Virus record (IMG/VR): IMGVR_UViG_3300029935_000002 | Coordinates: 4,397-68,396 of that record | Length of the DNA: 64,000 bases | Reading direction: 5' to 3' (one strand) | From: a virus | Shown here: in pieces, positions 1 through 64,000 of the stretch | How the letters are laid out: each line of letters starts with the position of its first letter | Position numbering within the stretch: position 1 is the first letter of the stretch | Notes under the pieces: generated by a model | The model's database searches: none | What the model was told of the DNA's origin: nothing | Seen by the model: only the letters and a program-made list of their open reading frames with translations | Made by a program: the position numbers and the translations under genes

Positions 1-586
1 CGCTCTTGATCACGTCTTCCTTCGGCACCTGACCAGCGGGCAGCTTACGGACGCGTTCCTTCAGACCTTCGATATGCTTGACCAGCATCGCGTTGGCGTT
101 GAAGAGCTTGGCCAGGAACTGAACCAGCTTGTCACGCAGACGCAGCGCGGCAGCCTTGATCGCGGCCCAGATACGCTTCAGGGTTTCACCGATCTCTTCC
201 ACGACCAGCTTGGTGGAAACAACACGGGTGTTGGTGTTACCGAAGGACTCGGTAGCCGGAACCAGACGGGTCTGAGCACGGATACCCAGGCGGTTACGGA
301 TCGACTCGATGGCGATCGAAGCCATTTCGGCAGCCGACTCGTCCAGGCCTTCACCTTCTTCCACGGTTTCAGAAGCGACTTCGGCGATGTCTTCCAGTTC
401 TTCACCGGCTTGGACAGCGTCTTCGACCTGAGCAACGGTCACGCCGATCTCATCGCCTTCAGCTTGAACTTCGCTCGACTCATCAGCAACGGTCGCAGCA
501 ACTTCAGCTGCTTCGTTTTCATTGATCGACGGGGTGTTATCGACTTCTTCCATGGCGGCCACGAGGCCATTGTTTGCGAAACGCAT
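1..586 (-). CDS. Internal head (inner-body/ejection) protein with acidic propeptide, 3'-truncated by the window edge
   Basis: Hand-translated, absent from the ORF track: RBS AAGGAG, ATG at 586, open to position 1 (MRFANNGLVAAMEEVDNTPS...RLVPATESFGNTNTRVVSTK...). Acidic N-terminus, ATE-S site then basic helical region, as in phiKZ gp93-97/SPN3US gp53-54-type proteins; GC-rich codon bias. Confidence 0.8.
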   Translation of the reverse strand, partial: MRFANNGLVAAMEEVDNTPSINENEAAEVAATVADESSEVQAEGDEIGVTVAQVEDAVQAGEELEDIAEVASETVEEGEGLDESAAEMASIAIESIRNRLGIRAQTRLVPATESFGNTNTRVVSTKLVVEEIGETLKRIWAAIKAAALRLRDKLVQFLAKLFNANAMLVKHIEGLKERVRKLPAGQVPKEDVIKS

Positions 587-714
587 ATGTTGCTCCTTAC
601 TTTTTCGAAAAAGGATTGATCCAAACGTTTGGAGACTCAAGAGTTTACTCTGCAGGGAGTTACAGTAAACCCTCACAGACTTATTTAAAGTCTGTGTCAG
701 CCTTGAGTCAATGG

Positions 715-2172
715 CTAATCTTGAACTGAGAAAGCTTTCACGTTCTCTTTTGTAAAGCGAAGTGCACGTACGAGATATGACGCCACATAGTCATGAACGT
801 CAATCGCAGCAGGAAGATAGACCTTATTCACAAAAGCTTGCTTCAAATACACAAACTCCGCCAAGGACTGATGAAGGGATTTCTTCTCATCAGATTCAAT
901 TAATCCTTGATAGTAGTAACGGTATCCCAGTTTAAGCTTTTCGTTTTCTTTTAGAAGACGTGTATAGGTCGACACATGTTCTAAAGACTGATCGCAAAGC
1001 TTCTCCAGTACATCTAGGAATTGTTCGATTTCCTCGATGGCCATATAATCTACGCTACGTTCAGTTATATGGTCTATTGGATCTACGCCTAAGAATAAAG
1101 AACTTTCTTGATAAGCCTTTGTAATCTCGGGTAATTCCGTCAATGTTGATTTCGGTAACAGACCAATGAATAAGACGCGATCCGGTAAACTCTGTTCATA
1201 GACATAACTGTCAACTAGATCAGGATCCTTAATATAGCCTTTGACACTTTTCTTTAAGAAACGCTGTCTAAAAGGAGAAACGCCTAGAAGTTTAATAGGG
1301 TTAACCTTAACCCCTGAACGACTTAGCTCAATAAACTTACGAACGATATTCAAGTCTTGATCGATGCCATGGTTCACATGTTCAATGATAGTCTTCATAA
1401 AAGAAGACATCACCATAGCACTACCGACAGGACTGGTCTTATTACCATAGGTTAACCAAGAAATGACTTTCTGATCCGTATATTTCTTTTCAGGCTGAGT
1501 CAGTTCTGATTCTTTTAGAGTCTTGATAGTTTCACGTAAAGTACTGATCTCTTCTTTAAACTTAGAAAAAGATCGACTATTACGTTTAACCGCATCAGTT
1601 GCAGAGAGCGTTCCTTTCATCAAGCTTTTCACAGCACGAATAAAAAGATAAGCGACACCCGCACTAAAACGTAAGCCTGCTTCTTTTGTATAGTGCACAC
1701 CAAGCTCTAAAAGCGTCTTAGAGAGGTTAAGTGCAAAGGAAGCAACATACCCTACACCTGAAGAGACTTTATCAACGACAGCGTCTTTAAAGGACTCTGT
1801 GGCTAATTGTGTATAATATTCGTCACGCAATACTTGACTATGGTGAGAAACTCGACCATGTACTGTCGTGATAAGATCAACACTTTCTAGTGCGGGTGTC
1901 TCAATCACCTCTTCATCCAACTTGACTTCGTCAGATGACTGATCATCTTCTTCCGGTTCAGAGGGTTCTTCTGAATCTTCTTTCAATTCTTCAGTCAGAT
2001 CAACTTCTTTTTCCTTTTCAATCTTCTCTTTGACTTTCTCATGAAGAAGATCGTATTCTCCTAGACGCTGAGCATCTTCGGTGTTTTGAAGATGCTGCGT
2101 CAGACTCAACGACTCGTCAAAAGAATCTAAGCTCTCTGTAATAAAGAGGCTATGAGGTTGAGTATGATACAT
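715..2172 (-). CDS. Virion head protein with acidic propeptide (485 aa)
   Basis: E/D-rich N-terminal 100 aa, ALE-S and ATE-S sites, lies in head gene block. Confidence 0.6.
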   Translation of the reverse strand: MYHTQPHSLFITESLDSFDESLSLTQHLQNTEDAQRLGEYDLLHEKVKEKIEKEKEVDLTEELKEDSEEPSEPEEDDQSSDEVKLDEEVIETPALESVDLITTVHGRVSHHSQVLRDEYYTQLATESFKDAVVDKVSSGVGYVASFALNLSKTLLELGVHYTKEAGLRFSAGVAYLFIRAVKSLMKGTLSATDAVKRNSRSFSKFKEEISTLRETIKTLKESELTQPEKKYTDQKVISWLTYGNKTSPVGSAMVMSSFMKTIIEHVNHGIDQDLNIVRKFIELSRSGVKVNPIKLLGVSPFRQRFLKKSVKGYIKDPDLVDSYVYEQSLPDRVLFIGLLPKSTLTELPEITKAYQESSLFLGVDPIDHITERSVDYMAIEEIEQFLDVLEKLCDQSLEHVSTYTRLLKENEKLKLGYRYYYQGLIESDEKKSLHQSLAEFVYLKQAFVNKVYLPAAIDVHDYVASYLVRALRFTKENVKAFSVQD

Positions 2173-2175
2173 GAC

Positions 2176-2787
2176 TTAAGACTTCTTAACAGAGACAGAA
2201 GCGATCCCTTGACGACGACCAAAAATGGTGTGCAAAGTCTCAAGTAGATCACAGAACCCGTTGATGTCTTTTGTCCACTGACTCAGAAGGTCAGAAATAA
2301 GAACAGAGCTCCCTTCTTGAATGTATTCGTTAAGAAGTTCATCAGCATCATGTTCATCATGCGGATAAGTACGTGAAGTTTCACCGGCATGCAGTAGACG
2401 ATAATACTGATAGTTCTCAATTGTCTTAGGTTTCTTATTCAATACTGAACACAGCGCTTCTTGGAGATACTTACGATGAAGGTATCCTACTGTACGCTGC
2501 ATCAGTTGAAGTTTGAGCCAAGGAACGATCGAGGTTGAAGAGAAGACCCGATAGGTTGCTTTGATGATCTGTTCTCGAAACTCAAATCGATTTATCAGAC
2601 TATTGTCTTTCCTGAATGAGTGAAAGAGTTTCTCAATTTCTTCATCGTAGTAGTTATCGGTATCTTTGACTCGATAGTCTAGTACATAAAGACTGTCTCG
2701 AAACGTCAGATCCGGTTCTGTGGACTTAATGAGTGCATGAGGCTGTGTCGTAACAAAGCCTGACTGCAGAACATAGATTCGGCTCAT
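2176..2787 (-). CDS. Conserved hypothetical/virion protein (203 aa)
   Basis: ORF coupled to neighbours in head operon. Confidence 0.5.
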   Translation of the reverse strand: MSRIYVLQSGFVTTQPHALIKSTEPDLTFRDSLYVLDYRVKDTDNYYDEEIEKLFHSFRKDNSLINRFEFREQIIKATYRVFSSTSIVPWLKLQLMQRTVGYLHRKYLQEALCSVLNKKPKTIENYQYYRLLHAGETSRTYPHDEHDADELLNEYIQEGSSVLISDLLSQWTKDINGFCDLLETLHTIFGRRQGIASVSVKKS

Positions 2788-3704
2788 TATTTATCCTCGC
2801 TGATATTCTCTTCCACTTCACGAAGATAACGGTCATAGTTTTCAATACGGGTCTGAAGACGTTCGATCTCCTTAACCACACTCGCATCGGTCGTATTGTC
2901 TTTTTGCATCTGAAGATATAGCAGACGCAGTTCAAGCTGTTGCTTTTTAGCCTTAGCGGACTCATAGCGGTCATTTTGCCACTTAGCCACGACAAGACGA
3001 ATACGATAAATCGGATTACCGACAAAACCCGAGATCCCATAACGCTCAAACGGATCAAGCTCATTGCTCTTAAAGAACCCAGAAGCGGCTTGATTATTTT
3101 GTTCAGCTAAGAAGACTTCAGGCACTTCGCCAATAAGAAGCTTAAAGTCCTTGGTCGGCATCGTGTACTCACTAAAGAGCTTTACAAAGCGAACAAAGTT
3201 TTGATCGACATACTTCAGTTCAGCTTTAGAGATTTCCAGAGAAGGCTCTAGACCGATGTCGTGATGCTTGGCTTCCACAGTGTAGAGATAGTTCAAAAGT
3301 GCAAGCAGATAACGGGTTGTTAGTGAGAGGTTACTTGCACTGCGCAGGATAAACGCGTTCTTTGCAGTGAGACCTTCAGTGATGATGTCTTTTTCAAGAT
3401 GTTTATCGAGGACAGATTGAAGATGAACAATGTTCTCATGAAGCACCGAGACACGACGGGCGATATCTTGAACAAAGTTCTGGGCTTTGTTCGCTTTACG
3501 CAAATCGTAATTACGGTAGAAGAGCGCATTCATCTCTTCAAATTCACTCGAAGCAGGCTTATTGAGCTTAAAGTGCTCAGCGGCTGCATTCCAAGCAGGC
3601 AGAACAATACCATCCGCTTCCTTCTCAGTTGTCCGAAGATCTTCAGCGACGGTCATTCGGTCGATACGAGGAAGCAGCTTTTTAACAAAGTTAAAGATAC
3701 TCAC
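2787..3704 (-). CDS. Putative inner-body head protein (phiKZ gp90-like position, 305 aa)
   Basis: Coiled-coil C-terminus; position in head block (recalled synteny). Confidence 0.5.
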   Translation of the reverse strand: MSIFNFVKKLLPRIDRMTVAEDLRTTEKEADGIVLPAWNAAAEHFKLNKPASSEFEEMNALFYRNYDLRKANKAQNFVQDIARRVSVLHENIVHLQSVLDKHLEKDIITEGLTAKNAFILRSASNLSLTTRYLLALLNYLYTVEAKHHDIGLEPSLEISKAELKYVDQNFVRFVKLFSEYTMPTKDFKLLIGEVPEVFLAEQNNQAASGFFKSNELDPFERYGISGFVGNPIYRIRLVVAKWQNDRYESAKAKKQQLELRLLYLQMQKDNTTDASVVKEIERLQTRIENYDRYLREVEENISEDK

Positions 3705-3744
3705 GATTTGAGTGCTCCTGAATAGGTTTTAATGGGTTTTAAGA

Positions 3745-4857
3745 TTAGAACGAGGGTGCCTTGCCTTCCAGCAAAGAACGCATGATGTCACCTACATCAG
3801 GACCCTTATTCTTACCAGCAGACTTCATGGCGCGAACACTCAAAGTCGAAGGATACGCAATCCCGTTAAAATAGAACGTGACTTGTTCCCATTCAGGATC
3901 GACCACAGCAACGATCATGGCGTAGGTATTCTCAAGGATCTTCTCACGACCCTTAGGATCTTTAAAGCGATAGCCGACTTTAGCTTCAATGGCGGCTGCA
4001 GTATCCTTCGACAGGATGTAGATATTGCTTGCAGTGGCCAGAGAGGGATTCTTGGTCAAGAGTCCGTAGGTGCGGTTATTGTTAACGCGACGCACGATCT
4101 CATTCAGTGTACCCGTCTTGTCCTTAATTGCAGCACGACGATATTCATTGATCAGATCTTGACAGAAGATCATGTCACGAATAAATGAGATACGACCTGC
4201 TCGCCATGCATGGTAACGCTCTACCATCCCAACGTCCATCTTGCGATGGGTGAAGATGTGTGAAAGAGATTCTTCATTAAGCAAGGCAGGAGACAAACGA
4301 ACACTGACCGGGACATTGACCGTTTTTGACTTACCATCGTCAGTAGGAACTGAGATACTAACATTAATTAGCTTACCCACCGCAAGATTGGCGGTTTCGT
4401 AAATAGTCTTGACGTTGGTGGAGTCGTAACCTGCGTTGTCTTGTGCTTCTACAGCCATAACTGACTTTGTCGGCAAAGAGAACTTATAGTTTTCAGAGAT
4501 CAGATTCTGAATATTCTCATTAGCATAACGACCACCCAGAAGAAAACCCGTTGAATCACGATCAGGATTCAGACGATCCAAGATACGAACAACTTCGATA
4601 TCGTTGATGGTGGTGAGCATCGAGACTGCTTGCAAGAAGTAGCCTGAGTAGATGCTGGCAACGTTATTCAGAAGGTCAGGAAGATACTCCAGGTTCGCGC
4701 AATCGTGTGAAATGATCGTCAGGGGTTCGGCTCGGGTGAGCTTGGTGATCGAAGTCAATGACTGGTCTGTAAAATGACCAGCGACATTATTCTTAAAGTA
4801 GTCCAGCGCCTTAGACACAGCGGTGAGCGTAGCGTTGGTCGTCGTCACTAAGTCCAT
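3745..4857 (-). CDS. Putative inner-body head protein (phiKZ gp89-like position, 370 aa)
   Basis: Position, size, AVE-A site, divergent from baseplate pair. Confidence 0.5.
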   Translation of the reverse strand: MDLVTTTNATLTAVSKALDYFKNNVAGHFTDQSLTSITKLTRAEPLTIISHDCANLEYLPDLLNNVASIYSGYFLQAVSMLTTINDIEVVRILDRLNPDRDSTGFLLGGRYANENIQNLISENYKFSLPTKSVMAVEAQDNAGYDSTNVKTIYETANLAVGKLINVSISVPTDDGKSKTVNVPVSVRLSPALLNEESLSHIFTHRKMDVGMVERYHAWRAGRISFIRDMIFCQDLINEYRRAAIKDKTGTLNEIVRRVNNNRTYGLLTKNPSLATASNIYILSKDTAAAIEAKVGYRFKDPKGREKILENTYAMIVAVVDPEWEQVTFYFNGIAYPSTLSVRAMKSAGKNKGPDVGDIMRSLLEGKAPSF

Positions 4858-5003
4858 GTTTGAAAAGCCTCATTCATTTACGTTTATTAAAAAGAGTCGA
4901 TGGCCGGTAGTGCGCTGTTCCAGATTCTTATCAAATCTGGACATCACGACACCTAAAGAGCCGCGCCCACCTGGTCACCATATTTAGCTCTCAGGGAAAA
5001 CAC

Positions 5004-6089
5004 ATGTCTTCTGCCGTTACATCTAAGTCAATGGATGAGCTCTTTAGTGGAATGCCAACCGGTTCCCTAGATCGAGCCATCTTAAATAATCTCAAGGGAA
5101 TAAACCACCGTCAAATCCAAGGCATGCTTCCTTCTAATAAGGATATGCCTGGATTAACATTCTTTGTTCGTCCTCAGCTTAATATGCAAAGGGATAACAT
5201 TCGGAACGTTCGGCAACTGGCTTCTTTATTGACTTCTGTTCCAGTTAGTATCCAAACTTATATTCGGTGTATTTTAGATCCTCGTCTTATGACTGGGATC
5301 TCTTATAATACTGGGTCTATTCCTCCGATCAACTGCCCTATTGTGGATAATCAGTCGGCGTTTATTCCGATCCTAACGAATAACCTGACTTCGATGAGCG
5401 GCTGGCCCAGTATTGCTGTTCCAACCTTTACTTCAAAACCAGGGCTTTATAATGAATCCTACGCCATGGTTGATGGTCGAGTACTGAATAATGAAGTCTT
5501 TGATCTTTCAGTTAACTTCAGGAATACTCGAGGTGATCCTGTTCTTTATCTTTTCTATGTCTGGGCTTTGTACATGTCGATGGTCTTTGAAGGAAAGCTG
5601 GTTCCTTACTTAGACTTTATCACAGAAAACGAGATTGACTATAATACCCGGATCTATCGACTCGTTCTTGATTATAAGAAAGAGAAGGTGACAAAGATTA
5701 CGGCATGTAATGCAGCATTTCCAGTTGGGGTTCCTATAGGCGATGCGTTTGATATCCCAGGAGATAAACCCTACTCAGAAGCCAATAAAGAAATTGGGAT
5801 GCGGTTTAAGTGTATGGGTGTAAACTACTTTGACGATATTCTTGTTAAAGAGTTTAATGACACTGTTGCAATCTTTAATCCGAGTATGGCTGATGACCGT
5901 CGTGATAGCGATATGATTGCTGTACCAGCCCCCATGATTCAGGCATTTAACCATCGCGGCTATCCAAGAATCGAACCCTCAACCAGTAAGCTCGAGTGGT
6001 ATGTTCCAATCGAGTCCTATACACAAAAGGCTGGACAGATTCTAGACGCAATCCCTGAAGCCAACTCTGAAGAATTTGAAGGCGATTAA
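5004..6089 (+). CDS. Virion tail/baseplate structural protein (phiKZ gp88-like position, 361 aa)
   Basis: Beta-rich ORF directly upstream of 975-aa baseplate-like gene; recalled synteny. Confidence 0.5.
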   Translation: MSSAVTSKSMDELFSGMPTGSLDRAILNNLKGINHRQIQGMLPSNKDMPGLTFFVRPQLNMQRDNIRNVRQLASLLTSVPVSIQTYIRCILDPRLMTGISYNTGSIPPINCPIVDNQSAFIPILTNNLTSMSGWPSIAVPTFTSKPGLYNESYAMVDGRVLNNEVFDLSVNFRNTRGDPVLYLFYVWALYMSMVFEGKLVPYLDFITENEIDYNTRIYRLVLDYKKEKVTKITACNAAFPVGVPIGDAFDIPGDKPYSEANKEIGMRFKCMGVNYFDDILVKEFNDTVAIFNPSMADDRRDSDMIAVPAPMIQAFNHRGYPRIEPSTSKLEWYVPIESYTQKAGQILDAIPEANSEEFEGD

Positions 6090-6092
6090 TCC

Positions 6093-9020
6093 ATGGACTT
6101 GACAAACTATAAACCCACTGCTATCTCGACCCTGAAAGATAAGTTTGGTTCGGCACGCTATGACCCAACCATGCTTATTAAAGCAGAGATTGAAACTGTA
6201 CAAGAAATCACAAATGGCAAAACCATGCTCGTGGACGCCACGAACCCCATGGTCATGCTTATGGAAATGGCTGCTGTGCTCTCAGCTAACTGTATCCAAG
6301 AAAACCAAGTTCTTCTCAGAAAGCAATATCCTTCACTCGCCATGAATGAAGAAGATATCTATCTTCACATGAGTGACGAAGACTATCTGAATCGATTTGC
6401 TTCGCCTGCTACAGGTCAGTTTGTCTTTGGACTTCAAGTTCAAGACATGATGCGTCAGATGGTTTTTGATCCAGCTGAGAATGCGTATAAGTTAATTATT
6501 CCGAGAGATTCTACCATTGTTGTCGATGGTGTCACATTTACACTACTGTATCCAATTGTAATTCGTCGCTATGAGAATGGGGCTGTTCAGATTAGCTATG
6601 ATCCTTCTATCAAGAATCCTGTCTTTACCTTAAAGAATACAATCATCGATTATAGTGTTCGAAGGGGTGCTTCTTTAGAAGATTGGATCTTCTTTAATCT
6701 AAGTGCCGAACAGGTTCAGATTACACCCAGTTATTTTGTCATCGATAAGACGTATAATTTCCGTAAGGAGATTGTTCTTATCGATCAGTTCTATTACGCG
6801 CGTGCTTTTTATAAGAATGAAAATACGTTAGGTCAGTGGGTTGAAGTGCTTACGACCCATACAGACCAAGTATTTGATGTCTCTAAGCCTACAGTGGTCT
6901 TTAAGGTCTTAGATGGTAGCTTGGTCGTTCAGATTCCAGTTGTCTATTTAACCACTGGTGTTTTGTCCGGTGAGCTCCGAGTCGATGTCTATACAACAAA
7001 GGGTTCGATTTCTTTAAATCTTCAAAACTATCGTCAAGATGCTTTTGAAGTGACACTTAAAGCGATTGATGAAGTTCGTGACCTGAACAAGTATACCGAA
7101 GCCATGTCTGGGGTTTCTTTTTACGCCTATAGCTTTGATACTGTTACAGGCGGAAAGAATCAGCTTGACTTTGAAACACTAAGAGAACGCGTCATCTATA
7201 ACTCAGTCGGTCCTCAGAATCTACCGATCACCAATATTCAATTGTCTGCTGAAGCCGAGAATAACGGCTTTGAGATCGTCAAAAACGTCGATGTTTTAAC
7301 AAACCGTGTTTTCTTAGGGACACGTAAACTTCCTACACCGTCAAATGAAAAACTGATTACGCCTGCAAACATCGGCATTGTCACTTTTACGACGAAACTT
7401 GAAGATATTAAAGACCATTATAACGTTAGCCATAATTTAGAGCGTCTAACCGTTCACTCTAAGTCTATTTGGCTTAATCAAAATAGTCAGCTAAGTTTAG
7501 TAGGTCGTGCTGAGATTGATGCGCTAAACGCCATGAATCAGACAGCGATGGTAAGTAAGATCAATACGTCTCAGTACTTCTATACGCCATTTTACTATGT
7601 CCTCGATGCTAGCGGAGATGAGTTTGAAGTGCGTGCGTATGCACTCGACCAGCCCTATGCTAAGGATCTGAACTTTATTCGACAAAACCAGACACTTCAA
7701 CTTTTTGTCAACACCGCAACATATGAGCTTACAAAAACACCTTCTGGTTTTGTATTGAGAGTCATCACTCGTTCTGGCAACTATTATCGTCAAATGGATA
7801 ATAACCAGGTTGGAATTCAGCTGGCTTTTAATCCCAAGGGTGAAACAACCTACGCTTACATTAACGGAGAAATTGAATCTGTTAATGAGGAAGGTGAGCG
7901 CATTTATAAGTTTGAGATTAAGTCTAATCATGACCTTGATCAAAATAACTTAATTTGCATCACCAACAGCACAGTACAAGGTATTACTGACTATAAAGCC
8001 TGGATTGATCTTGAAACCACTTTTAAACTGATTCACCATACTTCGTCTGTGACACAGAACTTTATTGCTGATGAAACGGATCAGATTGTGGGTAAGTTTA
8101 TGTTGTCTGATGGTAGCGTCGGTAATAGTCTAGAAGAATTGACGCTTCACTTTGGAGATGCATTAAGTAATCTCTGGAGAAGGTCGCGCTCTTATAAGAC
8201 TGATCGTCTATATCGAACCCATCAAGTCGATGTCCCATTACTGTATGAACATGATGTCTTTGATATTGACCCCGTTACAGGCAGTATCTTTAAGTTTACT
8301 ACTGAAGGTGAGATGGAATATCTCTATAAACATCGCCAAGGGGATCCTGTTCTTGATGAAGAAGGCAATCCTGTCTTTAAATATAAAGCAGGTGACGTCA
8401 TGCTCGATGAGAATGGAGAACCTATCTTTGATGTTAATCTGTCTACAGGTCGAGAGATGGACCTTCTTGTAGTCGATGGTCGTTATCTCTTTGCTAACGA
8501 TACAGCAACGATTCAGTATCGTCGAGAGATTGAAGAGACTTTGGTGAGCTGGATCACCGATGATATCACCGATCTTCAAACACGGCTTCTTGAACAAACC
8601 CGTATCTTCTTCTATCCGAAGACCACGCTGGGTGTGATTCAGGTCTATACAGAAAATGGTGGAGAAGACTATCTCTTTGCCGAACAAGCTTTTACCATCA
8701 GTCTTTATGTGAAGTATGCCATTTATAATGACCCTGAGATTCGTGAGACGCTAAGGAACTCAACGGTGAGGCTCCTTGATACGTACATTGGTCAGCAGAC
8801 GATCAATATGACTGAGATCTTTGGAGAACTTCGTGAACTTTATGGTGAATCGGTTTCTGCTTTCCAGATTCAAGGACTGGGCGGAGATCGTAATTATCAG
8901 TTTGTTCGTGTTGCTTCTGAGAAGAATAAACTTTGTCTCCAAAAGCAACTCATTATTCAGGCTGATAAGAGCATGATTGTGGAAGATGCAGTTACAGTTG
9001 AATTTAAACTTGTAAGTTAA
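6093..9020 (+). CDS. Baseplate wedge-like structural protein (phiKZ gp87-like position, 975 aa)
   Basis: NPMVMLMEMAA and GGKNQLDFETLRERVI segments resemble baseplate-J/gp6-type motifs; size and synteny. Confidence 0.55.
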   Translation: MDLTNYKPTAISTLKDKFGSARYDPTMLIKAEIETVQEITNGKTMLVDATNPMVMLMEMAAVLSANCIQENQVLLRKQYPSLAMNEEDIYLHMSDEDYLNRFASPATGQFVFGLQVQDMMRQMVFDPAENAYKLIIPRDSTIVVDGVTFTLLYPIVIRRYENGAVQISYDPSIKNPVFTLKNTIIDYSVRRGASLEDWIFFNLSAEQVQITPSYFVIDKTYNFRKEIVLIDQFYYARAFYKNENTLGQWVEVLTTHTDQVFDVSKPTVVFKVLDGSLVVQIPVVYLTTGVLSGELRVDVYTTKGSISLNLQNYRQDAFEVTLKAIDEVRDLNKYTEAMSGVSFYAYSFDTVTGGKNQLDFETLRERVIYNSVGPQNLPITNIQLSAEAENNGFEIVKNVDVLTNRVFLGTRKLPTPSNEKLITPANIGIVTFTTKLEDIKDHYNVSHNLERLTVHSKSIWLNQNSQLSLVGRAEIDALNAMNQTAMVSKINTSQYFYTPFYYVLDASGDEFEVRAYALDQPYAKDLNFIRQNQTLQLFVNTATYELTKTPSGFVLRVITRSGNYYRQMDNNQVGIQLAFNPKGETTYAYINGEIESVNEEGERIYKFEIKSNHDLDQNNLICITNSTVQGITDYKAWIDLETTFKLIHHTSSVTQNFIADETDQIVGKFMLSDGSVGNSLEELTLHFGDALSNLWRRSRSYKTDRLYRTHQVDVPLLYEHDVFDIDPVTGSIFKFTTEGEMEYLYKHRQGDPVLDEEGNPVFKYKAGDVMLDENGEPIFDVNLSTGREMDLLVVDGRYLFANDTATIQYRREIEETLVSWITDDITDLQTRLLEQTRIFFYPKTTLGVIQVYTENGGEDYLFAEQAFTISLYVKYAIYNDPEIRETLRNSTVRLLDTYIGQQTINMTEIFGELRELYGESVSAFQIQGLGGDRNYQFVRVASEKNKLCLQKQLIIQADKSMIVEDAVTVEFKLVS

Positions 9021-9022
9021 AC

Positions 9023-9056
9023 CATAGAGAGGAGGGCAGACGCCCTCCTCTCTATG
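9023..9056. terminator. Bidirectional terminator-like hairpin
   Basis: CATAGAGAGGAGGGC-agac-GCCCTCCTCTCTATG, 15-bp perfect stem between convergent genes. Confidence 0.75.
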
Positions 9057-9061
9057 TAGTC

Positions 9062-10207
9062 TTAGTATTTTTGATCTAGAACATTACGGCAAGCGTTCAT
9101 ATAAGCCTGTGCATAATGACAGAACCACCGCGCGGCATTAAGATGTCGATAGTACTTTGTCAAGCCACGCAGATATGCTCTAACCCGTGGCAAGAGTTCT
9201 TCAATCTGACTGAGTTTTTCTTCAATAGTACCTTCGCTCAGGATCAACTCAAGCTTAGGATAAATGTCTTCTTGGATAGCTAACATCTCTTCATTTGTGG
9301 CCTGAAGATAAGTTCCAAGACGATTCTCTGCAAAGCATGAAAGCAGTGACAGATAATCAAAAGAAACAAAGGCATCGCTGTCTTTCTGATATTCTTTTAG
9401 GAGTTCTTCATTTTGTCGATGGACAAAGATCTGAGCAGAACGATAAAGGTCTCTGAACTCAACGCTATTAAAAGAGTCAAATAAACCTTTAATAATAGCT
9501 TTCTTAGGGAAAGCTTCCGGGATATTATCAAACTCGCTATAGTCTAAGCCACTGTGAATCATTCGAACTCTAAAATCAACCAGTTCATTTCTGGTATTGT
9601 AGAGTAGGAAGTTACGAGACTGACTTGCTCTCTGAAGATCAAGAAGGGCTTCGTGATTCAGTTGTTCAAGAAGCTCTGCTGTCTGAGGATAGCGTTCATC
9701 TACAATACAGTTCAAAAGGAGTTGTGCTTCTTTTGCTTCGGTATTGATGAACTGAATAAAAGTATTCAGAACTTCCTGTTGTTCTTTCTGATATTCCGAC
9801 TGAACAAAGTTTTGAGATGCTTTTAGATGTGTCTTTGTTGGAACTTGAGTAAACTCATTACTCGGTGCAACGACCTCTGAAAAAGATTCAAAGACGCGAT
9901 TGAGTTCTTCTGCGGTCGATTGACTAATTGTTTCAGATGACAACACAGTATCCGTGATCTCATCGAGACTATGAAGTCGACTAATACCATCTTCAGTTGT
10001 TTGAAGGGCGGTGTCGTAGTCTTGAAGAACGATCATGGATTTAACCATGGCTTCATCATCTTCAGCCGGTTCAACCTTGACAATTGCACGATCTTTAATT
10101 TGATCGTCAATTTCAGGTTCTTTAATAAAAGAAGCTTCTTGATCCAATTCGTCTAAGGCTTCGGCATTAAGCGACATAGTGATCGGTTTCCTTCGGTTGA
10201 TCAGCAT
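9062..10207 (-). CDS. Putative head protein (381 aa; true start may be MSLNAE)
   Basis: Acidic N-terminus, helical body; head gene cluster. Confidence 0.5.
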   Translation of the reverse strand: MLINRRKPITMSLNAEALDELDQEASFIKEPEIDDQIKDRAIVKVEPAEDDEAMVKSMIVLQDYDTALQTTEDGISRLHSLDEITDTVLSSETISQSTAEELNRVFESFSEVVAPSNEFTQVPTKTHLKASQNFVQSEYQKEQQEVLNTFIQFINTEAKEAQLLLNCIVDERYPQTAELLEQLNHEALLDLQRASQSRNFLLYNTRNELVDFRVRMIHSGLDYSEFDNIPEAFPKKAIIKGLFDSFNSVEFRDLYRSAQIFVHRQNEELLKEYQKDSDAFVSFDYLSLLSCFAENRLGTYLQATNEEMLAIQEDIYPKLELILSEGTIEEKLSQIEELLPRVRAYLRGLTKYYRHLNAARWFCHYAQAYMNACRNVLDQKY

Positions 10208-10682
10208 TGATCAGCTTATCTTGATGTTCTTTCATATCAGACATTAGACGCTGAAGACCACTGATGAGCTGCGTCAGTTTTTCAGCATTTTCTTTGATGT
10301 CACAGATTGTCTCTTCGGAGATACACTGCGTTAAACCGAAGAAGTCTTCAAGAGCATGATCTTCACGCAGCGCCAGCGGGATCTCAGGCGGGTTCATCGC
10401 ACGATAACGAAGACGATAGAAACCAAGCACCAGTTCTTTAGCTGCCTTTGCGTCAAAGGGTGTCAGTTCATTAATTTTATCAAGCTTAGCGAGCGTCATC
10501 TGCTCATGCTGAAGTCGATAGTATTGTGTCAGATCTTCAACCTTCTCAACCGGTAAAGGTAAAGACTGCGCGACAACGTAAGCAGCTGCAATCACAAAAC
10601 ACTTACTGCGATTGGTTGAGAATGAAGAAACCCGACCTACAAATTCAATCGAGGGCTTAGAGAGGGAAGAAATACCGTACAT
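10167..10682 (-). CDS. Hypothetical virion-cluster protein (171 aa)
   Basis: ORF with AGGA RBS in operon. Confidence 0.5.
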   Translation of the reverse strand: MYGISSLSKPSIEFVGRVSSFSTNRSKCFVIAAAYVVAQSLPLPVEKVEDLTQYYRLQHEQMTLAKLDKINELTPFDAKAAKELVLGFYRLRYRAMNPPEIPLALREDHALEDFFGLTQCISEETICDIKENAEKLTQLISGLQRLMSDMKEHQDKLINADQPKETDHYVA

Positions 10683-10704
10683 TTTGTTTTATCCTTGAAA
10701 AAGA

Positions 10705-12033
10705 TTAAGCTTTCAAACTGAGTTCTGCAGATTTGACAAAGAGTTCATTAGAAGCCAAAGCTTCCATGAGTTGCTGTTCTTTAATGGAGGTAGCTACCTG
10801 ACGTGCGCCTGAAAAGATAAAGTTTGAAATAACTGAAGGAAGTGTTCTGACAACAGCTGTTGACTTAATTGCTTCATCGATAGTGTATATGCTATCTAGC
10901 ATTTGTTTAACCACTTCTTTATCTTCTTTGATTTCTTTAAGCTGATCAATCATATCTTGACGAACACGAAGATATCGAAGTTTAAGATCATCATAGGTAT
11001 AGTCCCTGTAATCTTCTCTTGACAGTAAGAAAAAGAGATGAGTATAGAAACCAAATATAATAATCCCCAATACGTTTGCTGCAAGGACTGTTATTCCTAA
11101 GAAGAAACACAACACCAAAAGCAAAGAAGCATTAAGAAGGTGTACAAACGTCCGAGCGACTATATTTTTCTCATCTGATCCAGCTGAAAGCTTCTCAAGT
11201 GAAAGAATTAGTGGTTTTCCATAACCAAAGCGAGAAGCGAAGTTATCAGCTCTTTGTTCAAAGGCTGTTTCATTGTACGTATCGTCAGTCGTTTGAGTAC
11301 GAACAATTTCAGAGATAACTTTGAAGAATGCGGCGCCAGCAACAGTCCGAGGACCATTTAACATTTTATCAATTTCTTCTTTTGGAATCTTAGAAGAAAC
11401 CTTTGAGAGTTCTCGATAGACGTATTCGATATCGCCTGTTTCATTTGCATGAAGGTGACGAACAACGCCTGCTAGAACTTGATTAGTTCTGTCAGTTCTA
11501 TCACTATAGTAACACGCATAGAATGCGTGGCCGAGTTCATGCAACACCACTGCGGCGATCTCGGCTGAACTGAGTTTAAACTCTCCAATGAGCGTATGAA
11601 AGTTTAAATAAAGCGGATGGTCATATTCACTAAAGATCCCGCCAACTGTTGCCTTTTCTAAGTTAACGAAACCTTTCTTTTGATCAAGCTGTTTAAGAAG
11701 CTTATTTTGATCAGCAAGATTAGGGCGACCTCTAAAGATTTCATTCAAAAAGATGTGATTCTTATTTGAATAAAAAGGCATGATGGCTGCAGGGGCCAGA
11801 TGCGTAACGACATGAACTTTAAGTTTAAAGCGATCAAAGATTGCCTTCTCTAGACTTTTAATGAGTTCATGGTCTTTAAGACTCTTTGCACTCTTTATTG
11901 TCTTATTCTCAATAACTTTCGCAATATTAGTAACGATAGCTTCGATCTGAGCACCAATATCATCAAACTGAGTTCGAATTGATTCGGTTGCAAAGATAGG
12001 TGGAGCGCTTCGGTGGTTAAGTTGAAATTCCAT
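10705..12033 (-). CDS. Zn-metallopeptidase-like (HEXXH, M48-type) membrane/virion protein (442 aa)
   Basis: VVLHELGHAF, EQRADNFASRFGYG..L..SLEKL, long hydrophobic stretch near C-terminus, N-terminal ATE-S site. Confidence 0.65.
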   Translation of the reverse strand: MEFQLNHRSAPPIFATESIRTQFDDIGAQIEAIVTNIAKVIENKTIKSAKSLKDHELIKSLEKAIFDRFKLKVHVVTHLAPAAIMPFYSNKNHIFLNEIFRGRPNLADQNKLLKQLDQKKGFVNLEKATVGGIFSEYDHPLYLNFHTLIGEFKLSSAEIAAVVLHELGHAFYACYYSDRTDRTNQVLAGVVRHLHANETGDIEYVYRELSKVSSKIPKEEIDKMLNGPRTVAGAAFFKVISEIVRTQTTDDTYNETAFEQRADNFASRFGYGKPLILSLEKLSAGSDEKNIVARTFVHLLNASLLLVLCFFLGITVLAANVLGIIIFGFYTHLFFLLSREDYRDYTYDDLKLRYLRVRQDMIDQLKEIKEDKEVVKQMLDSIYTIDEAIKSTAVVRTLPSVISNFIFSGARQVATSIKEQQLMEALASNELFVKSAELSLKA

Positions 12034-12148
12034 GATTTTAAAAGCCCTAATGGTTAAAAGTGTCCCGTCAGGAGATGAAGTGACAGCGCTCCTAGTCCGC
12101 TATACGATTTCGCTTTAAACGCTTATACTGCTTTCAAGGAAAGACTTC

Positions 12149-13894
12149 ATGGCAAACGCAGCACCTGAAATAAAGGCTCGAGAATGCCGATTTGCAGTCC
12201 ATATTCCGACTCGTTCTTCTGATATTCCAGACTACCATCTAGTCAAAGAGATTCTTCATTTTGATAATGGCGACATTAAACCCAATGTTCGCTTTATTAA
12301 GGATTATAAGAGAACGTTCTATCTCACGAAGAAACCCTATCAAAATCACCAACAAAAGAAAGAATACGAGACTTTTGATAAGCTGCATCGTTATGAATGC
12401 ACACAGTCTGAGATTCGAATCAAAGTCGCTAAAGCGCTAGATAAAGCATGGTCTAATGCAAATCTACGTCAGCTGGCTGAGTCACCTTATCTTTACGGCT
12501 CAGACATCTCAAGTACCTCGATTATTAAGCAAGAGTATCGTCAGCAGTGGCCAGATACCGTTACACCCTATCGCGTTAGCTTCTTCGACATTGAAACAGA
12601 TGTTGTCCATGGTACTAATGATCCGATTCTTGCAACCTTAGTCTTTGAAGATACGATTCTGACGATTGCTCAAACTTCGTTTGTAAAAGGGTATTCGGAA
12701 CCGCATGAGCGCCTGGAAACTCTTCTTAAGAAGTATCTGAAACCTTACATGGATAAGTATCAGTTTAAGATGGACTTTCGGATTGTAGAAGGACCTGTTG
12801 AGCTGATTAAGGAAGTCTTTAGCACAGCGCATAAGTGGTCACCTGACTTTCTAGCGATCTGGAACATGGACTTCGACATTCCACGTATTATCGAAACACT
12901 TGAGAAATACGGGGTTGATCCAAAGACGATCTTTAGTGATCCTAAGCTTCCGGCCGCATTACAGTTTTGTAAGTATAAGAAAGGCTCTACCAAGAAAGTC
13001 ACCGCTTCAGGTCAAGTCAAACCTAAGAACCCTTCGGAACAATGGCATAGTCTATATTGCCCTGCTGGTTTCTATGTCATTGATGCAATGTGTACATATC
13101 GCTTTGTACGTCAAGGGGAACAAGAAGAACCTGATTACAAACTCGATAGTATCTTGAATAAAGAATTAGGGGTTCGTAAGCTCACCTTTGAAGAAGCCAA
13201 TGACTATCATGAGCTTGAATGGCACAAGTTCATGCAAGAACGCTATCCCTTTGAATACATTGTTTATAACATCTTTGACTGCGTTGGGATGCTAGAACTT
13301 GAGAATAAGACGACTGACCTTTCTCAAGCCCTTCCTGTTCAATGCAACATCACAGACTTTGCACGATATAATTCTCAAACTAAGCGTTTTGCAGATCGCT
13401 ATCATTTCTTTCTATTAGAACGTGGTAAGGTAATTTCAACGATTCCGCCTGCTGAAGAGAAAGATCCGACTGCTGAAGCTGATGGTGAAGAGGATAGTGA
13501 TGAAGTTATTCTAAATGCTGATGATGACGAAGATATCAGTAAGAAAAACGAAGTCTTAGGTTTAAAGGCATGGATTGTGACTCTTCCTGCCCATATGACC
13601 GTATTGGGTCGAAGATGCATTGCAGAGAATCCGAATCTCCATACTTTAATACGCGGTATGGTCTATGACTCTGATGCGGTTTCGGCGTATCCGAGCTGTA
13701 CCGCTGTTGCCAATGTGTCTAGAGAAACCACAGTTCGAGAAATCATTGACATCTTAGGTGTCGATGAGACAGCCTTTAGAAGGCACAATATCAATCTTCT
13801 CCAAGGTCACGTGAATGCCTTAGAGTATGCGTGTGAAATGCATGGCTTACCTACACCTCAAAACGCACTCCAGTACTTTGAAGATCTAGTTTAA
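12149..13894 (+). CDS. Split family-B DNA polymerase, exonuclease + motif A subunit (phiKZ gp82-like, 581 aa)
   Basis: Exo I FFDIETD, Exo II WNMDFDIP, Exo III YNIFDC, pol motif A YDSDAVSAYPS. Confidence 0.85.
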   Translation: MANAAPEIKARECRFAVHIPTRSSDIPDYHLVKEILHFDNGDIKPNVRFIKDYKRTFYLTKKPYQNHQQKKEYETFDKLHRYECTQSEIRIKVAKALDKAWSNANLRQLAESPYLYGSDISSTSIIKQEYRQQWPDTVTPYRVSFFDIETDVVHGTNDPILATLVFEDTILTIAQTSFVKGYSEPHERLETLLKKYLKPYMDKYQFKMDFRIVEGPVELIKEVFSTAHKWSPDFLAIWNMDFDIPRIIETLEKYGVDPKTIFSDPKLPAALQFCKYKKGSTKKVTASGQVKPKNPSEQWHSLYCPAGFYVIDAMCTYRFVRQGEQEEPDYKLDSILNKELGVRKLTFEEANDYHELEWHKFMQERYPFEYIVYNIFDCVGMLELENKTTDLSQALPVQCNITDFARYNSQTKRFADRYHFFLLERGKVISTIPPAEEKDPTAEADGEEDSDEVILNADDDEDISKKNEVLGLKAWIVTLPAHMTVLGRRCIAENPNLHTLIRGMVYDSDAVSAYPSCTAVANVSRETTVREIIDILGVDETAFRRHNINLLQGHVNALEYACEMHGLPTPQNALQYFEDLV

Positions 13895-14001
13895 GGTATA
13901 GTGTGGTTGATGTGCGTTGTCGGCGCTTAGGCGTGGATCTGAGATGTTTGTGGTGACATCTCAGTTAACATCAGCTGGTATGTGGATTGCCTCCTTCTCT
14001 T

Positions 14002-14069
14002 GAGAGACTCCCCTTAAGGGGAGTCTCTCTCTTTTATCAAAAAAAAAAAAGAGAGGGATAAACCCTCTC
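14002..14069. terminator. Back-to-back terminators separated by an A12 run
   Basis: GAGAGACTCCCC-ttaa-GGGGAGTCTCTC then T-rich tail (plus strand); GAGAGGG-ataaa-CCCTCTC with poly-U on minus strand. Confidence 0.75.
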
Positions 14070-14073
14070 CTTA

Positions 14074-14310
14074 TCAAGCAAAAGCTTCAACGCTTTCTTG
14101 GATTTCAAGAATATCGGACAGAGTGACTTTATTCTTGATAGTGAAAAGCTCAACCAGCATTTCATGGGTGCGATAGCTGCACAGAAGTTTGGCAGCTTCA
14201 ATGAAAGTCATACCAACATTACACAGCTTTTCCATCAGTTGAACTTCTTGATCGATATCAGCTTTAGTGATTTCACCAATCAGATCGCTGTTATATTCAA
14301 AGTTTTCCAT
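14074..14310 (-). CDS. Small hypothetical early protein (78 aa)
   Basis: RBS GGAGAAAATC-ATG; downstream of the 14598 motif. Confidence 0.7.
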   Translation of the reverse strand: MENFEYNSDLIGEITKADIDQEVQLMEKLCNVGMTFIEAAKLLCSYRTHEMLVELFTIKNKVTLSDILEIQESVEAFA

Positions 14311-14419
14311 GATTTTCTCCGTTCAATGGAAAGTGAACCTAAGTGAGAGTAGGCTCAAGACTCTTTTAAATCCTCTCGTTAGAATAGGACTTAAAGATGG
14401 GTTCTATAGAAGAACCCAT

Positions 14420-14539
14420 TTACTTATTAACCATGACTGTAAAGCTTTTCGTCAGTTTAACATCGAGCGTTTCAGTTGAAGCACTCATCGCAACCGGAAT
14501 AGCGATCACTACCAGGATCGTGATAATGACGTATTTCAT
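14420..14539 (-). CDS. 39-aa hydrophobic peptide (not in ORF track)
   Basis: AAGGAGAAACATC-ATG; MKYVIITILVVIAIPVAMSASTETLDVKLTKSFTVMVNK. Confidence 0.6.
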   Translation of the reverse strand: MKYVIITILVVIAIPVAMSASTETLDVKLTKSFTVMVNK

Positions 14540-14597
14540 GATGTTTCTCCTTAAACAAAGTTAGATATAAGTACAGGGTATGTACTATAGTCAAGTT

Positions 14598-14615
14598 AGA
14601 TATATATGACTGAAA
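14598..14615 (-). promoter_or_regulatory. Conserved 18-bp promoter-like motif, copy 1
   Basis: TTTCAGTCATATATATCT (minus strand), identical at 29268-29285 and 61804-61821. Confidence 0.7.
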
Positions 14616-14632
14616 TTTTTCATATGCAGACA

Positions 14633-14666
14633 ACACAGACTCGAGGGGCACCCCTCGAGTCTGTGT
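14633..14666. terminator. Long hairpin upstream of motif copy 1
   Basis: ACACAGACTCGAGGG-gcac-CCCTCGAGTCTGTGT, followed by a CTGTGTCAAT direct repeat. Confidence 0.7.
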
Positions 14667-14679
14667 CAATCTGTGTCAA

Positions 14680-15561
14680 TTAGACAGCGTAAAACTTCTT
14701 CAGGTTATCAACCGCTTTCTGGCTGATGACATCAGGCGCAATCTTATCGATCATGATCGTCTTGATATCGTGCTTACGGGTATCTTTATTACGCGTAGCA
14801 CGAAGCAGCGTGATCAGGTTGCGGTAAGCATTGCAGCGCTCTTCGCCCTTATTCCAAGCAAAGAGGAAACGCGTCGTGCTATACTCAGACAGAGCCGTGT
14901 ATTCAGACGGCGTGCTGCGGCCATGGTGAAGGCCAAAGTAAACCAGCAACACATTCCAACCTGCGCGGAAGACATCATAATCTTTTTCAAGAATCCACAG
15001 CAGATGCTGAAGGAACTCATACTGATAGCGAACACCCTTATCTGGCTCAATAACCGTCTTCGGGCGAAGGTTCTGGACAAAGGTCTCAATAGCTGCAAGC
15101 ATGCGTTTTTGCTCAACCGTACCTTCAACCCGGATCTTCTCCAGATACTGCTCTTCTTCAGTGAGTTCACGCGGCGCTTCAGTTGAAGTCGCAGGCTCAG
15201 CTTTAACAGGTTCTTGCTCTTCAACGACTTCGGGCTTTACTTCGACAACTTCTTGAACCGGTTCTTCGACTTCAGGGGCCGGAGCTTCAGCCGTCTCAGT
15301 CACTTCAACAGCAGGTTCTTGAGTAACCACAGTCTCAGTAACCACAGCTTCTTCGTGAGCCGGTGCTTCTTCAACGGCAACGGCCTCAGTTACAGGCACT
15401 TCAGCTGCCGTCGTTTCCGTTACCGTTTCCTCAACATCTTGCTCAACCGCTTCAGGGTTTTCAAGGGGTACTTGTTGAGTTTCTTCTACTTGAGCTTCTT
15501 GGTTCGTTTTTTCCATTGCTAATTTCTCCAGTCTACGAAGGCGTTTTGATTTAACAGTCAA
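14680..15561 (-). CDS. Hypothetical protein with E/V/P/T-rich disordered N-half (293 aa)
   Basis: Low-complexity acidic repeats then globular C-terminal domain. Confidence 0.7.
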   Translation of the reverse strand: MTVKSKRLRRLEKLAMEKTNQEAQVEETQQVPLENPEAVEQDVEETVTETTAAEVPVTEAVAVEEAPAHEEAVVTETVVTQEPAVEVTETAEAPAPEVEEPVQEVVEVKPEVVEEQEPVKAEPATSTEAPRELTEEEQYLEKIRVEGTVEQKRMLAAIETFVQNLRPKTVIEPDKGVRYQYEFLQHLLWILEKDYDVFRAGWNVLLVYFGLHHGRSTPSEYTALSEYSTTRFLFAWNKGEERCNAYRNLITLLRATRNKDTRKHDIKTIMIDKIAPDVISQKAVDNLKKFYAV

Positions 15562-15591
15562 GGCAATGACTCCTTACTAATAAGGAATATT

Positions 15592-16392
15592 TTAAGTTTG
15601 ATAAGAAGACACTTGTTCAGGCTTCATACTTTCAAGGTAGACATTTAAACGCTGTTCTGCGCTCGGATTACCCAGATTGAAGATTGGAATACCAACAGCT
15701 GACGCAATAGCGATTGGATGTCCTGTAAAGCCCGAACGTGAAGTCTTTTCCTTAATGGACTCCACACCATCTTCAGTCCAACACAAAAGAAAGAGCGCTG
15801 GAGAGTTCACTTTATCACCCATGACCAGTCGAGCATTCTTTGCAAGAAAGAGCTGAACTGACTTCTTCATGGTGTCAAAGGTCGGATGGAACATCTTGGC
15901 GATCGCCATAGCGCGATCAGTCGTAAAGGTAAACTTAGATTGCTTTTGAGCAAAGTCACGCCAAGGAAGATGGATTTCATTCTTCGTTGTCGCTTTCTCA
16001 ACAGCTTCTTCAATACCTTCAAAACCACCCACACGTGCAGTATAGCCCAATGCTTCTAGTTTCTTTGCAATGGCTTCAAACTTACTAATGATCTCAGGCG
16101 GTGCATCTCTGTTACCTGTGGCCGCATATGGCTTGTAGAGCGACATATCTGTTTCTTTGGGACGCTCCCAGTTCTTCTTCTGACCGTTCCAGGGCTTCTT
16201 TTGCCCATCCCACTGTTTCTTCTGGCCATCCCAGGGTTTTTTCTGAAACCCTTCATTGCTTTGGTTTTGCCAGTGGTTATTTTGGCTTTGATTCTGGCCA
16301 TAGTTGTTATTATCACCATAGCGTGTACCGCTTTGGTATTGGTTATCGTGTTGTTCTTGCCCAGGATAACTCGGGAAAGTTGTACCGTTCAT
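15592..16392 (-). CDS. SLOG (DprA/YpsA-like) domain protein with Q/N-rich, repeat-containing N-terminus (266 aa)
   Basis: YAATGNRDAP / RVGGFEGIE / LLCWTEDG / GFTGHPIAIA..IPIFNLG match the phage SLOG pattern; W[DN]GQKK repeats. Confidence 0.6.
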   Translation of the reverse strand: MNGTTFPSYPGQEQHDNQYQSGTRYGDNNNYGQNQSQNNHWQNQSNEGFQKKPWDGQKKQWDGQKKPWNGQKKNWERPKETDMSLYKPYAATGNRDAPPEIISKFEAIAKKLEALGYTARVGGFEGIEEAVEKATTKNEIHLPWRDFAQKQSKFTFTTDRAMAIAKMFHPTFDTMKKSVQLFLAKNARLVMGDKVNSPALFLLCWTEDGVESIKEKTSRSGFTGHPIAIASAVGIPIFNLGNPSAEQRLNVYLESMKPEQVSSYQT

Positions 16393-16402
16393 TTTTAATA
16401 TC

Positions 16403-17770
16403 CTAAGTGATCACGCTTGCTAGATTCATCTCTTCCGTAACAAGCGCTGTATTGTGCATGAGCTTTAGACTGTCTGTCAAAATACCACCACTGACCTCCA
16501 TCAACGGGATAGGGAGACCTGTGGGAAATTTAGACAGTGCTTTTCCGGCACAGACTTCGCAAGTCTGTGTACCTAATCTTCTACAGTATTGAGGGCTTCT
16601 AACAATAAGATTTTGAGAAGCATAAGGTTTTGCTTGATCGATGGTTTCAATCAAGACTGGCTGCCCCTTCACAATCAAGTATCGTCCTACGATATTAGAG
16701 AGCTCTTTTTCAGTATAGAATCGACGAATACCGAGCTGACTTCCACAATCGCCTTCGGTGATTCGCCAATTATCAGCTGCGCGCATTAGTGCTTTAGCAG
16801 TTACACCACCATTAACAGTCTCAGAGCCTCGAGAGAACGAACCATATCGAATTGTATTTGAGATCGCTGTAAAGCCTTCTTCGTCGAGCGGAATCCCATC
16901 TTCAAGTGCGTTGATAATGGGTGTTACTGTCATGCTCTGAACAAAGCTATTAGACTCACCACCTTGAGTCATGTAAGCTTTCATTCGAGAATTGGCTACC
17001 TTCCCACTCATGAACTTACCATAAGAAGGATCTTTCTTAATGTACTCTGTATCGAAAGCTTTAAGTTCAGCTTCGAACTTGGCCATCTCTACAGGGTCAT
17101 GAAGTTTGCCTTCATACTTCTTTAAGAGTTCCTTCTTAAACTCTTTTCGACCGGGTGCTGGAAGAAGACCAATCTCCGTGATCGAGTGCGTAAAGATCTG
17201 ACTAAGGGTTTCAAGGAAAGAAACCCCTTCACAATACTTAAGATATTCATCAACATAGTAAAGAGAAGGATCTTTAGCTTGACCTTGTTTAGGGTTACTT
17301 TGAAGTTTTAAAGCAATTTCATCTTCAAGTTTACGGGGGCTAAATGAGCCAGCCTTATAAGGAAACTTCTCTCCAAAGGCTTCATAGAGACAAATAAGGT
17401 TTACTAGAAGTGTTCCGATAGATGTTTCTAGTTTTGCTTCATTTAAAGACGGAACCCAGTCAGGCGTGATGACAATCCGGTCTTTAACATGGAAAAGAGG
17501 CTGATTTAACGGACGATCAGATTTAATCTGGACCTTCTCACCGTCTTCTGTATAGGTAAATAGACCAAAGGGTTCTCGGATCAGTTTACCTGGATATTGC
17601 TGCTCTCTTTGTTTTTCGGTTTCTTGCGTAACAGCAAAGCAACTAATAATCCAAGCTTTCTTCTTATAGTTCTTATTCTGGATACTAAATTGAAGATACT
17701 CGTTTGGCGACATCTTGAGCCTCTTGATAGTGGTGAAGTTCATTGAGGAGCGCACCCATCTGAGTCTCAA
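16403..17770 (-). CDS. RNA polymerase beta-prime-type subunit (virion RNAP, phiKZ gp80-like; true start probably 17713, MSPNEY)
   Basis: WRITEGDCGS and VRSPQYC...TCEVCAG Zn-binding motifs of the beta-prime C-terminal region. Confidence 0.8.
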   Translation of the reverse strand: MRLRWVRSSMNFTTIKRLKMSPNEYLQFSIQNKNYKKKAWIISCFAVTQETEKQREQQYPGKLIREPFGLFTYTEDGEKVQIKSDRPLNQPLFHVKDRIVITPDWVPSLNEAKLETSIGTLLVNLICLYEAFGEKFPYKAGSFSPRKLEDEIALKLQSNPKQGQAKDPSLYYVDEYLKYCEGVSFLETLSQIFTHSITEIGLLPAPGRKEFKKELLKKYEGKLHDPVEMAKFEAELKAFDTEYIKKDPSYGKFMSGKVANSRMKAYMTQGGESNSFVQSMTVTPIINALEDGIPLDEEGFTAISNTIRYGSFSRGSETVNGGVTAKALMRAADNWRITEGDCGSQLGIRRFYTEKELSNIVGRYLIVKGQPVLIETIDQAKPYASQNLIVRSPQYCRRLGTQTCEVCAGKALSKFPTGLPIPLMEVSGGILTDSLKLMHNTALVTEEMNLASVIT

Positions 17771-18572
17771 TGCGCATGCGTTGTTCGCTATCTAAGACCA
17801 AAGACTCACTATAGGTCCGATAGATTTGTAAGGGGTCTTGATAGGTGTCTTGCGCCATCAAGAATAAAGACAAAAGATTCTTAGCGCTTTGAACATCTTC
17901 TTCTACGATCAAGTATTCCCTAACATAGGGGTAGTAGAGCTTGATTGGATGCCCGATCGAGATCCCGCTTTGAATAAATTCAAAGGCAAGATTGTCTTGA
18001 CCACAGATCGAGAAGAAGTCTTTTAAGTTTGACTGAATCTGATTTAAAAGGCTAGGATCAATTTCAGGTTCTTTTTCTTCCCTATCTTCCTGAGCATAGA
18101 GGAAAGATTGAAGTTGTTCAAGCGTTGAAGGGTGAATGCTTTCAATTGCGACGAGGACAGAAGCTTCATCGAGTTCACTATAGACTTCAATAATCTTAGC
18201 GATCTTTTCTTCATCTGAAAAGGAAGATTCTAGAATTCTTAAGACAGGAACAGCATCTTCAAGCTGCTGAAGACGGAAAAGCACAGACAGAATCTGATTC
18301 TTAGTGCTGAGCTCAACATTTTCACTCAAGTCAATTTGATGTGCTTTAAAGATAACGTCAACTTGTTCATGAATAGCTGACAAGAACTTCAGTTGAGTGA
18401 GGTCAGTGTTATCTGCATCAATGTCTAAGACAATATCAGGAAGATGAACATAAGCTTGACGATGTTCAAATGCATCAAAGAGTGAAAAACTATTTTGAAT
18501 CTCAGCTTGGAGTTCTTCTGAGAATGTCTGAGCAATGTAGCCGTGGACTACATCCATGAGGTCTTCATCCAT
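17685..18572 (-). CDS. Conserved hypothetical protein (295 aa)
   Basis: Long acidic helical ORF co-oriented with RNAP subunit. Confidence 0.6.
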   Translation of the reverse strand: MDEDLMDVVHGYIAQTFSEELQAEIQNSFSLFDAFEHRQAYVHLPDIVLDIDADNTDLTQLKFLSAIHEQVDVIFKAHQIDLSENVELSTKNQILSVLFRLQQLEDAVPVLRILESSFSDEEKIAKIIEVYSELDEASVLVAIESIHPSTLEQLQSFLYAQEDREEKEPEIDPSLLNQIQSNLKDFFSICGQDNLAFEFIQSGISIGHPIKLYYPYVREYLIVEEDVQSAKNLLSLFLMAQDTYQDPLQIYRTYSESLVLDSEQRMRIETQMGALLNELHHYQEAQDVAKRVSSI

Positions 18573-18749
18573 GACCTGAAACCTTTTTTATCTGAATGTG
18601 TGAAAAATCTTAGAAGTTGCTCAATCTGTATGAACGCGAGTCGGCGCGTATCCGACAGTAGACCATACGACAACTTCATCAGTTTGCCACACGATTGTTG
18701 GCATCTCTTTAAATTCTTTTTCAATTTATTTTAGTAGGAGCCTTAGATC

Positions 18750-19301
18750 GTGGCAAAACGAAACAAACATACTCTGACATCTGAAGAAAATGTGAAGATG
18801 CTGTTTCCTAAGCCGGTAGCGGCAGTGGTTGGTGATCTTTTTCATAATGCACCTCAGACGATTGTGACTGAAGGGGATCCGAATAATATCCCTAAGCAGT
18901 CATGGGAGCAACTGTCCGATATCTCGATTGCCATTGGTGAAAGTATCGCACAGATGGCCAGTGATATTCATACTACCGTCGAAATGGTTAAACAACTTGG
19001 CTGTGACCATATTCGTGAGTTTAATGCGGTTGTTGAAAAGACCAATAATGATTTTCAAAAGTTTATTGTGGATTATGAAAAGATTCGGGCACGCCATATT
19101 GGAAAGTCGGGCTTTATTGAATCCAGTCAAGATCTAGCACTTTCACTATCTGTTTTTGAAGACTATCAGCAGTTCCGAGCGTTCTTCGATGGCGCAATGC
19201 ATCACACGCTGATCTCCTTTACTGAATACGCCCTTGAAGCAAAAGACCGCGCACTTAAACTTCAAGCCGAGCAAGCAGAACAATCTGAAAAGAGCGAGTA
19301 A
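18750..19301 (+). CDS. Hypothetical protein (183 aa, GTG start)
   Basis: AGGAG RBS, coupled to next gene. Confidence 0.65.
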   Translation: MAKRNKHTLTSEENVKMLFPKPVAAVVGDLFHNAPQTIVTEGDPNNIPKQSWEQLSDISIAIGESIAQMASDIHTTVEMVKQLGCDHIREFNAVVEKTNNDFQKFIVDYEKIRARHIGKSGFIESSQDLALSLSVFEDYQQFRAFFDGAMHHTLISFTEYALEAKDRALKLQAEQAEQSEKSE

Positions 19302-19304
19302 GTA

Positions 19305-21047
19305 ATGACTGAACATACCCAAGAATCTAACATGGTAAATACAACTAATCAAGAAACGGTTGTAATCAATAACCCTGAACTTTCTCCTAAGAATATGCCT
19401 GATCCTTCTGATCACGATGACAACTTTGTACTTGAGGAAGTTCTTGAGCAAAGTAAAGAAGTAAAAGAAGAGAAAGTAGAAGTACCTGAACCCGTTGTTC
19501 AAGAACAGAAGGTTTCTAAACCTGAAGAGATCGAAACACTTGATCAGTTCTTAAGTGAGTTTGAAGATAGCTATAATCTTCCAGATCAAAAGAAAACTGC
19601 AACACAGTCTTACGCAACATCGACATCGGATAAAATCGGTTCCCCTGACACCGTCTCTATCCCTCCAACACCTTGGCGCGATGCTGATTCGTTAATTAAA
19701 CGCCTGCCGAACGCCATGGATTTCACCATGAGCGCACCTCAGCGTAAATGGATCGAGTCTCTTCAGTATGGTTTCCAAGGCAATAGCTCACTTGACGATG
19801 TCTACTCGGACCGTCTTGCTGAAGAAGGATCAGACTTTAAACAGCACGTCGAATACAACGGTAATACTTATCGAGGTCGCGCGCCTGTCTTTAAGCGTAA
19901 ACCCGGTTCACGTGAGATTGATGGCGAGAACGCACTGATTCAGCTGGTGACACACTTGGGCGTAGGTGGTCTTTTCCGTGCACCCTTGTGGAATACTGGA
20001 ATGTGGGTGACCTTTAAGCCTGCTACTGAAACAGAGCTTTTAGAACTGAATCGCCTCCTGCACAAAGACAAGATCCGTATGGGTCGTATCAGTCACGGTT
20101 TGGCGCTGTCGAACTATGTTGTCTATTCGGTCGAACTGGTCTTTGACTTTGCATTGCGTCACGTCTATAACACCAGTATTCGTTCTGAAGAACTCCCTCT
20201 GAACAATCTAAGGGATTGGATTTCGCCTCAGGATATCAACAGTTTCATTTGGGGATTCTTGTGCGCTAACTATCCTTCAGGTTTCCATTACATGACAGGG
20301 TGTGTCTCAAACCCTGTGAAGTGTAATCACGTTATCGAAGAGACGTTAAACGTTACAAAGCTTCAGTGGGTCGATAATAGTGATTTGACGGATTGGCAAA
20401 AGCAACATATGTCTTCAATGGCAGCCAATAGTAAGTCGCTCGATAGCCTTAAGCGCTATAAGGAAGAAATGAAGCGTGTACAAGCACGCCGTATTATTCT
20501 TCATGAAGGCACGAAACACGAATTGGCAATTACGCTCAAGACTCCGACGGTAACCGATTATATCCAGCAAGGACATAACTGGATCGGTGGAATCATCGAA
20601 AGCGTTAATGCTGCATTGGGTTTTGATGCCAATGATTCTGAACGTGAAGCGTATGTTAACACTGTCGGTAAAGCCACGACCTTGTGTCAATATAGCCACT
20701 GGATCGATTCAGTTGAATACGGTGAAATTACTGAAAGACCAGATAGTGGTGAAGAAGCCAGTAAGAACGTTATTACTGATCGAGATACCATTGATGAAAC
20801 TTTGAAACTTCTGAGTTCAACTGACTCAATCCGTGAAAAGATCATCGATGAGATTGTTAAGTATATTAATGACTCTACAATTTCAGTAATTGGTGTTCCG
20901 TCTTTTGATTGTCCTGCGTGTGGTCAATCTCAAGACCTTGAAAACATCTATCCGCGCCATACTTCAGTGATCCCCTTGGATGTGCTTAACGTTTTTTTCG
21001 AATTGATCTCTCAGCGAGTCACACGGATCGTTTCGCGCACGCGGTAA
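19305..21047 (+). CDS. Conserved 580-aa protein with C-terminal CPACG; putative tail/baseplate assembly chaperone; frameshift donor
   Basis: Acidic N-terminus, PSFDCPACG, slippery T TTT TTC at 20993-20999. Confidence 0.6.
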   Translation: MTEHTQESNMVNTTNQETVVINNPELSPKNMPDPSDHDDNFVLEEVLEQSKEVKEEKVEVPEPVVQEQKVSKPEEIETLDQFLSEFEDSYNLPDQKKTATQSYATSTSDKIGSPDTVSIPPTPWRDADSLIKRLPNAMDFTMSAPQRKWIESLQYGFQGNSSLDDVYSDRLAEEGSDFKQHVEYNGNTYRGRAPVFKRKPGSREIDGENALIQLVTHLGVGGLFRAPLWNTGMWVTFKPATETELLELNRLLHKDKIRMGRISHGLALSNYVVYSVELVFDFALRHVYNTSIRSEELPLNNLRDWISPQDINSFIWGFLCANYPSGFHYMTGCVSNPVKCNHVIEETLNVTKLQWVDNSDLTDWQKQHMSSMAANSKSLDSLKRYKEEMKRVQARRIILHEGTKHELAITLKTPTVTDYIQQGHNWIGGIIESVNAALGFDANDSEREAYVNTVGKATTLCQYSHWIDSVEYGEITERPDSGEEASKNVITDRDTIDETLKLLSSTDSIREKIIDEIVKYINDSTISVIGVPSFDCPACGQSQDLENIYPRHTSVIPLDVLNVFFELISQRVTRIVSRTR

Positions 21048-21451
21048 ATATAGGCGATTACCGATTTGCTTCAGTTGAAAAGACCGTTGACTTTATTAAC
21101 GAGATGGTCAGTAAACTACCTCGTCTAAGTCGAGTTGATGCGCAAATTGTGATGAGTGATTATTACGATGTGCGTTTTGGTCTTTTCAATCACGCTGAGA
21201 GTAAAGCACGGCCTCTTTCATCGGTTGCAATGTTCCCTTGTGAAAACTATACAGAGCGAGCCCCTTTGTATGATGCTTATAAGGAATACGCTGAAAGAAA
21301 TTATAAGGAGATCTGGGGACTTTCTGTTAAAGAGTTTCTAGATCTTCCGCAGTATATTGTTCGAATGATGCGCTCCATTACAGTTGACATCATGGCTTCT
21401 AAAGAAAGTGCAATCCATGAAGTAGAACAAAGTATGGGTATTAAAAAATAA
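20990..21451 (+). CDS. -1 frame ORF (ORF track 21104..21451), probable frameshift-fused C-terminal extension
   Basis: Frame opens after TAA at 20987-20989; no convincing RBS at ATG 21104; SVKEFLDLPQYIVRMM resembles tail chaperone T/gp51-type segments. Confidence 0.65.
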   Translation, partial: RFFRIDLSASHTDRFAHAVNIGDYRFASVEKTVDFINEMVSKLPRLSRVDAQIVMSDYYDVRFGLFNHAESKARPLSSVAMFPCENYTERAPLYDAYKEYAERNYKEIWGLSVKEFLDLPQYIVRMMRSITVDIMASKESAIHEVEQSMGIKK

Positions 21452-21460
21452 GTGATGATG

Positions 21461-21492
21461 ACAGAGGACTCGGCTAATGCCGAGTCCTCTGT
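21461..21492. terminator. Bidirectional terminator-like hairpin
   Basis: ACAGAGGACTCGGC-taat-GCCGAGTCCTCTGT between convergent genes. Confidence 0.75.
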
Positions 21493-21504
21493 TTATGATG
21501 TCAT

Positions 21505-23214
21505 TTAACCATTAACCGACTCACCTACAACAATCTTATCTTCATACTGCTCTGTCGTTCTAGGGTGAACAATGACCCCTGTAACCTGAACAGAAGGACG
21601 AATCCTTCGTTTAGCTTGAAAATATTCTCTCACTATTGATTCTGAGATATGGTCTAGGAAACGTTTTTTGTGCCCATTAGGCCAAGCATCAATGTTGTCA
21701 TATGGGAATGTCGGGATTGGTGAACTTGGACCAAAGCCATTAGTGCGGGTTCCACCTGACAATACTCGATAGATAGCTTCTAGCTCCCATTTCTCGATAT
21801 GTTTCTTATGTGCTAAACTATTAAAGTCAGGATCAATCTTTAATAATTCATTAATCGCACCAAGTACTTTAACTAAAACGTTTGGATACTTACTCAACCG
21901 ATCAAGTGCTGGTTGAATGGCCATGCTGATTTCAATCAACATCGAAACCCGAACATGATAGACACGCCGAAGATCAAGCGGTTTCTTTGAACGTAAAAGT
22001 AGATCACTTGTTAATTCAATCTCAATATCGTTAATCGGATATTCATCTCGATAAACACTAATATAAAAGAAAGAATGGAAGAGTTTAGTAGTATAGGGCG
22101 CTTCTAATTTTAGGAAGTTAAGGATATCTGAGTCGATCTCATAATCCCCGAGATCCTTTAAATCCATCAAAGTATGTTTATCATCTTCAATGAAACATAG
22201 TGCAGTCAAGACGGTTGCTGTGCCAGGTGCCGTTGTTTCCATCTTAAAATCATCAAAAGACGGAAGCGTAATATACGGGTAGGGTTCTCGAGTTGCCATA
22301 GCAATATGATCCCCTTCAAACATACTTAATGCCTCATACGACTTTGAGTAATACTTATTTTGAAAATAGGGATCTGGTTCACTCTGGATATGATTCAGAT
22401 ACTTCTCAGGAAGTAACTGGTTATGGACACTAATGGGGTAATGTAAATAAACCGCATCCGGTCTTTGATAGCTGAACTTATAGCTAAATGAAAGCTCCCA
22501 TGTTCCTGTTGCGTCATCTCTCGTAGGTGCTTCAGGGACACCAACAAAATCAAAGAACCCTTGAATTCGTGTTTGCTTCTCTGAGATAGCGAGATGTCGC
22601 ATTTCACCAGCACGATTTGCTAGGATCGTTAAACGATCTGAAGCGTGTTTTTCAAAGTAATCTTTGAAGGATTCTTGATAGCCTTCTACTTTTTCTCTAA
22701 GGCTCCAGACATCCTCTATAAGCCCTACAAAGGGATAAGGTAAGGGGTAGGTATACTTGACGTCATGTAAACTGATGTCACGGCCTCTAGCGGTCTTTAA
22801 AAGCATCTCCGCCATCCACCGTCTCACCTCTGTCTCACTAGGTGAACGATATCGGATATTGATGACGACATCTGAAGTTGTGTAGATTGGTCTTAAAGAA
22901 AGTTTAAGTTTACGATCTTCAAAGACAGGTGAATGTTCAAAAGCATGAACAAAGGTTTCTTGTACAGCATCAATTGCATACTTTTCATCGACATCAATAA
23001 AAGTATAGCGATCTGACCCAAAGCGCGCATCTTTTACATTAAGATCATCAATGCTTGTTCCTGGTGACTGAATCACATTTCTTTTACCCGCATAATAAAC
23101 ATGTGTTTCTTTAGAGAGTTGAGTGATCTCACAGATTTGATCTAAGATAGAGAAGATCACAGGACGCGCGACAGACTGTTCAATGTCTGCAAGTGTTAAG
23201 CTTATACTTGGCAT
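21505..23214 (-). CDS. Virion structural protein, possibly neck/tail (569 aa)
   Basis: Long beta-rich ORF downstream of MCP; function inferred from context only. Confidence 0.45.
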   Translation of the reverse strand: MPSISLTLADIEQSVARPVIFSILDQICEITQLSKETHVYYAGKRNVIQSPGTSIDDLNVKDARFGSDRYTFIDVDEKYAIDAVQETFVHAFEHSPVFEDRKLKLSLRPIYTTSDVVINIRYRSPSETEVRRWMAEMLLKTARGRDISLHDVKYTYPLPYPFVGLIEDVWSLREKVEGYQESFKDYFEKHASDRLTILANRAGEMRHLAISEKQTRIQGFFDFVGVPEAPTRDDATGTWELSFSYKFSYQRPDAVYLHYPISVHNQLLPEKYLNHIQSEPDPYFQNKYYSKSYEALSMFEGDHIAMATREPYPYITLPSFDDFKMETTAPGTATVLTALCFIEDDKHTLMDLKDLGDYEIDSDILNFLKLEAPYTTKLFHSFFYISVYRDEYPINDIEIELTSDLLLRSKKPLDLRRVYHVRVSMLIEISMAIQPALDRLSKYPNVLVKVLGAINELLKIDPDFNSLAHKKHIEKWELEAIYRVLSGGTRTNGFGPSSPIPTFPYDNIDAWPNGHKKRFLDHISESIVREYFQAKRRIRPSVQVTGVIVHPRTTEQYEDKIVVGESVNG

Positions 23215-23265
23215 GATGGATTCCTTTTATAATCTCAATTCACTGGATCTTCTACAGACAACATA

Positions 23266-23300
23266 AGACTACAGTCCGCCTTATGAGCGGACTGTAGTCT
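23266..23300 (-). terminator. MCP terminator hairpin
   Basis: AGACTACAGTCCGC-cttatga-GCGGACTGTAGTCT. Confidence 0.75.
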
Positions 23301-23325
23301 ATTTAGAACTTTAAGCGAGTAATGC

Positions 23326-25488
23326 TTAGACGTTCTTGAACAGCAGCGGCATCTTCAGGAAGACGTCGGGCACGTTCACGAATTGCAGCATGGTCGCGAC
23401 CGGCAGATGCATAACGAAGCGATAACGCGGCTGCACGATGGTTTCACGCGACAGCGATTCACCACGCGGCACGGAAGCCGACATCACCACTTCAGGCGAC
23501 CAGACCAGGTTACCCCAGGACAGCAGATTCGGCGCTTGGTTACGGTTCTCATCAAAGACCGAGAAGGTCATGAAGAGCTTACCGGCCATACGACGATCCA
23601 GCGTCGAGACGATACGGACGTTGAACTTCTCGGTCAGCGTACGCAGGTCGCCATCAACGGTCAGGTAACGATGCAGCACCGGATCCGTCGCGATCACGAT
23701 GGTCGGTGCACCCGCCACACCCAGCGCAGAAGCAGCAGCCGGATATTCCGATTCCACGTACATACGGAACGCGTAGTCACGAACGATGTTCACGATCGCG
23801 GCTTGCAGATCCTTCACACGCTGAACGCTCGAGAGCGAATCAACGATAGTCGTAACGTCGATCGGAGCCGGACCGAAGAAGGTCGGCTTGACGTGGAAAC
23901 GCGCAGCGCCCAGTGCCGAGGGGATCTCGTCACCCACCACGCCCGAACGCACGTGCTCGTCGAGCATCATGACGTTGTCGAGGATCGCGGTCACGGCGTC
24001 GTTCTTCAGACGGAAGCGTGTTGCGGTCACCAGAGCTTCGAAGTCACCAGCGTCCAATTGGCCGTCGGTGTTTTGCGGGCGCTGAGCGGTGATCGGCGAG
24101 AGCAGCGGCACTTCGTACAGCTGGGTGAAGCTGTTACGATCGATGAAATCACCACGCTCACGCATGTTGATGTTCGTACGATAGGCACGCAGGTCGTAAC
24201 CAACGATCTGAGCCGAAGCAAAGAGCGTGGCCAGATCTTGCACAGCAGCGTTGGAAGCAGGCAGCGCGACGCCGTCTTCGTCCAGCACCTTCACGATGGC
24301 AACCTTGTTACCATAGACAACGACCGAACCGAATTCCGTGTTTGCTTCACCGGTCGCAGCCAGTTCCACCACCACAGTCAGGTTGTCCGACACCACCGGA
24401 GCCAGCGAAACCAGCGCGCCACCGTCGTAACGCACGGTCTTAGCGTTGATGTTCAGCGCCTTGGTACGGAAGTTCAGGTTACGCTGCTTGTCCAGACCTT
24501 GCGGAGCATACGCAAAGTTGGCCGTCGGCTGCGAGTAGACATTAAAGGCGACGATATCGTCACCGATCTTAACGTACACTTTTTCCAGGGACACAGCCGG
24601 ATCCAGCGTGTCGGTCTGGTTAGCCATACCACCGTCGAGCATCGCGTCGGTCTGCGACAGACCAATGATACCCACGTCCACACCCGTGCGATACGGAGCG
24701 GTCGAGATGGTCACGCCTTCGTTGTCAATGTCACGCGGAGCAATCAGCGCAGCATCAACAAACTTATCAGCCGAAGCCGGACGAACCACCGGGAAGATGC
24801 GGGTCTTTTCTTTCAGCAGGACATTATGGTCCGCTTCAGCGCGCATCAGGTCAACCTTGTTGAATTCCACGACCTTACCGTCGATGGTGTGCGAAACACC
24901 ACGGTGAACGGTCAGACGGTTCACAACAATACCAAAGCCAACTTGGTCAGCAGGCAGGGTCAGGGTCGGCCAAATGGTTTCACCAAACTCGTCTTGACGA
25001 GCGACCGAGTAGTTGTAGGCCATCGTGTACAGCACGGCACTACGGGTTTCACGGTTGTCGAACGCTTCAGCAGCAAAAATGTTCGAGCGATGACCGACGT
25101 AGTCAGGCACGCCACCGGCCGGAACCACGAACTGGTTCTTGGTCGAGTGCGTCGGGAAGTCAACCTTACGACCCACGAAGGAAGCCGGAGCGGCAGCACA
25201 CAGCGCACCAACGATAGCGGCCGATTCTTGCACCATGGTTTGGCGCTTATCAGCCAGACCCAGCGAACCCACGACCGAAGCCAGGGTGGCTTGCAGGTTG
25301 GAAGCAGCCGATTGAATCTGAACCATTTCCGGCTCAGCCAGGGCTTCAGTCGCGAAAACGCGGCTACCCAGTTGGGACGAGACCGGTGCCTTGTCCAGCA
25401 GTGCTGCGTTAAGCTCATTGAGCAGGCGCGCATCGCTCGAAGCGGCATAGCGACGATCGCTGCGGAGAACAATATCCACGTGTTCCAT
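23326..25488 (-). CDS. Major capsid protein (phiKZ gp120-like, 720 aa)
   Basis: AAEAFDNRETR processing region, QDEFGETIWPTLTL, TIVQPRYRFVMHLP; strongest GC-rich codon bias; adjacent to DnaB as in phiKZ-like phages. Confidence 0.9.
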   Translation of the reverse strand: MEHVDIVLRSDRRYAASSDARLLNELNAALLDKAPVSSQLGSRVFATEALAEPEMVQIQSAASNLQATLASVVGSLGLADKRQTMVQESAAIVGALCAAAPASFVGRKVDFPTHSTKNQFVVPAGGVPDYVGHRSNIFAAEAFDNRETRSAVLYTMAYNYSVARQDEFGETIWPTLTLPADQVGFGIVVNRLTVHRGVSHTIDGKVVEFNKVDLMRAEADHNVLLKEKTRIFPVVRPASADKFVDAALIAPRDIDNEGVTISTAPYRTGVDVGIIGLSQTDAMLDGGMANQTDTLDPAVSLEKVYVKIGDDIVAFNVYSQPTANFAYAPQGLDKQRNLNFRTKALNINAKTVRYDGGALVSLAPVVSDNLTVVVELAATGEANTEFGSVVVYGNKVAIVKVLDEDGVALPASNAAVQDLATLFASAQIVGYDLRAYRTNINMRERGDFIDRNSFTQLYEVPLLSPITAQRPQNTDGQLDAGDFEALVTATRFRLKNDAVTAILDNVMMLDEHVRSGVVGDEIPSALGAARFHVKPTFFGPAPIDVTTIVDSLSSVQRVKDLQAAIVNIVRDYAFRMYVESEYPAAASALGVAGAPTIVIATDPVLHRYLTVDGDLRTLTEKFNVRIVSTLDRRMAGKLFMTFSVFDENRNQAPNLLSWGNLVWSPEVVMSASVPRGESLSRETIVQPRYRFVMHLPVATMLQFVNVPDVFLKMPLLFKNV

Positions 25489-25540
25489 GAAAAGGATCCT
25501 TTTTTGAGTTGAAAAACTACCTAGCTAGGTCTACGACTAC

Positions 25541-26215
25541 TCAAGCCCGGAGAGCTTGGAGATACTGATTGTACCACACAGTGCGATTAACAGTTTGAAT
25601 AGGACAAACTGCATACGCAGACTTCAGGACTTGTGTAAGAAAGGCCAGGCGGTGAGCCTGTTCCTCGACATGACTGAGGAACCCTTCTTCCACAATGATA
25701 TACAGGGTCGACGCCACACAAACAATTTTGTAAAAGCACGGTGAATCATCTTTTTGCTTTACAGGAAAGTCTGAGGACACCCAGGAAAGACCATCCATGC
25801 CATCAGGAATCTCTTTTAAACGACCAAGTGCTTCCTTAACGACACGCTCATCTTGACACATGTACTTAATGGTTGATGAAATCTCTTTAGCTTCTTCCTC
25901 TGTAAAACGAGGACGATCACCCACGCTATAAGAGGCTTTTTCAATAAAAGAACCGATATCTGAAATACTGACGTTACTTTTATCCAGAAGGGCTTTTTGA
26001 CCAAATAGACGTAGCCTTAGAATTTCTAAATGCGCTACATCTTCCAGAGAAGCCACTTGACGAAGTTTCCCGTAATCATGGATCTCCATCAGATTAAACT
26101 TAGATGTAAAGATTCGATAAATCCAAGCTGGTAATACATAGACATCAAGCTTAGACTGGAGAGATGTATCGACGACGTCTTCATCTCTTACAGGGGCATT
26201 AACCGCAAGACTCAT
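25541..26215 (-). CDS. Conserved hypothetical protein between MCP and DnaB (224 aa)
   Basis: GGAG RBS; position equivalent to phiKZ gp119. Confidence 0.6.
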   Translation of the reverse strand: MSLAVNAPVRDEDVVDTSLQSKLDVYVLPAWIYRIFTSKFNLMEIHDYGKLRQVASLEDVAHLEILRLRLFGQKALLDKSNVSISDIGSFIEKASYSVGDRPRFTEEEAKEISSTIKYMCQDERVVKEALGRLKEIPDGMDGLSWVSSDFPVKQKDDSPCFYKIVCVASTLYIIVEEGFLSHVEEQAHRLAFLTQVLKSAYAVCPIQTVNRTVWYNQYLQALRA

Positions 26216-26319
26216 ATATGCTCCAAATTAAAATAAGGTTTAAAAAAGAAGACGCCCTTAATCCTTTGACCCCGAGACGGGGATAAAGAATAATTAACGA
26301 AAGACAATGGCAATCTACT

Positions 26320-27474
26320 ATGACCGATCCTAATATCCTACTGTCCAAATGCTTGACCCTTTTGTATCGTGAGTCACAGCTCGAGAATAATACAGAAAAT
26401 AGCTCAGACCTCATCCGAACCACCGTTGAAAAACTCAAGATCAACGATACCGTAATCGGTATCCCAACACGTCGAGATGCTTCATTGGCTTTGAAGTTCT
26501 TAGTGCTAGAGATGTGTCGAAATGGCCCTGAGCATACGTACGATGCACACGAGCTGCTTCAGCAGATTCGGATTATTACAAATGGCGATGAGAATCTTTA
26601 TACTGCCATCGCACAAGGGATTGAGACCGAGCTCAATCCGACAATGCTTAAAAGAACCATCACCAATATTCGAAAGACGGTTTCTAACTACTTTCGAGAA
26701 CAAAGAATCTCTGAAATCGTCAGCAAAGCCAATCGAGATTTAAGCTTTGGACGTCATAACATTTCAGACCTGAGTCAATACATTCGAAATTTGATCTTAG
26801 AACTTGAGATTACCTCTTCTAAGTCCGTCGCTAAAGATCCTGCTATTGTTAAGACCATGGACTTAGGTGATGATAATTCTCTAAAAGAAGTTTTTGAGAA
26901 TGTCGCAAGTTCAAATTCAGAAGACTTGGCTTTTGCTACAGGTTGGCGTGAGTTAAACGAAGCGCTTCAGGGTGGTCCTCGTCCTGGAGACACCATGGTC
27001 ATTGGTGCACTTCAGCATAACTATAAGACAGGCTTCTCATTGTCGATGTTTGCTCATATGGCTGTTTATAATAAACCCAAGACAAAAGATCCCAATAAGA
27101 AGCCTTTGATGTATCGGGTTACTTTTGAAGATCCGATTCGAAACAATGCTCAGTTTCTCTATCAACTTCTTAAGTATGACGAAACTAAGCAACCAATCGA
27201 TGTCAAAGGCGTCACGGTTGACGAGATGGTGCAGTATGTCAAGAAACGTCTCCAGGTCAATGGCTATCACATTCTAATGGATGAAGTCAATCCGTCTAAC
27301 TGGACATATCAGTCACTGATCAATCGTGTCATTGAACTGGAATCCCAAGGCTATGTGGTTGAAGTCTTGGCTGTGGATTACCTGATGAAGCTTCCTACAA
27401 CAGGATGCACTCAAGGATCTACCGGTGACGATGTCTTGGATATGTTGTCCAGGCTTCGAAACTATTGTTCTGCT
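26320..27474 (+). CDS. dnaB: DnaB-like replicative helicase, exon 1
   Basis: ATGWRELNEALQGGPRPG, Walker A GALQHNYKT, Walker B LAVDYL; ends ...LRNYCSA at the intron. Confidence 0.9.
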
Positions 27475-27855
27475 TAACATTTGTCAGGCCTCTGCATTAG
27501 TAATAATGCAGTTTGAATTCTCTGAATTGCGGGAAACCCCTAAAGCTGTCTCACCAAAGCGAAGTGTGAAAACACAGACGTCATGGTTTAAAAACGAGAC
27601 GGATGCGACATGATGTCAAAATGGGCAACCGTGGGTCCTAAGGACCCCTTTCGCAGCTAAGCACCTAACGCATGCGGGTGATCCGCGCCATGGTGAAAGT
27701 TCAACGACTAACCCTTTAGAAAGGTGTAGAGCCAAGCGGCTCGAAGCGGGGAACATCCTTTTAGGATGAAGATATAGTCTGTTCTGCATGGAAACATGCA
27801 GCGTTTGCAGGTCATGCTGCGGGATAGGAAGTCGCGAACCTATCTGAACAACAAG
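27475..27855 (+). ncRNA. Group I self-splicing intron (IA-type, P7.1/P7.2 present), 381 nt, no homing endonuclease
   Basis: P AATTGCGGGAAA (27525), Q TCGCAGCTAAG (27651), R GTTCAACGACTA (27699), S AAGATATAGTCT (27769); P3, P7, P8, P9 pairings; 5' exon ends in U, intron ends in G; removal restores the frame. Confidence 0.93.
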
Positions 27856-28233
27856 CACGGCATACTTTTCATAACACCACATCAGCTATCGACCGATGCA
27901 AAACGTCTTCTTCAAAATACGCCTCAAGAACAGTTCTTGCACGCCATTAAAGGTGGGGGTTTCTTTGAGAAGACAAAAGGTCTTGATAGAATCTACGATA
28001 TCGGCGTGCTAATTAACAAAGCTGAGACTCCAGCTGGAGACTTTTTACACGTAGTTATTGATAAACATCGATTCCCGACTGTGGTCGAATCATCTGCAAA
28101 GAGTTTTTATTTGGCTTTTCCAGCTTGTAAAGCTCCTATACCGTCAAATTTAGAAAATCCTGATCATAAAGTACTTCGAAGAATTCCAAGGTCAGTTGTC
28201 AGTAGAGACGATGATCTTTTCAAACTGAGTTAA
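27856..28233 (+). CDS. dnaB: DnaB-like helicase, exon 2 (spliced product about 510 aa)
   Basis: HGILFITPHQLSTDAK...LHVVIDKHRF are DnaB motifs H3/H4. Confidence 0.9.
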   Translation, partial: HGILFITPHQLSTDAKRLLQNTPQEQFLHAIKGGGFFEKTKGLDRIYDIGVLINKAETPAGDFLHVVIDKHRFPTVVESSAKSFYLAFPACKAPIPSNLENPDHKVLRRIPRSVVSRDDDLFKLS

Positions 28234-28247
28234 AAGGAAATTTCAAT

Positions 28248-28643
28248 ATGCTTCCGCATCAAAAACGTGTTATTGAAGAAAAAGCTGAACTCAGTGAGAA
28301 ACTGACTAAGCTTCGTCAATTCTTTTTATCAGAACAGTATTACTCTCTTGATAAAGAAGAAGCAGAACGACTTAAGAAACAAGCCGATGCAATGCAAGTT
28401 TATTGCGATATTCTTTCAGAACGCATTAGTCATTTTGAAGTGAAGAAAGCAGCTAGTCATCCAGATGTTCCTCGACCAACGAATGAATACCTTAAACAAC
28501 TTGCTTATGAGCTCTGTATTGCTATTGAGCGTTGTGGTGCTTCTCCTGAACTTACCAAAGCAAGTATGTTAGCAAGTGATCTTCATACCTATCTTTCTAA
28601 GCCTGATCTTGAAAAGAAAGAACTTAGAGAACGTTTAGACTGA
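28248..28643 (+). CDS. crAss001_48-like small protein (131 aa)
   Basis: MLPHQKRVIEEKAELSEKLTKL...KQADAMQVYCDILSERI matches the recalled family pattern. Confidence 0.6.
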   Translation: MLPHQKRVIEEKAELSEKLTKLRQFFLSEQYYSLDKEEAERLKKQADAMQVYCDILSERISHFEVKKAASHPDVPRPTNEYLKQLAYELCIAIERCGASPELTKASMLASDLHTYLSKPDLEKKELRERLD

Positions 28644-28673
28644 TTTATTAAAGAAAAAAGATAGTAGAGATTA

Positions 28674-28709
28674 TACACAGGGACTGTCCAAAAGGACAGT
28701 CCCTGTGTA
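28674..28709. terminator. Bidirectional terminator-like hairpin
   Basis: TACACAGGGACTGTCC-aaaa-GGACAGTCCCTGTGTA. Confidence 0.75.
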
Positions 28710-28713
28710 GCCA

Positions 28714-29205
28714 CTACCACCAGCGTTTCACAATGTATGCAAGACACACATCAAGATCTTTAAAGCGCTCATGGTGATCCGGTTTTCCGGATACACGATA
28801 GACGATTTCATACTCCGTCGTCTGTTTTTGGATGAGATAGAAGATCAAGTATCCAAGATCTGCACAACTTTGATCTCCGATCACAGAAAGCTTACCCATG
28901 ATCTCACAAAGTAGCATATACTTGTCTTTTGTCCGATCCAGTTCTTGAAAAACAATGGGGGGTATAGCAGAGTCTTTTACAGACTCAACCATGAGCTTAC
29001 GAGACTGGATTTCTTCGTGAAGACTCTGTTTAAACTCACGAGGCATATAATCCGGATAGGGAACCTCATAAAGAACATTCAAGAACCTTATGTCGAATGC
29101 GTTGATAGGGGAGTATGTACCTCTTTCCCCACTTTCACTGATTACCCAGCCAAAGATCAGATCTTTGGCAATGTACATATTATTGACATGATAAACGGTC
29201 GTCAT
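28714..29205 (-). CDS. Hypothetical early protein (163 aa)
   Basis: AAGGAGAAAATC-ATG, downstream of motif copy 2. Confidence 0.75.
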   Translation of the reverse strand: MTTVYHVNNMYIAKDLIFGWVISESGERGTYSPINAFDIRFLNVLYEVPYPDYMPREFKQSLHEEIQSRKLMVESVKDSAIPPIVFQELDRTKDKYMLLCEIMGKLSVIGDQSCADLGYLIFYLIQKQTTEYEIVYRVSGKPDHHERFKDLDVCLAYIVKRWW

Positions 29206-29267
29206 GATTTTCTCCTTAGCATGACAGTGTCGACGAAAAAGATGCTAATGATAGCATCGGTCAAGTA

Positions 29268-29285
29268 AGATATATATGACTGAAA
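29268..29285 (-). promoter_or_regulatory. Conserved 18-bp promoter-like motif, copy 2
   Basis: Identical to copies 1 and 3; TCAAGTWAGATATATATGACTGAAA (25 bp) shared with copy 1. Confidence 0.7.
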
Positions 29286-29298
29286 AAGTTAAGACACA

Positions 29299-29328
29299 GT
29301 GGCATGGAGGCAACTGCCTCCATGCCAC
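29299..29328. terminator. Hairpin upstream of motif copy 2
   Basis: GTGGCATGGAGGC-aact-GCCTCCATGCCAC. Confidence 0.7.
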
Positions 29329-29337
29329 ATCTAAAGT

Positions 29338-29490
29338 CTAATACCAGCGTTCAAGGATATGATCTAGACACTCATCCATATTCAAAAAGAGTTCTGTTTG
29401 CTTTTCCCCTGTTTCAAGAAGAAAAGCAAGTTGAATCTCAGGATGTGTTTGAACAACACACATACCTAAATCTGCATAGACTTTGATTGG
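29338..29490 (-). pseudogene. 50-codon open segment in frame behind the TAA of the 111-aa gene; homologous to the C-terminus of 28714..29205
   Basis: PIKVYADLGMCVVQTHPEIQLAFLLETGEKQTELFLNMDECLDHILERWY; could alternatively be a 41-aa ORF from ATG 29463. Confidence 0.45.
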
Positions 29491-29826
29491 TTATGGCGAA
29501 TGATATTCTTTTTCAATTTCTAGATGTCGATGAATAAAATCACTTAAGGTTCCGGCAATATAGCAATTATCTCCATTACACTCAAAAGACTCTCTTTCAA
29601 TAAAATCTTTTTCATATTCTTGATACCGTATCCATCCGTAGTCTTGGACATAGTAGACGATAAAAAGTCTATCGTCGTTGGTAAGTAACGCCAATTCTCT
29701 TTGATTGTTAAGAAGTTTGATTGATTTAACTCGATACTGTTTTAAGAAACTAAAATATTGAGCTATTTGAAATAATAGAGGAACAGCGACTTTTTCAGTA
29801 AGTTTGACCATTATAAATTTCTTCAT
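29491..29826 (-). CDS. Hypothetical protein (111 aa), possibly truncated by an ochre stop
   Basis: ORF track; see finding. Confidence 0.6.
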   Translation of the reverse strand: MKKFIMVKLTEKVAVPLLFQIAQYFSFLKQYRVKSIKLLNNQRELALLTNDDRLFIVYYVQDYGWIRYQEYEKDFIERESFECNGDNCYIAGTLSDFIHRHLEIEKEYHSP

Positions 29827-29907
29827 TGAAAAATTTCAATCTTGAGTTATTATTTTAAGGAATACTTACTTCTACTAAAATACCTATCTATGAAAATAAT
29901 CTTCTGT

Positions 29908-29954
29908 GAGCATAGAGAGAGAGGGGTTTAAACCCCCCCTCTCTCTCTATGCTC
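29908..29954. terminator. Long hairpin
   Basis: GAGCATAGAGAGAGAGGGG...CCCCTCTCTCTCTATGCTC. Confidence 0.7.
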
Positions 29955-30984
29955 ATTTATAAACTTCAAGTAAAGCTTCAACCATATTAGTCGTATTTTC
30001 TAGCACTTTTAATGAAGTCTTCGGATGATACGTGATTGATTCAAGTAGGTCATTTTGCTGCATGATAGGTGACCATCCTTGAAACCGATGGCGTCGAACT
30101 TCTTCACTGACCCGAGCAGCTTTCATTTGAAGAATCTTACGCTGAACTAAATTTTGAAGAAGTTCAAGTTCTTCAAGACTATAACGACCAAGGTGCTCAA
30201 TCGAAACAGGAAGTTCGTTGGCTATATTGGTGTTCTTAGGAATTTGAACAACATTGCCTTCAGTTGAAACTTGATACCCGATGTAAGGAACAGATTTTCC
30301 TTTAGAGCTCTCAGGTTCAGTTTGAATGGTGTTTTGAGATACAGCTACTTCACTACTTTGATTAGACGACTCTGGCTCGTTTTGAGAGCCCAGCGTTGTG
30401 TTTTCAATAGAGGAAGGAACTGTTAAGTCTTCAACTTCAATCGTCCCAAGAAATTCTTCTTGAACACTTTCAGTGACGTTTTCTTTATTTGGCGCTGTGA
30501 CTGTAGGTGTAGTCTTGGCTTTAATTTTTTTAGGTTGTTCTTTAAGCCAGTAGTTAATAGAATTTTGTTCAAGCTTAAAAAGATACGTCGAACTATCGTC
30601 GATGTCTTTTGAATGAACAATGATAATACTTACTACATCGCCTGCATAGTGAATCAACTCACGAGCAATATAATGTTCTTGAACATGAAAAACACTATGA
30701 AGTGTATAATGTTCTTCAAGTTCTTCTTTCTTTGTATGAGAATAAAGTACTAAGAACCAAGAAGCTGTATTATCAATAACACGGTTTAAAAGAACACCGA
30801 CTAAACCAGGAAACTTAGTGTCACTGACTTGAAACTTTTTAAAAAGATCAAGCATCTTTCGACTACGCGGTGGGCGCTTGACATCTTCCGTGAGTACATC
30901 AGTTGGTTTTTTAGATGTATTGTCTTTAATAACCTTGAAAGAAGGTAAAATCCATTCAAGGTCTGTGGTTCTTTCAATATGCAT
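29953..30984 (-). CDS. Hypothetical protein with S/T/E/Q-rich linker (343 aa)
   Basis: AAGGAAGG RBS; two globular regions joined by a low-complexity linker. Confidence 0.65.
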   Translation of the reverse strand: MHIERTTDLEWILPSFKVIKDNTSKKPTDVLTEDVKRPPRSRKMLDLFKKFQVSDTKFPGLVGVLLNRVIDNTASWFLVLYSHTKKEELEEHYTLHSVFHVQEHYIARELIHYAGDVVSIIIVHSKDIDDSSTYLFKLEQNSINYWLKEQPKKIKAKTTPTVTAPNKENVTESVQEEFLGTIEVEDLTVPSSIENTTLGSQNEPESSNQSSEVAVSQNTIQTEPESSKGKSVPYIGYQVSTEGNVVQIPKNTNIANELPVSIEHLGRYSLEELELLQNLVQRKILQMKAARVSEEVRRHRFQGWSPIMQQNDLLESITYHPKTSLKVLENTTNMVEALLEVYK

Positions 30985-31018
30985 GACGGTTTATGACCTT
31001 CCTTAAGACAAAAAAGAA

Positions 31019-31046
31019 ACATGGAGGACCCTAGGGTCCTCCATGT
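31019..31046 (-). terminator. Chimallin terminator (perfect 28-bp palindrome with U-rich tail on minus strand)
   Basis: ACATGGAGGACCCTAGGGTCCTCCATGT preceded on plus strand by AAAAAAGAA. Confidence 0.8.
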
Positions 31047-31072
31047 CATCTCACAATGTTACTTTGCTGTGA

Positions 31073-32965
31073 TTAACGCACGCCAAAACGCTGGGCACCA
31101 TAACGGTACGGTTGCTGAACACGTGCTGCACCATAGCCACTACCAAAGCTGCGCGTGCCGTGGGCCAGTGAGTTCTGGATGAAGCTCGGTGCAGCCACAC
31201 CCGTACGCAGCATGTCTGCATTGATCGGGGTGTTGACCTGAACCGGCAGGTTGCAGTCAGCAATAGCGCTGCTCAGGGCCAGTACGAAGCTGTCACTGAA
31301 CGAGACGCGAGCTGCGTAACCCGTGATCTCGGCTTGGTGATTCAGCACGTCCATGATCATGCCTTCACGCATGGCCAGGTTACGCGCCGACGAGACACCC
31401 GGACGTTCCACGAAGGTGTTGCTGTATTCGTGAATACGCTCAGGCTGGTTCTGGTACATGTTGGCAATGGCGGTGTAGTCTACGTTGCGGATATCGCAGA
31501 TACGACCTTCCGTATCACGATAATGACCCACCGGAACACGGATCACGTTGGTGAACATCGGATCGCCTTGCTTGAAGTAGCGCTGGAACCCATTGTTGGT
31601 GAGTTCATTGGCCGCAGCATAGATCTGGTTGTAAGCAGCTTGGTCACCCGACGCAGCTGCAGCAAACACAGACAGATACCACGACTGCGCACCCGCTTCA
31701 GGGCAGTCCATCGAGATCACGACGCCCGGACGGAAGATCGAGACCAGATACTTATTGATCTCAGCAATGTCGCCCTTGAGCGAAGCGATATCCATCGGCG
31801 TACCAAAACCCATCTTGTCCGTTTCACGGGCCAGGTTGGCCGTGATGTTCAGGGCGCCGATATCCGTGATGTCGATCTTCGACTTACCACCTTGGGGCGC
31901 GTAGCTGTTACCCTTAGGCAGGAAGGCCTGGATCCAGTTGTCGTTTTCAACCAGAGTCAAGAACGACGACACGGCCAACAGCACAGCAGCAGGCGACGTT
32001 GCATAGTCTGTACGCACCGAAGTGATCACGAACTCAGCAGCAAACTTCTGCGTCGGCTGAGGAACGTTCGGGTTCATGTAACCTTGGAAACCGTAGGCGT
32101 TCACGGGTTCGGTCGGTGCCCAGATGGGCTGAATGAAACCAGACATTTCGCAGATACGCGCAACCGCTTCAGCGACGTTCACGGTATCCAGACCCGCAAC
32201 CGACTGAGCCGTCTTCTTCTGGCTCGAATAGCTGATCAGGACCGAGCTACGCTGCGGGTTACCGACGACGTCATAGACTTGGTGATTGCCAAACGTCACA
32301 TCGAAGACGAAACGGCAGTCACGATCCATATAAGCCAGGTTCAGCTCACCGTAGTTATCGGTCACAGCGTTGATCACCGAGACGCAAGCCAGTGCGGCAT
32401 TACGAGCGATGTTCTCGATGGCATCCTTCATGTCAACTGCGATCGACGAAGGAACAACCATAGCGTCAGCCGGATAGACCGTGACGTTGGGGAACTCGGC
32501 CGTCACCGCATCATAAGCCGTCTTATACAGCACTTCGTCATAAGCGTCACCCGTAGTACGGTTGATCTTGACTTGCTGGTTGTCGATGTTACGGAATACC
32601 GGCTGCAGCTTCTCACCCGTGGCTTCCAGAATCAGGGTGTGGAAAGCCACTGCGTTACCGTTGACGCTGTTCATGCGGCAAGCCACGACCAGTGACGAGA
32701 AGCGCAGGCTGGGCATGTTCTGACGGTTCAGGGAGATGATACGAACTTCAACTCCTTCGACGATGTCCTTATAGATCTCGGTCAGAGACGTACGAAACTT
32801 CGTGAAGTACTCACCGCCCACGCCAGCAGCGACCGGGCTACCGATCAGACCTTGCTGATGGAACGACCACGGCTGACGGATCGCTTGTTGCGACTGCTGG
32901 TTCTGTTGCGCTTGCGGAGCGGCTTGTTGAGACTGGTTCGGTGCGTTGTTGTCGATGATTGCCAT
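31073..32965 (-). CDS. chmA: Chimallin, major phage nuclear shell protein (630 aa)
   Basis: Q-rich disordered N-terminus; SSLVVA, DVVGNPQRSSVL, VITSVR, DIGALN, GFQRYF match recalled 201phi2-1 gp105 segments (SSLVIA, DTVGNPIRADIV, VITDVR, DIGALG, GFERFF); size; near DNA pol; high-expression codon bias. Confidence 0.9.
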   Translation of the reverse strand: MAIIDNNAPNQSQQAAPQAQQNQQSQQAIRQPWSFHQQGLIGSPVAAGVGGEYFTKFRTSLTEIYKDIVEGVEVRIISLNRQNMPSLRFSSLVVACRMNSVNGNAVAFHTLILEATGEKLQPVFRNIDNQQVKINRTTGDAYDEVLYKTAYDAVTAEFPNVTVYPADAMVVPSSIAVDMKDAIENIARNAALACVSVINAVTDNYGELNLAYMDRDCRFVFDVTFGNHQVYDVVGNPQRSSVLISYSSQKKTAQSVAGLDTVNVAEAVARICEMSGFIQPIWAPTEPVNAYGFQGYMNPNVPQPTQKFAAEFVITSVRTDYATSPAAVLLAVSSFLTLVENDNWIQAFLPKGNSYAPQGGKSKIDITDIGALNITANLARETDKMGFGTPMDIASLKGDIAEINKYLVSIFRPGVVISMDCPEAGAQSWYLSVFAAAASGDQAAYNQIYAAANELTNNGFQRYFKQGDPMFTNVIRVPVGHYRDTEGRICDIRNVDYTAIANMYQNQPERIHEYSNTFVERPGVSSARNLAMREGMIMDVLNHQAEITGYAARVSFSDSFVLALSSAIADCNLPVQVNTPINADMLRTGVAAPSFIQNSLAHGTRSFGSGYGAARVQQPYRYGAQRFGVR

Positions 32966-33094
32966 AATGGAAGTTCCTTTTGTATTGTACCCTTAGAGTG
33001 CGTGCACACACTTAAGGTTTATCACTGGCGTACTAAGTATTGTGGTGTCTTAGCTTGCCAACCATGGTTGACGAAACCAGTAAACTACTGCTCG

Positions 33095-33135
33095 TCACTA
33101 GAGATATGTATTGCCATCTTTTTTCTCAGAACAGG
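33095..33135 (-). promoter_or_regulatory. Bipartite 41-bp motif upstream of chimallin
   Basis: Plus strand TCACTAGAGAT-N13-TTTTTTCTCAGAACAGG; same boxes and spacing at 60692-60732. Confidence 0.65.
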
Positions 33136-33290
33136 GTTTTCTTTTCAAAAGACAACAAAGACCTCATAGGGCTCAGTATCTGTACCCGAAGATACAGATC
33201 ACTTTGCTCCATTATATTTATAGTATACTAAAAAAGTTTTCCTGAACTCTTTGAAGATCCATTGAATCTTACAGCTACCGGGCGCTTACC

Positions 33291-34367
33291 ATGTATGCTT
33301 TGTTTAGTCAACCTTCTCGTCACTATGGTGGACAGATTGAAGGCAATCGTTTTATTGATGTTCAGAAAAGAATTCAAGAAGACGTAGAAAAGGTTGTTCA
33401 GTATTATCGCTATGGCGCATTTGCTGTTAAGACGAACCACTTATTAGTTCGTTTGATTAACGCGATGAATACACCTTTGAGTTACGATATTGATCGTTAC
33501 TATGAGTCTGCTACAGCGAGGGCTTTGTTTACAGCCAATACGTTTGAGTTCTCTACCACGATCAATCCAGGTAAATGGCACGAAGGTCACTTCTATCACG
33601 GTTGTCAAGAATTGATCGTTGCCTATACAGGAAACGATGACCCTTCTGAACTTGAAAAAGGTTGGAGAGATCTCAAGCCTGTCCATGTTTTAGAGTCCCC
33701 TGTCAGTAATCTAAAGTACATGGTGCCAAATGGTATTAACCATAACGTCGAACGAGGGCTGGTTGTCATTGGGATTGATCTAGCTAAGTTGATGGTTCAG
33801 TATCGTGGCTTTGTTATGGATCAACGGGCTAGAACTTTACGGGGCGAAGAAGGTAACTTAAGCAACGCACACTTTGTAGCAAAGTATGTTTTGCCCAATA
33901 TGCTCTATAGTCAAACGGATCTTGCTATTATCAATCGCTTGATTAACCTGTTTGATGGCGCACCTATGGGTGACAGTATTAAGTCATTGCCGTTTCATAT
34001 CAGTGACTATACTGCTTTACTCGACCGCTCTTTAAACGAAATTTTAAAACGCATTAAAGATTCGCGTCTTGAATATCAGAACATTCTAAAACAGATCCCG
34101 GTTGTTTTTAATGACCTTCCTTTACAGATGCCCGATATTGCCGAAACTAGACAGGTTTGGTGGGCTTTATTCATTACGCGCTTTAAAGTGATTGAGTTCT
34201 TATGGAACCTGGGTGATAAAACCCGTCACTTTAATCAAACTCACATCAATAAACTTCTCATTGATCTAAAACGGTTTCGGTCGGATAATATATTTACCAC
34301 TCGCTTGAGTCCTGAGCTTTTGAGTGATGTAGATTACTTTATGCGTCACGCTTTAGATCTTCGTTAA
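33291..34367 (+). CDS. Conserved Chimalliviridae protein next to chimallin (phiKZ gp53-like position, 358 aa)
   Basis: Divergent from chmA; recalled synteny. Confidence 0.6.
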   Translation: MYALFSQPSRHYGGQIEGNRFIDVQKRIQEDVEKVVQYYRYGAFAVKTNHLLVRLINAMNTPLSYDIDRYYESATARALFTANTFEFSTTINPGKWHEGHFYHGCQELIVAYTGNDDPSELEKGWRDLKPVHVLESPVSNLKYMVPNGINHNVERGLVVIGIDLAKLMVQYRGFVMDQRARTLRGEEGNLSNAHFVAKYVLPNMLYSQTDLAIINRLINLFDGAPMGDSIKSLPFHISDYTALLDRSLNEILKRIKDSRLEYQNILKQIPVVFNDLPLQMPDIAETRQVWWALFITRFKVIEFLWNLGDKTRHFNQTHINKLLIDLKRFRSDNIFTTRLSPELLSDVDYFMRHALDLR

Positions 34368-34379
34368 AAGGATTAGTCC

Positions 34380-35195
34380 ATGGACCTCATCAATAAGGCC
34401 ATCACGGAAGTGATGTTTAGGATCCCTCGAGAGATCCTTAAACTTGCCTATATGGACCGTCAAGACTTTCGAGCCGCGCCAATTAGTCTAGAAGAACAGA
34501 TTCGTCGTAAGACCATCATGGCACGTGTTATCGTCGATACTAATATCATCGGAGGTGACACGATTCTGGTGGATCTTCGCGGTATTGAACCAAAGAAACT
34601 CGATCAATGGAACTACATCTTTGAGGTTCCTGCTGAGAAAGTGAACTATCGAACGATTCTTACGGTTCTGTCAGTTAACTACATGGCGTATAATAGCGTC
34701 ACGAATAATTACCTTCCTGGGACATCTGCGTCGACGCCTAACCACATCAACGACATCAGTAGCGCTGCACACCGTGCGATGGATAGTCGTGGTAATATTC
34801 CTATTGTAAGTAATAGTGAGTGTTTGGTCGTCGGTCATAATACGATCATGGTAAAAAACCATTTGATCACAGCACGAGTTGTTCAGGCGCGTTGCATTGT
34901 CACCAACGACGAACGCCTCTCAAATATCTCAATTCGAAATGCACCTGCTTTCTCAAAGCTCTGCGAATACGCTGTTAAAAGTTATATTTATAATGAACTT
35001 TTGATTGCACTGGATCGTGGCTATCTAGAAAGAGGTCAAGAACTTGGTGTGATTAAGTCATATATTGATGGTCTTTCAGATGCTGAAGAGAACTATCAGA
35101 CGTTCTTGAGAGAAGAGTGGGGTGCGGTCAATACGATCAATGATCGTCTCACTTACGAAGACCTCATAAAAATCCAACTCAGTACGAGTTTATAA
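34380..35195 (+). CDS. Conserved Chimalliviridae protein (phiKZ gp52-like position, 271 aa)
   Basis: AAGGA RBS; recalled synteny between DNA pol and chimallin. Confidence 0.6.
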   Translation: MDLINKAITEVMFRIPREILKLAYMDRQDFRAAPISLEEQIRRKTIMARVIVDTNIIGGDTILVDLRGIEPKKLDQWNYIFEVPAEKVNYRTILTVLSVNYMAYNSVTNNYLPGTSASTPNHINDISSAAHRAMDSRGNIPIVSNSECLVVGHNTIMVKNHLITARVVQARCIVTNDERLSNISIRNAPAFSKLCEYAVKSYIYNELLIALDRGYLERGQELGVIKSYIDGLSDAEENYQTFLREEWGAVNTINDRLTYEDLIKIQLSTSL

Positions 35196-35206
35196 TTACT
35201 GACGTC

Positions 35207-35234
35207 ACAGGAGGAGGCTTTTGCCTCCTCCTGT
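35207..35234. terminator. Bidirectional terminator-like hairpin
   Basis: ACAGGAGGAGGC-tttt-GCCTCCTCCTGT. Confidence 0.75.
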
Positions 35235-35245
35235 ATGTTTGATCA

Positions 35246-35500
35246 TCATTTATAAACAGCCATTTGAATCATTCCAACACTAGGATTCTTTTTAAAACTC
35301 TCTTCAGAAATAAGTGAAGACTGCATCTCATTCATACCTTGAGACTGCAAAAGATCCTTCTTAGCTTTAATCTCTTCCCAGCGTCTTTGTTCATAATAAG
35401 CCATTTCTAAATCATAGTTTGTTGAGGCGTGTTCAATTTGGTAATTGATTCCGTCAGAACTATATCGAACAGTAAGGTAAAGCGTGTCAAGCTGATTCAT
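35246..35500 (-). CDS. Hypothetical protein (84 aa)
   Basis: AAGGA RBS; ORF track. Confidence 0.6.
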   Translation of the reverse strand: MNQLDTLYLTVRYSSDGINYQIEHASTNYDLEMAYYEQRRWEEIKAKKDLLQSQGMNEMQSSLISEESFKKNPSVGMIQMAVYK

Positions 35501-35504
35501 TGTT

Positions 35505-36131
35505 TTATCCTTTAAAATTCTTTATGTAGTTACTATCTTTGAGAAGATTTTTGAAGTGCTCTTCAAGAATGGATTTAGGCCAAGCATGTGGAAGAAGACT
35601 TTTATATTCTTCGATAACCTTTTTAACATAAGTTCCAAGAATAATTTTTTTCTTTTGTTCTGTTTTTAAATGAAGTCCTTCGTTTTGCTGAAAATCTTCT
35701 TTAGTTGGTTTTAAAGAAGGAATAGCGCAAAGAATCTCAAAAAGAATTTTAAATTCTTCTTTATTGGTAATCAGTTTACAAAAACTTGTATTAACCTGTT
35801 CCCAATTATTTAATTCCTTACAAACTAAATAAAAGTGAAAAAGTCTAAATTGATCAGCTTTATTTGAAGTTGAAAAAGAACGAAGCCAAAAGTTAAGATG
35901 AATTAAATTTTGAAGTTTAGTTCTTTTCCATTTAATGAATTCTTTAAATTCTTGGTCCGGTTTAACAAATTCTGAAATAACACCGTTTTTACCATAGATA
36001 AAACGTGCAAGCCTTTGGCTACCTGGAAGACCGCTCTTGTAGACAATATTTGCTAAAGTTCGTTTAAAAGATTTATAAGGCGTTGTTGTGAGCATAGACG
36101 TTAGGATGGGAGAGGTATCTGCCTCTCCCAT
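35505..36131 (-). CDS. AT-rich, K/F-rich hypothetical protein (208 aa)
   Basis: AAGGAG RBS; visibly lower GC than flanks. Confidence 0.6.
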   Translation of the reverse strand: MGEADTSPILTSMLTTTPYKSFKRTLANIVYKSGLPGSQRLARFIYGKNGVISEFVKPDQEFKEFIKWKRTKLQNLIHLNFWLRSFSTSNKADQFRLFHFYLVCKELNNWEQVNTSFCKLITNKEEFKILFEILCAIPSLKPTKEDFQQNEGLHLKTEQKKKIILGTYVKKVIEEYKSLLPHAWPKSILEEHFKNLLKDSNYIKNFKG

Positions 36132-36146
36132 CTCCTTTAAAAAAGA

Positions 36147-38333
36147 TTAATAACCTTGTTCAATAAGCAGTAAATCACGCTTAGAGAAAAACCCAAGAGA
36201 TTCCAAAGTATTTCGATAAGATTTGGTTAGACTTAAAACAATCTTACGCGTATCAAGAACCAGTTTGAGTTCTTCAGGTAAGCCGTGTGAAGCACAGAAC
36301 TCAGTAGGGATCGGTAAAGCCGTCAACAAAGACTTATTATTGTCAGTCATCCACTTTAAGAAACTTTGTGCAAACTGTTTATTAGGAACCCGTTCTAGCC
36401 AGTCTTTAACGGCTGTCTTATTCTGAAGATCAAGCGGGATACGGACAGCATTATAGGGTGTTCTGGGTTCATATTGATACGTGGGATAAAAACACTGCAT
36501 CCACATCGTAAAGTACTGATAAGGAGACTGAGTTTCCCCTTGTTTATAAGCGTTCTTTTCTTTGATCTTGGTTCGTTTTAGGTAAGTCATCTCACCTTGA
36601 TTGATCGACCTTAAGATTTCACGCTCAATGTCCGCGGCTTTCTTAAGCTTGTCAAGTAGAGAAACCTTTTCACCACGCATAATCGTTCGAATGATGTCTT
36701 CCATCTCCGCTGCAGCAGACTTGATAATATTCGTCGGAACGGAAGAATCTTTCATGTGAACGCCTTTGACTTCCATCTTGATGTCTTTATAGACGTTCCC
36801 TTCTTTGACCATCATGGCGGTATAGTAATGCTTAGAAACCGAAGTCTGAGCAAAAACAGGAAAGACATACTCTGGCTTCATAGCTAGTGTATGAAGGCGT
36901 TTCTTTTCAACATTCATATTGGCTGAAAAGATAGCAAGGATGTGGGCAATTGACTGTGTTGCAATGAACATAATTGCACCAGCTACAGCAAATGCTTCAT
37001 CGTCAAACTTTAAATCCCCAAAATACCAGTCGACCCAGTTATCTACAGCAAACATCGTAGAGTCTGTGTCTGACAATACCACAGAACGACGAATCATACT
37101 TGGAATCGTAGCAATCGTGGCTGGAGAGTTCTTAGTCAGAAAGAAAGCTTTTAGAAAGATTTTATAATAATCAATAGCGGATTCAATATTCTTACAGGTA
37201 TTGGCTAAAATACACTGATCTTCAAAAGAGATTTTACTGTAATCTTTACCGATCCCTTTTACAACGGAGATACAGACCTGATGCGCGTAGTTTACAATCT
37301 GCTCATCGGTCTTATAAATGCTTTCAATGGGAGATTCAATCGGATCAGAACGCCCTCGTGTCGAAAAGCGTGTAATGAAGCTGCGAATAAACGCGTCATT
37401 ATAGACACGAAGATGATAAAGGTCGCCAGTATACACCACCGATGCGCGTTCTGTCGGGGTGAGTTTTTCAACGAACTGTTTAATGTTTTCTGTGGCATAT
37501 CGGTCTCGCCAGTAAAGTTCTGTAGATCGCTTAATACAGTCCATCACGTCATTAACCGATGGATATACCAATCCAAACTGCTCAACGGCTTGATCAATCA
37601 GTTCGTGATTAGTCTCAGCTGCAATCGAGATGATGTTGTTTAACGTAATCTGTGGCGTGAAATAATGACGATTACCTTCAATCAATCGTTCATTTGACGC
37701 ATTACTCAATGAAGAGATTGAACGAGTTGTGGATGTGAGTGTAGAATGTGCACTCTTATTATTAATTACACTACCTTCAGCAACAAAACCACCAGAGACT
37801 GAGTTATTACTACGTTTAGCAGAGTCTTGGGCATTGTGGTAATATTTATAAAGTGCAATATTACCTTCACTTTCATACTTTTGAGAGGCTTTCTTATATC
37901 GCTTACGTTCAGCTACGTTGATATCAAGGAACTCAACGATGACTGAGGCTTTAACGGAAGGATGAAGGTAAGATGTAAAGGTTGGCGCCAGTACTTCATT
38001 ATTTTGAAGTACTTCTCGAATATATCCCGACAACGGAATGGTTTTCTTTTCGCGATCACCATTCTCACCCCGTTCATAATACACAACTGTCGGATTACTA
38101 ATTGGGATCTCTTTATTATTCAGTTTCTTTTTAAGATGCTCGACACAGGCTTCAAAAGGTTTTCCTGTCATCCTTGAAGCATAGAGTGCAGTTTGCTTTA
38201 ACCAATCACCAAGCGGATTGATTGAACGTTCGTATTCTTCTGGCGGTAAAAGGAAGTTATTTTCCATTTTGTATTCTTTCCCTTCAAGGGGTCTACTAGA
38301 AGATAGTCGTGGCTGAAACAAAAAAGAAAACAC
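36147..38333 (-). CDS. Split family-B DNA polymerase, fingers/palm/thumb subunit (phiKZ gp50-like, 728 aa)
   Basis: Motif B AKRSNNSVSGGF, motif C LSDTDSTMF, KHYYT, MEVKGVHM. Confidence 0.88.
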   Translation of the reverse strand: MFSFLFQPRLSSSRPLEGKEYKMENNFLLPPEEYERSINPLGDWLKQTALYASRMTGKPFEACVEHLKKKLNNKEIPISNPTVVYYERGENGDREKKTIPLSGYIREVLQNNEVLAPTFTSYLHPSVKASVIVEFLDINVAERKRYKKASQKYESEGNIALYKYYHNAQDSAKRSNNSVSGGFVAEGSVINNKSAHSTLTSTTRSISSLSNASNERLIEGNRHYFTPQITLNNIISIAAETNHELIDQAVEQFGLVYPSVNDVMDCIKRSTELYWRDRYATENIKQFVEKLTPTERASVVYTGDLYHLRVYNDAFIRSFITRFSTRGRSDPIESPIESIYKTDEQIVNYAHQVCISVVKGIGKDYSKISFEDQCILANTCKNIESAIDYYKIFLKAFFLTKNSPATIATIPSMIRRSVVLSDTDSTMFAVDNWVDWYFGDLKFDDEAFAVAGAIMFIATQSIAHILAIFSANMNVEKKRLHTLAMKPEYVFPVFAQTSVSKHYYTAMMVKEGNVYKDIKMEVKGVHMKDSSVPTNIIKSAAAEMEDIIRTIMRGEKVSLLDKLKKAADIEREILRSINQGEMTYLKRTKIKEKNAYKQGETQSPYQYFTMWMQCFYPTYQYEPRTPYNAVRIPLDLQNKTAVKDWLERVPNKQFAQSFLKWMTDNNKSLLTALPIPTEFCASHGLPEELKLVLDTRKIVLSLTKSYRNTLESLGFFSKRDLLLIEQGY

Positions 38334-38335
38334 AT

Positions 38336-38365
38336 CAGAGAAGAGAGCTCAAGCTCTCTTCTCTG
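38336..38365 (-). terminator. Terminator hairpin
   Basis: CAGAGAAGAGAGC-tcaa-GCTCTCTTCTCTG with A-run on plus strand left flank. Confidence 0.7.
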
Positions 38366-38374
38366 TGATAAAGT

Positions 38375-38767
38375 CTAGCGCGTGTTAATAACAAAGTCTT
38401 TAATATTGGCCGCACTCAACGCAGTCCTTACCTTTTGAATATCGCCCAGTGACGCACGCGGGATCGTTACAACGATTTCAATATGTTCAATGATCTCAAC
38501 ACTACTTTCAATGATCCAGTCTTCTGACAGAACAATAGTCGACTTGTTCATTCCTTCGAAGATGTAGTATGTTGAAGCATTTACATCGTTCGGTGTGCCA
38601 GATGGTAATGTCGGATAAATCTGTGCATGGAGTTGGTCAATCGGAGCAAACTTACGGGCAGTGTCTGCATCAACGATAGACTTGAGCTTTGCACGCTCAA
38701 TCGTTGCTCCTAGAAAAACAGGAGACTTTGTATTGAAGGTATACACTTTCCCAATATTTAAATTCAA
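38375..38767 (-). CDS. Conserved small protein (130 aa)
   Basis: ORF track; beta-rich, upstream of DNA pol as in phiKZ-like phages. Confidence 0.6.
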   Translation of the reverse strand: MNLNIGKVYTFNTKSPVFLGATIERAKLKSIVDADTARKFAPIDQLHAQIYPTLPSGTPNDVNASTYYIFEGMNKSTIVLSEDWIIESSVEIIEHIEIVVTIPRASLGDIQKVRTALSAANIKDFVINTR

Positions 38768-38781
38768 GACTTTCTCCTCAA

Positions 38782-39222
38782 TTAGACGGTGTCGGCACTG
38801 ATGTAGGCGCCGACAATAGCAACTGTTGGACTACACGACTCAAGTAAGTAAAAATAACGTTCATCCATTCCGGCCTTTTGTTTCATCGTGTGCCAGATAA
38901 AGATACCAAAAGCTTGAACTGCTTCTCGAAAGAACGTTACCTTTTCATATTCCACCGGTCCGTCTCGATAATAGATCGTGGCCCAGACCGGAAGCTCCAT
39001 CAGATTGTACAAGAATGCTTGAAAATCAGGATCCATTTTCTGGAAAATCTGAGACAGACACTCATGGTAGATCTGGTCATGGTGTTGAGGAGTAGAAGGC
39101 TGTCCAGTTACTTGGCAATAATAGATGACTTGATTTTTGAATTGATACCCTTGGTCATCTAAACCAATGATGAATTTTGGCATACTTTGTCCTTTGATGG
39201 ACGATACTCCAACACAAGACAA
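38782..39222 (-). CDS. Hypothetical protein (146 aa; true start probably MPKFII)
   Basis: AAGGA precedes MPKF. Confidence 0.6.
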   Translation of the reverse strand: MSCVGVSSIKGQSMPKFIIGLDDQGYQFKNQVIYYCQVTGQPSTPQHHDQIYHECLSQIFQKMDPDFQAFLYNLMELPVWATIYYRDGPVEYEKVTFFREAVQAFGIFIWHTMKQKAGMDERYFYLLESCSPTVAIVGAYISADTV

Positions 39223-39590
39223 TCTGGATACTCAAGATGAACTGCGTGAAGTCGACCTAGATTATAGTTTGTGTACTTATCAGCATTTTCACGAACCATC
39301 TTGACAAGGAGTTCAAACTCTTCACAGAGTTGCTCTATCCGAGTTTCCAGAAGGCTTAGCGCATGCATCTCCAAGATATCCATAAGTACGACTGTGTCGT
39401 AGACGGTAGAAGCTTCTCGTTCCTTAATAACCAGTGAGAGGTCTTGGGAGAGTTCTTCTAGACCTTGGTTATTTTCAATAAAGAGCTCAACAAGGGTAAG
39501 TCGTGTTAAGGTGAGGTGAAGACGTGTATAAAGGTAATTTAACGGCATCGCCGTATTTCCTTTCTTTAAGAGTGACCGAAGAGAACGCAT
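39159..39590 (-). CDS. Hypothetical protein (143 aa; true start probably MPLNYL)
   Basis: AAGGA precedes MPLN. Confidence 0.55.
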   Translation of the reverse strand: MRSLRSLLKKGNTAMPLNYLYTRLHLTLTRLTLVELFIENNQGLEELSQDLSLVIKEREASTVYDTVVLMDILEMHALSLLETRIEQLCEEFELLVKMVRENADKYTNYNLGRLHAVHLEYPDCLVLEYRPSKDKVCQNSSLV

Positions 39591-39602
39591 GGAATTCTGT
39601 TC

Positions 39603-40049
39603 TCATTGGTGTTTATGAGAAAGTAAGGCTGTCGTATGATCTATCCAACGATCAAACAAATATTCCTGATACTTCTCTTCTAGTCCGTACTGTTTAAGAT
39701 TTGTTTTGATGAGTTGATCTGCTTCTTGTGTGATAAGGTCGATCAAAAGCTCAAATGAAGTCATTGCATCTGCATCTTCTTCAAAGATGACGACACCATT
39801 TGGAAAACGATTCTCAACCATCAACCAAACTAAAGATTCTTGATCAAGCATATCATAGCGGTTTGAGAAGATACACGAGATGATCTCATGTACGGTAAAT
39901 GCTTGTAGAAATGTTTTAAGCTTTACAACGCCTCGATATAAATAATGATCTCTAACACCATGCGGTGAGTAGAAATACAAAATCTCTCTAAAGTCTACAA
40001 TGACTAACTGAGGACAAGGTATCGTAGGGATTTCTCGACCCATGACCAA
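39603..40049 (-). CDS. Hypothetical protein, paralog A (148 aa)
   Basis: Aligns with 40059..40556. Confidence 0.7.
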   Translation of the reverse strand: MVMGREIPTIPCPQLVIVDFREILYFYSPHGVRDHYLYRGVVKLKTFLQAFTVHEIISCIFSNRYDMLDQESLVWLMVENRFPNGVVIFEEDADAMTSFELLIDLITQEADQLIKTNLKQYGLEEKYQEYLFDRWIDHTTALLSHKHQ

Positions 40050-40058
40050 TTCCTCCTT

Positions 40059-40556
40059 TTAAACGAGATGAAGAACTGCAGTCGTCTGATTAACCCAATG
40101 ATCAAAAACATATTCATGGGGCTGATATTGGGAAGCAATTAAAACTTCCTTGATTCGGTTGTCGATATCTTGAACAACATGATGAAATAGAAGATCAAGG
40201 AGCCAGCATGCTTCACTATCGTCTTCAAGATCACCTGTACCTTCTGGAAAATGATGTTCTATCCAGCTCCAAGGCACTTCTTCCCATTCAGGTAGTTTAC
40301 GTGAGACAATTGTAACTGATTCAATAATCTGACGAATTGTATATTTTTCAAGGAAGCGTCGGATAATTTGATTTCTATCAATCTCAGCGAGTTGATTTGT
40401 CATTGTCGATGGACCATAGCGATACATGACGTCTCTAAAATCAACGACAATAACAGTAGCGATATTAGTAGCCTTGGGCTGAGAGTTCTTGTTCTTCGAG
40501 TTGATCGAAGATATATCGGTAGTAAGAGATGACACGATAGTCGTTTCCTTTCTCAA
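40059..40556 (-). CDS. Hypothetical protein, paralog B (165 aa)
   Basis: Aligns with 39603..40049. Confidence 0.7.
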   Translation of the reverse strand: MRKETTIVSSLTTDISSINSKNKNSQPKATNIATVIVVDFRDVMYRYGPSTMTNQLAEIDRNQIIRRFLEKYTIRQIIESVTIVSRKLPEWEEVPWSWIEHHFPEGTGDLEDDSEACWLLDLLFHHVVQDIDNRIKEVLIASQYQPHEYVFDHWVNQTTAVLHLV

Positions 40557-41256
40557 GGTAGAGGGTCGTGTTCTTAAGTTTTAAGTGGTAGACATGATAG
40601 ATGTCACGCCCTATAAATGTCATCACCTGATCAATCAAGGCGCCTAATCCAGGCTGATCAGCTTCATCAAACTCATTAATCAATTCAGAATGAACGTAGT
40701 TTTCTATATTCAAACTTGTGATTCGGACATTGGTTGTTGGATGCGTATCTCGATGCAGTCGCTTTAAAGTTTCCCAGATTGCGATGAATGCTAAGTAGAT
40801 TGCACTATAGTGATATTGACAATTGGGCTTAAAGTGATTCCTGAACTGATAAGGTCGCTGCGTAATCAATCGTCCATGTTGATCAACAATCGGTTCTTTC
40901 GCATTGATAAAATCAGTAAAGTTTAAAATGTTCGGGACTTGAGGTTGTGTCTGCCACTGAGAATACGTATAGTAAACTAAACCCTGATTAAAGACCAGAA
41001 TGGGTTCTAGACTGCCGTAGACATAGACACCTTCAGGTTCAGCTCGTAGACAACGTAGATAGCGATCTGGTAAGCGTGTCGTGTATTGAGCAAGATCAAG
41101 AATACACATATCACGCACTTCAGTGATCACTTCTGAAAAGCATGTATATCCGAGCGATTCTTTATTTGGTAAATGCATGAATACGGAATCCTTTAAAGGT
41201 TTAAAGATGTGGGAAGATAGTCTTACATAAGAAAAGCCGATATGGGGAAAAAACAC
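40465..41256 (-). CDS. Conserved hypothetical protein (up to 263 aa; true start probably MHLPNK)
   Basis: AAGGA precedes MHLP; YHLKLKNTTLYLEKGNDYRV C-terminal motif. Confidence 0.6.
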   Translation of the reverse strand: MFFPHIGFSYVRLSSHIFKPLKDSVFMHLPNKESLGYTCFSEVITEVRDMCILDLAQYTTRLPDRYLRCLRAEPEGVYVYGSLEPILVFNQGLVYYTYSQWQTQPQVPNILNFTDFINAKEPIVDQHGRLITQRPYQFRNHFKPNCQYHYSAIYLAFIAIWETLKRLHRDTHPTTNVRITSLNIENYVHSELINEFDEADQPGLGALIDQVMTFIGRDIYHVYHLKLKNTTLYLEKGNDYRVISYYRYIFDQLEEQELSAQGY

Positions 41257-41322
41257 CCATACCCTACCCTACCCCTTACCCTTTAATTAAAAATGGCTCT
41301 AAAGCGTTCTAAGAGGCTCACA

Positions 41323-41352
41323 AGAGAGGAGAGGCTTTAGCCTCTCCTCTCT
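41323..41352. terminator. Terminator-like hairpin
   Basis: AGAGAGGAGAGGC-ttta-GCCTCTCCTCTCT. Confidence 0.7.
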
Positions 41353-41365
41353 ATGTTTGAATACT

Positions 41366-41761
41366 TTAGAATCCAAGAAGTTTTTTTACATCTTCTTCAC
41401 GATGATGGTGTTTAGGTGCCTTTGGGTCATTCGTGAATTTATAATATCGCGCACTATAAAGCTGTGCGGAAGTCTTAGTGACTTTCCTTAACTCTTTTGA
41501 AGGGACGTGTGCGACACCTAGAATATTTTCACCCGTTGACGGCTTGACAAGGTATCGAAAGCTTTTTTGAGGACCACGCTTTTTAGCAAGAATAATAACA
41601 TCCGTCTCAGGGATATAACCTGCTAAATTATTCTTAGTTCCAAACTGACACCGTGTGTACTTTGAAAGAATTTCAGGCTCTTCCTTAATATTCTCTTCAA
41701 TCACTGGTCGTTCAGTTGCATCGGGACTAAAGGTGTTATTATAAGCGTAGTTAATGGACAT
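41366..41761 (-). CDS. Basic hypothetical protein (131 aa)
   Basis: GAGG RBS; ORF track. Confidence 0.6.
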   Translation of the reverse strand: MSINYAYNNTFSPDATERPVIEENIKEEPEILSKYTRCQFGTKNNLAGYIPETDVIILAKKRGPQKSFRYLVKPSTGENILGVAHVPSKELRKVTKTSAQLYSARYYKFTNDPKAPKHHHREEDVKKLLGF

Positions 41762-41808
41762 GTGTCAACCTCGTCATGCTTTTTAGAAACGTTTTTAAGG
41801 ACTTATCG

Positions 41809-42174
41809 CTATTTAAAAGCGATATAGGTGAAGATTCCAAAAGTCAACAAAATAAAAGCATAAGCATAACGCTTAAACCGACGCTCTGGAACCATTAGAT
41901 CCCTATTCGTATCTCCAACTTTATTCAGAACATCAGACTTTATAGCGTCGAGTTCATTGTCAAAGAAAGCGTCGATGAATTCTGTCTGTGACCACATCGC
42001 AACAGTAAATACATCACCGTCAGTGTCTTTCAAAGTTAAAAAGAAGACTTTTCCATCCTTGACAACTTTTTCAACAAGATAGGAGTGGGCAGTTGAAAGA
42101 TGATAGTCTCCCATCCGACGTGTCGAAGGTTGCCAAAAAACATCACCTTTTTCAAGTGTATTTAAATTAAGCAT
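41809..42174 (-). CDS. Hypothetical protein with C-terminal membrane anchor (121 aa)
   Basis: Ends YAYAFILLTFGIFTYIAFK. Confidence 0.6.
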   Translation of the reverse strand: MLNLNTLEKGDVFWQPSTRRMGDYHLSTAHSYLVEKVVKDGKVFFLTLKDTDGDVFTVAMWSQTEFIDAFFDNELDAIKSDVLNKVGDTNRDLMVPERRFKRYAYAFILLTFGIFTYIAFK

Positions 42175-42190
42175 TGTTCTTTAAAAAGCT

Positions 42191-42418
42191 TTATTGATAG
42201 TTTTGTTTTTCAAGGTATTTAATACTACAGACTCGACTAAAGAAAGCGCCTTGGCTAAAGTCTTTGTCAATAGAAGGTTGAACAAGATGAAAGAACCCTT
42301 GATCATCTTTAATAAAGCCTTGACTACCTGACGAACGTCCAACAACATTCCCTTCTTTGATAGTTTTACCGTCAAAGAAGAAAACGCGTTCTCCAGGATG
42401 ATAGAGTTCTTTCAGCAT
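42191..42418 (-). CDS. Small SH3-like hypothetical protein (75 aa)
   Basis: AAGGA RBS; PGERVFFFDGKTIKEGNVVG pattern. Confidence 0.55.
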   Translation of the reverse strand: MLKELYHPGERVFFFDGKTIKEGNVVGRSSGSQGFIKDDQGFFHLVQPSIDKDFSQGAFFSRVCSIKYLEKQNYQ

Positions 42419-42492
42419 ATACTTAATCCTTATTTATTTAAAAAGCACTGGAGGCATTTTAAAGACCTCCAGCACCGTCCACCGGCTATTCT

Positions 42493-43494
42493 TTAAAGAA
42501 TCAGTCCATCGTCTTGAATAGCTGACCCTGAGATCTTCAAAGTATTAATGGGATTGATACGATATTGCTCTTCAACTTGACTTAGCTTAGTCTGGAGTCG
42601 TGTCACAATTCCAGAGAAATAACCTTGAACAGTATGAAGGTGAATCGGTGTCGGCATCTTAACGGCATCTGAAGCAGCCTCAGAGATTACACCAAAGCTA
42701 TGGTAACCTACGACCATCTCTGGATCAGGATCTTCCCCTTCCCGGATCAAAGAGATAACAGAGCTCACTGCTTGTCCTTTCTCAAGCTTCGCTTTGGTCT
42801 TTCCGGTATAGATACTCAAGCCTGAGAGCGCGGGCTGGTATTTACTGACACGCGAATAGTTTAGGAAGTTATCCAAGTCTTTGCTATCTAAGCCATGGTT
42901 CTCGCCTGACCAGATCGCTGTCAGAAGAAGCGTGTTGATCCTAACTAAGATATCGTTCTCAGCCATTGTCCCATCATGACCGTTTTCTAGGTACAGTGCA
43001 ACCACACCTTTCTCACGCTTAGCGCTGACTGCTTCATACGACAAGATGGTATTGATTGTATTACGGATCTCTTGTTCACATGTCGTAGAGCCAATCATCA
43101 TCACAACGACAGCTTTGTCTTGAGCTAAGAGCTCACTAACCAGACTACCAGCAATAACTGCGCCGCTGCCACCAGAGGCTGAATGCATCACGATGTTCAG
43201 GTTTTCGGGTTTAAAGCGATGGATGATCTCAGGGATAGCCGTTGAGACAGCTTTATAGTTCGTGGCTCTGACCTTCCCACTTCCGTCGATTTTCTCTTCC
43301 CTGAGTCCTTGAACTAAGTAGAAATCTTCACCATCAACATCTTTCGGGATGTTTGATCGTGAAGTATCCATGAAGACGATCTCGAGCTTTGCAAAGCCTG
43401 GATCTTTAATATTATTCTTGCTCGGGTAGTACAAGGACTTCATGATGTTAATCGAAGCCCCACCGCACGCATAGACCTTAACAGTATGTTCCAT
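42493..43494 (-). CDS. phuZ: PhuZ tubulin/FtsZ-family spindle protein (333 aa)
   Basis: ACGGASINI, MDTS, GSGKVR, HSASGGSGA tubulin signature, C-terminal DDGLIL tail. Confidence 0.95.
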   Translation of the reverse strand: MEHTVKVYACGGASINIMKSLYYPSKNNIKDPGFAKLEIVFMDTSRSNIPKDVDGEDFYLVQGLREEKIDGSGKVRATNYKAVSTAIPEIIHRFKPENLNIVMHSASGGSGAVIAGSLVSELLAQDKAVVVMMIGSTTCEQEIRNTINTILSYEAVSAKREKGVVALYLENGHDGTMAENDILVRINTLLLTAIWSGENHGLDSKDLDNFLNYSRVSKYQPALSGLSIYTGKTKAKLEKGQAVSSVISLIREGEDPDPEMVVGYHSFGVISEAASDAVKMPTPIHLHTVQGYFSGIVTRLQTKLSQVEEQYRINPINTLKISGSAIQDDGLIL

Positions 43495-43649
43495 TGACTT
43501 CTCCTTCTTTAAGGTTTAGATTGATAATGAAATTTAAAGCGGTTTGTCCAACGACTTAGATGACACGTGAAGACTTCGTAGGTTAAAGTGTTTTGATAAA
43601 CAACTTGAAAAGGATAGCCTTCTTTCATAGCAGTTGTGTTTGCGAAACA

Positions 43650-43916
43650 TCAAACGATATATTCATCTCCGCTTGTGACATTTCTCCAGACAGATAAAGG
43701 CAAGGGATGACCAGATCGATCATAGCCTTCTATTTCTCCTTTATCTTCTTCTCTAAAGACAAAAGGGTTTCTTGGAATATCGTTGATCTTTATTGCTATG
43801 TTTAGAGCTCTTTGGTAAGGATCCCAACTAAGATGTACATGGTCCATCGAGTGCTCAGAACATTCGTTTATTTGTCTAGGAAAATTATTTTTACAATGTG
43901 TATATTTTATAGACAT
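43650..43916 (-). CDS. Hypothetical protein (88 aa)
   Basis: ORF track only; weak RBS. Confidence 0.4.
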   Translation of the reverse strand: MSIKYTHCKNNFPRQINECSEHSMDHVHLSWDPYQRALNIAIKINDIPRNPFVFREEDKGEIEGYDRSGHPLPLSVWRNVTSGDEYIV

Positions 43917-44531
43917 TAATACTTACGAGGAACGCAGTGACGAGCCGAGTAGGGGGTTAACATGAGTGCTGCCTGTTCATGGAAACCTGATGGCTGTGGC
44001 TCCCCCCAGAGACACAGACAGCAGAGGTGTTGTAGATATATAGGCGCGAAGCGCCTATATATCTTACTTATATATTGTGGGGCATCGTTCACCCCTACTT
44101 TTGAATTTCATGAATATTCCCCACAATCTAGGAATAGTCTTAGAAGAAGTAGAAAAAGCAGGTAGAGAAGACGTAGAGAATATGCCATAAAGAGCTCCTA
44201 TAGGCTTTAGAGGCCTATAGGAGCTCTATGAGCGGTTTAGAAAGGTAGAGAAGGTATAGGTATAGGAATGATGAAAATAATCGACTATAGAGCATTCTGA
44301 GAGGTCATGTTTTGCTAAGAAAGAAACAGTAGAATAACATTTAAGGGAATCTAGCTAAGACCCTTATAGACGAGTAGTCTATAAGGAAGAACTCGGTGTA
44401 TCAGAAACATAAGTAGAAGGGCGAATGTCATTTGCATATATTAGAAGATAGAGAAGGAAAGAGGATCAAGGAAGGGCAATTAGGTGGATCGAGATTTCAA
44501 AGAAACCTCTCTTTGTAAGAACTAGGAGTGA
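43917..44531. other. Largest non-coding region; hairpin-rich, purine-skewed, at a divergent strand switch (origin candidate)
   Basis: Perfect stems at 44034-44064, 44191-44227, 44362-44386; long-range inverted repeats. Confidence 0.45.
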
Positions 44532-45092
44532 TTGATTATGAGCGTGTTTAAGATTCATCAAGCGAGTGCTGTAAATAAAGGCGTTGAGACAAAGGTTGAG
44601 GAAGTCAAGCAAAAGACTGAAGAAGACCATAGTGTCGAAAGTAGTCATGTCGTCGAGACACCTGTACCTTCAAATGGTGATCAGGATAAAGAACCTAGCT
44701 TAGAAGAAAAAGAAGATCCTAAACTGATGGTGAAGATTGATGGACCTGTTGGGCGTCTATTTACAGAAGCGTTGAATAAGATGCTGGCAACAGAAGGCTA
44801 TATCGCCATGGTAGAGCCTGATACGATCGTAGAGAAAAAAGAAGAGCAAGAAGAACCTTCTCTTCAAATCTATGCATTGAAAGGCGATGAGATCAATACG
44901 AGTGATGTGGTCGAGATCACAAATGAGATCTCTAAACATGAAGATAAAGACTATATCGTTGCGGTTGAGTCCATCTCCCAAGTTACACGCATCCATGGCT
45001 ATCTAGAAGAATTAGGTAAACTAAAGAATGTAAAGTTGTGCTGGAGCCAGAAGAGTGCGCTAAACGCTATTAAAGAACGTCTTGCAAAGTAA
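44532..45092 (+). CDS. Acidic putative head protein (186 aa)
   Basis: AGGAG RBS; acidic N-terminus, AVE-S site. Confidence 0.55.
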   Translation: MIMSVFKIHQASAVNKGVETKVEEVKQKTEEDHSVESSHVVETPVPSNGDQDKEPSLEEKEDPKLMVKIDGPVGRLFTEALNKMLATEGYIAMVEPDTIVEKKEEQEEPSLQIYALKGDEINTSDVVEITNEISKHEDKDYIVAVESISQVTRIHGYLEELGKLKNVKLCWSQKSALNAIKERLAK

Positions 45093-45098
45093 AGAACT

Positions 45099-46319
45099 AT
45101 GATTACTTTAAAAGAAGTTTTAGATGATCAGTTTAAAGATGTTGTCTTCGATAAACGACTCATGGATGCAATCTATCGTTATCAGGTTGAGTTCTTAAAT
45201 CGAAACAGTGAACATCTTGCGTTCTTTGGTAGTAACTTGATTGGCGTGCACGCCATTCGGTTTAGAGTCGCAGACACCTTAAAGTTTTATAAAGATGTCG
45301 TTGATGTCGACTATCTTGAACTTGAGAGAGCATTAAAGAAAGTTACAACCATTAGTCAAGAGTTTAAGATCATCAGCGATGCATTTAACTTGACAATGAT
45401 GTACATGGTGCATCGTTTAGCAACTTCACCAAAGCTGACAGACACACAGAAAAAGCGTGCGATCTATGACATGGCTTTGGTGTTCTTTTATCGCTGTATT
45501 GCAATTCGGCAAAGCGATTACTTTCATTTTCCTGCTGACCCTAAGATTGCTCAAGCCGCTTATGCGAAGTTGAGTAATAAGTTTCTGATTAAGAAAGTCG
45601 GGACATGGCGTGCTGTTATGGAATATCGCGCTAAAGAGCTGGTTGATCCAAAAGGGCTCCACTATCAGGCTTTGGTGGTCTTCATGGATGACACAGCAAT
45701 CACCTATGCCATCAGTGATAGTGAGAACCGTATTCGAGATCTTTATAAGAACTATTATAAGGTTTTCCATCAGGCGTATACAGAAGGCAATAAGATCACC
45801 AGTACTTCTTCAACCATGATCGATGCTGAAGGGGTTGAGAAAGTTAGAGAGAAGATTAATTCAACTGAACAATACGTTTCCTACATTCGAACAGCCATCC
45901 TTGATAAACCAAGTTTTGTACGTTCTGATTTAGTTGAGGCAATTGTTAGTATTAATACGAATACCAGTCAACGTATGCTGACATTCACATTAGGATGGTT
46001 AAGTGATCAGTACAATAATCCAAAATACCATCTGAAGATTGATGAATACATTCGTTTGATCGTTATTCATAGTTTTCATCTTCTTAGTGAATCAGATCCT
46101 AAGATTTTGAAAGACTATCCAAGTCTTCTTTTACTATTAAAGAACCTCTATCTTTCAACTCGGTCTTCGGATGAAGATCTTTTAAAGATCCGTAAACTTG
46201 GAGATGAGTTAATTAAAGCAGCAAACGGAAGTATCAATAATAGCCTAGCTATGGCAACAAGAACCTCGACGATTCTCTATATTACTTTAAGAGCCATCAT
46301 CGTTTCGGCGTCCCGCTAA
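45099..46319 (+). CDS. Conserved Chimalliviridae protein (406 aa)
   Basis: Long helical ORF upstream of terminase; function not recognised. Confidence 0.65.
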   Translation: MITLKEVLDDQFKDVVFDKRLMDAIYRYQVEFLNRNSEHLAFFGSNLIGVHAIRFRVADTLKFYKDVVDVDYLELERALKKVTTISQEFKIISDAFNLTMMYMVHRLATSPKLTDTQKKRAIYDMALVFFYRCIAIRQSDYFHFPADPKIAQAAYAKLSNKFLIKKVGTWRAVMEYRAKELVDPKGLHYQALVVFMDDTAITYAISDSENRIRDLYKNYYKVFHQAYTEGNKITSTSSTMIDAEGVEKVREKINSTEQYVSYIRTAILDKPSFVRSDLVEAIVSINTNTSQRMLTFTLGWLSDQYNNPKYHLKIDEYIRLIVIHSFHLLSESDPKILKDYPSLLLLLKNLYLSTRSSDEDLLKIRKLGDELIKAANGSINNSLAMATRTSTILYITLRAIIVSASR

Positions 46320-46381
46320 AAACTTTTCCTAAAATCAGATGGCGGATTCACTATGCCGGAAAGATAAGGAGGATATCTTCC

Positions 46382-46795
46382 ATGGGCAGGTTCTTTAAAA
46401 GTCTTAAAGAAGGACTACTTCGCGCAAAGTTATATTTCTTTGGTGTACGGTTCTATGAGTGGGTAGATGTAAGCGAATGTCGTCCTGTCCATGAAGTTGA
46501 GTACTTTTTGGATAATAAGTATCATGTTCGTTTTATCGTCTATCAAATTGACTGTGTCGATTTTGTACTTCGTCAAGGAAGTCTTGTTGGCGACACCTAT
46601 TCAAGTTTTATTGTGAGGGCGTATTTCTCAGATGAAGATACTCTACCTCAAGCTTTGAAACTCATGAATAAAAAGTGTTATTACTTCAATGGACAAATGA
46701 ATGAATTTGGTAAGGATAATGAAGCAATTCTATCTTTACTAAGTGATGTTTATTTGGATATGATCTATGCGCAGCTTAAAAAAGAAAAGAAGTGA
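46382..46795 (+). CDS. Hypothetical protein (137 aa)
   Basis: AAGGAGG RBS. Confidence 0.65.
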   Translation: MGRFFKSLKEGLLRAKLYFFGVRFYEWVDVSECRPVHEVEYFLDNKYHVRFIVYQIDCVDFVLRQGSLVGDTYSSFIVRAYFSDEDTLPQALKLMNKKCYYFNGQMNEFGKDNEAILSLLSDVYLDMIYAQLKKEKK

Positions 46796-46800
46796 GTGTG

Positions 46801-46844
46801 ATGATACAGCGAGAGAGGCATTATAGCCTCTCTCGCTGTATCAT
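46801..46844 (+). terminator. 19-bp hairpin
   Basis: ATGATACAGCGAGAGAGGC-attata-GCCTCTCTCGCTGTATCAT followed by CTCTGTTCTTTTT. Confidence 0.75.
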
Positions 46845-46916
46845 CTCTGTTCTTTTTAAATAAACACAAGAAATCGTGGTGAGTGAGTAACACCCTATTT
46901 TAAGGTCTGCCCCTAT

Positions 46917-49079
46917 ATGACTATCTTGTTCAAAGACGACTGGAAGAAATATCCAAAAGCTGTTGCCGATATCGACACCCCAAATAAATCTTTTTTACGT
47001 TTTGCTACGCTATTAAAAGAGATGGGAGTAGAAAACCATCTTTTCTGTTTATCAACACTTGATCCAGATCTCATCGGTAAAGATCCGTATGATCCTAATA
47101 TTACGCCTGAGATTGCATTAAAGATGGCGATTGAGGCCAAACGAAACTTCTGGTGGTTCCTTAGAAACTGTGCTAGAGATCCAGCAGGTTCTAATGAGTT
47201 TCCGATTCTCTTTAATGCCAATCGTGGAATTATGTCAACTTATTGGTTGTTCTTTAACCATGTCTTGACATTCCTGATTATGATTCGTCAAACAGGTAAG
47301 AGCTTTGGCGTTGACTGGCTAACGACTTACCTTATCAATGTGCGCTTAACGAAAACTGAAATCTCCTACTTAACTAAGGATGAAAAGCTCAGAGGTCGCT
47401 CTGTCGACCGTTTAAAAGGAATCGAGACAGCACTTCCACCCTTTTTAAAACAGCGTTCAAATCGAGATCCTGGTAACACTGAAGTGTTTAAAGTCAGTGC
47501 TTTGGATAACTCAATTAAGCTTTATGTTCCAAATCGATCTCCTAAGCTCGCTGACTTAGTAGGTCGAGGCATGACTTCTCCAATTACTGTTGTTGATGAG
47601 TTTGCTTATATTCATAATAATGCCATTACGATTCCCGTTATGCTCTCAGCGACACTGGCAGCTCGAGAAGTCGCAGCATTGAAAAATGAACCTTATGGCA
47701 ACATCTTCATGACAACCTCAGGTAAGAGAGATACGCCTGAAGGGCGCTATGCCTATAACTTCATGCAAAGTTGTGCAATCTGGTCAGAATCGTTTTATGA
47801 CGCATCTAACATTGAAGAACTGCATAAAATGATTTTGAAAGCAGGGAACGGGAAAGATCTTCGCGTTAATTGCACCTTCAACCACAGACAACTTGGTAAG
47901 TCTGATCAGTGGTTAAAAGATCGCTTAAGGGAATCAGCTCAAGAAGACCCCATTCAGATTAAAGCTGACTTCTTGAATGAATGGCCTTCTGGTACAACAT
48001 CTAGTCCATTCCCGCAGGAGATCGCTGAAGCAATGCGAGCTTCTGAGGTACTTGATCACTATCTTGAAATTGCTGAACCTGAAGCCTATGCGCTTCGTTG
48101 GTATTATCAAGAAGAAGAGATCAAACATAAAATGTTAACACCGCATGTGTTAGGTTCAGATCCTTCTGAAGCGATTGGAAGCGATGCGATTGGCTTAACC
48201 CTTCGAAATGTTTTAACAGGTGAAGTGGCTATGGTAGCCGATATCACAGAAGGTAACTTAATTGCATTTTGTCGTTGGTTAGGTTCATTTCTTCAAAAAT
48301 ATCCAACCGTTACATTGATTATTGAGCGCCGCAGCACAGGCGCGATGATTATTGATTATCTCTTAGAGTTTCTACCGTCATTTGGCATTGATCCTTTTAA
48401 ACGGATCTATAATCAAGTTGTGCAGTTTCATGAAGAGTTTCCTGATCGCTTTAAAGAGATTCAAATGCCTTTTAATTCAAGAGAGAATCTTTACTTAAAG
48501 TATAAAAAGTATTTTGGATGGGCTACGAGTGGAACAGGAACCACTTCTCGTAGTGAGCTCTTTAGTCGAACCCTCAATAGCGCAACTAAAATGACCGGTA
48601 CGTTAATGAAGGATCGAAAACTGATTCTTCAAACACTTGGACTTGAGATTAGAAATGGTCGTATTGATCACCAAGAAGGTGAACACGATGACCTCGTGGT
48701 CGCATGGATGCTTACGTTTTGGATGATCTCTTTAGGAAAGAATCTTCGCTACTATGGAATTGATCCAAGTAAAGTTCTCTCTGAAAACCCAGTTTATCAT
48801 GCACAGCTTAAGGTGGTTTCAGCCTATGAACAATCTGAAGCCCTTAAAGCACGAGAAGATGTTGAACGTCTAACTCAACAGCTCAAAGATGAAAGTGATG
48901 AATATGTTGCTCGTCGTCTTGAGTATGATCTTGAAAGAGCTATTTCTAAACTCTCAGATCAAGATCGCCAAATTGTATCAGCAGATGACTTGATCAATAA
49001 ACTCAGAGATGAGCGAGCACGAAATGTCAGACGACCTTATATCGGATCAAGCGAGAGCAGTTTTTACAGATCTTATTAA
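46917..49079 (+). CDS. terL: Terminase large subunit (720 aa)
   Basis: Walker A MIRQTGKS, Walker B VVDEFAYI, nuclease LGSDPSEA and HDDLV. Confidence 0.93.
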   Translation: MTILFKDDWKKYPKAVADIDTPNKSFLRFATLLKEMGVENHLFCLSTLDPDLIGKDPYDPNITPEIALKMAIEAKRNFWWFLRNCARDPAGSNEFPILFNANRGIMSTYWLFFNHVLTFLIMIRQTGKSFGVDWLTTYLINVRLTKTEISYLTKDEKLRGRSVDRLKGIETALPPFLKQRSNRDPGNTEVFKVSALDNSIKLYVPNRSPKLADLVGRGMTSPITVVDEFAYIHNNAITIPVMLSATLAAREVAALKNEPYGNIFMTTSGKRDTPEGRYAYNFMQSCAIWSESFYDASNIEELHKMILKAGNGKDLRVNCTFNHRQLGKSDQWLKDRLRESAQEDPIQIKADFLNEWPSGTTSSPFPQEIAEAMRASEVLDHYLEIAEPEAYALRWYYQEEEIKHKMLTPHVLGSDPSEAIGSDAIGLTLRNVLTGEVAMVADITEGNLIAFCRWLGSFLQKYPTVTLIIERRSTGAMIIDYLLEFLPSFGIDPFKRIYNQVVQFHEEFPDRFKEIQMPFNSRENLYLKYKKYFGWATSGTGTTSRSELFSRTLNSATKMTGTLMKDRKLILQTLGLEIRNGRIDHQEGEHDDLVVAWMLTFWMISLGKNLRYYGIDPSKVLSENPVYHAQLKVVSAYEQSEALKAREDVERLTQQLKDESDEYVARRLEYDLERAISKLSDQDRQIVSADDLINKLRDERARNVRRPYIGSSESSFYRSY

Positions 49080-49326
49080 GACATGCCTAGAGATTGAGAA
49101 TATAGTCTCAAAGATTCTATCAGAAGGACCCCAAGCGCCTTATAGAAAAGATATTGACATTACTAATACCCAGTACTTAGAAATCAAACTGGGGTTCTTA
49201 AAGACCCTTTTAAAGGTTTCTGGAGTAATTGGTGTTGTTGATATGGCAGAGGTAGATATGCATGCTCGACTTCGACTTGAAGAACTTAAACATTTTGAAA
49301 GAAAAAGGAATAAAGATGGTTTATGA
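49009..49326 (+). CDS. Hypothetical protein (105 aa)
   Basis: Overlaps terL end; ORF track. Confidence 0.5.
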   Translation: MSEHEMSDDLISDQARAVFTDLIKTCLEIENIVSKILSEGPQAPYRKDIDITNTQYLEIKLGFLKTLLKVSGVIGVVDMAEVDMHARLRLEELKHFERKRNKDGL

Positions 49327-49642
49327 AAAACCTTTTAATCAACTCTCACCAGCTGAACTTGAAAGACTCTCTGTATTAATGGGGGAACTTGGAGAATCTG
49401 TTCAAGTTATAGGAAAGATTCTTCAACATGGTTATGAAAGTCAAGACCCTTATAATCCTGAACAAATCACAAATCGACAACATCTTGAAAAAGAACTTGG
49501 TGATGTTTTAAATGGAATTCATTTACTTTGTAAAGCGTCTGATGTAGACATTAATGTGATTCAGCAACAAGCTATTTATAAACGTAGCGTAATTGGGCAG
49601 TGGCTACATCATCAAAATCTTGAAAAGTTACTTGAAGATTAA
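49262..49642 (+). CDS. MazG-like NTP pyrophosphohydrolase (true start probably 49316, MVYEKP)
   Basis: GELGESVQVIGK...HLEKELGDVL pattern; AAGGA precedes MVYE. Confidence 0.7.
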   Translation: MLDFDLKNLNILKEKGIKMVYEKPFNQLSPAELERLSVLMGELGESVQVIGKILQHGYESQDPYNPEQITNRQHLEKELGDVLNGIHLLCKASDVDINVIQQQAIYKRSVIGQWLHHQNLEKLLED

Positions 49643-49653
49643 AAAAAAAATAC

Positions 49654-49689
49654 CACAGAGAGGAAGGGTTTAAACCCTTCCTCTCTGTG
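49654..49689. terminator. Bidirectional terminator, perfect 36-bp palindrome
   Basis: CACAGAGAGGAAGGGTTTAAACCCTTCCTCTCTGTG with A-run to the left. Confidence 0.8.
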
Positions 49690-49696
49690 TAATACC

Positions 49697-50611
49697 TTAC
49701 ACTACTTTGAACTTCTTAATAACTGTATCTTTGGCAGTAAGGTCCAAATACGTCTTGACACTCACGATGTTTTTAGGAATATTGTACGCACTATAAACAA
49801 CTGGCGCATACGAACCCATTGTTACATGGATCACTTTTTTCTTTGACAAAGCCAGGCGACGAAGAAGACCATGGCAGTCAGAACTCGTGGTTGTCACAAT
49901 GTAAAAGCTTAAATTATTCCCAAAAATGACTTGCCGACACTTATTAGAAATAACACGGTTAATCTGACTCTGTTCTTCAATAAAGAGTTTGATCTCTTCA
50001 TCAGTGACTTTAGTCACCATGTAGAAATCCTCAATCTTTAAAGGAGAACCGTGATAGTTTTGATTAGACAAACTGAGGATATTGTAATACGCACAAGCTT
50101 CTTCAGCGGAGAGTTCTTCACTCATGAAGTTTTCAGCTAAAACAGCAAAACGCATATAGCGTTGATGTTGTTCTACTGAGAGAAACTCTTTCTCGAGTGC
50201 ATAGGCAAGCATCTGCCCTACAATGTTATCAGCCGGCTCAGGATCTTGCACTTTCAGACTTGAAAAATGCGTGCTGTTGTCACGCATATAAGTGTACCAT
50301 TTGCGTTCTTCTTCGCTATTGATCTGTTCCATCATACCGTGGTAATATTCCCTAAACTGACTAATTGTACCAGTTCCAAACCAGAAATACTGATCAATAT
50401 CATTCGAGAACGCATCACGAACATCGAGCAGGATTAATTCCTTACTATTGGCAAAATCAGAAGACTCATAGATCATCTTGAAAAGAACTGCAGCAGTAAA
50501 GCTTGAATGATCGGGGTAATTAAAGATGATCCCGACCTTTCGAATAGGACGATCAACTTCTTGTTTTTTCAGGAAGAAAGGAAGACCAAGGATTTCAGCA
50601 ACTTGATTCAT
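49697..50611 (-). CDS. Hypothetical protein, possibly degenerate DHH-family fold (304 aa)
   Basis: IIFNYPDHSSFTAAVLF and ILLDV resemble DHH motifs I/II but lack canonical DxDG and DHH. Confidence 0.5.
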   Translation of the reverse strand: MNQVAEILGLPFFLKKQEVDRPIRKVGIIFNYPDHSSFTAAVLFKMIYESSDFANSKELILLDVRDAFSNDIDQYFWFGTGTISQFREYYHGMMEQINSEEERKWYTYMRDNSTHFSSLKVQDPEPADNIVGQMLAYALEKEFLSVEQHQRYMRFAVLAENFMSEELSAEEACAYYNILSLSNQNYHGSPLKIEDFYMVTKVTDEEIKLFIEEQSQINRVISNKCRQVIFGNNLSFYIVTTTSSDCHGLLRRLALSKKKVIHVTMGSYAPVVYSAYNIPKNIVSVKTYLDLTAKDTVIKKFKVV

Positions 50612-50703
50612 GGTAGGTTCTCCAGAGATAGAAGGTAGAAATTAAGCATCTGTGGTATGCTCTATTAAAATCTAGATGATTGAAATAAATTCCAAAGGTG
50701 ATC

Positions 50704-50733
50704 ACAGGGAGAAGGCTTTAGCCTTCTCCCTGT
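50704..50733 (-). terminator. Terminator hairpin
   Basis: ACAGGGAGAAGGC-ttta-GCCTTCTCCCTGT. Confidence 0.75.
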
Positions 50734-50746
50734 TCTTTAAGTGTAT

Positions 50747-52414
50747 TTAGACACCTTTAATCATAGCAGCTGCATAGCTCAACTGAAGATCACCCGACGC
50801 AGTTCGACGAATGAATCGAATCAGTGCCGTTGTTCCTGCATTAACAGCTGCGCTAATATTGAGATCTTGATCCCATTGACTAATCGACCATTCTGTACGA
50901 TCGTTTCCGTACGTCACAATAAAGTGTGTAGGAGCGGGTGCTTCGTTTTCTTGAAGCGTATTGACCATAGGAAGCGTATCTTTATAATACGCTTTTAACC
51001 AATCGTTAAAGGTATTGTGTCCTGCTTTAAAGTTAACAAGGTTGTTGTTCTTCAAACCATAGACCTGAATCCCAAAGCGCGGATAGCTTTCATTGGACTC
51101 AGTTGTAACGGTCCATGCGGCTTGAAGCGCATTTGTCGGCGGTTCATTTAAAACGATATCAACCACTTGAGTATGAATAAACGGAATAAAGCTACCAGAG
51201 ACATCTCTTAGATTGATCGAGACGGCTTTTCGTTGAAGGTAGCCATAGAGTTTAGGATCATACGGACCTGTGTTTTCTGCAAACTTAACATGGTTAGTGA
51301 CTTCAAACCGAACATTACGCGTCAAGTTCAATAACCACCAACGCATGCGATACCCGAAAGCTTCCCCTTCCCAGAAAGGATAGCCAAAGAGTTTAACCGC
51401 AATACTGTTATTAGGATTCGTTGTTACAATCCTAAAAGGTTTGGTGATGTACTTTCCATTAACACCAGTGGATGCATAAGCGATTTCACCTGGCGACATG
51501 AGATAGCGTAAGACCAACTCATGAGGCTGTCCAATGATTGACGAGAGCCGACCCTGAAGGCCTAACATGGCAAATTTACCGCCATCGACAGGAAGCTTCA
51601 GTTTAGTTCCATCCGAGTAATGGACAACACCCACCATGTTGAGAGCGTCCATTGGGATATTCAACGGATAGTCCAGCTGATCCGCCACCGTAGGAGATAG
51701 CCAGATTGATTCCAGGGAGATTTCCGTGATGTATTTTGTACCGGTATTGACATCGGTAATGGTATCCGTATTTTCAATAAGGAGTTGTCGCTTAGAGACG
51801 ACATGGCCGTCATCTGCATAGATGACAACTGTGATCCTTTCATTATTCGGAATCTTTCGAGTGATGTGACAGCGCTTAACTGATTTAACAGCGTAGTTGA
51901 CATGACTATCTAAAGCTACGAGCTCCAGTGGTACAGAAGTCGAAATAAAGTTACCACTTGCGTCATAGACCTTCGAGATCACTTCACCACGGGCTTCACT
52001 GGTATCAGAACCCAAGAAGATCTTGGCATAGCTGCTCATTGTCCCATGAATCTTTAGACGTTGATCGACAGCTAAAGTATGCGGATAGACACTGTCATTC
52101 AAATAAGCCCGATAAGTTTCTGCATCACTACCAGGACCTACACCAAAAAGAACATCATCTTCCGATAAAGAATAGTTCATCCCAGCTGGTTTAATAGAAC
52201 GCAGAGTCGGAACCAGTGTTACAGGATCAAGGTGATCTACAATCCATGTCTCAAAAGTCATAGGGTCAATGACATAGTCGTTTTGTCGAGGAACAAAACG
52301 ATTAGAGCCATATTCACCTTGCCAGACAACATTGATATCCCAGATTCGCCACAGTCCTTCTGGGTCATAGATAGGCACCACGCCATCGACTGAACCTACA
52401 ACGTTACCTGCCAT
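50747..52414 (-). CDS. Virion baseplate/tail protein (phiKZ gp26-like position, 555 aa)
   Basis: Beta-rich; inverted trio between terL and sheath as in phiKZ-like phages. Confidence 0.6.
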   Translation of the reverse strand: MAGNVVGSVDGVVPIYDPEGLWRIWDINVVWQGEYGSNRFVPRQNDYVIDPMTFETWIVDHLDPVTLVPTLRSIKPAGMNYSLSEDDVLFGVGPGSDAETYRAYLNDSVYPHTLAVDQRLKIHGTMSSYAKIFLGSDTSEARGEVISKVYDASGNFISTSVPLELVALDSHVNYAVKSVKRCHITRKIPNNERITVVIYADDGHVVSKRQLLIENTDTITDVNTGTKYITEISLESIWLSPTVADQLDYPLNIPMDALNMVGVVHYSDGTKLKLPVDGGKFAMLGLQGRLSSIIGQPHELVLRYLMSPGEIAYASTGVNGKYITKPFRIVTTNPNNSIAVKLFGYPFWEGEAFGYRMRWWLLNLTRNVRFEVTNHVKFAENTGPYDPKLYGYLQRKAVSINLRDVSGSFIPFIHTQVVDIVLNEPPTNALQAAWTVTTESNESYPRFGIQVYGLKNNNLVNFKAGHNTFNDWLKAYYKDTLPMVNTLQENEAPAPTHFIVTYGNDRTEWSISQWDQDLNISAAVNAGTTALIRFIRRTASGDLQLSYAAAMIKGV

Positions 52415-52418
52415 TGTC

Positions 52419-55010
52419 TTAACCTCCTAACGATACATTTAAATACGGACTTAATTGAATCAGACCTTTTCCGTAGAGCGCGACAACGCGCTGCATGAAT
52501 TTATAGCTATAGAGATCGAGTCCAACCGCTGCTGTCAGCTGTGTCGGATGAATAACAATATAGCGTTGGTCTATCTTTAAGTTTTCATTCAAAGGATCAG
52601 TCTCAAGCAAGTACTCATATGGCGCACATAACTCAAGAACATCCATTTCTTCTAGTGTGCTTTCTAAGCGTGACTTATCAAATTGACCAGAAGCAAGATC
52701 ACTGACAATGTGGCTAAAGAAGGGGCTATAGAGCATATGGCGATTTGAAATTGCGCTAACAGCGTTTCTATCAGGCTGAGGATATTTCAAAGTCATGTAT
52801 TCTTTGATTCTCTGATCAAGATCTTCAGAGCGTACACGAAGGCGATAAGTCTCTTCTTGCGTCAGTGTTCGCAATGGAACAATGACATCTTTAATTTGAT
52901 AAGGCGCGCCATTGAGCACATTAACAACACTGACGCCACTGTGGTCTTCTGAAAACTTAAGATCGGAACGATGTTTGATTTCACCTCGTACAGAAATCCT
53001 CAAGACTTTATCGTCACGGATATCAAACTCAGAGTCATTTGACAGAACACCATGTTCGACAAAACCATAATCTTCAGGTTGTCGCATCTTGAGACTCTCA
53101 TCGCAAAACCCAGTAAAGCGAACAACAATGGTTTGCGATGAAGAGCCTGCAGGTTGTCTTAAATAAGTTTTATTAAAGATCATAACTCGTGGAAAAGCAA
53201 CCACGTAGTCAAGACCCTGAATTAGCGCTTTACCGTTGAGCCAGATATCTAGATCTCCCATTGGAACCGTCATGACTCTTTCAAGTCCGTCAACGGTCTC
53301 AGTGAGGTCAAAATAATAGGTTCCAGCAACCGCATTAAGTTCGAATGTGTAGGTTAAGAACTTTTCATCCGTTCTCACCATTAAGTATTGGTCAGTTTCC
53401 AGATTGTTCCAAATGAGAACATTATCAACAACTTGATAAAGATTGGAGTCTGTAATATCGCGCCAGTCGTTATTAGGTAAACCATCGACTAAATAACACA
53501 TATAAACGCGATAGCTGTGTATAGACGGAAGATCGATATTGTCTGATCCATAGGTAACTGAAGGTTCGGGACTTCCTAACCCAACCACACCTTCAACAAT
53601 ACGTGTTTGACTATTTCTGGCTGTGTAGACGGTTCCAAGCATGTGATGATGGTATCCTAAAAGAACACCAGCTGCGTCATGTTCGTATACAGTGCTTTTC
53701 TCATATAGACCGATTGGAAGTTCTACAACCTGAACACCGTTAAATAAACGAGTTTTAGTTGGCGTATCACCAATGATCTTCGTAATAGCATTGTAACCGT
53801 AAGCACGTTCAATGAGGTCAATATTAATTTCTTTATACGGCGTTCTCATCAATTCCGTATACGCTGAATCTTCTAGTTGTACTGCAGTCCACTCAGGGAT
53901 AACAGCATCAACTCCAACCATGGCGTTAACAACATCGTTATCGTTAAGTTTATAAAGCTCAAAGATTCTTTGATGATCGTAGACAAGCGGTCTTTTCAGA
54001 CCACTATTCCTGATATAAAGACGGATATAAAATCCTCGAAGATCTAACGGCTGAAGGCTGGTGAGTTCAGATAAAGAACGTGCAATATGTTCAAAGGTGT
54101 CAACAGGCACACTGTAGTCACGATGTGTGACCATCCTTAGCGCATCTTCTTTATTATGATGAAGATATTGGCCTTTAAATCGAACGCCGTCTTTCCTGAG
54201 TACATAAACATCAATATCGTCAACATAGTCAATCGTATCTTCTCCAGTCTTTGGATAATGGAGAAGATACTTATAACTATTATCGAGTTTACTCGTAAAT
54301 GTTTTTAAATTCTCAACCTTTAAATCTACAACGCGTTTAACAGACGCATCGTAAATATATTCAACAACATCTCCAATTTTAGCTGTAAAGAAATTGATTT
54401 CGTCAACTAAATGACCATTAACAAAACAAAAAACTTGACCTGGGCGTGTTTTGTGTTGAAGTACTTTCATCTGAATAGTGAGAATATCACTACTACGCTG
54501 AACCGTTAACCCACCTGTCTGAGTCTTATTAACTAAGGCTGCGCCTTGATTAGTTTCAAAAAAGGCATTGGTGTAGAGACGTAAATAGATTTGATCTCGT
54601 TGATAATCGATAGGAGATTTTCCTGTTAGATCAATCGCAAAGATTAAAGCTCGATCATCAGTGTACATATAGTACGCGCGATGAAGCGCTAGATGCACAC
54701 CTGTATCTGTATAAAGATCACAGAACAAAGGAAGTTTTTCAACTGTATCACTAAACTTTTTCCAGGTAGCTTTTGTCCAAGTTGGAAACCGAGGAAGAAG
54801 TCCAAGAACAGAAGGATGTGCTTGACCGACTTGAAAGATATGATAGCGTCGATCTTTCGTAGGTAAGTTAATTCGACGTGTCATAATGGGGAAAGAAATA
54901 AGTTCTCCCCCTGGGCGTGTGATTCGTTGAGCTGCTAAGATAACTTGATTATCTTGCTCAGGACTACACCACACGTTCTTACTGGCGTGTTCTCTGAGAA
55001 ATGAAAACAT
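52419..55010 (-). CDS. Virion baseplate/tail protein (phiKZ gp27-like position, 863 aa)
   Basis: Size and synteny. Confidence 0.6.
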   Translation of the reverse strand: MFSFLREHASKNVWCSPEQDNQVILAAQRITRPGGELISFPIMTRRINLPTKDRRYHIFQVGQAHPSVLGLLPRFPTWTKATWKKFSDTVEKLPLFCDLYTDTGVHLALHRAYYMYTDDRALIFAIDLTGKSPIDYQRDQIYLRLYTNAFFETNQGAALVNKTQTGGLTVQRSSDILTIQMKVLQHKTRPGQVFCFVNGHLVDEINFFTAKIGDVVEYIYDASVKRVVDLKVENLKTFTSKLDNSYKYLLHYPKTGEDTIDYVDDIDVYVLRKDGVRFKGQYLHHNKEDALRMVTHRDYSVPVDTFEHIARSLSELTSLQPLDLRGFYIRLYIRNSGLKRPLVYDHQRIFELYKLNDNDVVNAMVGVDAVIPEWTAVQLEDSAYTELMRTPYKEINIDLIERAYGYNAITKIIGDTPTKTRLFNGVQVVELPIGLYEKSTVYEHDAAGVLLGYHHHMLGTVYTARNSQTRIVEGVVGLGSPEPSVTYGSDNIDLPSIHSYRVYMCYLVDGLPNNDWRDITDSNLYQVVDNVLIWNNLETDQYLMVRTDEKFLTYTFELNAVAGTYYFDLTETVDGLERVMTVPMGDLDIWLNGKALIQGLDYVVAFPRVMIFNKTYLRQPAGSSSQTIVVRFTGFCDESLKMRQPEDYGFVEHGVLSNDSEFDIRDDKVLRISVRGEIKHRSDLKFSEDHSGVSVVNVLNGAPYQIKDVIVPLRTLTQEETYRLRVRSEDLDQRIKEYMTLKYPQPDRNAVSAISNRHMLYSPFFSHIVSDLASGQFDKSRLESTLEEMDVLELCAPYEYLLETDPLNENLKIDQRYIVIHPTQLTAAVGLDLYSYKFMQRVVALYGKGLIQLSPYLNVSLGG

Positions 55011-55015
55011 TTTTC

Positions 55016-56011
55016 TCAGTCCTCAAAGTCTTTAAATACAATTTCATTATCGGCGTCTTCAAAACTAACAATAGTTTCTTTCATTAAAGACTTATAGTTC
55101 ATCAAGAACTCATCACCATTTCCGCGCTTAGCTTGAAGTTCTACAATTTTATATAGCATCGATGACTTATAGCTGCGCTCAGTCGCTGTAGCGTAAACAA
55201 TCGAGATCCAGGTTGGCGGATGTTCCAGTGCAACACTGATCAAATCTTTTGAATTTGTACCATACCACGTATTACGAACCAAGGTCAGAAGCATGGCTAA
55301 GTTAAAGTCACGCAATCGAACATTCTCAACAACTTTCTTGACTTCATTACAGTAATCTTCAATCCCCTTAATCTCACCCAAGCCTTCAAATAAAGAATAG
55401 ACTTCAGATGCAGGGATTTTTGTCGTCTTAATGGTATGGATGACTGCTGTTTCAAGCGCACTATCGGTGAGGCGAGTCTCTGTGGTGAAAAGGCTGTAGT
55501 AATAGTACATTCCTACAGCTGTTACTTTCATTTGTTCTTGGAAATCTAAAGCGTATGCTCTGGCAATCGCTTGACTTAGCCAAGTAGCAAACACTGAACC
55601 TGCGAAGGAGAAGCGAGTACGAAGACTTGAAACTGAGTCCGAGAGCCAAAGCAGATTCAGAACAGTACGACTCTTGGCAAGTCCATATTCTGTCTTATTT
55701 CGAACATTCAGTTCAAACTCACGTTCAGTCAAAAACTCTCGTGAATTAGGACGGAATAAACGAAGGTCGGAGATTAAATAATTCTGACCTTTATAGTTCT
55801 GAATAAGGTAGGGATGGATAAATGGAGGAATGTTGTTTTCATCAGACCCTCCAATCACAAAGACAGCAGCGCATTGATCGATCTTTTCTACCCCAAGCCG
55901 CCGATAACCGAGACTCCCGGTGATCAAAGCTTCTTTCAGGGAAAGATCTAGTTTCTTCATATCGAAGATCTTCCCCACCGTTGTATCGTAACTCGTTTTG
56001 AACAGAGGCAT
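55016..56011 (-). CDS. Virion structural protein (phiKZ gp28-like position, 331 aa)
   Basis: Divergent from sheath; synteny. Confidence 0.6.
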   Translation of the reverse strand: MPLFKTSYDTTVGKIFDMKKLDLSLKEALITGSLGYRRLGVEKIDQCAAVFVIGGSDENNIPPFIHPYLIQNYKGQNYLISDLRLFRPNSREFLTEREFELNVRNKTEYGLAKSRTVLNLLWLSDSVSSLRTRFSFAGSVFATWLSQAIARAYALDFQEQMKVTAVGMYYYYSLFTTETRLTDSALETAVIHTIKTTKIPASEVYSLFEGLGEIKGIEDYCNEVKKVVENVRLRDFNLAMLLTLVRNTWYGTNSKDLISVALEHPPTWISIVYATATERSYKSSMLYKIVELQAKRGNGDEFLMNYKSLMKETIVSFEDADNEIVFKDFED

Positions 56012-56049
56012 TCTTTTTCTCCACTTCTTCTAAAGAGAGGATTTGACAC

Positions 56050-58128
56050 ATGAAAACCATCATTAATGGCGCGCCGGGAGTTGTTGACTATGGCGTCCAG
56101 GATCTGAGCACCCGGCCCTATGGCCGCGCTCCCGAGGAGCTTCCACAGCATCTGCCGAAGTACTTTATCTATGCTCAGAAGGGTCCGACCACGGAAGAAC
56201 TCCTGGTGGGTAACGAACGTCTTCAGATGTATGGTGAAGAAACCTTCGTTGAACGTAGTGAATATTTCAACCACCAAACCCTTCATTCCAATGGCGTGAA
56301 TGCGGAAGGTAATGCGGCGATGTATGTCCGTATGGTTCCGGTGGATGCAGGTCCGAAGCCCACACTGCGTGTCTACCTGGATGTGTTGCCGACCCAAGTT
56401 GACATCTACCAGCGCAATAGCGACGGTTCGATTAAGACTGACGTTGCGGGTGATCCGATCATCACGGGTCAAGCTGCCGGTCATCGTGTCAAGTTTGTGG
56501 TTCAGCATCTGGACACCCATGCGCTGGCTGAAACCTTTGGCGCAGCAGATATCGTTGTTGGTGACCAAGTTGACCCCGCTACGAGCGTTCAGTCGCAACG
56601 CTATCCGATCTTTGAACTGGAACATTCGTTCATTGGTAAGGATGGTAACCTGGCTGGTATCCGTCTGTGGTCGATCAATGCCGATAACCAGTCTGCGCTG
56701 CCGACCAAATTGATGGCGCGTGAGAAGGTCTATCCGTACATGATGGCTGTGATTCGTAAGAATGCGGCCACGGGTTCGGCTAAGATGGTGGAATCCACCT
56801 TCGGTGAGCAGCAAGTCATGGTGAGCTTCAAGCCGGAAGTGGTTGATCCGCTGACGACTTCGCGTCTGTACTTTGGTGAACGTTCGATTGAAGACTACCA
56901 GAGCCTGAAGGATCCGCGCTACGCTAAGCAATACGGTGAATTTGGTCGTGTTAAGGTCTATCAAGAAAACATCGATCTGCTGCTGGCTCAGTTCCAAGCT
57001 GCTGAAGTGCCTTTCTTGAATGATGACTCTGATTTCACGGCTGATGTTGAAGATAAGCACCTCTTTAACTTCGTGACCGGTACGACTTCGCAAAACGTTC
57101 CTTACCACAGCTACATCTTCACGGATTCGGATGATGCGGTTCGGTTCTCGCAATCAACCAACGTCTACGCGGGTGGTGGTAGCGACGGCACAATGTCGCA
57201 TGAGCTGCACGCTCAGCTCGTCTCAGAGTACATGAAGCGCTATGCCAATGAGAACGATGAACTGAACGACATCGCTTATCACGTTGAAAGTCACATCTAT
57301 GACACAGGCTTCCCGCTCGAGACCAAGTATGACCTGATCTCGTTTATCTCGAATCGTAAGGACACCTTTGTGGTCCTGTCGCCTTCGGAGTATGGTGAGC
57401 GTGTTCTGACGGCGGCTGAAGAGTACTCGGTTGCTGCTGCTCTGCAATCGCGTCTGTCACTGCATCCGGAGTCGACTTACTTTGGTACGCCGGTCTTCCG
57501 TGCCCTGATTCAAGGTTGCGTGGGTCGTATCCGTGCTAGCCAGATCGTCAATCCGGTTCCTCTGACCTATGAACTGGGTGTGAAGTCGGCGCGTTACATG
57601 GGTGCTGGTAACGGCATCTGGAAGAATGGTCGTAACTTTGACGGCTTCCCTGGTTCGCTGGTTGAAGAACAATACGACCTGTCGATCCGTTGGACGCCGG
57701 ATAACGTGCGTAACCGTAACTGGGATGTGGGTCTGAACTGGGTCACCCGTTATGACCGCACCAGCTATGTCTTCCCGGCGATCAAGACGGTCTATGGTGA
57801 CGATACCTCGGTTCTGACGAGCTACCTGACGGCTTGCGCCATCATCCAACTGAACAAGATCGCGCATAAGGCACACCGTACCTTCTCCGGTATCTCGGGT
57901 CTGACGCCTGCTCAGTTCACCAAGCGTGTGAATGATTTCGTGAGTGAGCAAGTCCGTGGTAAGTTTGACGATCGCTTTGTGATTCGTCCGCGCGCTTACT
58001 TCACCAGCCTGGATGAAGTGCGTAACTACTCCTGGACGCTGCCGATCGATATCTGGGCTGCGGGTATGAAGACGGTGATGACGACCTACGTGGTCGCTCG
58101 TCGTATCGAAGACTACGCGGGCGAGTAA
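56050..58128 (+). CDS. Contractile tail sheath protein (692 aa)
   Basis: IINGAPG, YFIYAQKGP, IYDTGFPLETK, WTLPIDIWAAGMKTV; GC-rich codon bias; precedes tube. Confidence 0.9.
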   Translation: MKTIINGAPGVVDYGVQDLSTRPYGRAPEELPQHLPKYFIYAQKGPTTEELLVGNERLQMYGEETFVERSEYFNHQTLHSNGVNAEGNAAMYVRMVPVDAGPKPTLRVYLDVLPTQVDIYQRNSDGSIKTDVAGDPIITGQAAGHRVKFVVQHLDTHALAETFGAADIVVGDQVDPATSVQSQRYPIFELEHSFIGKDGNLAGIRLWSINADNQSALPTKLMAREKVYPYMMAVIRKNAATGSAKMVESTFGEQQVMVSFKPEVVDPLTTSRLYFGERSIEDYQSLKDPRYAKQYGEFGRVKVYQENIDLLLAQFQAAEVPFLNDDSDFTADVEDKHLFNFVTGTTSQNVPYHSYIFTDSDDAVRFSQSTNVYAGGGSDGTMSHELHAQLVSEYMKRYANENDELNDIAYHVESHIYDTGFPLETKYDLISFISNRKDTFVVLSPSEYGERVLTAAEEYSVAAALQSRLSLHPESTYFGTPVFRALIQGCVGRIRASQIVNPVPLTYELGVKSARYMGAGNGIWKNGRNFDGFPGSLVEEQYDLSIRWTPDNVRNRNWDVGLNWVTRYDRTSYVFPAIKTVYGDDTSVLTSYLTACAIIQLNKIAHKAHRTFSGISGLTPAQFTKRVNDFVSEQVRGKFDDRFVIRPRAYFTSLDEVRNYSWTLPIDIWAAGMKTVMTTYVVARRIEDYAGE

Positions 58129-58159
58129 TCCCTCTTCTACATTTAAGGAGTAAACAAAC

Positions 58160-59029
58160 ATGGCACGTCTTACCGATGCGCTGCTTGGCGCTAAGGCTTG
58201 GTCTTCTGGCAATGAAATGCCTCAGCTTGACCCAATGCTGGGTGGTCAATTTGGCTGGGCCACGAACCCGGCTGAATGGGTCTCGGCTCAGGCCTATGTT
58301 CCGCGTAACCTGATCCCGATCGTCCTGGAATCGCCTGAATTCTTCCAATTCATGCCTGATCCGGATAAGTGGGTGACGGCGTGGAAGGTAATGATTGAAA
58401 AACACGCTCGTACCATTGAAGGTCTGAAGGCTGGCTTGACGGTCGAAGTGGCGGAACACGCGTTTGGTGGTGGTGGTGAATTCTTCCAAGAGTTTACGGA
58501 CGTCAAGCGTGAGCGCTCCACTCTGACCATCAATATGGTTGAGAAATACGGCAACGTCTTCCAGAACTTCCTGGAACGTTGGATTATGTATGGTCTGATG
58601 CATCCTGAGACCAAGACCCCGCTGACAGCGACGCTCGAAGGCGGTGGTCCGACCGATAACCTGGCTGACTGGTATGGTGGCACGATTGCCTTCATTGAAC
58701 CGGATCCCACAGGTAAGCGCGTAGTCCGTACTTGGATCTCGACAAACGTCTGGCCGCAAGGCACAGGTCCGATTGAAGGCAAGATGGATAAAACGTCTGC
58801 GCTTTCGATCAAAGAGCTCTCAGTTGAACTGACCTCGCTGACTTTCATCAATGAAGGTACACGTGTGTTTGGTCAAGAGTTGCTCGATGGAATCAATAAA
58901 GTATGGAGTTCACCACAGGTACGCGAATCCTTTATTAAGTCAATCTCTGCTGATGTAGCTTCGATTGAAAAAGGGTATAAAGAGTCGACTGAGAATATTG
59001 CCCAGGCTCGCGTAGGTAATGTGATCTAA
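58160..59029 (+). CDS. Tail tube protein (289 aa)
   Basis: Follows sheath with AAGGAG RBS; FIEPDPT..WISTNVWP tube pattern. Confidence 0.85.
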   Translation: MARLTDALLGAKAWSSGNEMPQLDPMLGGQFGWATNPAEWVSAQAYVPRNLIPIVLESPEFFQFMPDPDKWVTAWKVMIEKHARTIEGLKAGLTVEVAEHAFGGGGEFFQEFTDVKRERSTLTINMVEKYGNVFQNFLERWIMYGLMHPETKTPLTATLEGGGPTDNLADWYGGTIAFIEPDPTGKRVVRTWISTNVWPQGTGPIEGKMDKTSALSIKELSVELTSLTFINEGTRVFGQELLDGINKVWSSPQVRESFIKSISADVASIEKGYKESTENIAQARVGNVI

Positions 59030-59068
59030 TCTTTAATGGTCTAAAAGCCAAAAAAGAAAGCTAGTGCT

Positions 59069-59104
59069 GACACAGGGAGAAGGCGAAAGCCCTCTCCCTG
59101 TGTC
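59069..59104 (+). terminator. Terminator hairpin after tail tube
   Basis: GACACAGGGAGAAGGC-gaaa-GCCCTCTCCCTGTGTC (one mismatch). Confidence 0.7.
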
Positions 59105-59158
59105 TCCCACTGTTCATTTGAAAGATCCAGTGGTAACGCACACTAGGACTAAAGAACA

Positions 59159-59881
59159 ATGTCTTCTCTTCAAGAACTTGAATTTTTTATCAAACGCCTT
59201 CCTGATAAAGTTCAGAAAAATATCACCATCGTAACAGCCAACCAGCTTCCCGATCCCTTCCTTATCCATATTACGAAAGATCGTCCTAATGTCTATATTC
59301 CGCGTATTGGATTTAGGCAAGCAAATATGGAAGACCGAACAACACCACGGATTACAGCTTCAACATGCCTATATGGAGCAATCATTGGTTATGCTGTTCT
59401 TCCTTATGATGTCTTAGATGCTGGATATCAAGGAAAGAATGAAGGATGGAAAGGTGGACTTTATATTAATGCAATTTCTTTTGAATATGCATTAAAACCA
59501 AATGCTCGATTAGTCTATGATGTGCGTGCAAGTAATGAACACTGGCTTGTAACCTACAACACAGAAACACGTCACTATATACCTGAACAGATTGGAAAAC
59601 TATTTGTTTCAGAATTAAAAGCTTTACCACAAATTAATCAAGAGCCAAAATACGTTATTACAGTCAAAGCTGAGATTAAGAAAACACTTCACTTTGATGC
59701 TGTTAATGTTTTAAATCCAGGATATTACGAGATTACATTTAATTATAATCGTAACTCAACCTGGGATACTTACAAGACAACGACGATTAAACAGATATCA
59801 AAGGCAGACTTCTTAAAAGAAAAGCTTTTAGTAACTTCAAATCTTTCAATTGAAAATAAACCCATCTATGGTCGATGGTGA
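59159..59881 (+). CDS. Putative virion protein, possible ADP-ribosyltransferase-like fold (240 aa)
   Basis: HIT...PRIG...PRITAS.CLYG...YDV..SNEHWL; C-terminal SIE-NKPIYGRW. Confidence 0.5.
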   Translation: MSSLQELEFFIKRLPDKVQKNITIVTANQLPDPFLIHITKDRPNVYIPRIGFRQANMEDRTTPRITASTCLYGAIIGYAVLPYDVLDAGYQGKNEGWKGGLYINAISFEYALKPNARLVYDVRASNEHWLVTYNTETRHYIPEQIGKLFVSELKALPQINQEPKYVITVKAEIKKTLHFDAVNVLNPGYYEITFNYNRNSTWDTYKTTTIKQISKADFLKEKLLVTSNLSIENKPIYGRW

Positions 59882-59902
59882 AAAAATAATACTCTACTAC
59901 AG

Positions 59903-59936
59903 ACAGAGGGAGAGGGCGTACGCCCTCTCCCTCTGT
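59903..59936. terminator. Bidirectional terminator, perfect 34-bp palindrome
   Basis: ACAGAGGGAGAGGGCGTACGCCCTCTCCCTCTGT between convergent genes. Confidence 0.8.
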
Positions 59937-59950
59937 ATTACTTGAACAAA

Positions 59951-60403
59951 TTACTTCTTCAGTGCTTCTTCAGCCATCTCTTTGATCGAGCGCTTGGCTG
60001 CGGCCAGTTGACCAGCATTCTTGCCAGCCACAAACGCCACGTTGACCTTGGTGCTACCGTAGACGGTGGTGGTCTTATCCGTACCCGGAACGACCGCTTC
60101 ACGGCTACGCGTCACACCATAACCGACGCTACCGAAAGCACCCATGGGGATTTCAGCCGAGACATCATTCAGCTTCTTGTCTTTTTCCATGGCGTTGACA
60201 GCAGCCTTACCCACTGCTTCCAGACCACTGGCCACGAAAGCCGTCGTGTAGTTGGACACCGCTTCCACGGTTTCCGGCGTCAGACCTTCCGGCAGGTTGC
60301 TATTGAAAACATCACCTTCCGACGAGATCACACCGTCCGCAACTTTCGACAGCGAACCGGCAATTGCGTTGACCAGATTTTCATCACGTTTTGCGCGAGA
60401 CAT
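59951..60403 (-). CDS. Highly expressed uncharacterised protein (150 aa)
   Basis: AAGGAG RBS; GC-rich codon bias like MCP/chimallin. Confidence 0.8.
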   Translation of the reverse strand: MSRAKRDENLVNAIAGSLSKVADGVISSEGDVFNSNLPEGLTPETVEAVSNYTTAFVASGLEAVGKAAVNAMEKDKKLNDVSAEIPMGAFGSVGYGVTRSREAVVPGTDKTTTVYGSTKVNVAFVAGKNAGQLAAAKRSIKEMAEEALKK

Positions 60404-60691
60404 AGATTACTCCTTCATTTATGGTATTAAGGACAAACTGTTGTGGTTGACAGATTGCCACAAGAGACTACAGGTTTTAAGAAAATCTTCTACTTTAAAA
60501 AGCGTTGAGCTCAAGCCACTCTTCAAAGCAAAAGAGAGCAATGCGTTAGCATCGTTCACTAGAGATGTGGCATGATCTAAACTTCAGATCTTCCTGCTTC
60601 ATCGAGTCGCCTACATCACGATCTTCTCCACAGGCTTGACTTCCCGTATACCCTACGGTAGTTTGAGAATTGCTAGTATAACTTGCTTTCC

Positions 60692-60732
60692 TCACTAGAG
60701 ATGTACACTGCTAACTTTTTTCTCAGAACAGG
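60692..60732 (-). promoter_or_regulatory. Bipartite 41-bp motif, second copy (half-site also at 60556-60566)
   Basis: TCACTAGAGAT-N13-TTTTTTCTCAGAACAGG, boxes and spacing identical to 33095-33135. Confidence 0.65.
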
Positions 60733-60740
60733 AGTAATGG

Positions 60741-61151
60741 CTAATGAACAATTTGAGCGTAAATCACCGCCCAATATACTTGACCATTTCGAAGCACTTT
60801 AGCAACCTGACTTCCTTTCGGAATGAATTCATGCCAAGCATCTTCTCCATCAAAAATCTGAAGATGAAGATCATTTTTCAACATTACCAGCTTTGATCCA
60901 AGGAGACACTGTCCTTCAGAGTTTGTAAGCTTATATTGATCCTCTTCAATAACATCTTCTTTAAGAAGTGTTCGAACACCTGTATAGATGACGCTATCGA
61001 CTTCGATTGGTTCTACATAGAGCTTGGGGTTAAAAGGCCAAACTTGATCCGAAGCTGAAACATACCGAATTCCAGCTAGATCAACACGACGTGAAACACA
61101 GTGAGAAGCGACGTAGGCGCCACAGATGGCGTTATTAAGCTCTTTAAGCAT
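60741..61151 (-). CDS. Hypothetical protein (136 aa)
   Basis: ORF track; GGGG RBS-like. Confidence 0.55.
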   Translation of the reverse strand: MLKELNNAICGAYVASHCVSRRVDLAGIRYVSASDQVWPFNPKLYVEPIEVDSVIYTGVRTLLKEDVIEEDQYKLTNSEGQCLLGSKLVMLKNDLHLQIFDGEDAWHEFIPKGSQVAKVLRNGQVYWAVIYAQIVH

Positions 61152-61192
61152 GACAGACCCCTTAGATCAATTAAAATGGCACAGAGTGCGTT

Positions 61193-61372
61193 TTAAGACT
61201 TCTTAGACCACTTCTTAACAACACTTTCTTTTTGTTTCTTCTTTTCCTCTTTCTGATCCGCTTCAAAAAACTCACATGCTACTTCTTGATCAATGTGGTT
61301 CTTTTTAGCAAACTCTTCATCATGACATGCTGCCGCCATGAACTTCTTTTGTTTCTCTGTTTTTGAAGGCAT
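61193..61372 (-). CDS. 59-aa small phage protein (not in ORF track)
   Basis: GAGGA RBS; MPSKTEKQKKFMAAACHDEEFAKKNHIDQEVACEFFEADQKEEKKKQKESVVKKWSKKS resembles the widespread MPSKS.KQ..FMAAAAH..EFAKK..I.Q.VA.EF..AD family. Confidence 0.75.
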   Translation of the reverse strand: MPSKTEKQKKFMAAACHDEEFAKKNHIDQEVACEFFEADQKEEKKKQKESVVKKWSKKS

Positions 61373-61436
61373 TTATTAAATCCTCAAAAAGAAAAAGCAG
61401 GAGAGGTTTTATGCTCTCCTGACACTTGATGATTTT

Positions 61437-61553
61437 TTATTTGTCAAGAATAGCAGCAATCTGCCACATCCAGACACTGACACCTGCGGTGATCAGAAGG
61501 ATCGATCGAATAAGACCACTACCATTCTTGCAAAGAACTTTAACCTTATTCAT
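61437..61553 (-). CDS. 38-aa single-TM peptide
   Basis: AAGGAATTCATC-ATG; MNKVKVLCKNGSGLIRSILLITAGVSVWMWQIAAILDK, coupled to upstream ORF. Confidence 0.55.
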   Translation of the reverse strand: MNKVKVLCKNGSGLIRSILLITAGVSVWMWQIAAILDK

Positions 61554-61749
61554 GATGAATTCCTTTAAGAGCGCGTTGTCCATATAGTTCAACCAGCAAG
61601 ATCCCAAGAATAATGAGTTGAATACTTGGGAGCAAACCCAGTCCAATGAACAGGGTTCGAACAATTTTTGTCTTGACCAGTTTCATCGACAGCATCGTAA
61701 TACTCAGGATAACTGTGAAGTATCCGATCACGATTAAGACAGCAGCCAT
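61546..61749 (-). CDS. 67-aa two-TM membrane protein
   Basis: AAGGAGAAAATC-ATG; two hydrophobic segments; downstream of motif copy 3. Confidence 0.7.
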   Translation of the reverse strand: MAAVLIVIGYFTVILSITMLSMKLVKTKIVRTLFIGLGLLPSIQLIILGILLVELYGQRALKGIHHE

Positions 61750-61803
61750 GATTTTCTCCTTTCAGGCCAAGTTTAAAAATGATACTAGCGTATCGTTCAG
61801 TTA

Positions 61804-61821
61804 AGATATATATGACTGAAA
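61804..61821 (-). promoter_or_regulatory. Conserved 18-bp promoter-like motif, copy 3
   Basis: Identical to copies 1 and 2. Confidence 0.7.
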
Positions 61822-61841
61822 AACTTTTTAAACAGACATAG

Positions 61842-61865
61842 GTCTAGAGGCTTTGGCCTCTAGAC
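61842..61865. terminator. Hairpin upstream of motif copy 3
   Basis: GTCTAGAGGC-tttg-GCCTCTAGAC. Confidence 0.65.
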
Positions 61866-61877
61866 ACTAAAACACAT

Positions 61878-62384
61878 TTAATGAAGTTTTAAACTTGCAA
61901 TACGACTATGTGCCTTTAAAACCTTAGGAACATAGGTTTTCATTCCGTTTCTCTGATGTCCATTATAACACCAAAGCGCACGTTCTCGAGAACCTTTGTG
62001 ACGCTTGATACAGTCTCGATAGATGACTGCACCCACTCTGACATTATCAAAAACATCATAGTAGTTTGTTGTTGTAAATTTATCTCGATGCCATTTTACT
62101 TGAATCTGAGATAAGCCAACACTTCTTCCATTGGTTTTATTTAGTGCTCTATGCTTGAAGGACGACTCGACTTCTATAATTGCCAAAAGCGTCACAGGGT
62201 TTACATCCAGTTCTTCTGATGCCTTATTGACAGACAACAATAAAAGACTTGGATCGACACAAGACGTCTTGCAAGCACTCGAAATGTATTTCTCTAATGC
62301 TTCTACTTTACTTGCACTATATGCATGAAAAGCAGTAAGAGTCAGAAAACAACTTAGAATAAAACGAATAGAACAACGTGCCAT
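61878..62384 (-). CDS. Lytic transglycosylase (SLT family) with N-terminal signal peptide (168 aa)
   Basis: LLAIIEVESSF..RALN...SVGLSQI catalytic motif, DNVRVGA.I, ALWCYNG; AGGAG RBS. Confidence 0.88.
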   Translation of the reverse strand: MARCSIRFILSCFLTLTAFHAYSASKVEALEKYISSACKTSCVDPSLLLLSVNKASEELDVNPVTLLAIIEVESSFKHRALNKTNGRSVGLSQIQVKWHRDKFTTTNYYDVFDNVRVGAVIYRDCIKRHKGSRERALWCYNGHQRNGMKTYVPKVLKAHSRIASLKLH

Positions 62385-62558
62385 GAGGAACTCCTTTTTA
62401 AGGTCGTGCGTGATCCGTAGATCGATACTGCTCCTTTTTAAAGAAAAAGGGGTTAAAGGGAAATGCTCAAACTATTTAAAGAGCGTGCGACAAAAACCAC
62501 AGAAACAGGTTCAATTAAAATCTATATTGCTAAGATAGATCTCAGAAGACGTTAGAAC

Positions 62559-62592
62559 ACACAGGAAGAGGCCGTAAAGCCTCTTCCTGTGT
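62559..62592 (-). terminator. Terminator hairpin after protease
   Basis: ACACAGGAAGAGGC-cgtaaa-GCCTCTTCCTGTGT. Confidence 0.7.
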
Positions 62593-62597
62593 AGGAC

Positions 62598-63386
62598 TTA
62601 CCATTTAGCATAGATCGGCTTAGAGGCCGTTTTAAAGTGCTTCTGAGTAAGGAACTCAACTGCGTCGCGAGAAGACTCAGTCGCCATCCCGACACGAGTA
62701 TCATTTGCAATACGGGTCAACATTGATTGCGTGATCCGCATGGCTTCGCCAGCACTGGAGTCACCTTCAGTAATATTACCAATACTCTCGGTAGCTGGAC
62801 TGTCCCATTTTGTTGCCATGAGAATACCAGACTCGTTAACAAGGTCAATGGCAATGATTTCTTTAAGGACTCGAATACGCTTACCTTGATAGAAGCCCTC
62901 GTCTGCCAAAGCACGAATGCTAAAGCACACATTCTCATTGGGATTCTCAAGAGATTCTTTCAAGATATTACCTTTAGGCTCCGAAGGCTTCACCTTTGCC
63001 ATCATTGCAACGAGATGCGGGTTATTGTACTCTGGATGATTCCGTCCAAAGTTTTCATCTAACCAGAGGTCTTTGAAGTGAGCACACACGTTATCTCGAT
63101 CAATGTCAAGCATCCGCTCAAAGAAACGTTCATCGGTTTCGCCAGGACGTTTCTTCGGATGATTCACTTCAGCACGCAGACAACCGTTTGCAATACGGCG
63201 GTGCAGAAGACTACCAGGGCCAAAGAGCTCACGTACGCCTTCGATGGTGTAATACCACGCACCAGTATTATTGTGAGTATTCAAACCCCCAACAACCAAT
63301 TCATAGTAACCATCGGCATCAGGCTTAATGATCCCTTTCTTTTTTAACATGGGCAACTTGGTTGCCGAGAAGAAGACTTTTGACAT
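62598..63386 (-). CDS. Prohead maturation protease (phiKZ gp175/T4 gp21-like, 262 aa)
   Basis: LRAEVNHP (His), CFSIRA (Ser), IDLVNESGI (Asp); C-terminal ATE-S sites. Confidence 0.88.
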   Translation of the reverse strand: MSKVFFSATKLPMLKKKGIIKPDADGYYELVVGGLNTHNNTGAWYYTIEGVRELFGPGSLLHRRIANGCLRAEVNHPKKRPGETDERFFERMLDIDRDNVCAHFKDLWLDENFGRNHPEYNNPHLVAMMAKVKPSEPKGNILKESLENPNENVCFSIRALADEGFYQGKRIRVLKEIIAIDLVNESGILMATKWDSPATESIGNITEGDSSAGEAMRITQSMLTRIANDTRVGMATESSRDAVEFLTQKHFKTASKPIYAKW

Positions 63387-63389
63387 GGT

Positions 63390-64000
63390 TTAGGCTCTCA
63401 AGATACGTTCAATTTTTTCAACACGCTCACTGGGGTTAACCAAAGCGCTTACGATACCATCGGAGAAATAGGCGCCAGCGAGCTTATTGACAGTACCAGG
63501 GGAAGACCAGTAAACACTACGCATTGGCACCCATTCAAGGTTTTCTTTACTATAGTCTTTATAGTCTTTTGAGACTTCACGAATGTATTTGGTACGATCT
63601 TCTTTACTACGGGCAATATAGGCCGCCATGAATTCAACGACACTAGGCATGATCTCTGCACTGGTCCGAGCGTGACGCTTAGCCGTATCAAAGATTTTCC
63701 CCATGTCTTCGTAATCGACATACCAAGGAATCTTTCCTTTAAAGACAAACTCCTCAATGGCTTTATAGATTAAGTTAGCGCGACAAACCAAGTCTTTTGT
63801 CTTAATCACAACTTGATTGGGAAGATACTTAAAATTATAGTATTCTTCACCATCAATGGTTGTTAATTCGACAGAAGCGGGTCCAAGCTCGACATACGCA
63901 TTGACATTACACAGTGCATATTCACCACTATCAAGAATAATGGCAAATAGCCCATAGACAAACGTAGAGGCACCGACTTGAGCCAATTCGATCTCTCTGA
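63390..64000 (-). CDS. Conserved protein upstream of protease, probably 5'-truncated by window edge
   Basis: Frame is open from the TTG at 63986 to the window end. Confidence 0.6.
   Translation of the reverse strand, partial: REIELAQVGASTFVYGLFAIILDSGEYALCNVNAYVELGPASVELTTIDGEEYYNFKYLPNQVVIKTKDLVCRANLIYKAIEEFVFKGKIPWYVDYEDMGKIFDTAKRHARTSAEIMPSVVEFMAAYIARSKEDRTKYIREVSKDYKDYSKENLEWVPMRSVYWSSPGTVNKLAGAYFSDGIVSALVNPSERVEKIERILRA

Follow-up and report, generated by a model that had tools for sequence, protein, structure and literature searches.

How is an open reading frame translated that begins inside another gene, in the -1 frame, and has no start codon near its beginning? The window analysed here, a 64-kb stretch of DNA from an uncultured giant phage of the nucleus-forming type (its chimallin gene lies within the window), raises this question at the 3' end of a gene for a 580-aa protein. 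Our reading, to which we give a probability of roughly 85% on the strength of sequence comparisons, is that programmed -1 ribosomal frameshifting joins this protein to the product of the next ORF, and that the arrangement is conserved in the Chimalliviridae.

Two reading frames at a run of seven Ts

The first-pass annotation of this DNA had pointed out a slippery heptamer near the end of the 580-aa gene, a -1-frame stop just before it, and a -1 frame that then stays open through ATG 21104 to 21451, and all of this is borne out by the sequence (Table 1). Frame 0 reads AAC GTT TTT TTC GAA around the site, with the heptamer in phase with the ORF, and continues for 15 sense codons past it to a TAA at 21045-47. 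Because the -1 frame is closed upstream by its own TAA, the -1 ORF can be entered only from 20990 onward, and no ATG, GTG or TTG was found in that frame between 20990 and 21104. The ATG at 21104 is directly preceded by AACGAG, with no spacing, in agreement with the earlier remark that it lacks a spaced SD sequence. This ATG is probably internal to a longer reading frame, and some independent initiation at it is possible. The density of -1-frame stops within the 580-aa gene is 0.137 per codon, which gives a chance of about 0.005 for a stop-free run of at least 36 codons up to the ATG.

In an alignment of close relatives, 11 of the 48 columns of the overlap vary, without codon periodicity, and the frame-0 tail encoded there is conserved in distant phages. 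A slip at the heptamer would yield a product of 565 + 150 = 715 aa, the size that had been predicted, with NVFF joined to RIDLSASH at the junction. The hairpin downstream of the -1 ORF likely marks the end of the transcription unit; it went uncalled by the consensus terminator scan because its T tract is weak.

Table 1. Sequence features at the junction of the two reading frames (window coordinates).
Feature	Position	Strand	Remarks
Frame-0 ORF, short product, 580 aa (P0001)	19305..21047	+	phiKZ gp77 family, phrog_4585; CPxCG at residues 536-540
-1-frame TAA directly 5' of the slippery site	20987..20989	+	TAA or TAG in close relatives
Slippery heptamer T_TTT_TTC (X_XXY_YYZ) over invariant Phe564-Phe565	20993..20999	+	Proposed -1 tandem-slip site, two tRNA-Phe
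Dual-coding overlap	20999..21047	+	Frame 0: C-terminal helix ELISQRVTRIVSRTR, then stop; -1 frame: extension start RIDLSASHTDRFAHAV
-1 coding region after the proposed slip, 150 aa + stop TAA 21449-51	20999..21451	+	All-helical domain, phrog_12109
Interval from frame-0 stop to first canonical start	21048..21103	+	Protein-coding in the -1 frame despite absent preceding start codon
First -1-frame ATG; gene callers' start of a 115-aa ORF	21104..21106	+	SD poor: GAG, zero spacing
Perfect 14-bp hairpin, 4-nt loop	21461..21492	.	10 nt past the -1 ORF stop, between convergent genes

The coding frame switches at the heptamer

Direct comparison between the window and a 96% identical, independent contig (L003) shows that all eight differences upstream of the heptamer are synonymous in frame 0, while all eight within 21029-21103 are synonymous in the -1 frame. 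Two of the latter fall within the overlap, where both are non-synonymous in frame 0, and the six that fall in 21048-21103 are without exception -1-synonymous. Seven close sequences give the same picture: 71 of 93 variable columns upstream are frame-0 third positions, and the heptamer has no variable column. Past the frame-0 stop the bias lies in the -1 frame, whose third positions hold 12 of the 18 variable columns up to ATG 21104 and 73 of the 102 beyond it. The coding frame thus switches at the heptamer, and the start-less interval 21048-21103 is protein-coding in the -1 frame.

The junction in related phages and access to the second frame

Our comparison set held 31 aligned sequences, made up of 20 named phages (including phiKZ gp77, PhiPA3 gp074, 201phi2-1 gp136, RAY gp267, Goslar and SPN3US) and metagenomic clades; a megablast search found no near relative of the locus among GenBank phages. 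In all 31 the downstream ORF lies in the -1 frame and is open from an invariant Phe-Phe, and the two frames are kept in this arrangement among phages with only 20-30% protein identity. The gp77 family itself is present in every chimallin-encoding jumbo phage examined, the model phages phiKZ, PhiPA3, 201phi2-1, Goslar, RAY and SPN3US included. At the same time, no in-frame fusion was found among 113 gp77-like proteins, all of 332-597 aa (lengths of 319-1015 aa were searched), or among the best 150 of 405 homologues of the -1 domain, all of them 303 aa or shorter.

These results bear on the idea that the two frames are an artefact, from a misread homopolymer, or a product of decay, in which a recent frameshift mutation has split a single 715-aa gene. 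Homopolymers are error-prone, and the GenBank record of phage RTH11 is one T off the expected length at this very run. Yet the seven Ts are unchanged in L003 and in five more close relatives (L023-L027), run length being equal in independent assemblies from different studies, and no indel was found in the run in Logan contigs from three DNA runs and one RNA-library run, which serve as a check of run length and cannot resolve minority transcripts. This contradicts the sequencing error that the first-pass annotation had envisaged, and with the two-frame layout retained at such divergence, the single-ORF form absent from both sets of homologues, and the frame-0 tail beyond the site conserved as well, we hold artefact or decay to be extremely improbable.

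The invariant Phe-Phe is written T_TTT_TTN in 25 of the 31 sequences, so that the slippery site and overlap on which the first-pass annotation had staked its reading do recur in orthologues (phiKZ, 201phi2-1, SPN3US, RAY and Goslar are all in the set). The codon before it is likewise T-ended in 25 of 31, and six sequences depart from the pattern, by an imperfect P-site or by fewer Ts in a row (G/A_TTT_TTY, A_CTT_TTT). The exact heptamer, T_TTT_TTC, is invariant in the seven close and in seven more distant metagenomic relatives. TTT is used at the P-site despite its rarity elsewhere in the same gene, as in Xoo-sp14 (0/14) and SURPRISE13 (0/17), and likewise in PhiPA3 (2/21) and RP12 (2/18). A naive product of the codon-usage probabilities is 1e-15, a figure that ignores phylogenetic relatedness, and with Phe-Phe invariant at the protein level some of the T-richness follows from the amino acids themselves. 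Judging from codon choice across the alignment, the synonymous sites at the heptamer are under selection.

A conserved T run could also act during transcription: the phage or host RNA polymerase would add one U at the run in some mRNAs, giving two mRNA species. Most relatives carry 7-8 T in a row here, polymerases or sequencers evidently make errors at the run, as the one-T difference in RTH11 shows, and phages of this group use unusual multisubunit RNA polymerases that may have slippage habits of their own. We nevertheless consider it very improbable, since there are just 5-6 T in Noxifer, PS119XW, pVa-21, D6, PhiPA3 and FLC9, too few, as a rule, for an RNA polymerase to slip efficiently, whereas an A-site slip on U_UUY is still possible. 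Moreover, the run in the window's clade is capped by TTC rather than lengthened (14/14 sequences), and the RNA-library contig carries seven Ts without an indel, although a minority species would be invisible in contigs.

The position of the first start codon in the -1 frame varies widely: across the 31 sequences it lies anywhere between 141 nt before the upstream stop (-141) and 219 nt after it (+219). In phiKZ (the +219 case), AgentSmith, L028 and pEa54, 120-219 nt of conserved -1 coding sequence precede any start codon, and phiKZ-like phages share a conserved -1 block, DxRxSRL...DPNGHV...FG, upstream of any ATG, GTG or TTG. Matches to PHROG 12109 and by tblastn reach upstream of ATG 21104, and the called starts of the best 150 of 405 -1-domain homologues fall anywhere between query residues 2 and 81. 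Start codons close to the junction do occur in a few relatives: RP12 has one at the stop, 201phi2-1 a TTG at -3, L035 an ATG on the heptamer and RAY an ATG at -135. Independent initiation is therefore possible in some lineages.

Such starts, together with the presence of ATG 21104, the invariance of Phe-Phe and the two-gene annotation by gene callers and in all GenBank records, would fit a locus of two ordinary genes, in which the T-run merely codes for an essential Phe-Phe and the downstream protein has a start of its own, at ATG 21104 or through re-initiation past the frame-0 stop on some non-canonical codon such as ATA 21050. We regard this as very improbable, considering that 21048-21103 is coding in the -1 frame without ATG, GTG or TTG, that long -1 coding stretches precede any start in phiKZ, AgentSmith, L028 and pEa54, that start position is unconserved, that the -1 relation and the openness from Phe-Phe hold in 31/31, and that TTT is chosen against codon bias behind a codon that is so often T-ended.

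With ribosomal frameshifting, most ribosomes on the gp77-like mRNA would pass UUU UUC and terminate at the frame-0 stop, making the 580-aa protein with its last 18 residues as a predicted C-terminal helix. A fraction would slip back one nt on U_UUU_UUC with tRNA-Phe in both P and A sites; the two tRNAs would re-pair on UUU UUU and -1 reading would resume at CGA 20999, adding the conserved 150-residue helical domain to make the 715-aa protein. The slip ratio would then set the short:long stoichiometry. What the sequences show is the anatomy of the junction, its conservation, and that the start-less stretch is coding; that ribosomes slip, how often they do so and what the proteins do are inferences.

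Nothing beyond the slippery heptamer appears to make up the signal. A stimulator 3' of the heptamer, which the first-pass annotation had suggested looking for, did not emerge: single-sequence folds of 61-146 nt 3' of the site, computed for the window and for five relatives, neither reached significance nor had a structure in common (z of 0.48 and -0.33 against shuffles, i.e. no better), and RNAalifold returned a consensus structure of 0 pairs for 12 relatives. Nor was an upstream SD-like stimulatory element found at the heptamer. Stimulatory elements are not obligatory at phage -1 frameshift sites.

A further reading, which we think unlikely, is that the whole family uses the frameshift as a switch that can be tuned, not as a device that sets one ratio, with different roles for short and long forms. 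The slip rate on the bare U-run would in that case be modulated during infection by phage ribosome-binding proteins, e.g. phiKZ gp14, which would amount to phage-controlled recoding tied to the nucleus-forming life cycle. The Churi orthologue was seen in the proteomic experiments of its study and was among the early-expressed candidates tested there.

The two predicted products and known recoded genes

The first-pass annotation knew of no description of this frameshift in the family, and we too found no annotation or description of one for gp77 in GenBank records or in the literature outside subscription journals. All records split the locus into a gene of about 530-650 aa and a small downstream gene with an arbitrary start (phiKZ 076.4, for example, has 80 aa), so that proteome databases and MS search spaces lack the predicted long product (about 690-715 aa), as do structural models and the designs of knock-outs. 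If the frameshift is recognised, a core-gene annotation would be corrected in more than 200 genomes. It would also open an uncharacterised, probably assembly-related protein to experiment, and would represent a site of recoding, kept over very deep divergence, at which no obvious stimulator is present. The records of 201phi2-1 gp136 and gp135 are without the remark 'identified by mass spectrometry', which the gp138 record has, a hint at most that the two proteins are absent from the virion.

AF2 models were made of the 580-aa protein (pLDDT 78.5, pTM 0.79) and of the -1 domain (pLDDT 79.9), which folds confidently. Function is not annotated for the PHROGs that match the two. In the 580-aa protein the C-terminal, zinc-ribbon-like motif C536-P-x-C539-G is nearly invariant and aligns in hhalign with KCPECG of T4 gp26 (residues 190-195). 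This short stretch was all that aligned when the family profile was compared with single T4 gp26, gp51 and gp25 sequences, and the probability for gp26 was 6%. A BFVD fold search returned about ten T4-like 'baseplate hub assembly/subunit' entries, with E between 3e-4 and 5e-2 and TM by target of 0.5-0.58, all of them predicted models. In Atlas clusters to which the query is related, PF12322 is present in 14-24% of the members; the cluster in row 4, again of predicted models, has TM 0.45/0.48 against the query and PF12322 in 14%. Foldseek with the 580-aa model against PDB and AFDB Swiss-Prot returned only noise.

At the sequence level, P0001 had no Pfam match and nothing above threshold in NCBIfam or PDB sequences; PF12322 was hit by 2 of 54 homologues at E 0.1, below cut-off, and a PF12322 search of the phage record gave no match, as was also the case for control genomes, which makes this search uninformative. 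Sequence comparison thus gave no support for membership in the T4 gp26 family (PF12322). The -1 domain showed no relation to T4 gp25 in hhalign, only generic helical matches in VIA-align (Z of at most 5.5), and matches only to its own uncharacterised orthologues in BFVD.

We would describe the 580-aa protein as a core protein of chimallin-encoding jumbo phages whose predicted models bear a weak, distant resemblance to T4 gp26 baseplate-hub assembly proteins. As the gp26-type fold matches, weak as they are, recur, an assembly-chaperone-like role stays plausible. The T4 gp26/gp51 pair, to which the first-pass annotation had likened the locus, was thus an apt comparison. Should the likeness to gp26 be real, a second and more modest new point beside the tunable switch would be that the long form is the first isoform of such a baseplate-hub assembly factor to arise by frameshifting.

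Among known systems, E. coli dnaX (tau/gamma) has a bacterial-type -1 slip on a homopolymeric heptamer that makes two isoforms at a set ratio. There the shifted product is the shorter one, whereas here it would be the longer, and the dnaX site has stimulators on both sides, an SD-like element upstream and a stem-loop downstream; at the present site neither was found. T4 gene 26 is likewise a single gene with two products (annotated 26 and 26'), and gp26 has a CPxCG near its C-terminus; at the same time, T4 gp26 has 208 aa and its second product arises by internal initiation, against 580 aa and proposed frameshifting here.

T7 gene 10 (10A/10B) undergoes -1 frameshifting at G_GUU_UUC, and resembles our locus in its U-rich Phe-codon slip close to the stop, its short overlap and its minor longer isoform. 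The T7 extension adds about 50 residues to a capsid protein, while here a folded 150-residue domain would be added to a non-capsid protein, and the site here, unlike that of gene 10, is conserved across a whole phage family.

A conserved -1 frameshift is known from the tail assembly chaperones of lambda (gpG/gpGT), P2 (E/E+E') and Mu. The first-pass annotation had called the locus the Chimalliviridae G/GT equivalent, a label we retain as an analogy only. A lambda-type chaperone identity was not supported: there is no likeness in sequence or fold, the protein with its 580 aa is about four times the size (about 140 aa in lambda), Pfam and NCBIfam searches gave no chaperone match, and the gene has a different position. 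The lambda pair lies between the tail tube and tape measure genes, and the gene here, as had been noted unusually large and far from any tape-measure gene, has a gp79-like head protein, RNA polymerase beta, the major head protein, DnaB helicase and DNA polymerase among its neighbours. The lambda heptamer, too, is G_GGA_AAG rather than the U-rich U_UUU_UUC. What the two share is a -1 heptamer slip near the 3' end of a phage gene, proposed in our case, that gives a C-terminally extended second product in a fixed ratio to the short one, needs no strong stimulatory structure, and keeps two frames that are not fused. By analogy with lambda gpG/gpGT, the proteins described here probably have an assembly role, outside the virion.

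Switch of reading frame at the heptamer

The 580-aa ORF, the slippery heptamer, the flanking -1-frame TAA, the open -1 frame and ATG 21104 described in the first-pass annotation were all found again on the sequence (see table). Frame 0 terminates 15 sense codons past the heptamer, and a -1 slip would give a product of 565 + 150 = 715 residues. With a -1-frame stop density of 0.137 per codon within the 580-aa gene, an open stretch ahead of ATG 21104 is already unlikely (chance about 0.005).

Features of the gp77-like locus and its -1 extension in the window
Feature	Position	Strand	Remark
580-aa frame-0 ORF	19305-21047	+	gp77-like gene, short product
-1-frame TAA before heptamer	20987-89	+	closes -1 frame upstream
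Slippery heptamer T_TTT_TTC	20993-20999	+	frame 0 reads AAC GTT TTT TTC GAA
First ATG/GTG/TTG of -1 frame (ATG)	21104	+	GAG directly abutting, nothing else SD-like
-1-frame TAA ending extension	21449-51	+	-1 frame open from 20990 up to there
Perfect 14-bp hairpin, TAAT loop	21461-21492		between -1 ORF end and convergent gene 21505-23214

The window, which is part of an IMG/VR virus record and carries a chimallin gene, shares an identical T7 run with an independent, 96% identical contig (L003), and the run also occurs in five further contigs (81-86% protein identity), which keep a -1-frame TAA or TAG directly ahead of it. Contigs from three DNA runs and one RNA-library run, of different studies, cover the site with no insertions or deletions. 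The presence of the same run in L003, the five relatives and the contigs of four runs rules against a sequencing error, which had been raised at first pass as a way in which the proposal might fail.

Between the window and L003, the 40 nt upstream of the heptamer contain eight differences, none of which changes the frame-0 protein, and the eight in 21029-21103 are all silent in the -1 frame; two of these eight, at 21031 and 21034 within the overlap, alter the frame-0 protein. We also split the variable columns of seven close sequences by segment and codon position. Upstream of the heptamer, 71 of 93 fall at frame-0 third positions; the heptamer has none; the 48-nt overlap has 11 with no periodicity, as expected under dual coding; and -1-frame third positions hold 12 of 18 from the frame-0 stop to ATG 21104 and 73 of 102 after it. 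The PHROG 12109 match was better and reached further upstream when the -1 frame was translated from 20990, and tblastn matches in FLC9, FLC1-1B and RP12 start at residues 16-20 of that translation. Substitutions and similarity together indicate that the stretch without a start codon before ATG 21104 codes for protein and that the reading frame changes at the heptamer.

The hairpin beyond the extension probably terminates transcription from both sides, although it has no proper T tract and a consensus terminator scan missed it.

Conservation of the arrangement in the gp77 family

The 580-aa protein belongs to the phiKZ gp77 family (phrog_4585), with members in 218 GenBank phage records. We compared 21 named phages, eight metagenomic loci of seven further relatives (34-59% identity) and the window's clade; counts rest on 31 sequences, with the window's own clade included and RTH11 left out. 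The first-pass annotation had suggested looking for the heptamer and overlap in phiKZ, 201phi2-1, SPN3US, RAY and Goslar, and the -1 arrangement proved to be present in every sequence counted (31/31), with a downstream -1-frame ORF open from an invariant Phe-Phe near the C-terminus. The heptamer is T_TTT_TTC in 14, T_TTT_TTT in nine, G/A_TTT_TTY in five, and T_TTT_TTA, T_TTT_TTG and A_CTT_TTT (pVa-21) in one each. TTT occupies the P site despite its avoidance elsewhere in the gene (Xoo-sp14 0/14, SURPRISE13 0/17, PhiPA3 2/21, RP12 2/18, FLC9 2/13). Naive probability products, which ignore relatedness and are indicative only, are 1e-15 for TTT at the P site, 1e-13 for a preceding codon with final T and 1e-22 for the open -1 frame.

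Across relatives, the first canonical -1-frame start lies between -141 and +219 nt from the upstream stop, although the -1 peptide can be aligned from just past the slip site; in phiKZ-like phages a conserved block of it precedes any start codon. In phiKZ (NC_004629, 2751-3212), the annotated ORF 076.4 has 80 aa and begins 219 nt past the gp77 stop; throughout those 219 nt, and back to T_TTT_TTT in gp77, the -1 frame stays open and shows conservation with other phages. In an apparent exception, Xanthomonas phage RTH11 (OQ790161.1, 2816-3048), the T-run is one T short compared with its relative LucasX (ACG ATT TTT TTA CCC versus ATT TTT TTT ATC), so that the annotated 627-aa ORF continues in a non-homologous frame, with the true C-terminus and extension in the other two; the missing T reflects either an error in sequencing the homopolymer or a genuine variant.

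Gene order is strictly conserved in the window (17685-23214) and all relatives: a gp79-like gene (minus), then a gp78-like small ORF, the gp77-like gene and the -1 ORF (plus), followed in the window's clade by a convergent phrog_3289 gene. The gp78-like ORF (18750-19301, GTG start) has no PHROG match. In the window's wider clade, 11 of 12 members have an Arg codon (CGN) as the first -1 codon after the slip (20999-21001); most phiKZ-like phages have TAC/CAC (Tyr/His) there, with Pro next. The frame-0 helix dictates part of this choice, but the 'TTC G' context shows striking constancy.

Ribosomal or transcriptional slippage

No fused single ORF was found among 113 homologues of the 580-aa protein (all 332-597 aa; lengths to 1015 searched), nor among the best 150 of 405 cluster representatives matching the -1 domain in an exhaustive search (all <=303 aa). 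Called N-termini of those 150 fall anywhere within query residues 2-81, a scatter that reads as the signature of gene callers choosing arbitrary internal Met codons. In Erwinia phage RAY (2538-3086), the annotation starts the downstream gene, gp266, at an upstream -1-frame ATG, which gives a 136-nt overlap, and one metagenomic sequence (L035, 3096-3575) has an ATG right at the slip site (TCA TGT TTT TTC); independent initiation of the extension may therefore occur as well in some lineages.

The most economical reading is that two tRNA-Phe slip back together by one nucleotide on U_UUU_UUC. The stimulatory fold sought at the suggestion of the first-pass annotation did not appear: sequence 3' of the site folds no better than shuffles, and 12 relatives share no consensus RNA structure. 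Lambda G/GT-type sites likewise function without strong stimulators. The main rival, less likely but still viable, is transcriptional slippage on the T-run, against which stand T-runs of just 5-6 T in six phages and the TTC capping of the run in the window's clade. The frame switch, the family-wide conservation and the lack of a fused form among these homologues support the original proposal of programmed -1 frameshifting joining the 580-aa protein to the next ORF. Our literature search found no description of a frameshift in the gp77 family, and all GenBank records examined show two separate genes at the locus; the gp77 case would add a new gene family to a recoding mechanism that is itself known.

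The protein and its relation to known systems

The AlphaFold2 model of the 580-aa protein (54 homologues; pLDDT 78.5, pTM 0.79) has a disordered N-terminal 72 residues and places the Phe-Phe pair at the start of the final predicted helix (560-577), so the long form would swap this helix for the extension. The -1 domain is modelled as all-helical with a long terminal helix (pLDDT 79.9), and its fold matches only its own uncharacterised orthologues. A fold search with the 580-aa model returned nothing from PDB and Swiss-Prot models; among viral models it gave about 10 weak matches to T4-type 'baseplate hub assembly protein/chaperone/subunit' (E 3e-4 to 5e-2, TM by target 0.5-0.58), and 14-24% of members of nearby Atlas clusters carry PF12322, the Pfam family of T4 gp26. 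Membership of the T4 gp26 family was not obtained at the sequence level. Nearby genes in the window encode head proteins, RNA polymerase and replication functions, with no tail genes among them. The Churi orthologue gp256 is among hypothetical proteins from proteomic experiments tested as early-expressed candidates (PMC11849849), and the 201phi2-1 gp136/gp135 records carry no MS-virion note. A gp26-like assembly role is plausible, at about even odds.

The label 'G/GT equivalent', after the lambda-type tail assembly chaperone pair, is no more than an analogy, in mechanism and possibly in role, because the gp77 family differs from that pair in two defining features, gene position and size or protein family. 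T4 gp26 (NC_000866, 4803-5429) has KCPECG 13 residues from its C-terminus, aligned with the gp77-family CPxCG in an equivalent place. A second product of T4 gene 26, 26', is annotated from an internal start, whereas the second gp77 form would arise by frameshifting; thus both families would yield two isoforms per gene, by different means.

Follow-up and report, generated by a model that had tools for sequence, protein, structure and literature searches.

Introns are known from the polymerase genes of several chimalliviruses. The PhiPA3 vRNAP intron with gp210 is a group I intron with an HNH endonuclease (PMC11620839), further RNA polymerase introns have been described at PhiPA3 gp65-66 (PMC10643120) and at phiKZ gp72 and gp179 (PMC12676376), and Goslar has one in its DNA polymerase gene (gp068/gp069; bioRxiv 10.64898/2026.10.01.755736). 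One transcriptome study detected no splicing of the predicted phiKZ introns (bioRxiv 10.1101/2023.10.13.562163). A helicase intron in a chimallivirus is not mentioned in the literature searched, where RNA polymerase genes and the Goslar DNA polymerase gene are the only hosts; this fits what an earlier note on the present DNA had stated, namely that phiKZ-like introns lie in RNA polymerase genes with homing endonucleases, and adds the Goslar gene to it. Here we describe an intron in the replicative helicase gene of a phage of this group, found in a window of 64,000 nucleotides (the whole stretch of DNA analysed). Like the chimallivirus polymerase introns, it belongs to group I and sits in the gene of an essential nucleic-acid enzyme of a nucleus-forming phage, but those introns occupy other genes and sites and have their own HNH endonuclease, which the window's copy lacks. 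Over the 3' core, the window's intron and the RNA polymerase intron of PhiPA3 are 71.7% identical.

The td intron of T4 and other T-even phages (subgroup IA2, encoding I-TevI) resembles the window's intron in the layout of its core, P7.1 and P7.2 included, and is ~72% identical to it over 148 nt of P7-P9. It too has an early stop codon inside the intron and lies in a phage DNA-metabolism gene. The two differ in that the td host gene is thymidylate synthase and its GIY-YIG endonuclease lies in the P6 loop, whereas the window's intron is ORF-less and its relatives carry HNH genes in P1. Small group I introns that consist of the ribozyme alone, without an ORF, also occur in phage genes, Staphylococcus phage Twort being one example; they are regarded as derivatives of homing systems or as their passengers, and differ from the window's intron in host gene and subgroup details. 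The type of element is therefore a familiar one, while the helicase site itself is as yet undescribed in the literature searched.

The source is an uncultured chimallin-encoding, phiKZ-like jumbo phage from wastewater or activated sludge. Alongside chimallin, the genes of the window include those for a major capsid protein of phiKZ type, a tail sheath and pieces of polymerases; they bear out the phiKZ-like phage with a nuclear shell that the earlier note implied, and since chimallin is encoded the nuclear-shell setting is justified. Elsewhere in the window, a 720-aa ORF (46917-49079) has two terminase large-subunit PHROG matches whose best-scoring stretches are its first 165-200 residues, and one of these matches has a second stretch as well. 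The features needed for what follows are:

26320-27474, plus strand: helicase exon 1; 385 codons, ending ...NYCSA; PF20307 positions 1-238 (E 1e-65), phrog_3213 positions 3-384.
27475-27855, plus strand: group I intron, subgroup IA (td-like), no ORF; 381 nt; first codon in-frame TAA, last base G (omega-G); RF00028.
27856-28233, plus strand: helicase exon 2; 125 codons and stop, starting HGILFITPHQLS; PF20307 positions 241-330, phrog_3213 positions 386-505.
31073-32965, minus strand: chimallin, the phage nuclear shell protein; phrog_4795, E 3.8e-76.

The interrupted gene is a single-copy DnaB-like (divDNAB) replicative helicase, PF20307 being divDNAB, a divergent DnaB-like ATPase, and phrog_3213 a DnaB-like replicative helicase. 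In the list of open reading frames it appears as a 385-codon ORF (26320-27477) together with an in-frame continuation up to 28233. Taken together, exons 1 and 2 cover one family end to end in both profiles, with neither overlap nor gap. Exon 1 terminates in AAC TAT TGT TCT GCT at 27474 and is followed directly by an in-frame TAA at 27475; the helicase frame picks up at 27856 with CAC GGC ATA CTT TTC, so that the joined exons read ...LRNYCSA followed by HGILFITPHQLS. Two intron-less alleles show the same junction. A viral-contig scan with exon 1 recovered L005, which has no insert, matches the window's helicase in every one of the final 118 residues encoded by exon 1 (100% identity), and reads TGT TCC GCA/CAC GGT ATA, that is NYCSA/HGILF (the slash marks the junction here and below); a 510-aa intron-less protein, P0001, is 98% identical and agrees with the predicted junction. 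An insert placed one base further left would still leave Ala-His at the junction; since a group I intron follows a U at its 5' splice site and ends in G, the boundaries are fixed at 27475-27855, 381 nt. The earlier reading of an exon ending in TCT GCT, an insert of 381 nt running from TAA to G and a continuous DnaB sequence once it is removed is thus borne out by the sequence, by exons that abut in both profiles and by the intron-less alleles, for which that note had proposed a survey and of which L005 gives exactly the predicted NYCSA/HGILF.

The insertion point falls just ahead of an H3-like strand (ITPHQLS), between a helix and that strand, inside one ATPase domain. A phmmer search of the full-length helicase against PDB sequences returned no match, and the H3 placement accordingly follows from motif reading and Pfam profile coordinates. 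Megablast of the gene against cultured phages likewise gave no match, and the closest named helicases are just 30-42% identical to the window's.

The insert matches Rfam RF00028 at 27460-27801 on the plus strand over the full model (1-253), with 71.5 bits (E 3.6e-16) against a curated gathering threshold of 50 bits; the covariance-model check that the earlier note had called for therefore agrees with it. This is the sole Rfam match in the window and the sole RF00028 match on the 72,962-base source record. No ORF of at least 60 aa lies wholly inside the intron, and Pfam found no family in the short frames overlapping it, of which one is 88 aa long on the minus strand, one 62 aa long on the plus strand, and one opens at ATG 27796; this sustains the description of an ORF-less group I intron in the helicase gene. 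Inteins are common in phage DnaB genes, and the insert length is a multiple of three. That the insert is an intein, a translational bypass element or a group II intron is nevertheless vanishingly unlikely, for its first codon is TAA, stops occur throughout, no protein family is matched in any frame and RF00028 has no competitor in Rfam; these readings are refuted outright by the in-frame stop codons together with the covariance-model match.

Homologues of the helicase show how widespread the interruption is. Among the best 120 homologues from a large protein search, lengths are two-peaked, with full-length proteins of ~505-516 aa and short ones of 384-388 aa; the latter number 24, and all terminate at the homologous residue (..R.FC.A/S/T/P). 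Our relatives comprise eight fetched contigs of such short helicases (L008-L015) and the viral contigs L003 and L004, ten in all, plus the cultured phage PhiPA3. A group I intron occupies the identical site in all eight fetched contigs, in L003, in L004 and in PhiPA3, even though the helicases of the ten contigs range down to 47% identity with the window's. RF00028, run on six of the relatives (L003, L004, L008-L011), matches each one at 61-90 bits. Exon 1 ends in ...CT and the first intron codon is TAA or TGA in 10 of 10 relatives, and the intron ends in ...AAG right before exon 2 in the nine contigs that include its 3' end (L012 stops before exon 2). The terminal G is found in all 11 complete introns at the site, window and PhiPA3 included. 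The gene order of capsid protein, small gene and helicase is common to every fetched contig, with chimallin close downstream in L008 too.

Of the 60 cultured-phage records listed by tblastn with the full-length protein, PhiPA3 is the only one in which the match halts at residue 384. Its helicase (HQ630627, ~116.5-118.3 kb) is split at the same codon boundary into gp134 and gp131, the record annotating gp134 as 'putative helicase', gp133 as 'putative endonuclease' and gp131 as 'putative helicase'. The intervening intron scores 83 bits with RF00028, begins with TAA, ends with G and gives the junction NYTTP/RGITFISPHQL. PhiPA3, which is also nucleus-forming, thus shares with the window the divDNAB codon boundary and the guide logic of P1, but its helicase is ~30% identical to the window's, and its intron is 1790 nt long with a 474-aa HNH ORF in the P1 loop, where the window's is ORF-less with an extra hairpin in J5/4. 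That ORF (116871-118283, minus strand) is missing from the annotation in both GenBank and RefSeq, and what is annotated as the gp133 'endonuclease' overlaps the ribozyme core instead. No naming of the gp134/gp131 interruption as an intron was found in the literature searched.

The ribozyme fold was examined in an alignment of 11 introns at the helicase site, with ORF inserts removed and helices defined on the window sequence:

27472-27489, plus strand: P1; exon GCU and intron U1 (27472-75) pair with guide AGGC (27486-89); minimal loop of 4 nt.
27492-27511, plus strand: P2 hairpin; 8 bp, GUAA loop; 6/8 pairs compensatory.
27518-27524, plus strand: P3 5' strand; partner 27747-27753; 4/7 pairs compensatory, 97% of cells paired.
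27527-27656, plus strand: P4, P5 and P5 extension; P4 27527-32/27651-56, P5 27537-39/27623-25, P5a 27546-52/27596-602.
27633-27647, plus strand: extra J5/4 hairpin; 6 bp, UAA loop; unique to the window's copy.
27662-27695, plus strand: P6 and inner hairpin P6a; P6 27662-65/27692-95; 3/4 pairs compensatory, e.g. CACC/GGUG versus CUCC/GGAG.
27706-27710, plus strand: P7 5' strand GACUA; partner 27775-27779; guanosine-binding helix; invariant in 11/11; Rfam consensus P7.
27713-27742, plus strand: P7.1 (27713-24) and P7.2 (27729-42); 3/4 and 4/5 pairs compensatory; marks of subgroup IA.
27747-27779, plus strand: P3 3' strand (27747-53), P8 (27754-68), J8/7 AAGAUA (27769-74) and P7 3' strand (27775-79).
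27784-27845, plus strand: P9 (27784-801, GAAA loop), P9.1 (27807-20) and P9.2 (27822-45); P9 6/7 pairs compensatory.

All helices of the conserved core are present (P3-P8 and P4-P6, the P3/P7 pseudoknot and J8/7). Across the 11 introns, compensatory changes occur in 39 of the 69 pairs and 88.8% of cells form standard pairs; when the 3' strands are displaced by 1-3 columns as a control, 37-43% are paired and only 10-21 pairs look compensatory. Several compensatory pairs back P8 likewise, while alignment gaps leave P9.1 and P9.2 with weaker support. Each helix that the earlier note had named, as well as J8/7 AAGATA, is found at the position it gave and is supported by covariation. Its assignment to subgroup IA also stands, given the covariation-supported P7.1 and P7.2 and a td-like 3' core: the last ~160 nt (P7-P9 core) are ~72% identical to the td introns of T-even phages and to the RNA polymerase intron of PhiPA3. 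The finer label IA2 would follow solely from similarity to the td core.

In P4 a G-C to U-A exchange is seen in L003 and L011, and in P5 a C-G to U-A exchange in relatives. The Rfam alignment gives P4 a different partner, CCGCG at 27684-88; we dropped it, since that hairpin is missing in L004 and both the alignment and covariation favour TCGCAG at 27651-56, the strand that the earlier note had chosen. When the intron or its P4-P6 domain was folded by minimum energy without constraints, the group I layout was not recovered, and the comparative analysis was used in place of these folds. A constrained fold was run for the P4-P5 region, and the internal shape that we infer for the ~85-nt P5 extension is a predicted one.

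At the 5' splice site, the U27474-G27487 wobble is invariant in all 11 introns, and the guide base opposite exon position -3 tracks the last exon codon, forming G-C with Ala GCU, C-G with Pro CCU, U-A with Ser UCU and A-U with Thr ACU. This covariation is direct comparative evidence that the ribozyme would choose this splice site. No convincing P10 pairing of the guide with the 3' exon was found. We regard 27475-27855 as very probably a genuine self-splicing group I intron, derived from a mobile family through what was likely the loss of an endonuclease, with its catalysis predicted from the family.

The membership in a mobile family is apparent from the loops of the relatives. In L009, L011, L012 and L014 an ORF of 470-475 aa begins ~60 nt after the intron's 5' end, takes up the P1 loop and stops within P2; these ORFs match HNH_3, NUMOD1 and, below threshold, also the I-HmuI NUMOD-like family. 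The 474-aa ORF of the PhiPA3 intron is 43% identical to them over its full length, and phiKZ gp72 is 27% identical to the helicase-intron endonuclease. L010 carries instead a 221-aa ORF in the P5 loop (3833-4498) that has a marginal Pfam match to DUF559 (E 0.05) and is of DUF559/Vsr type by eye, which points to a second, independent endonuclease invasion. In the ORF-less L013 the P1 loop (3653-3780) encodes a NUMOD1-like helix-turn-helix remnant, ..AARLSGLDTKTITKHLN.., that looks like the relic of a deleted HNH endonuclease gene. P1-loop extensions are intermediate in L004, L008 and L010 and come down to a bare 4 nt in the window and in L003.

Two histories could lead to the window's copy, which encodes no homing endonuclease. 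In one, the ORF-less state is the original, with a ribozyme that arrived at the site, or stayed on there, free of any endonuclease, and the P1 and P5 loops of other copies were invaded later and independently. Two unrelated nuclease classes in two loops (HNH in P1, DUF559/Vsr-like in P5 of L010) do show that independent invasion occurs, and the window's P1 is a clean 4-nt loop free of remnants; but L013 seems to have deleted its HNH gene and left a NUMOD1-like remnant, P1-loop extensions of intermediate length exist, and an HNH ORF in the same loop across helicases 30-67% identical to the window's, PhiPA3 included, suggests an old association. We therefore consider an original ORF-less state unlikely, if still worth keeping in mind. 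In the other history, which we prefer, the window's copy belongs to a mobile intron family and is ORF-less, most likely through endonuclease loss; because its P1 loop holds no remnant of the gene, loss in this particular lineage is something we infer rather than demonstrate.

Intron-bearing and intron-less alleles coexist with a patchy spread, the intron-less L005 and P0001 being 98-100% identical to the window's helicase in protein. In a helicase tree computed from the exon 1 part of the alignment alone (120 rows, 25 of them intron-bearing), intron presence requires 21 changes against a mean of 22.9 for shuffled labels, 68 of 500 shuffles needing as few as 21. At this sampling the intron appears scattered almost randomly, as rapid gain and loss would predict. 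The earlier note had reasoned that mobility would need a trans-acting endonuclease and had proposed a search for free-standing ones. Queries with the L009 HNH protein, with PF13392 for HNH_3 and with PF01541 for GIY-YIG found none on the 73-kb source contig, a result that holds for the ~27% of the genome that this contig covers and says nothing on absence genome-wide. Such an enzyme would most plausibly come from co-infecting relatives with the ORF-bearing form.

Comparison of the window with L003, both intron-bearing, gives pN 0.106 and pS 0.79 for exon 2 and pN 0.013 and pS 0.48 for exon 1. By this measure exon 2 is under purifying selection, and its translation in frame means that the exons are joined or, far less plausibly, that exon 2 has an independent start. 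The P5 extension (27537-27650) is only 36% identical to that of L003, the closest relative, while the remaining intron is 84-95% identical; this divergence and the unequal pS on the two sides of the intron (0.48 versus 0.79) point to a probable mosaic produced by recombination.

The window's copy has one feature that could speak against its activity. An insert of ~21 nt in J5/4 (27629-27650, GGGTCC-TAA-GGACCC) forms the extra hairpin and is absent from 10 of the 10 other aligned introns; this joiner normally assists P1 docking, and the hairpin could impair catalysis. If the intron were dead or crippled by such a unique insertion in a core joiner, the helicase would be a pseudogene, or else two separate polypeptides with a start at ATG 27796, from which an ORF (27796-28233) does run in frame into exon 2. 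Against these readings stand the intact core, guide pairing and terminal G, the persistence of the same variant in samples from 2015-2025 and the purifying selection on exon 2 in intron-bearing alleles. A separate start is opposed by the position of ATG 27796 within the P9 stem, with no ribosome-binding site by eye, and by the differing places at which genes called over exon 2 begin in relatives, and a helicase in two polypeptides would have its break within a single ATPase domain, where a helix is followed by the H3-like strand. We judge such an outcome very unlikely and hold to a working intron.

Public sequence runs add to this picture. The very sequence variant of the window, with its J5/4 hairpin, turns up again in independent wastewater and sludge runs from several studies dated 2015 to 2025, and this recurrence argues for a viable lineage. 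Four public runs, three of them probably DNA, were examined as contigs. Runs X8 and X9 hold the intron-less allele (TCCGCA/CAC). Run X11 has the exact 27474/27856 joint, but the run is probably DNA and intron-less DNA alleles exist, so the joint is not assignable to RNA. In the metatranscriptome X16 a 281-nt contig covers 27529-27809 with 0 mismatches, including the J5/4 hairpin and reaching neither exon; it is compatible with a stable excised intron and does not count as evidence of splicing. Contig depth in wastewater runs leaps to ~9,000-19,000 at 27755-27799, over the J8/7-P7-P9 core, which shows that this conserved stretch is common to numerous further group I introns in the same samples.

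We propose the following course of events. The pre-mRNA would fold so that the exon end GCU and intron U1 pair with the guide AGGC in P1, with the U27474-G27487 wobble, a pairing taken from the family as a whole. Free guanosine bound at P7 would attack after U27474, and the freed exon end would then attack after the terminal G27855, joining GCU to CAC. The product would be a helicase of ~510 aa reading ...NYCSA-HGILFITPHQLS, and on unspliced RNA translation would stop at TAA, the first intron codon. The intron belongs to a mobile family specific to one helicase codon boundary, in which relatives including PhiPA3 carry an I-HmuI-like HNH/NUMOD1 gene in the P1 loop and from which the window's copy most likely lost its endonuclease. 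As an ORF-less copy it could spread only by ordinary recombination or with the endonuclease of a co-infecting relative.

For annotation, the consequence is that this helicase is called as a truncated 384-aa protein in about one fifth of metagenomic relatives (24 of the best 120), and that in PhiPA3 it is split into gp134 and gp131 with the intervening 474-aa endonuclease left unannotated. The current understanding of group I introns is unchanged. A further idea, which we put forward as a speculation with a low chance of being right, is that this essential helicase mRNA, transcribed in the ribosome-free shell, may have to splice without help from translating ribosomes, much as in a eukaryotic nucleus, that the intron might act as a checkpoint linking helicase supply to GTP level or to RNA export, and that the J5/4 hairpin is perhaps a handle for a phage factor; if true, the intron would do more than ride along selfishly. 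The nuclear shell limits the access of an endonuclease to a rival phage's DNA (Birkholz 2024, PMC11620839). At a single codon boundary, the helicase gene offers every stage of the homing cycle, from empty sites through HNH introns, a second nuclease class and a decayed remnant to clean ORF-less introns. The site thus provides, ready-made in nature, orderly material for following the turnover of introns in nucleus-forming phages, and PhiPA3 is a ready laboratory system for locating where such introns are spliced.
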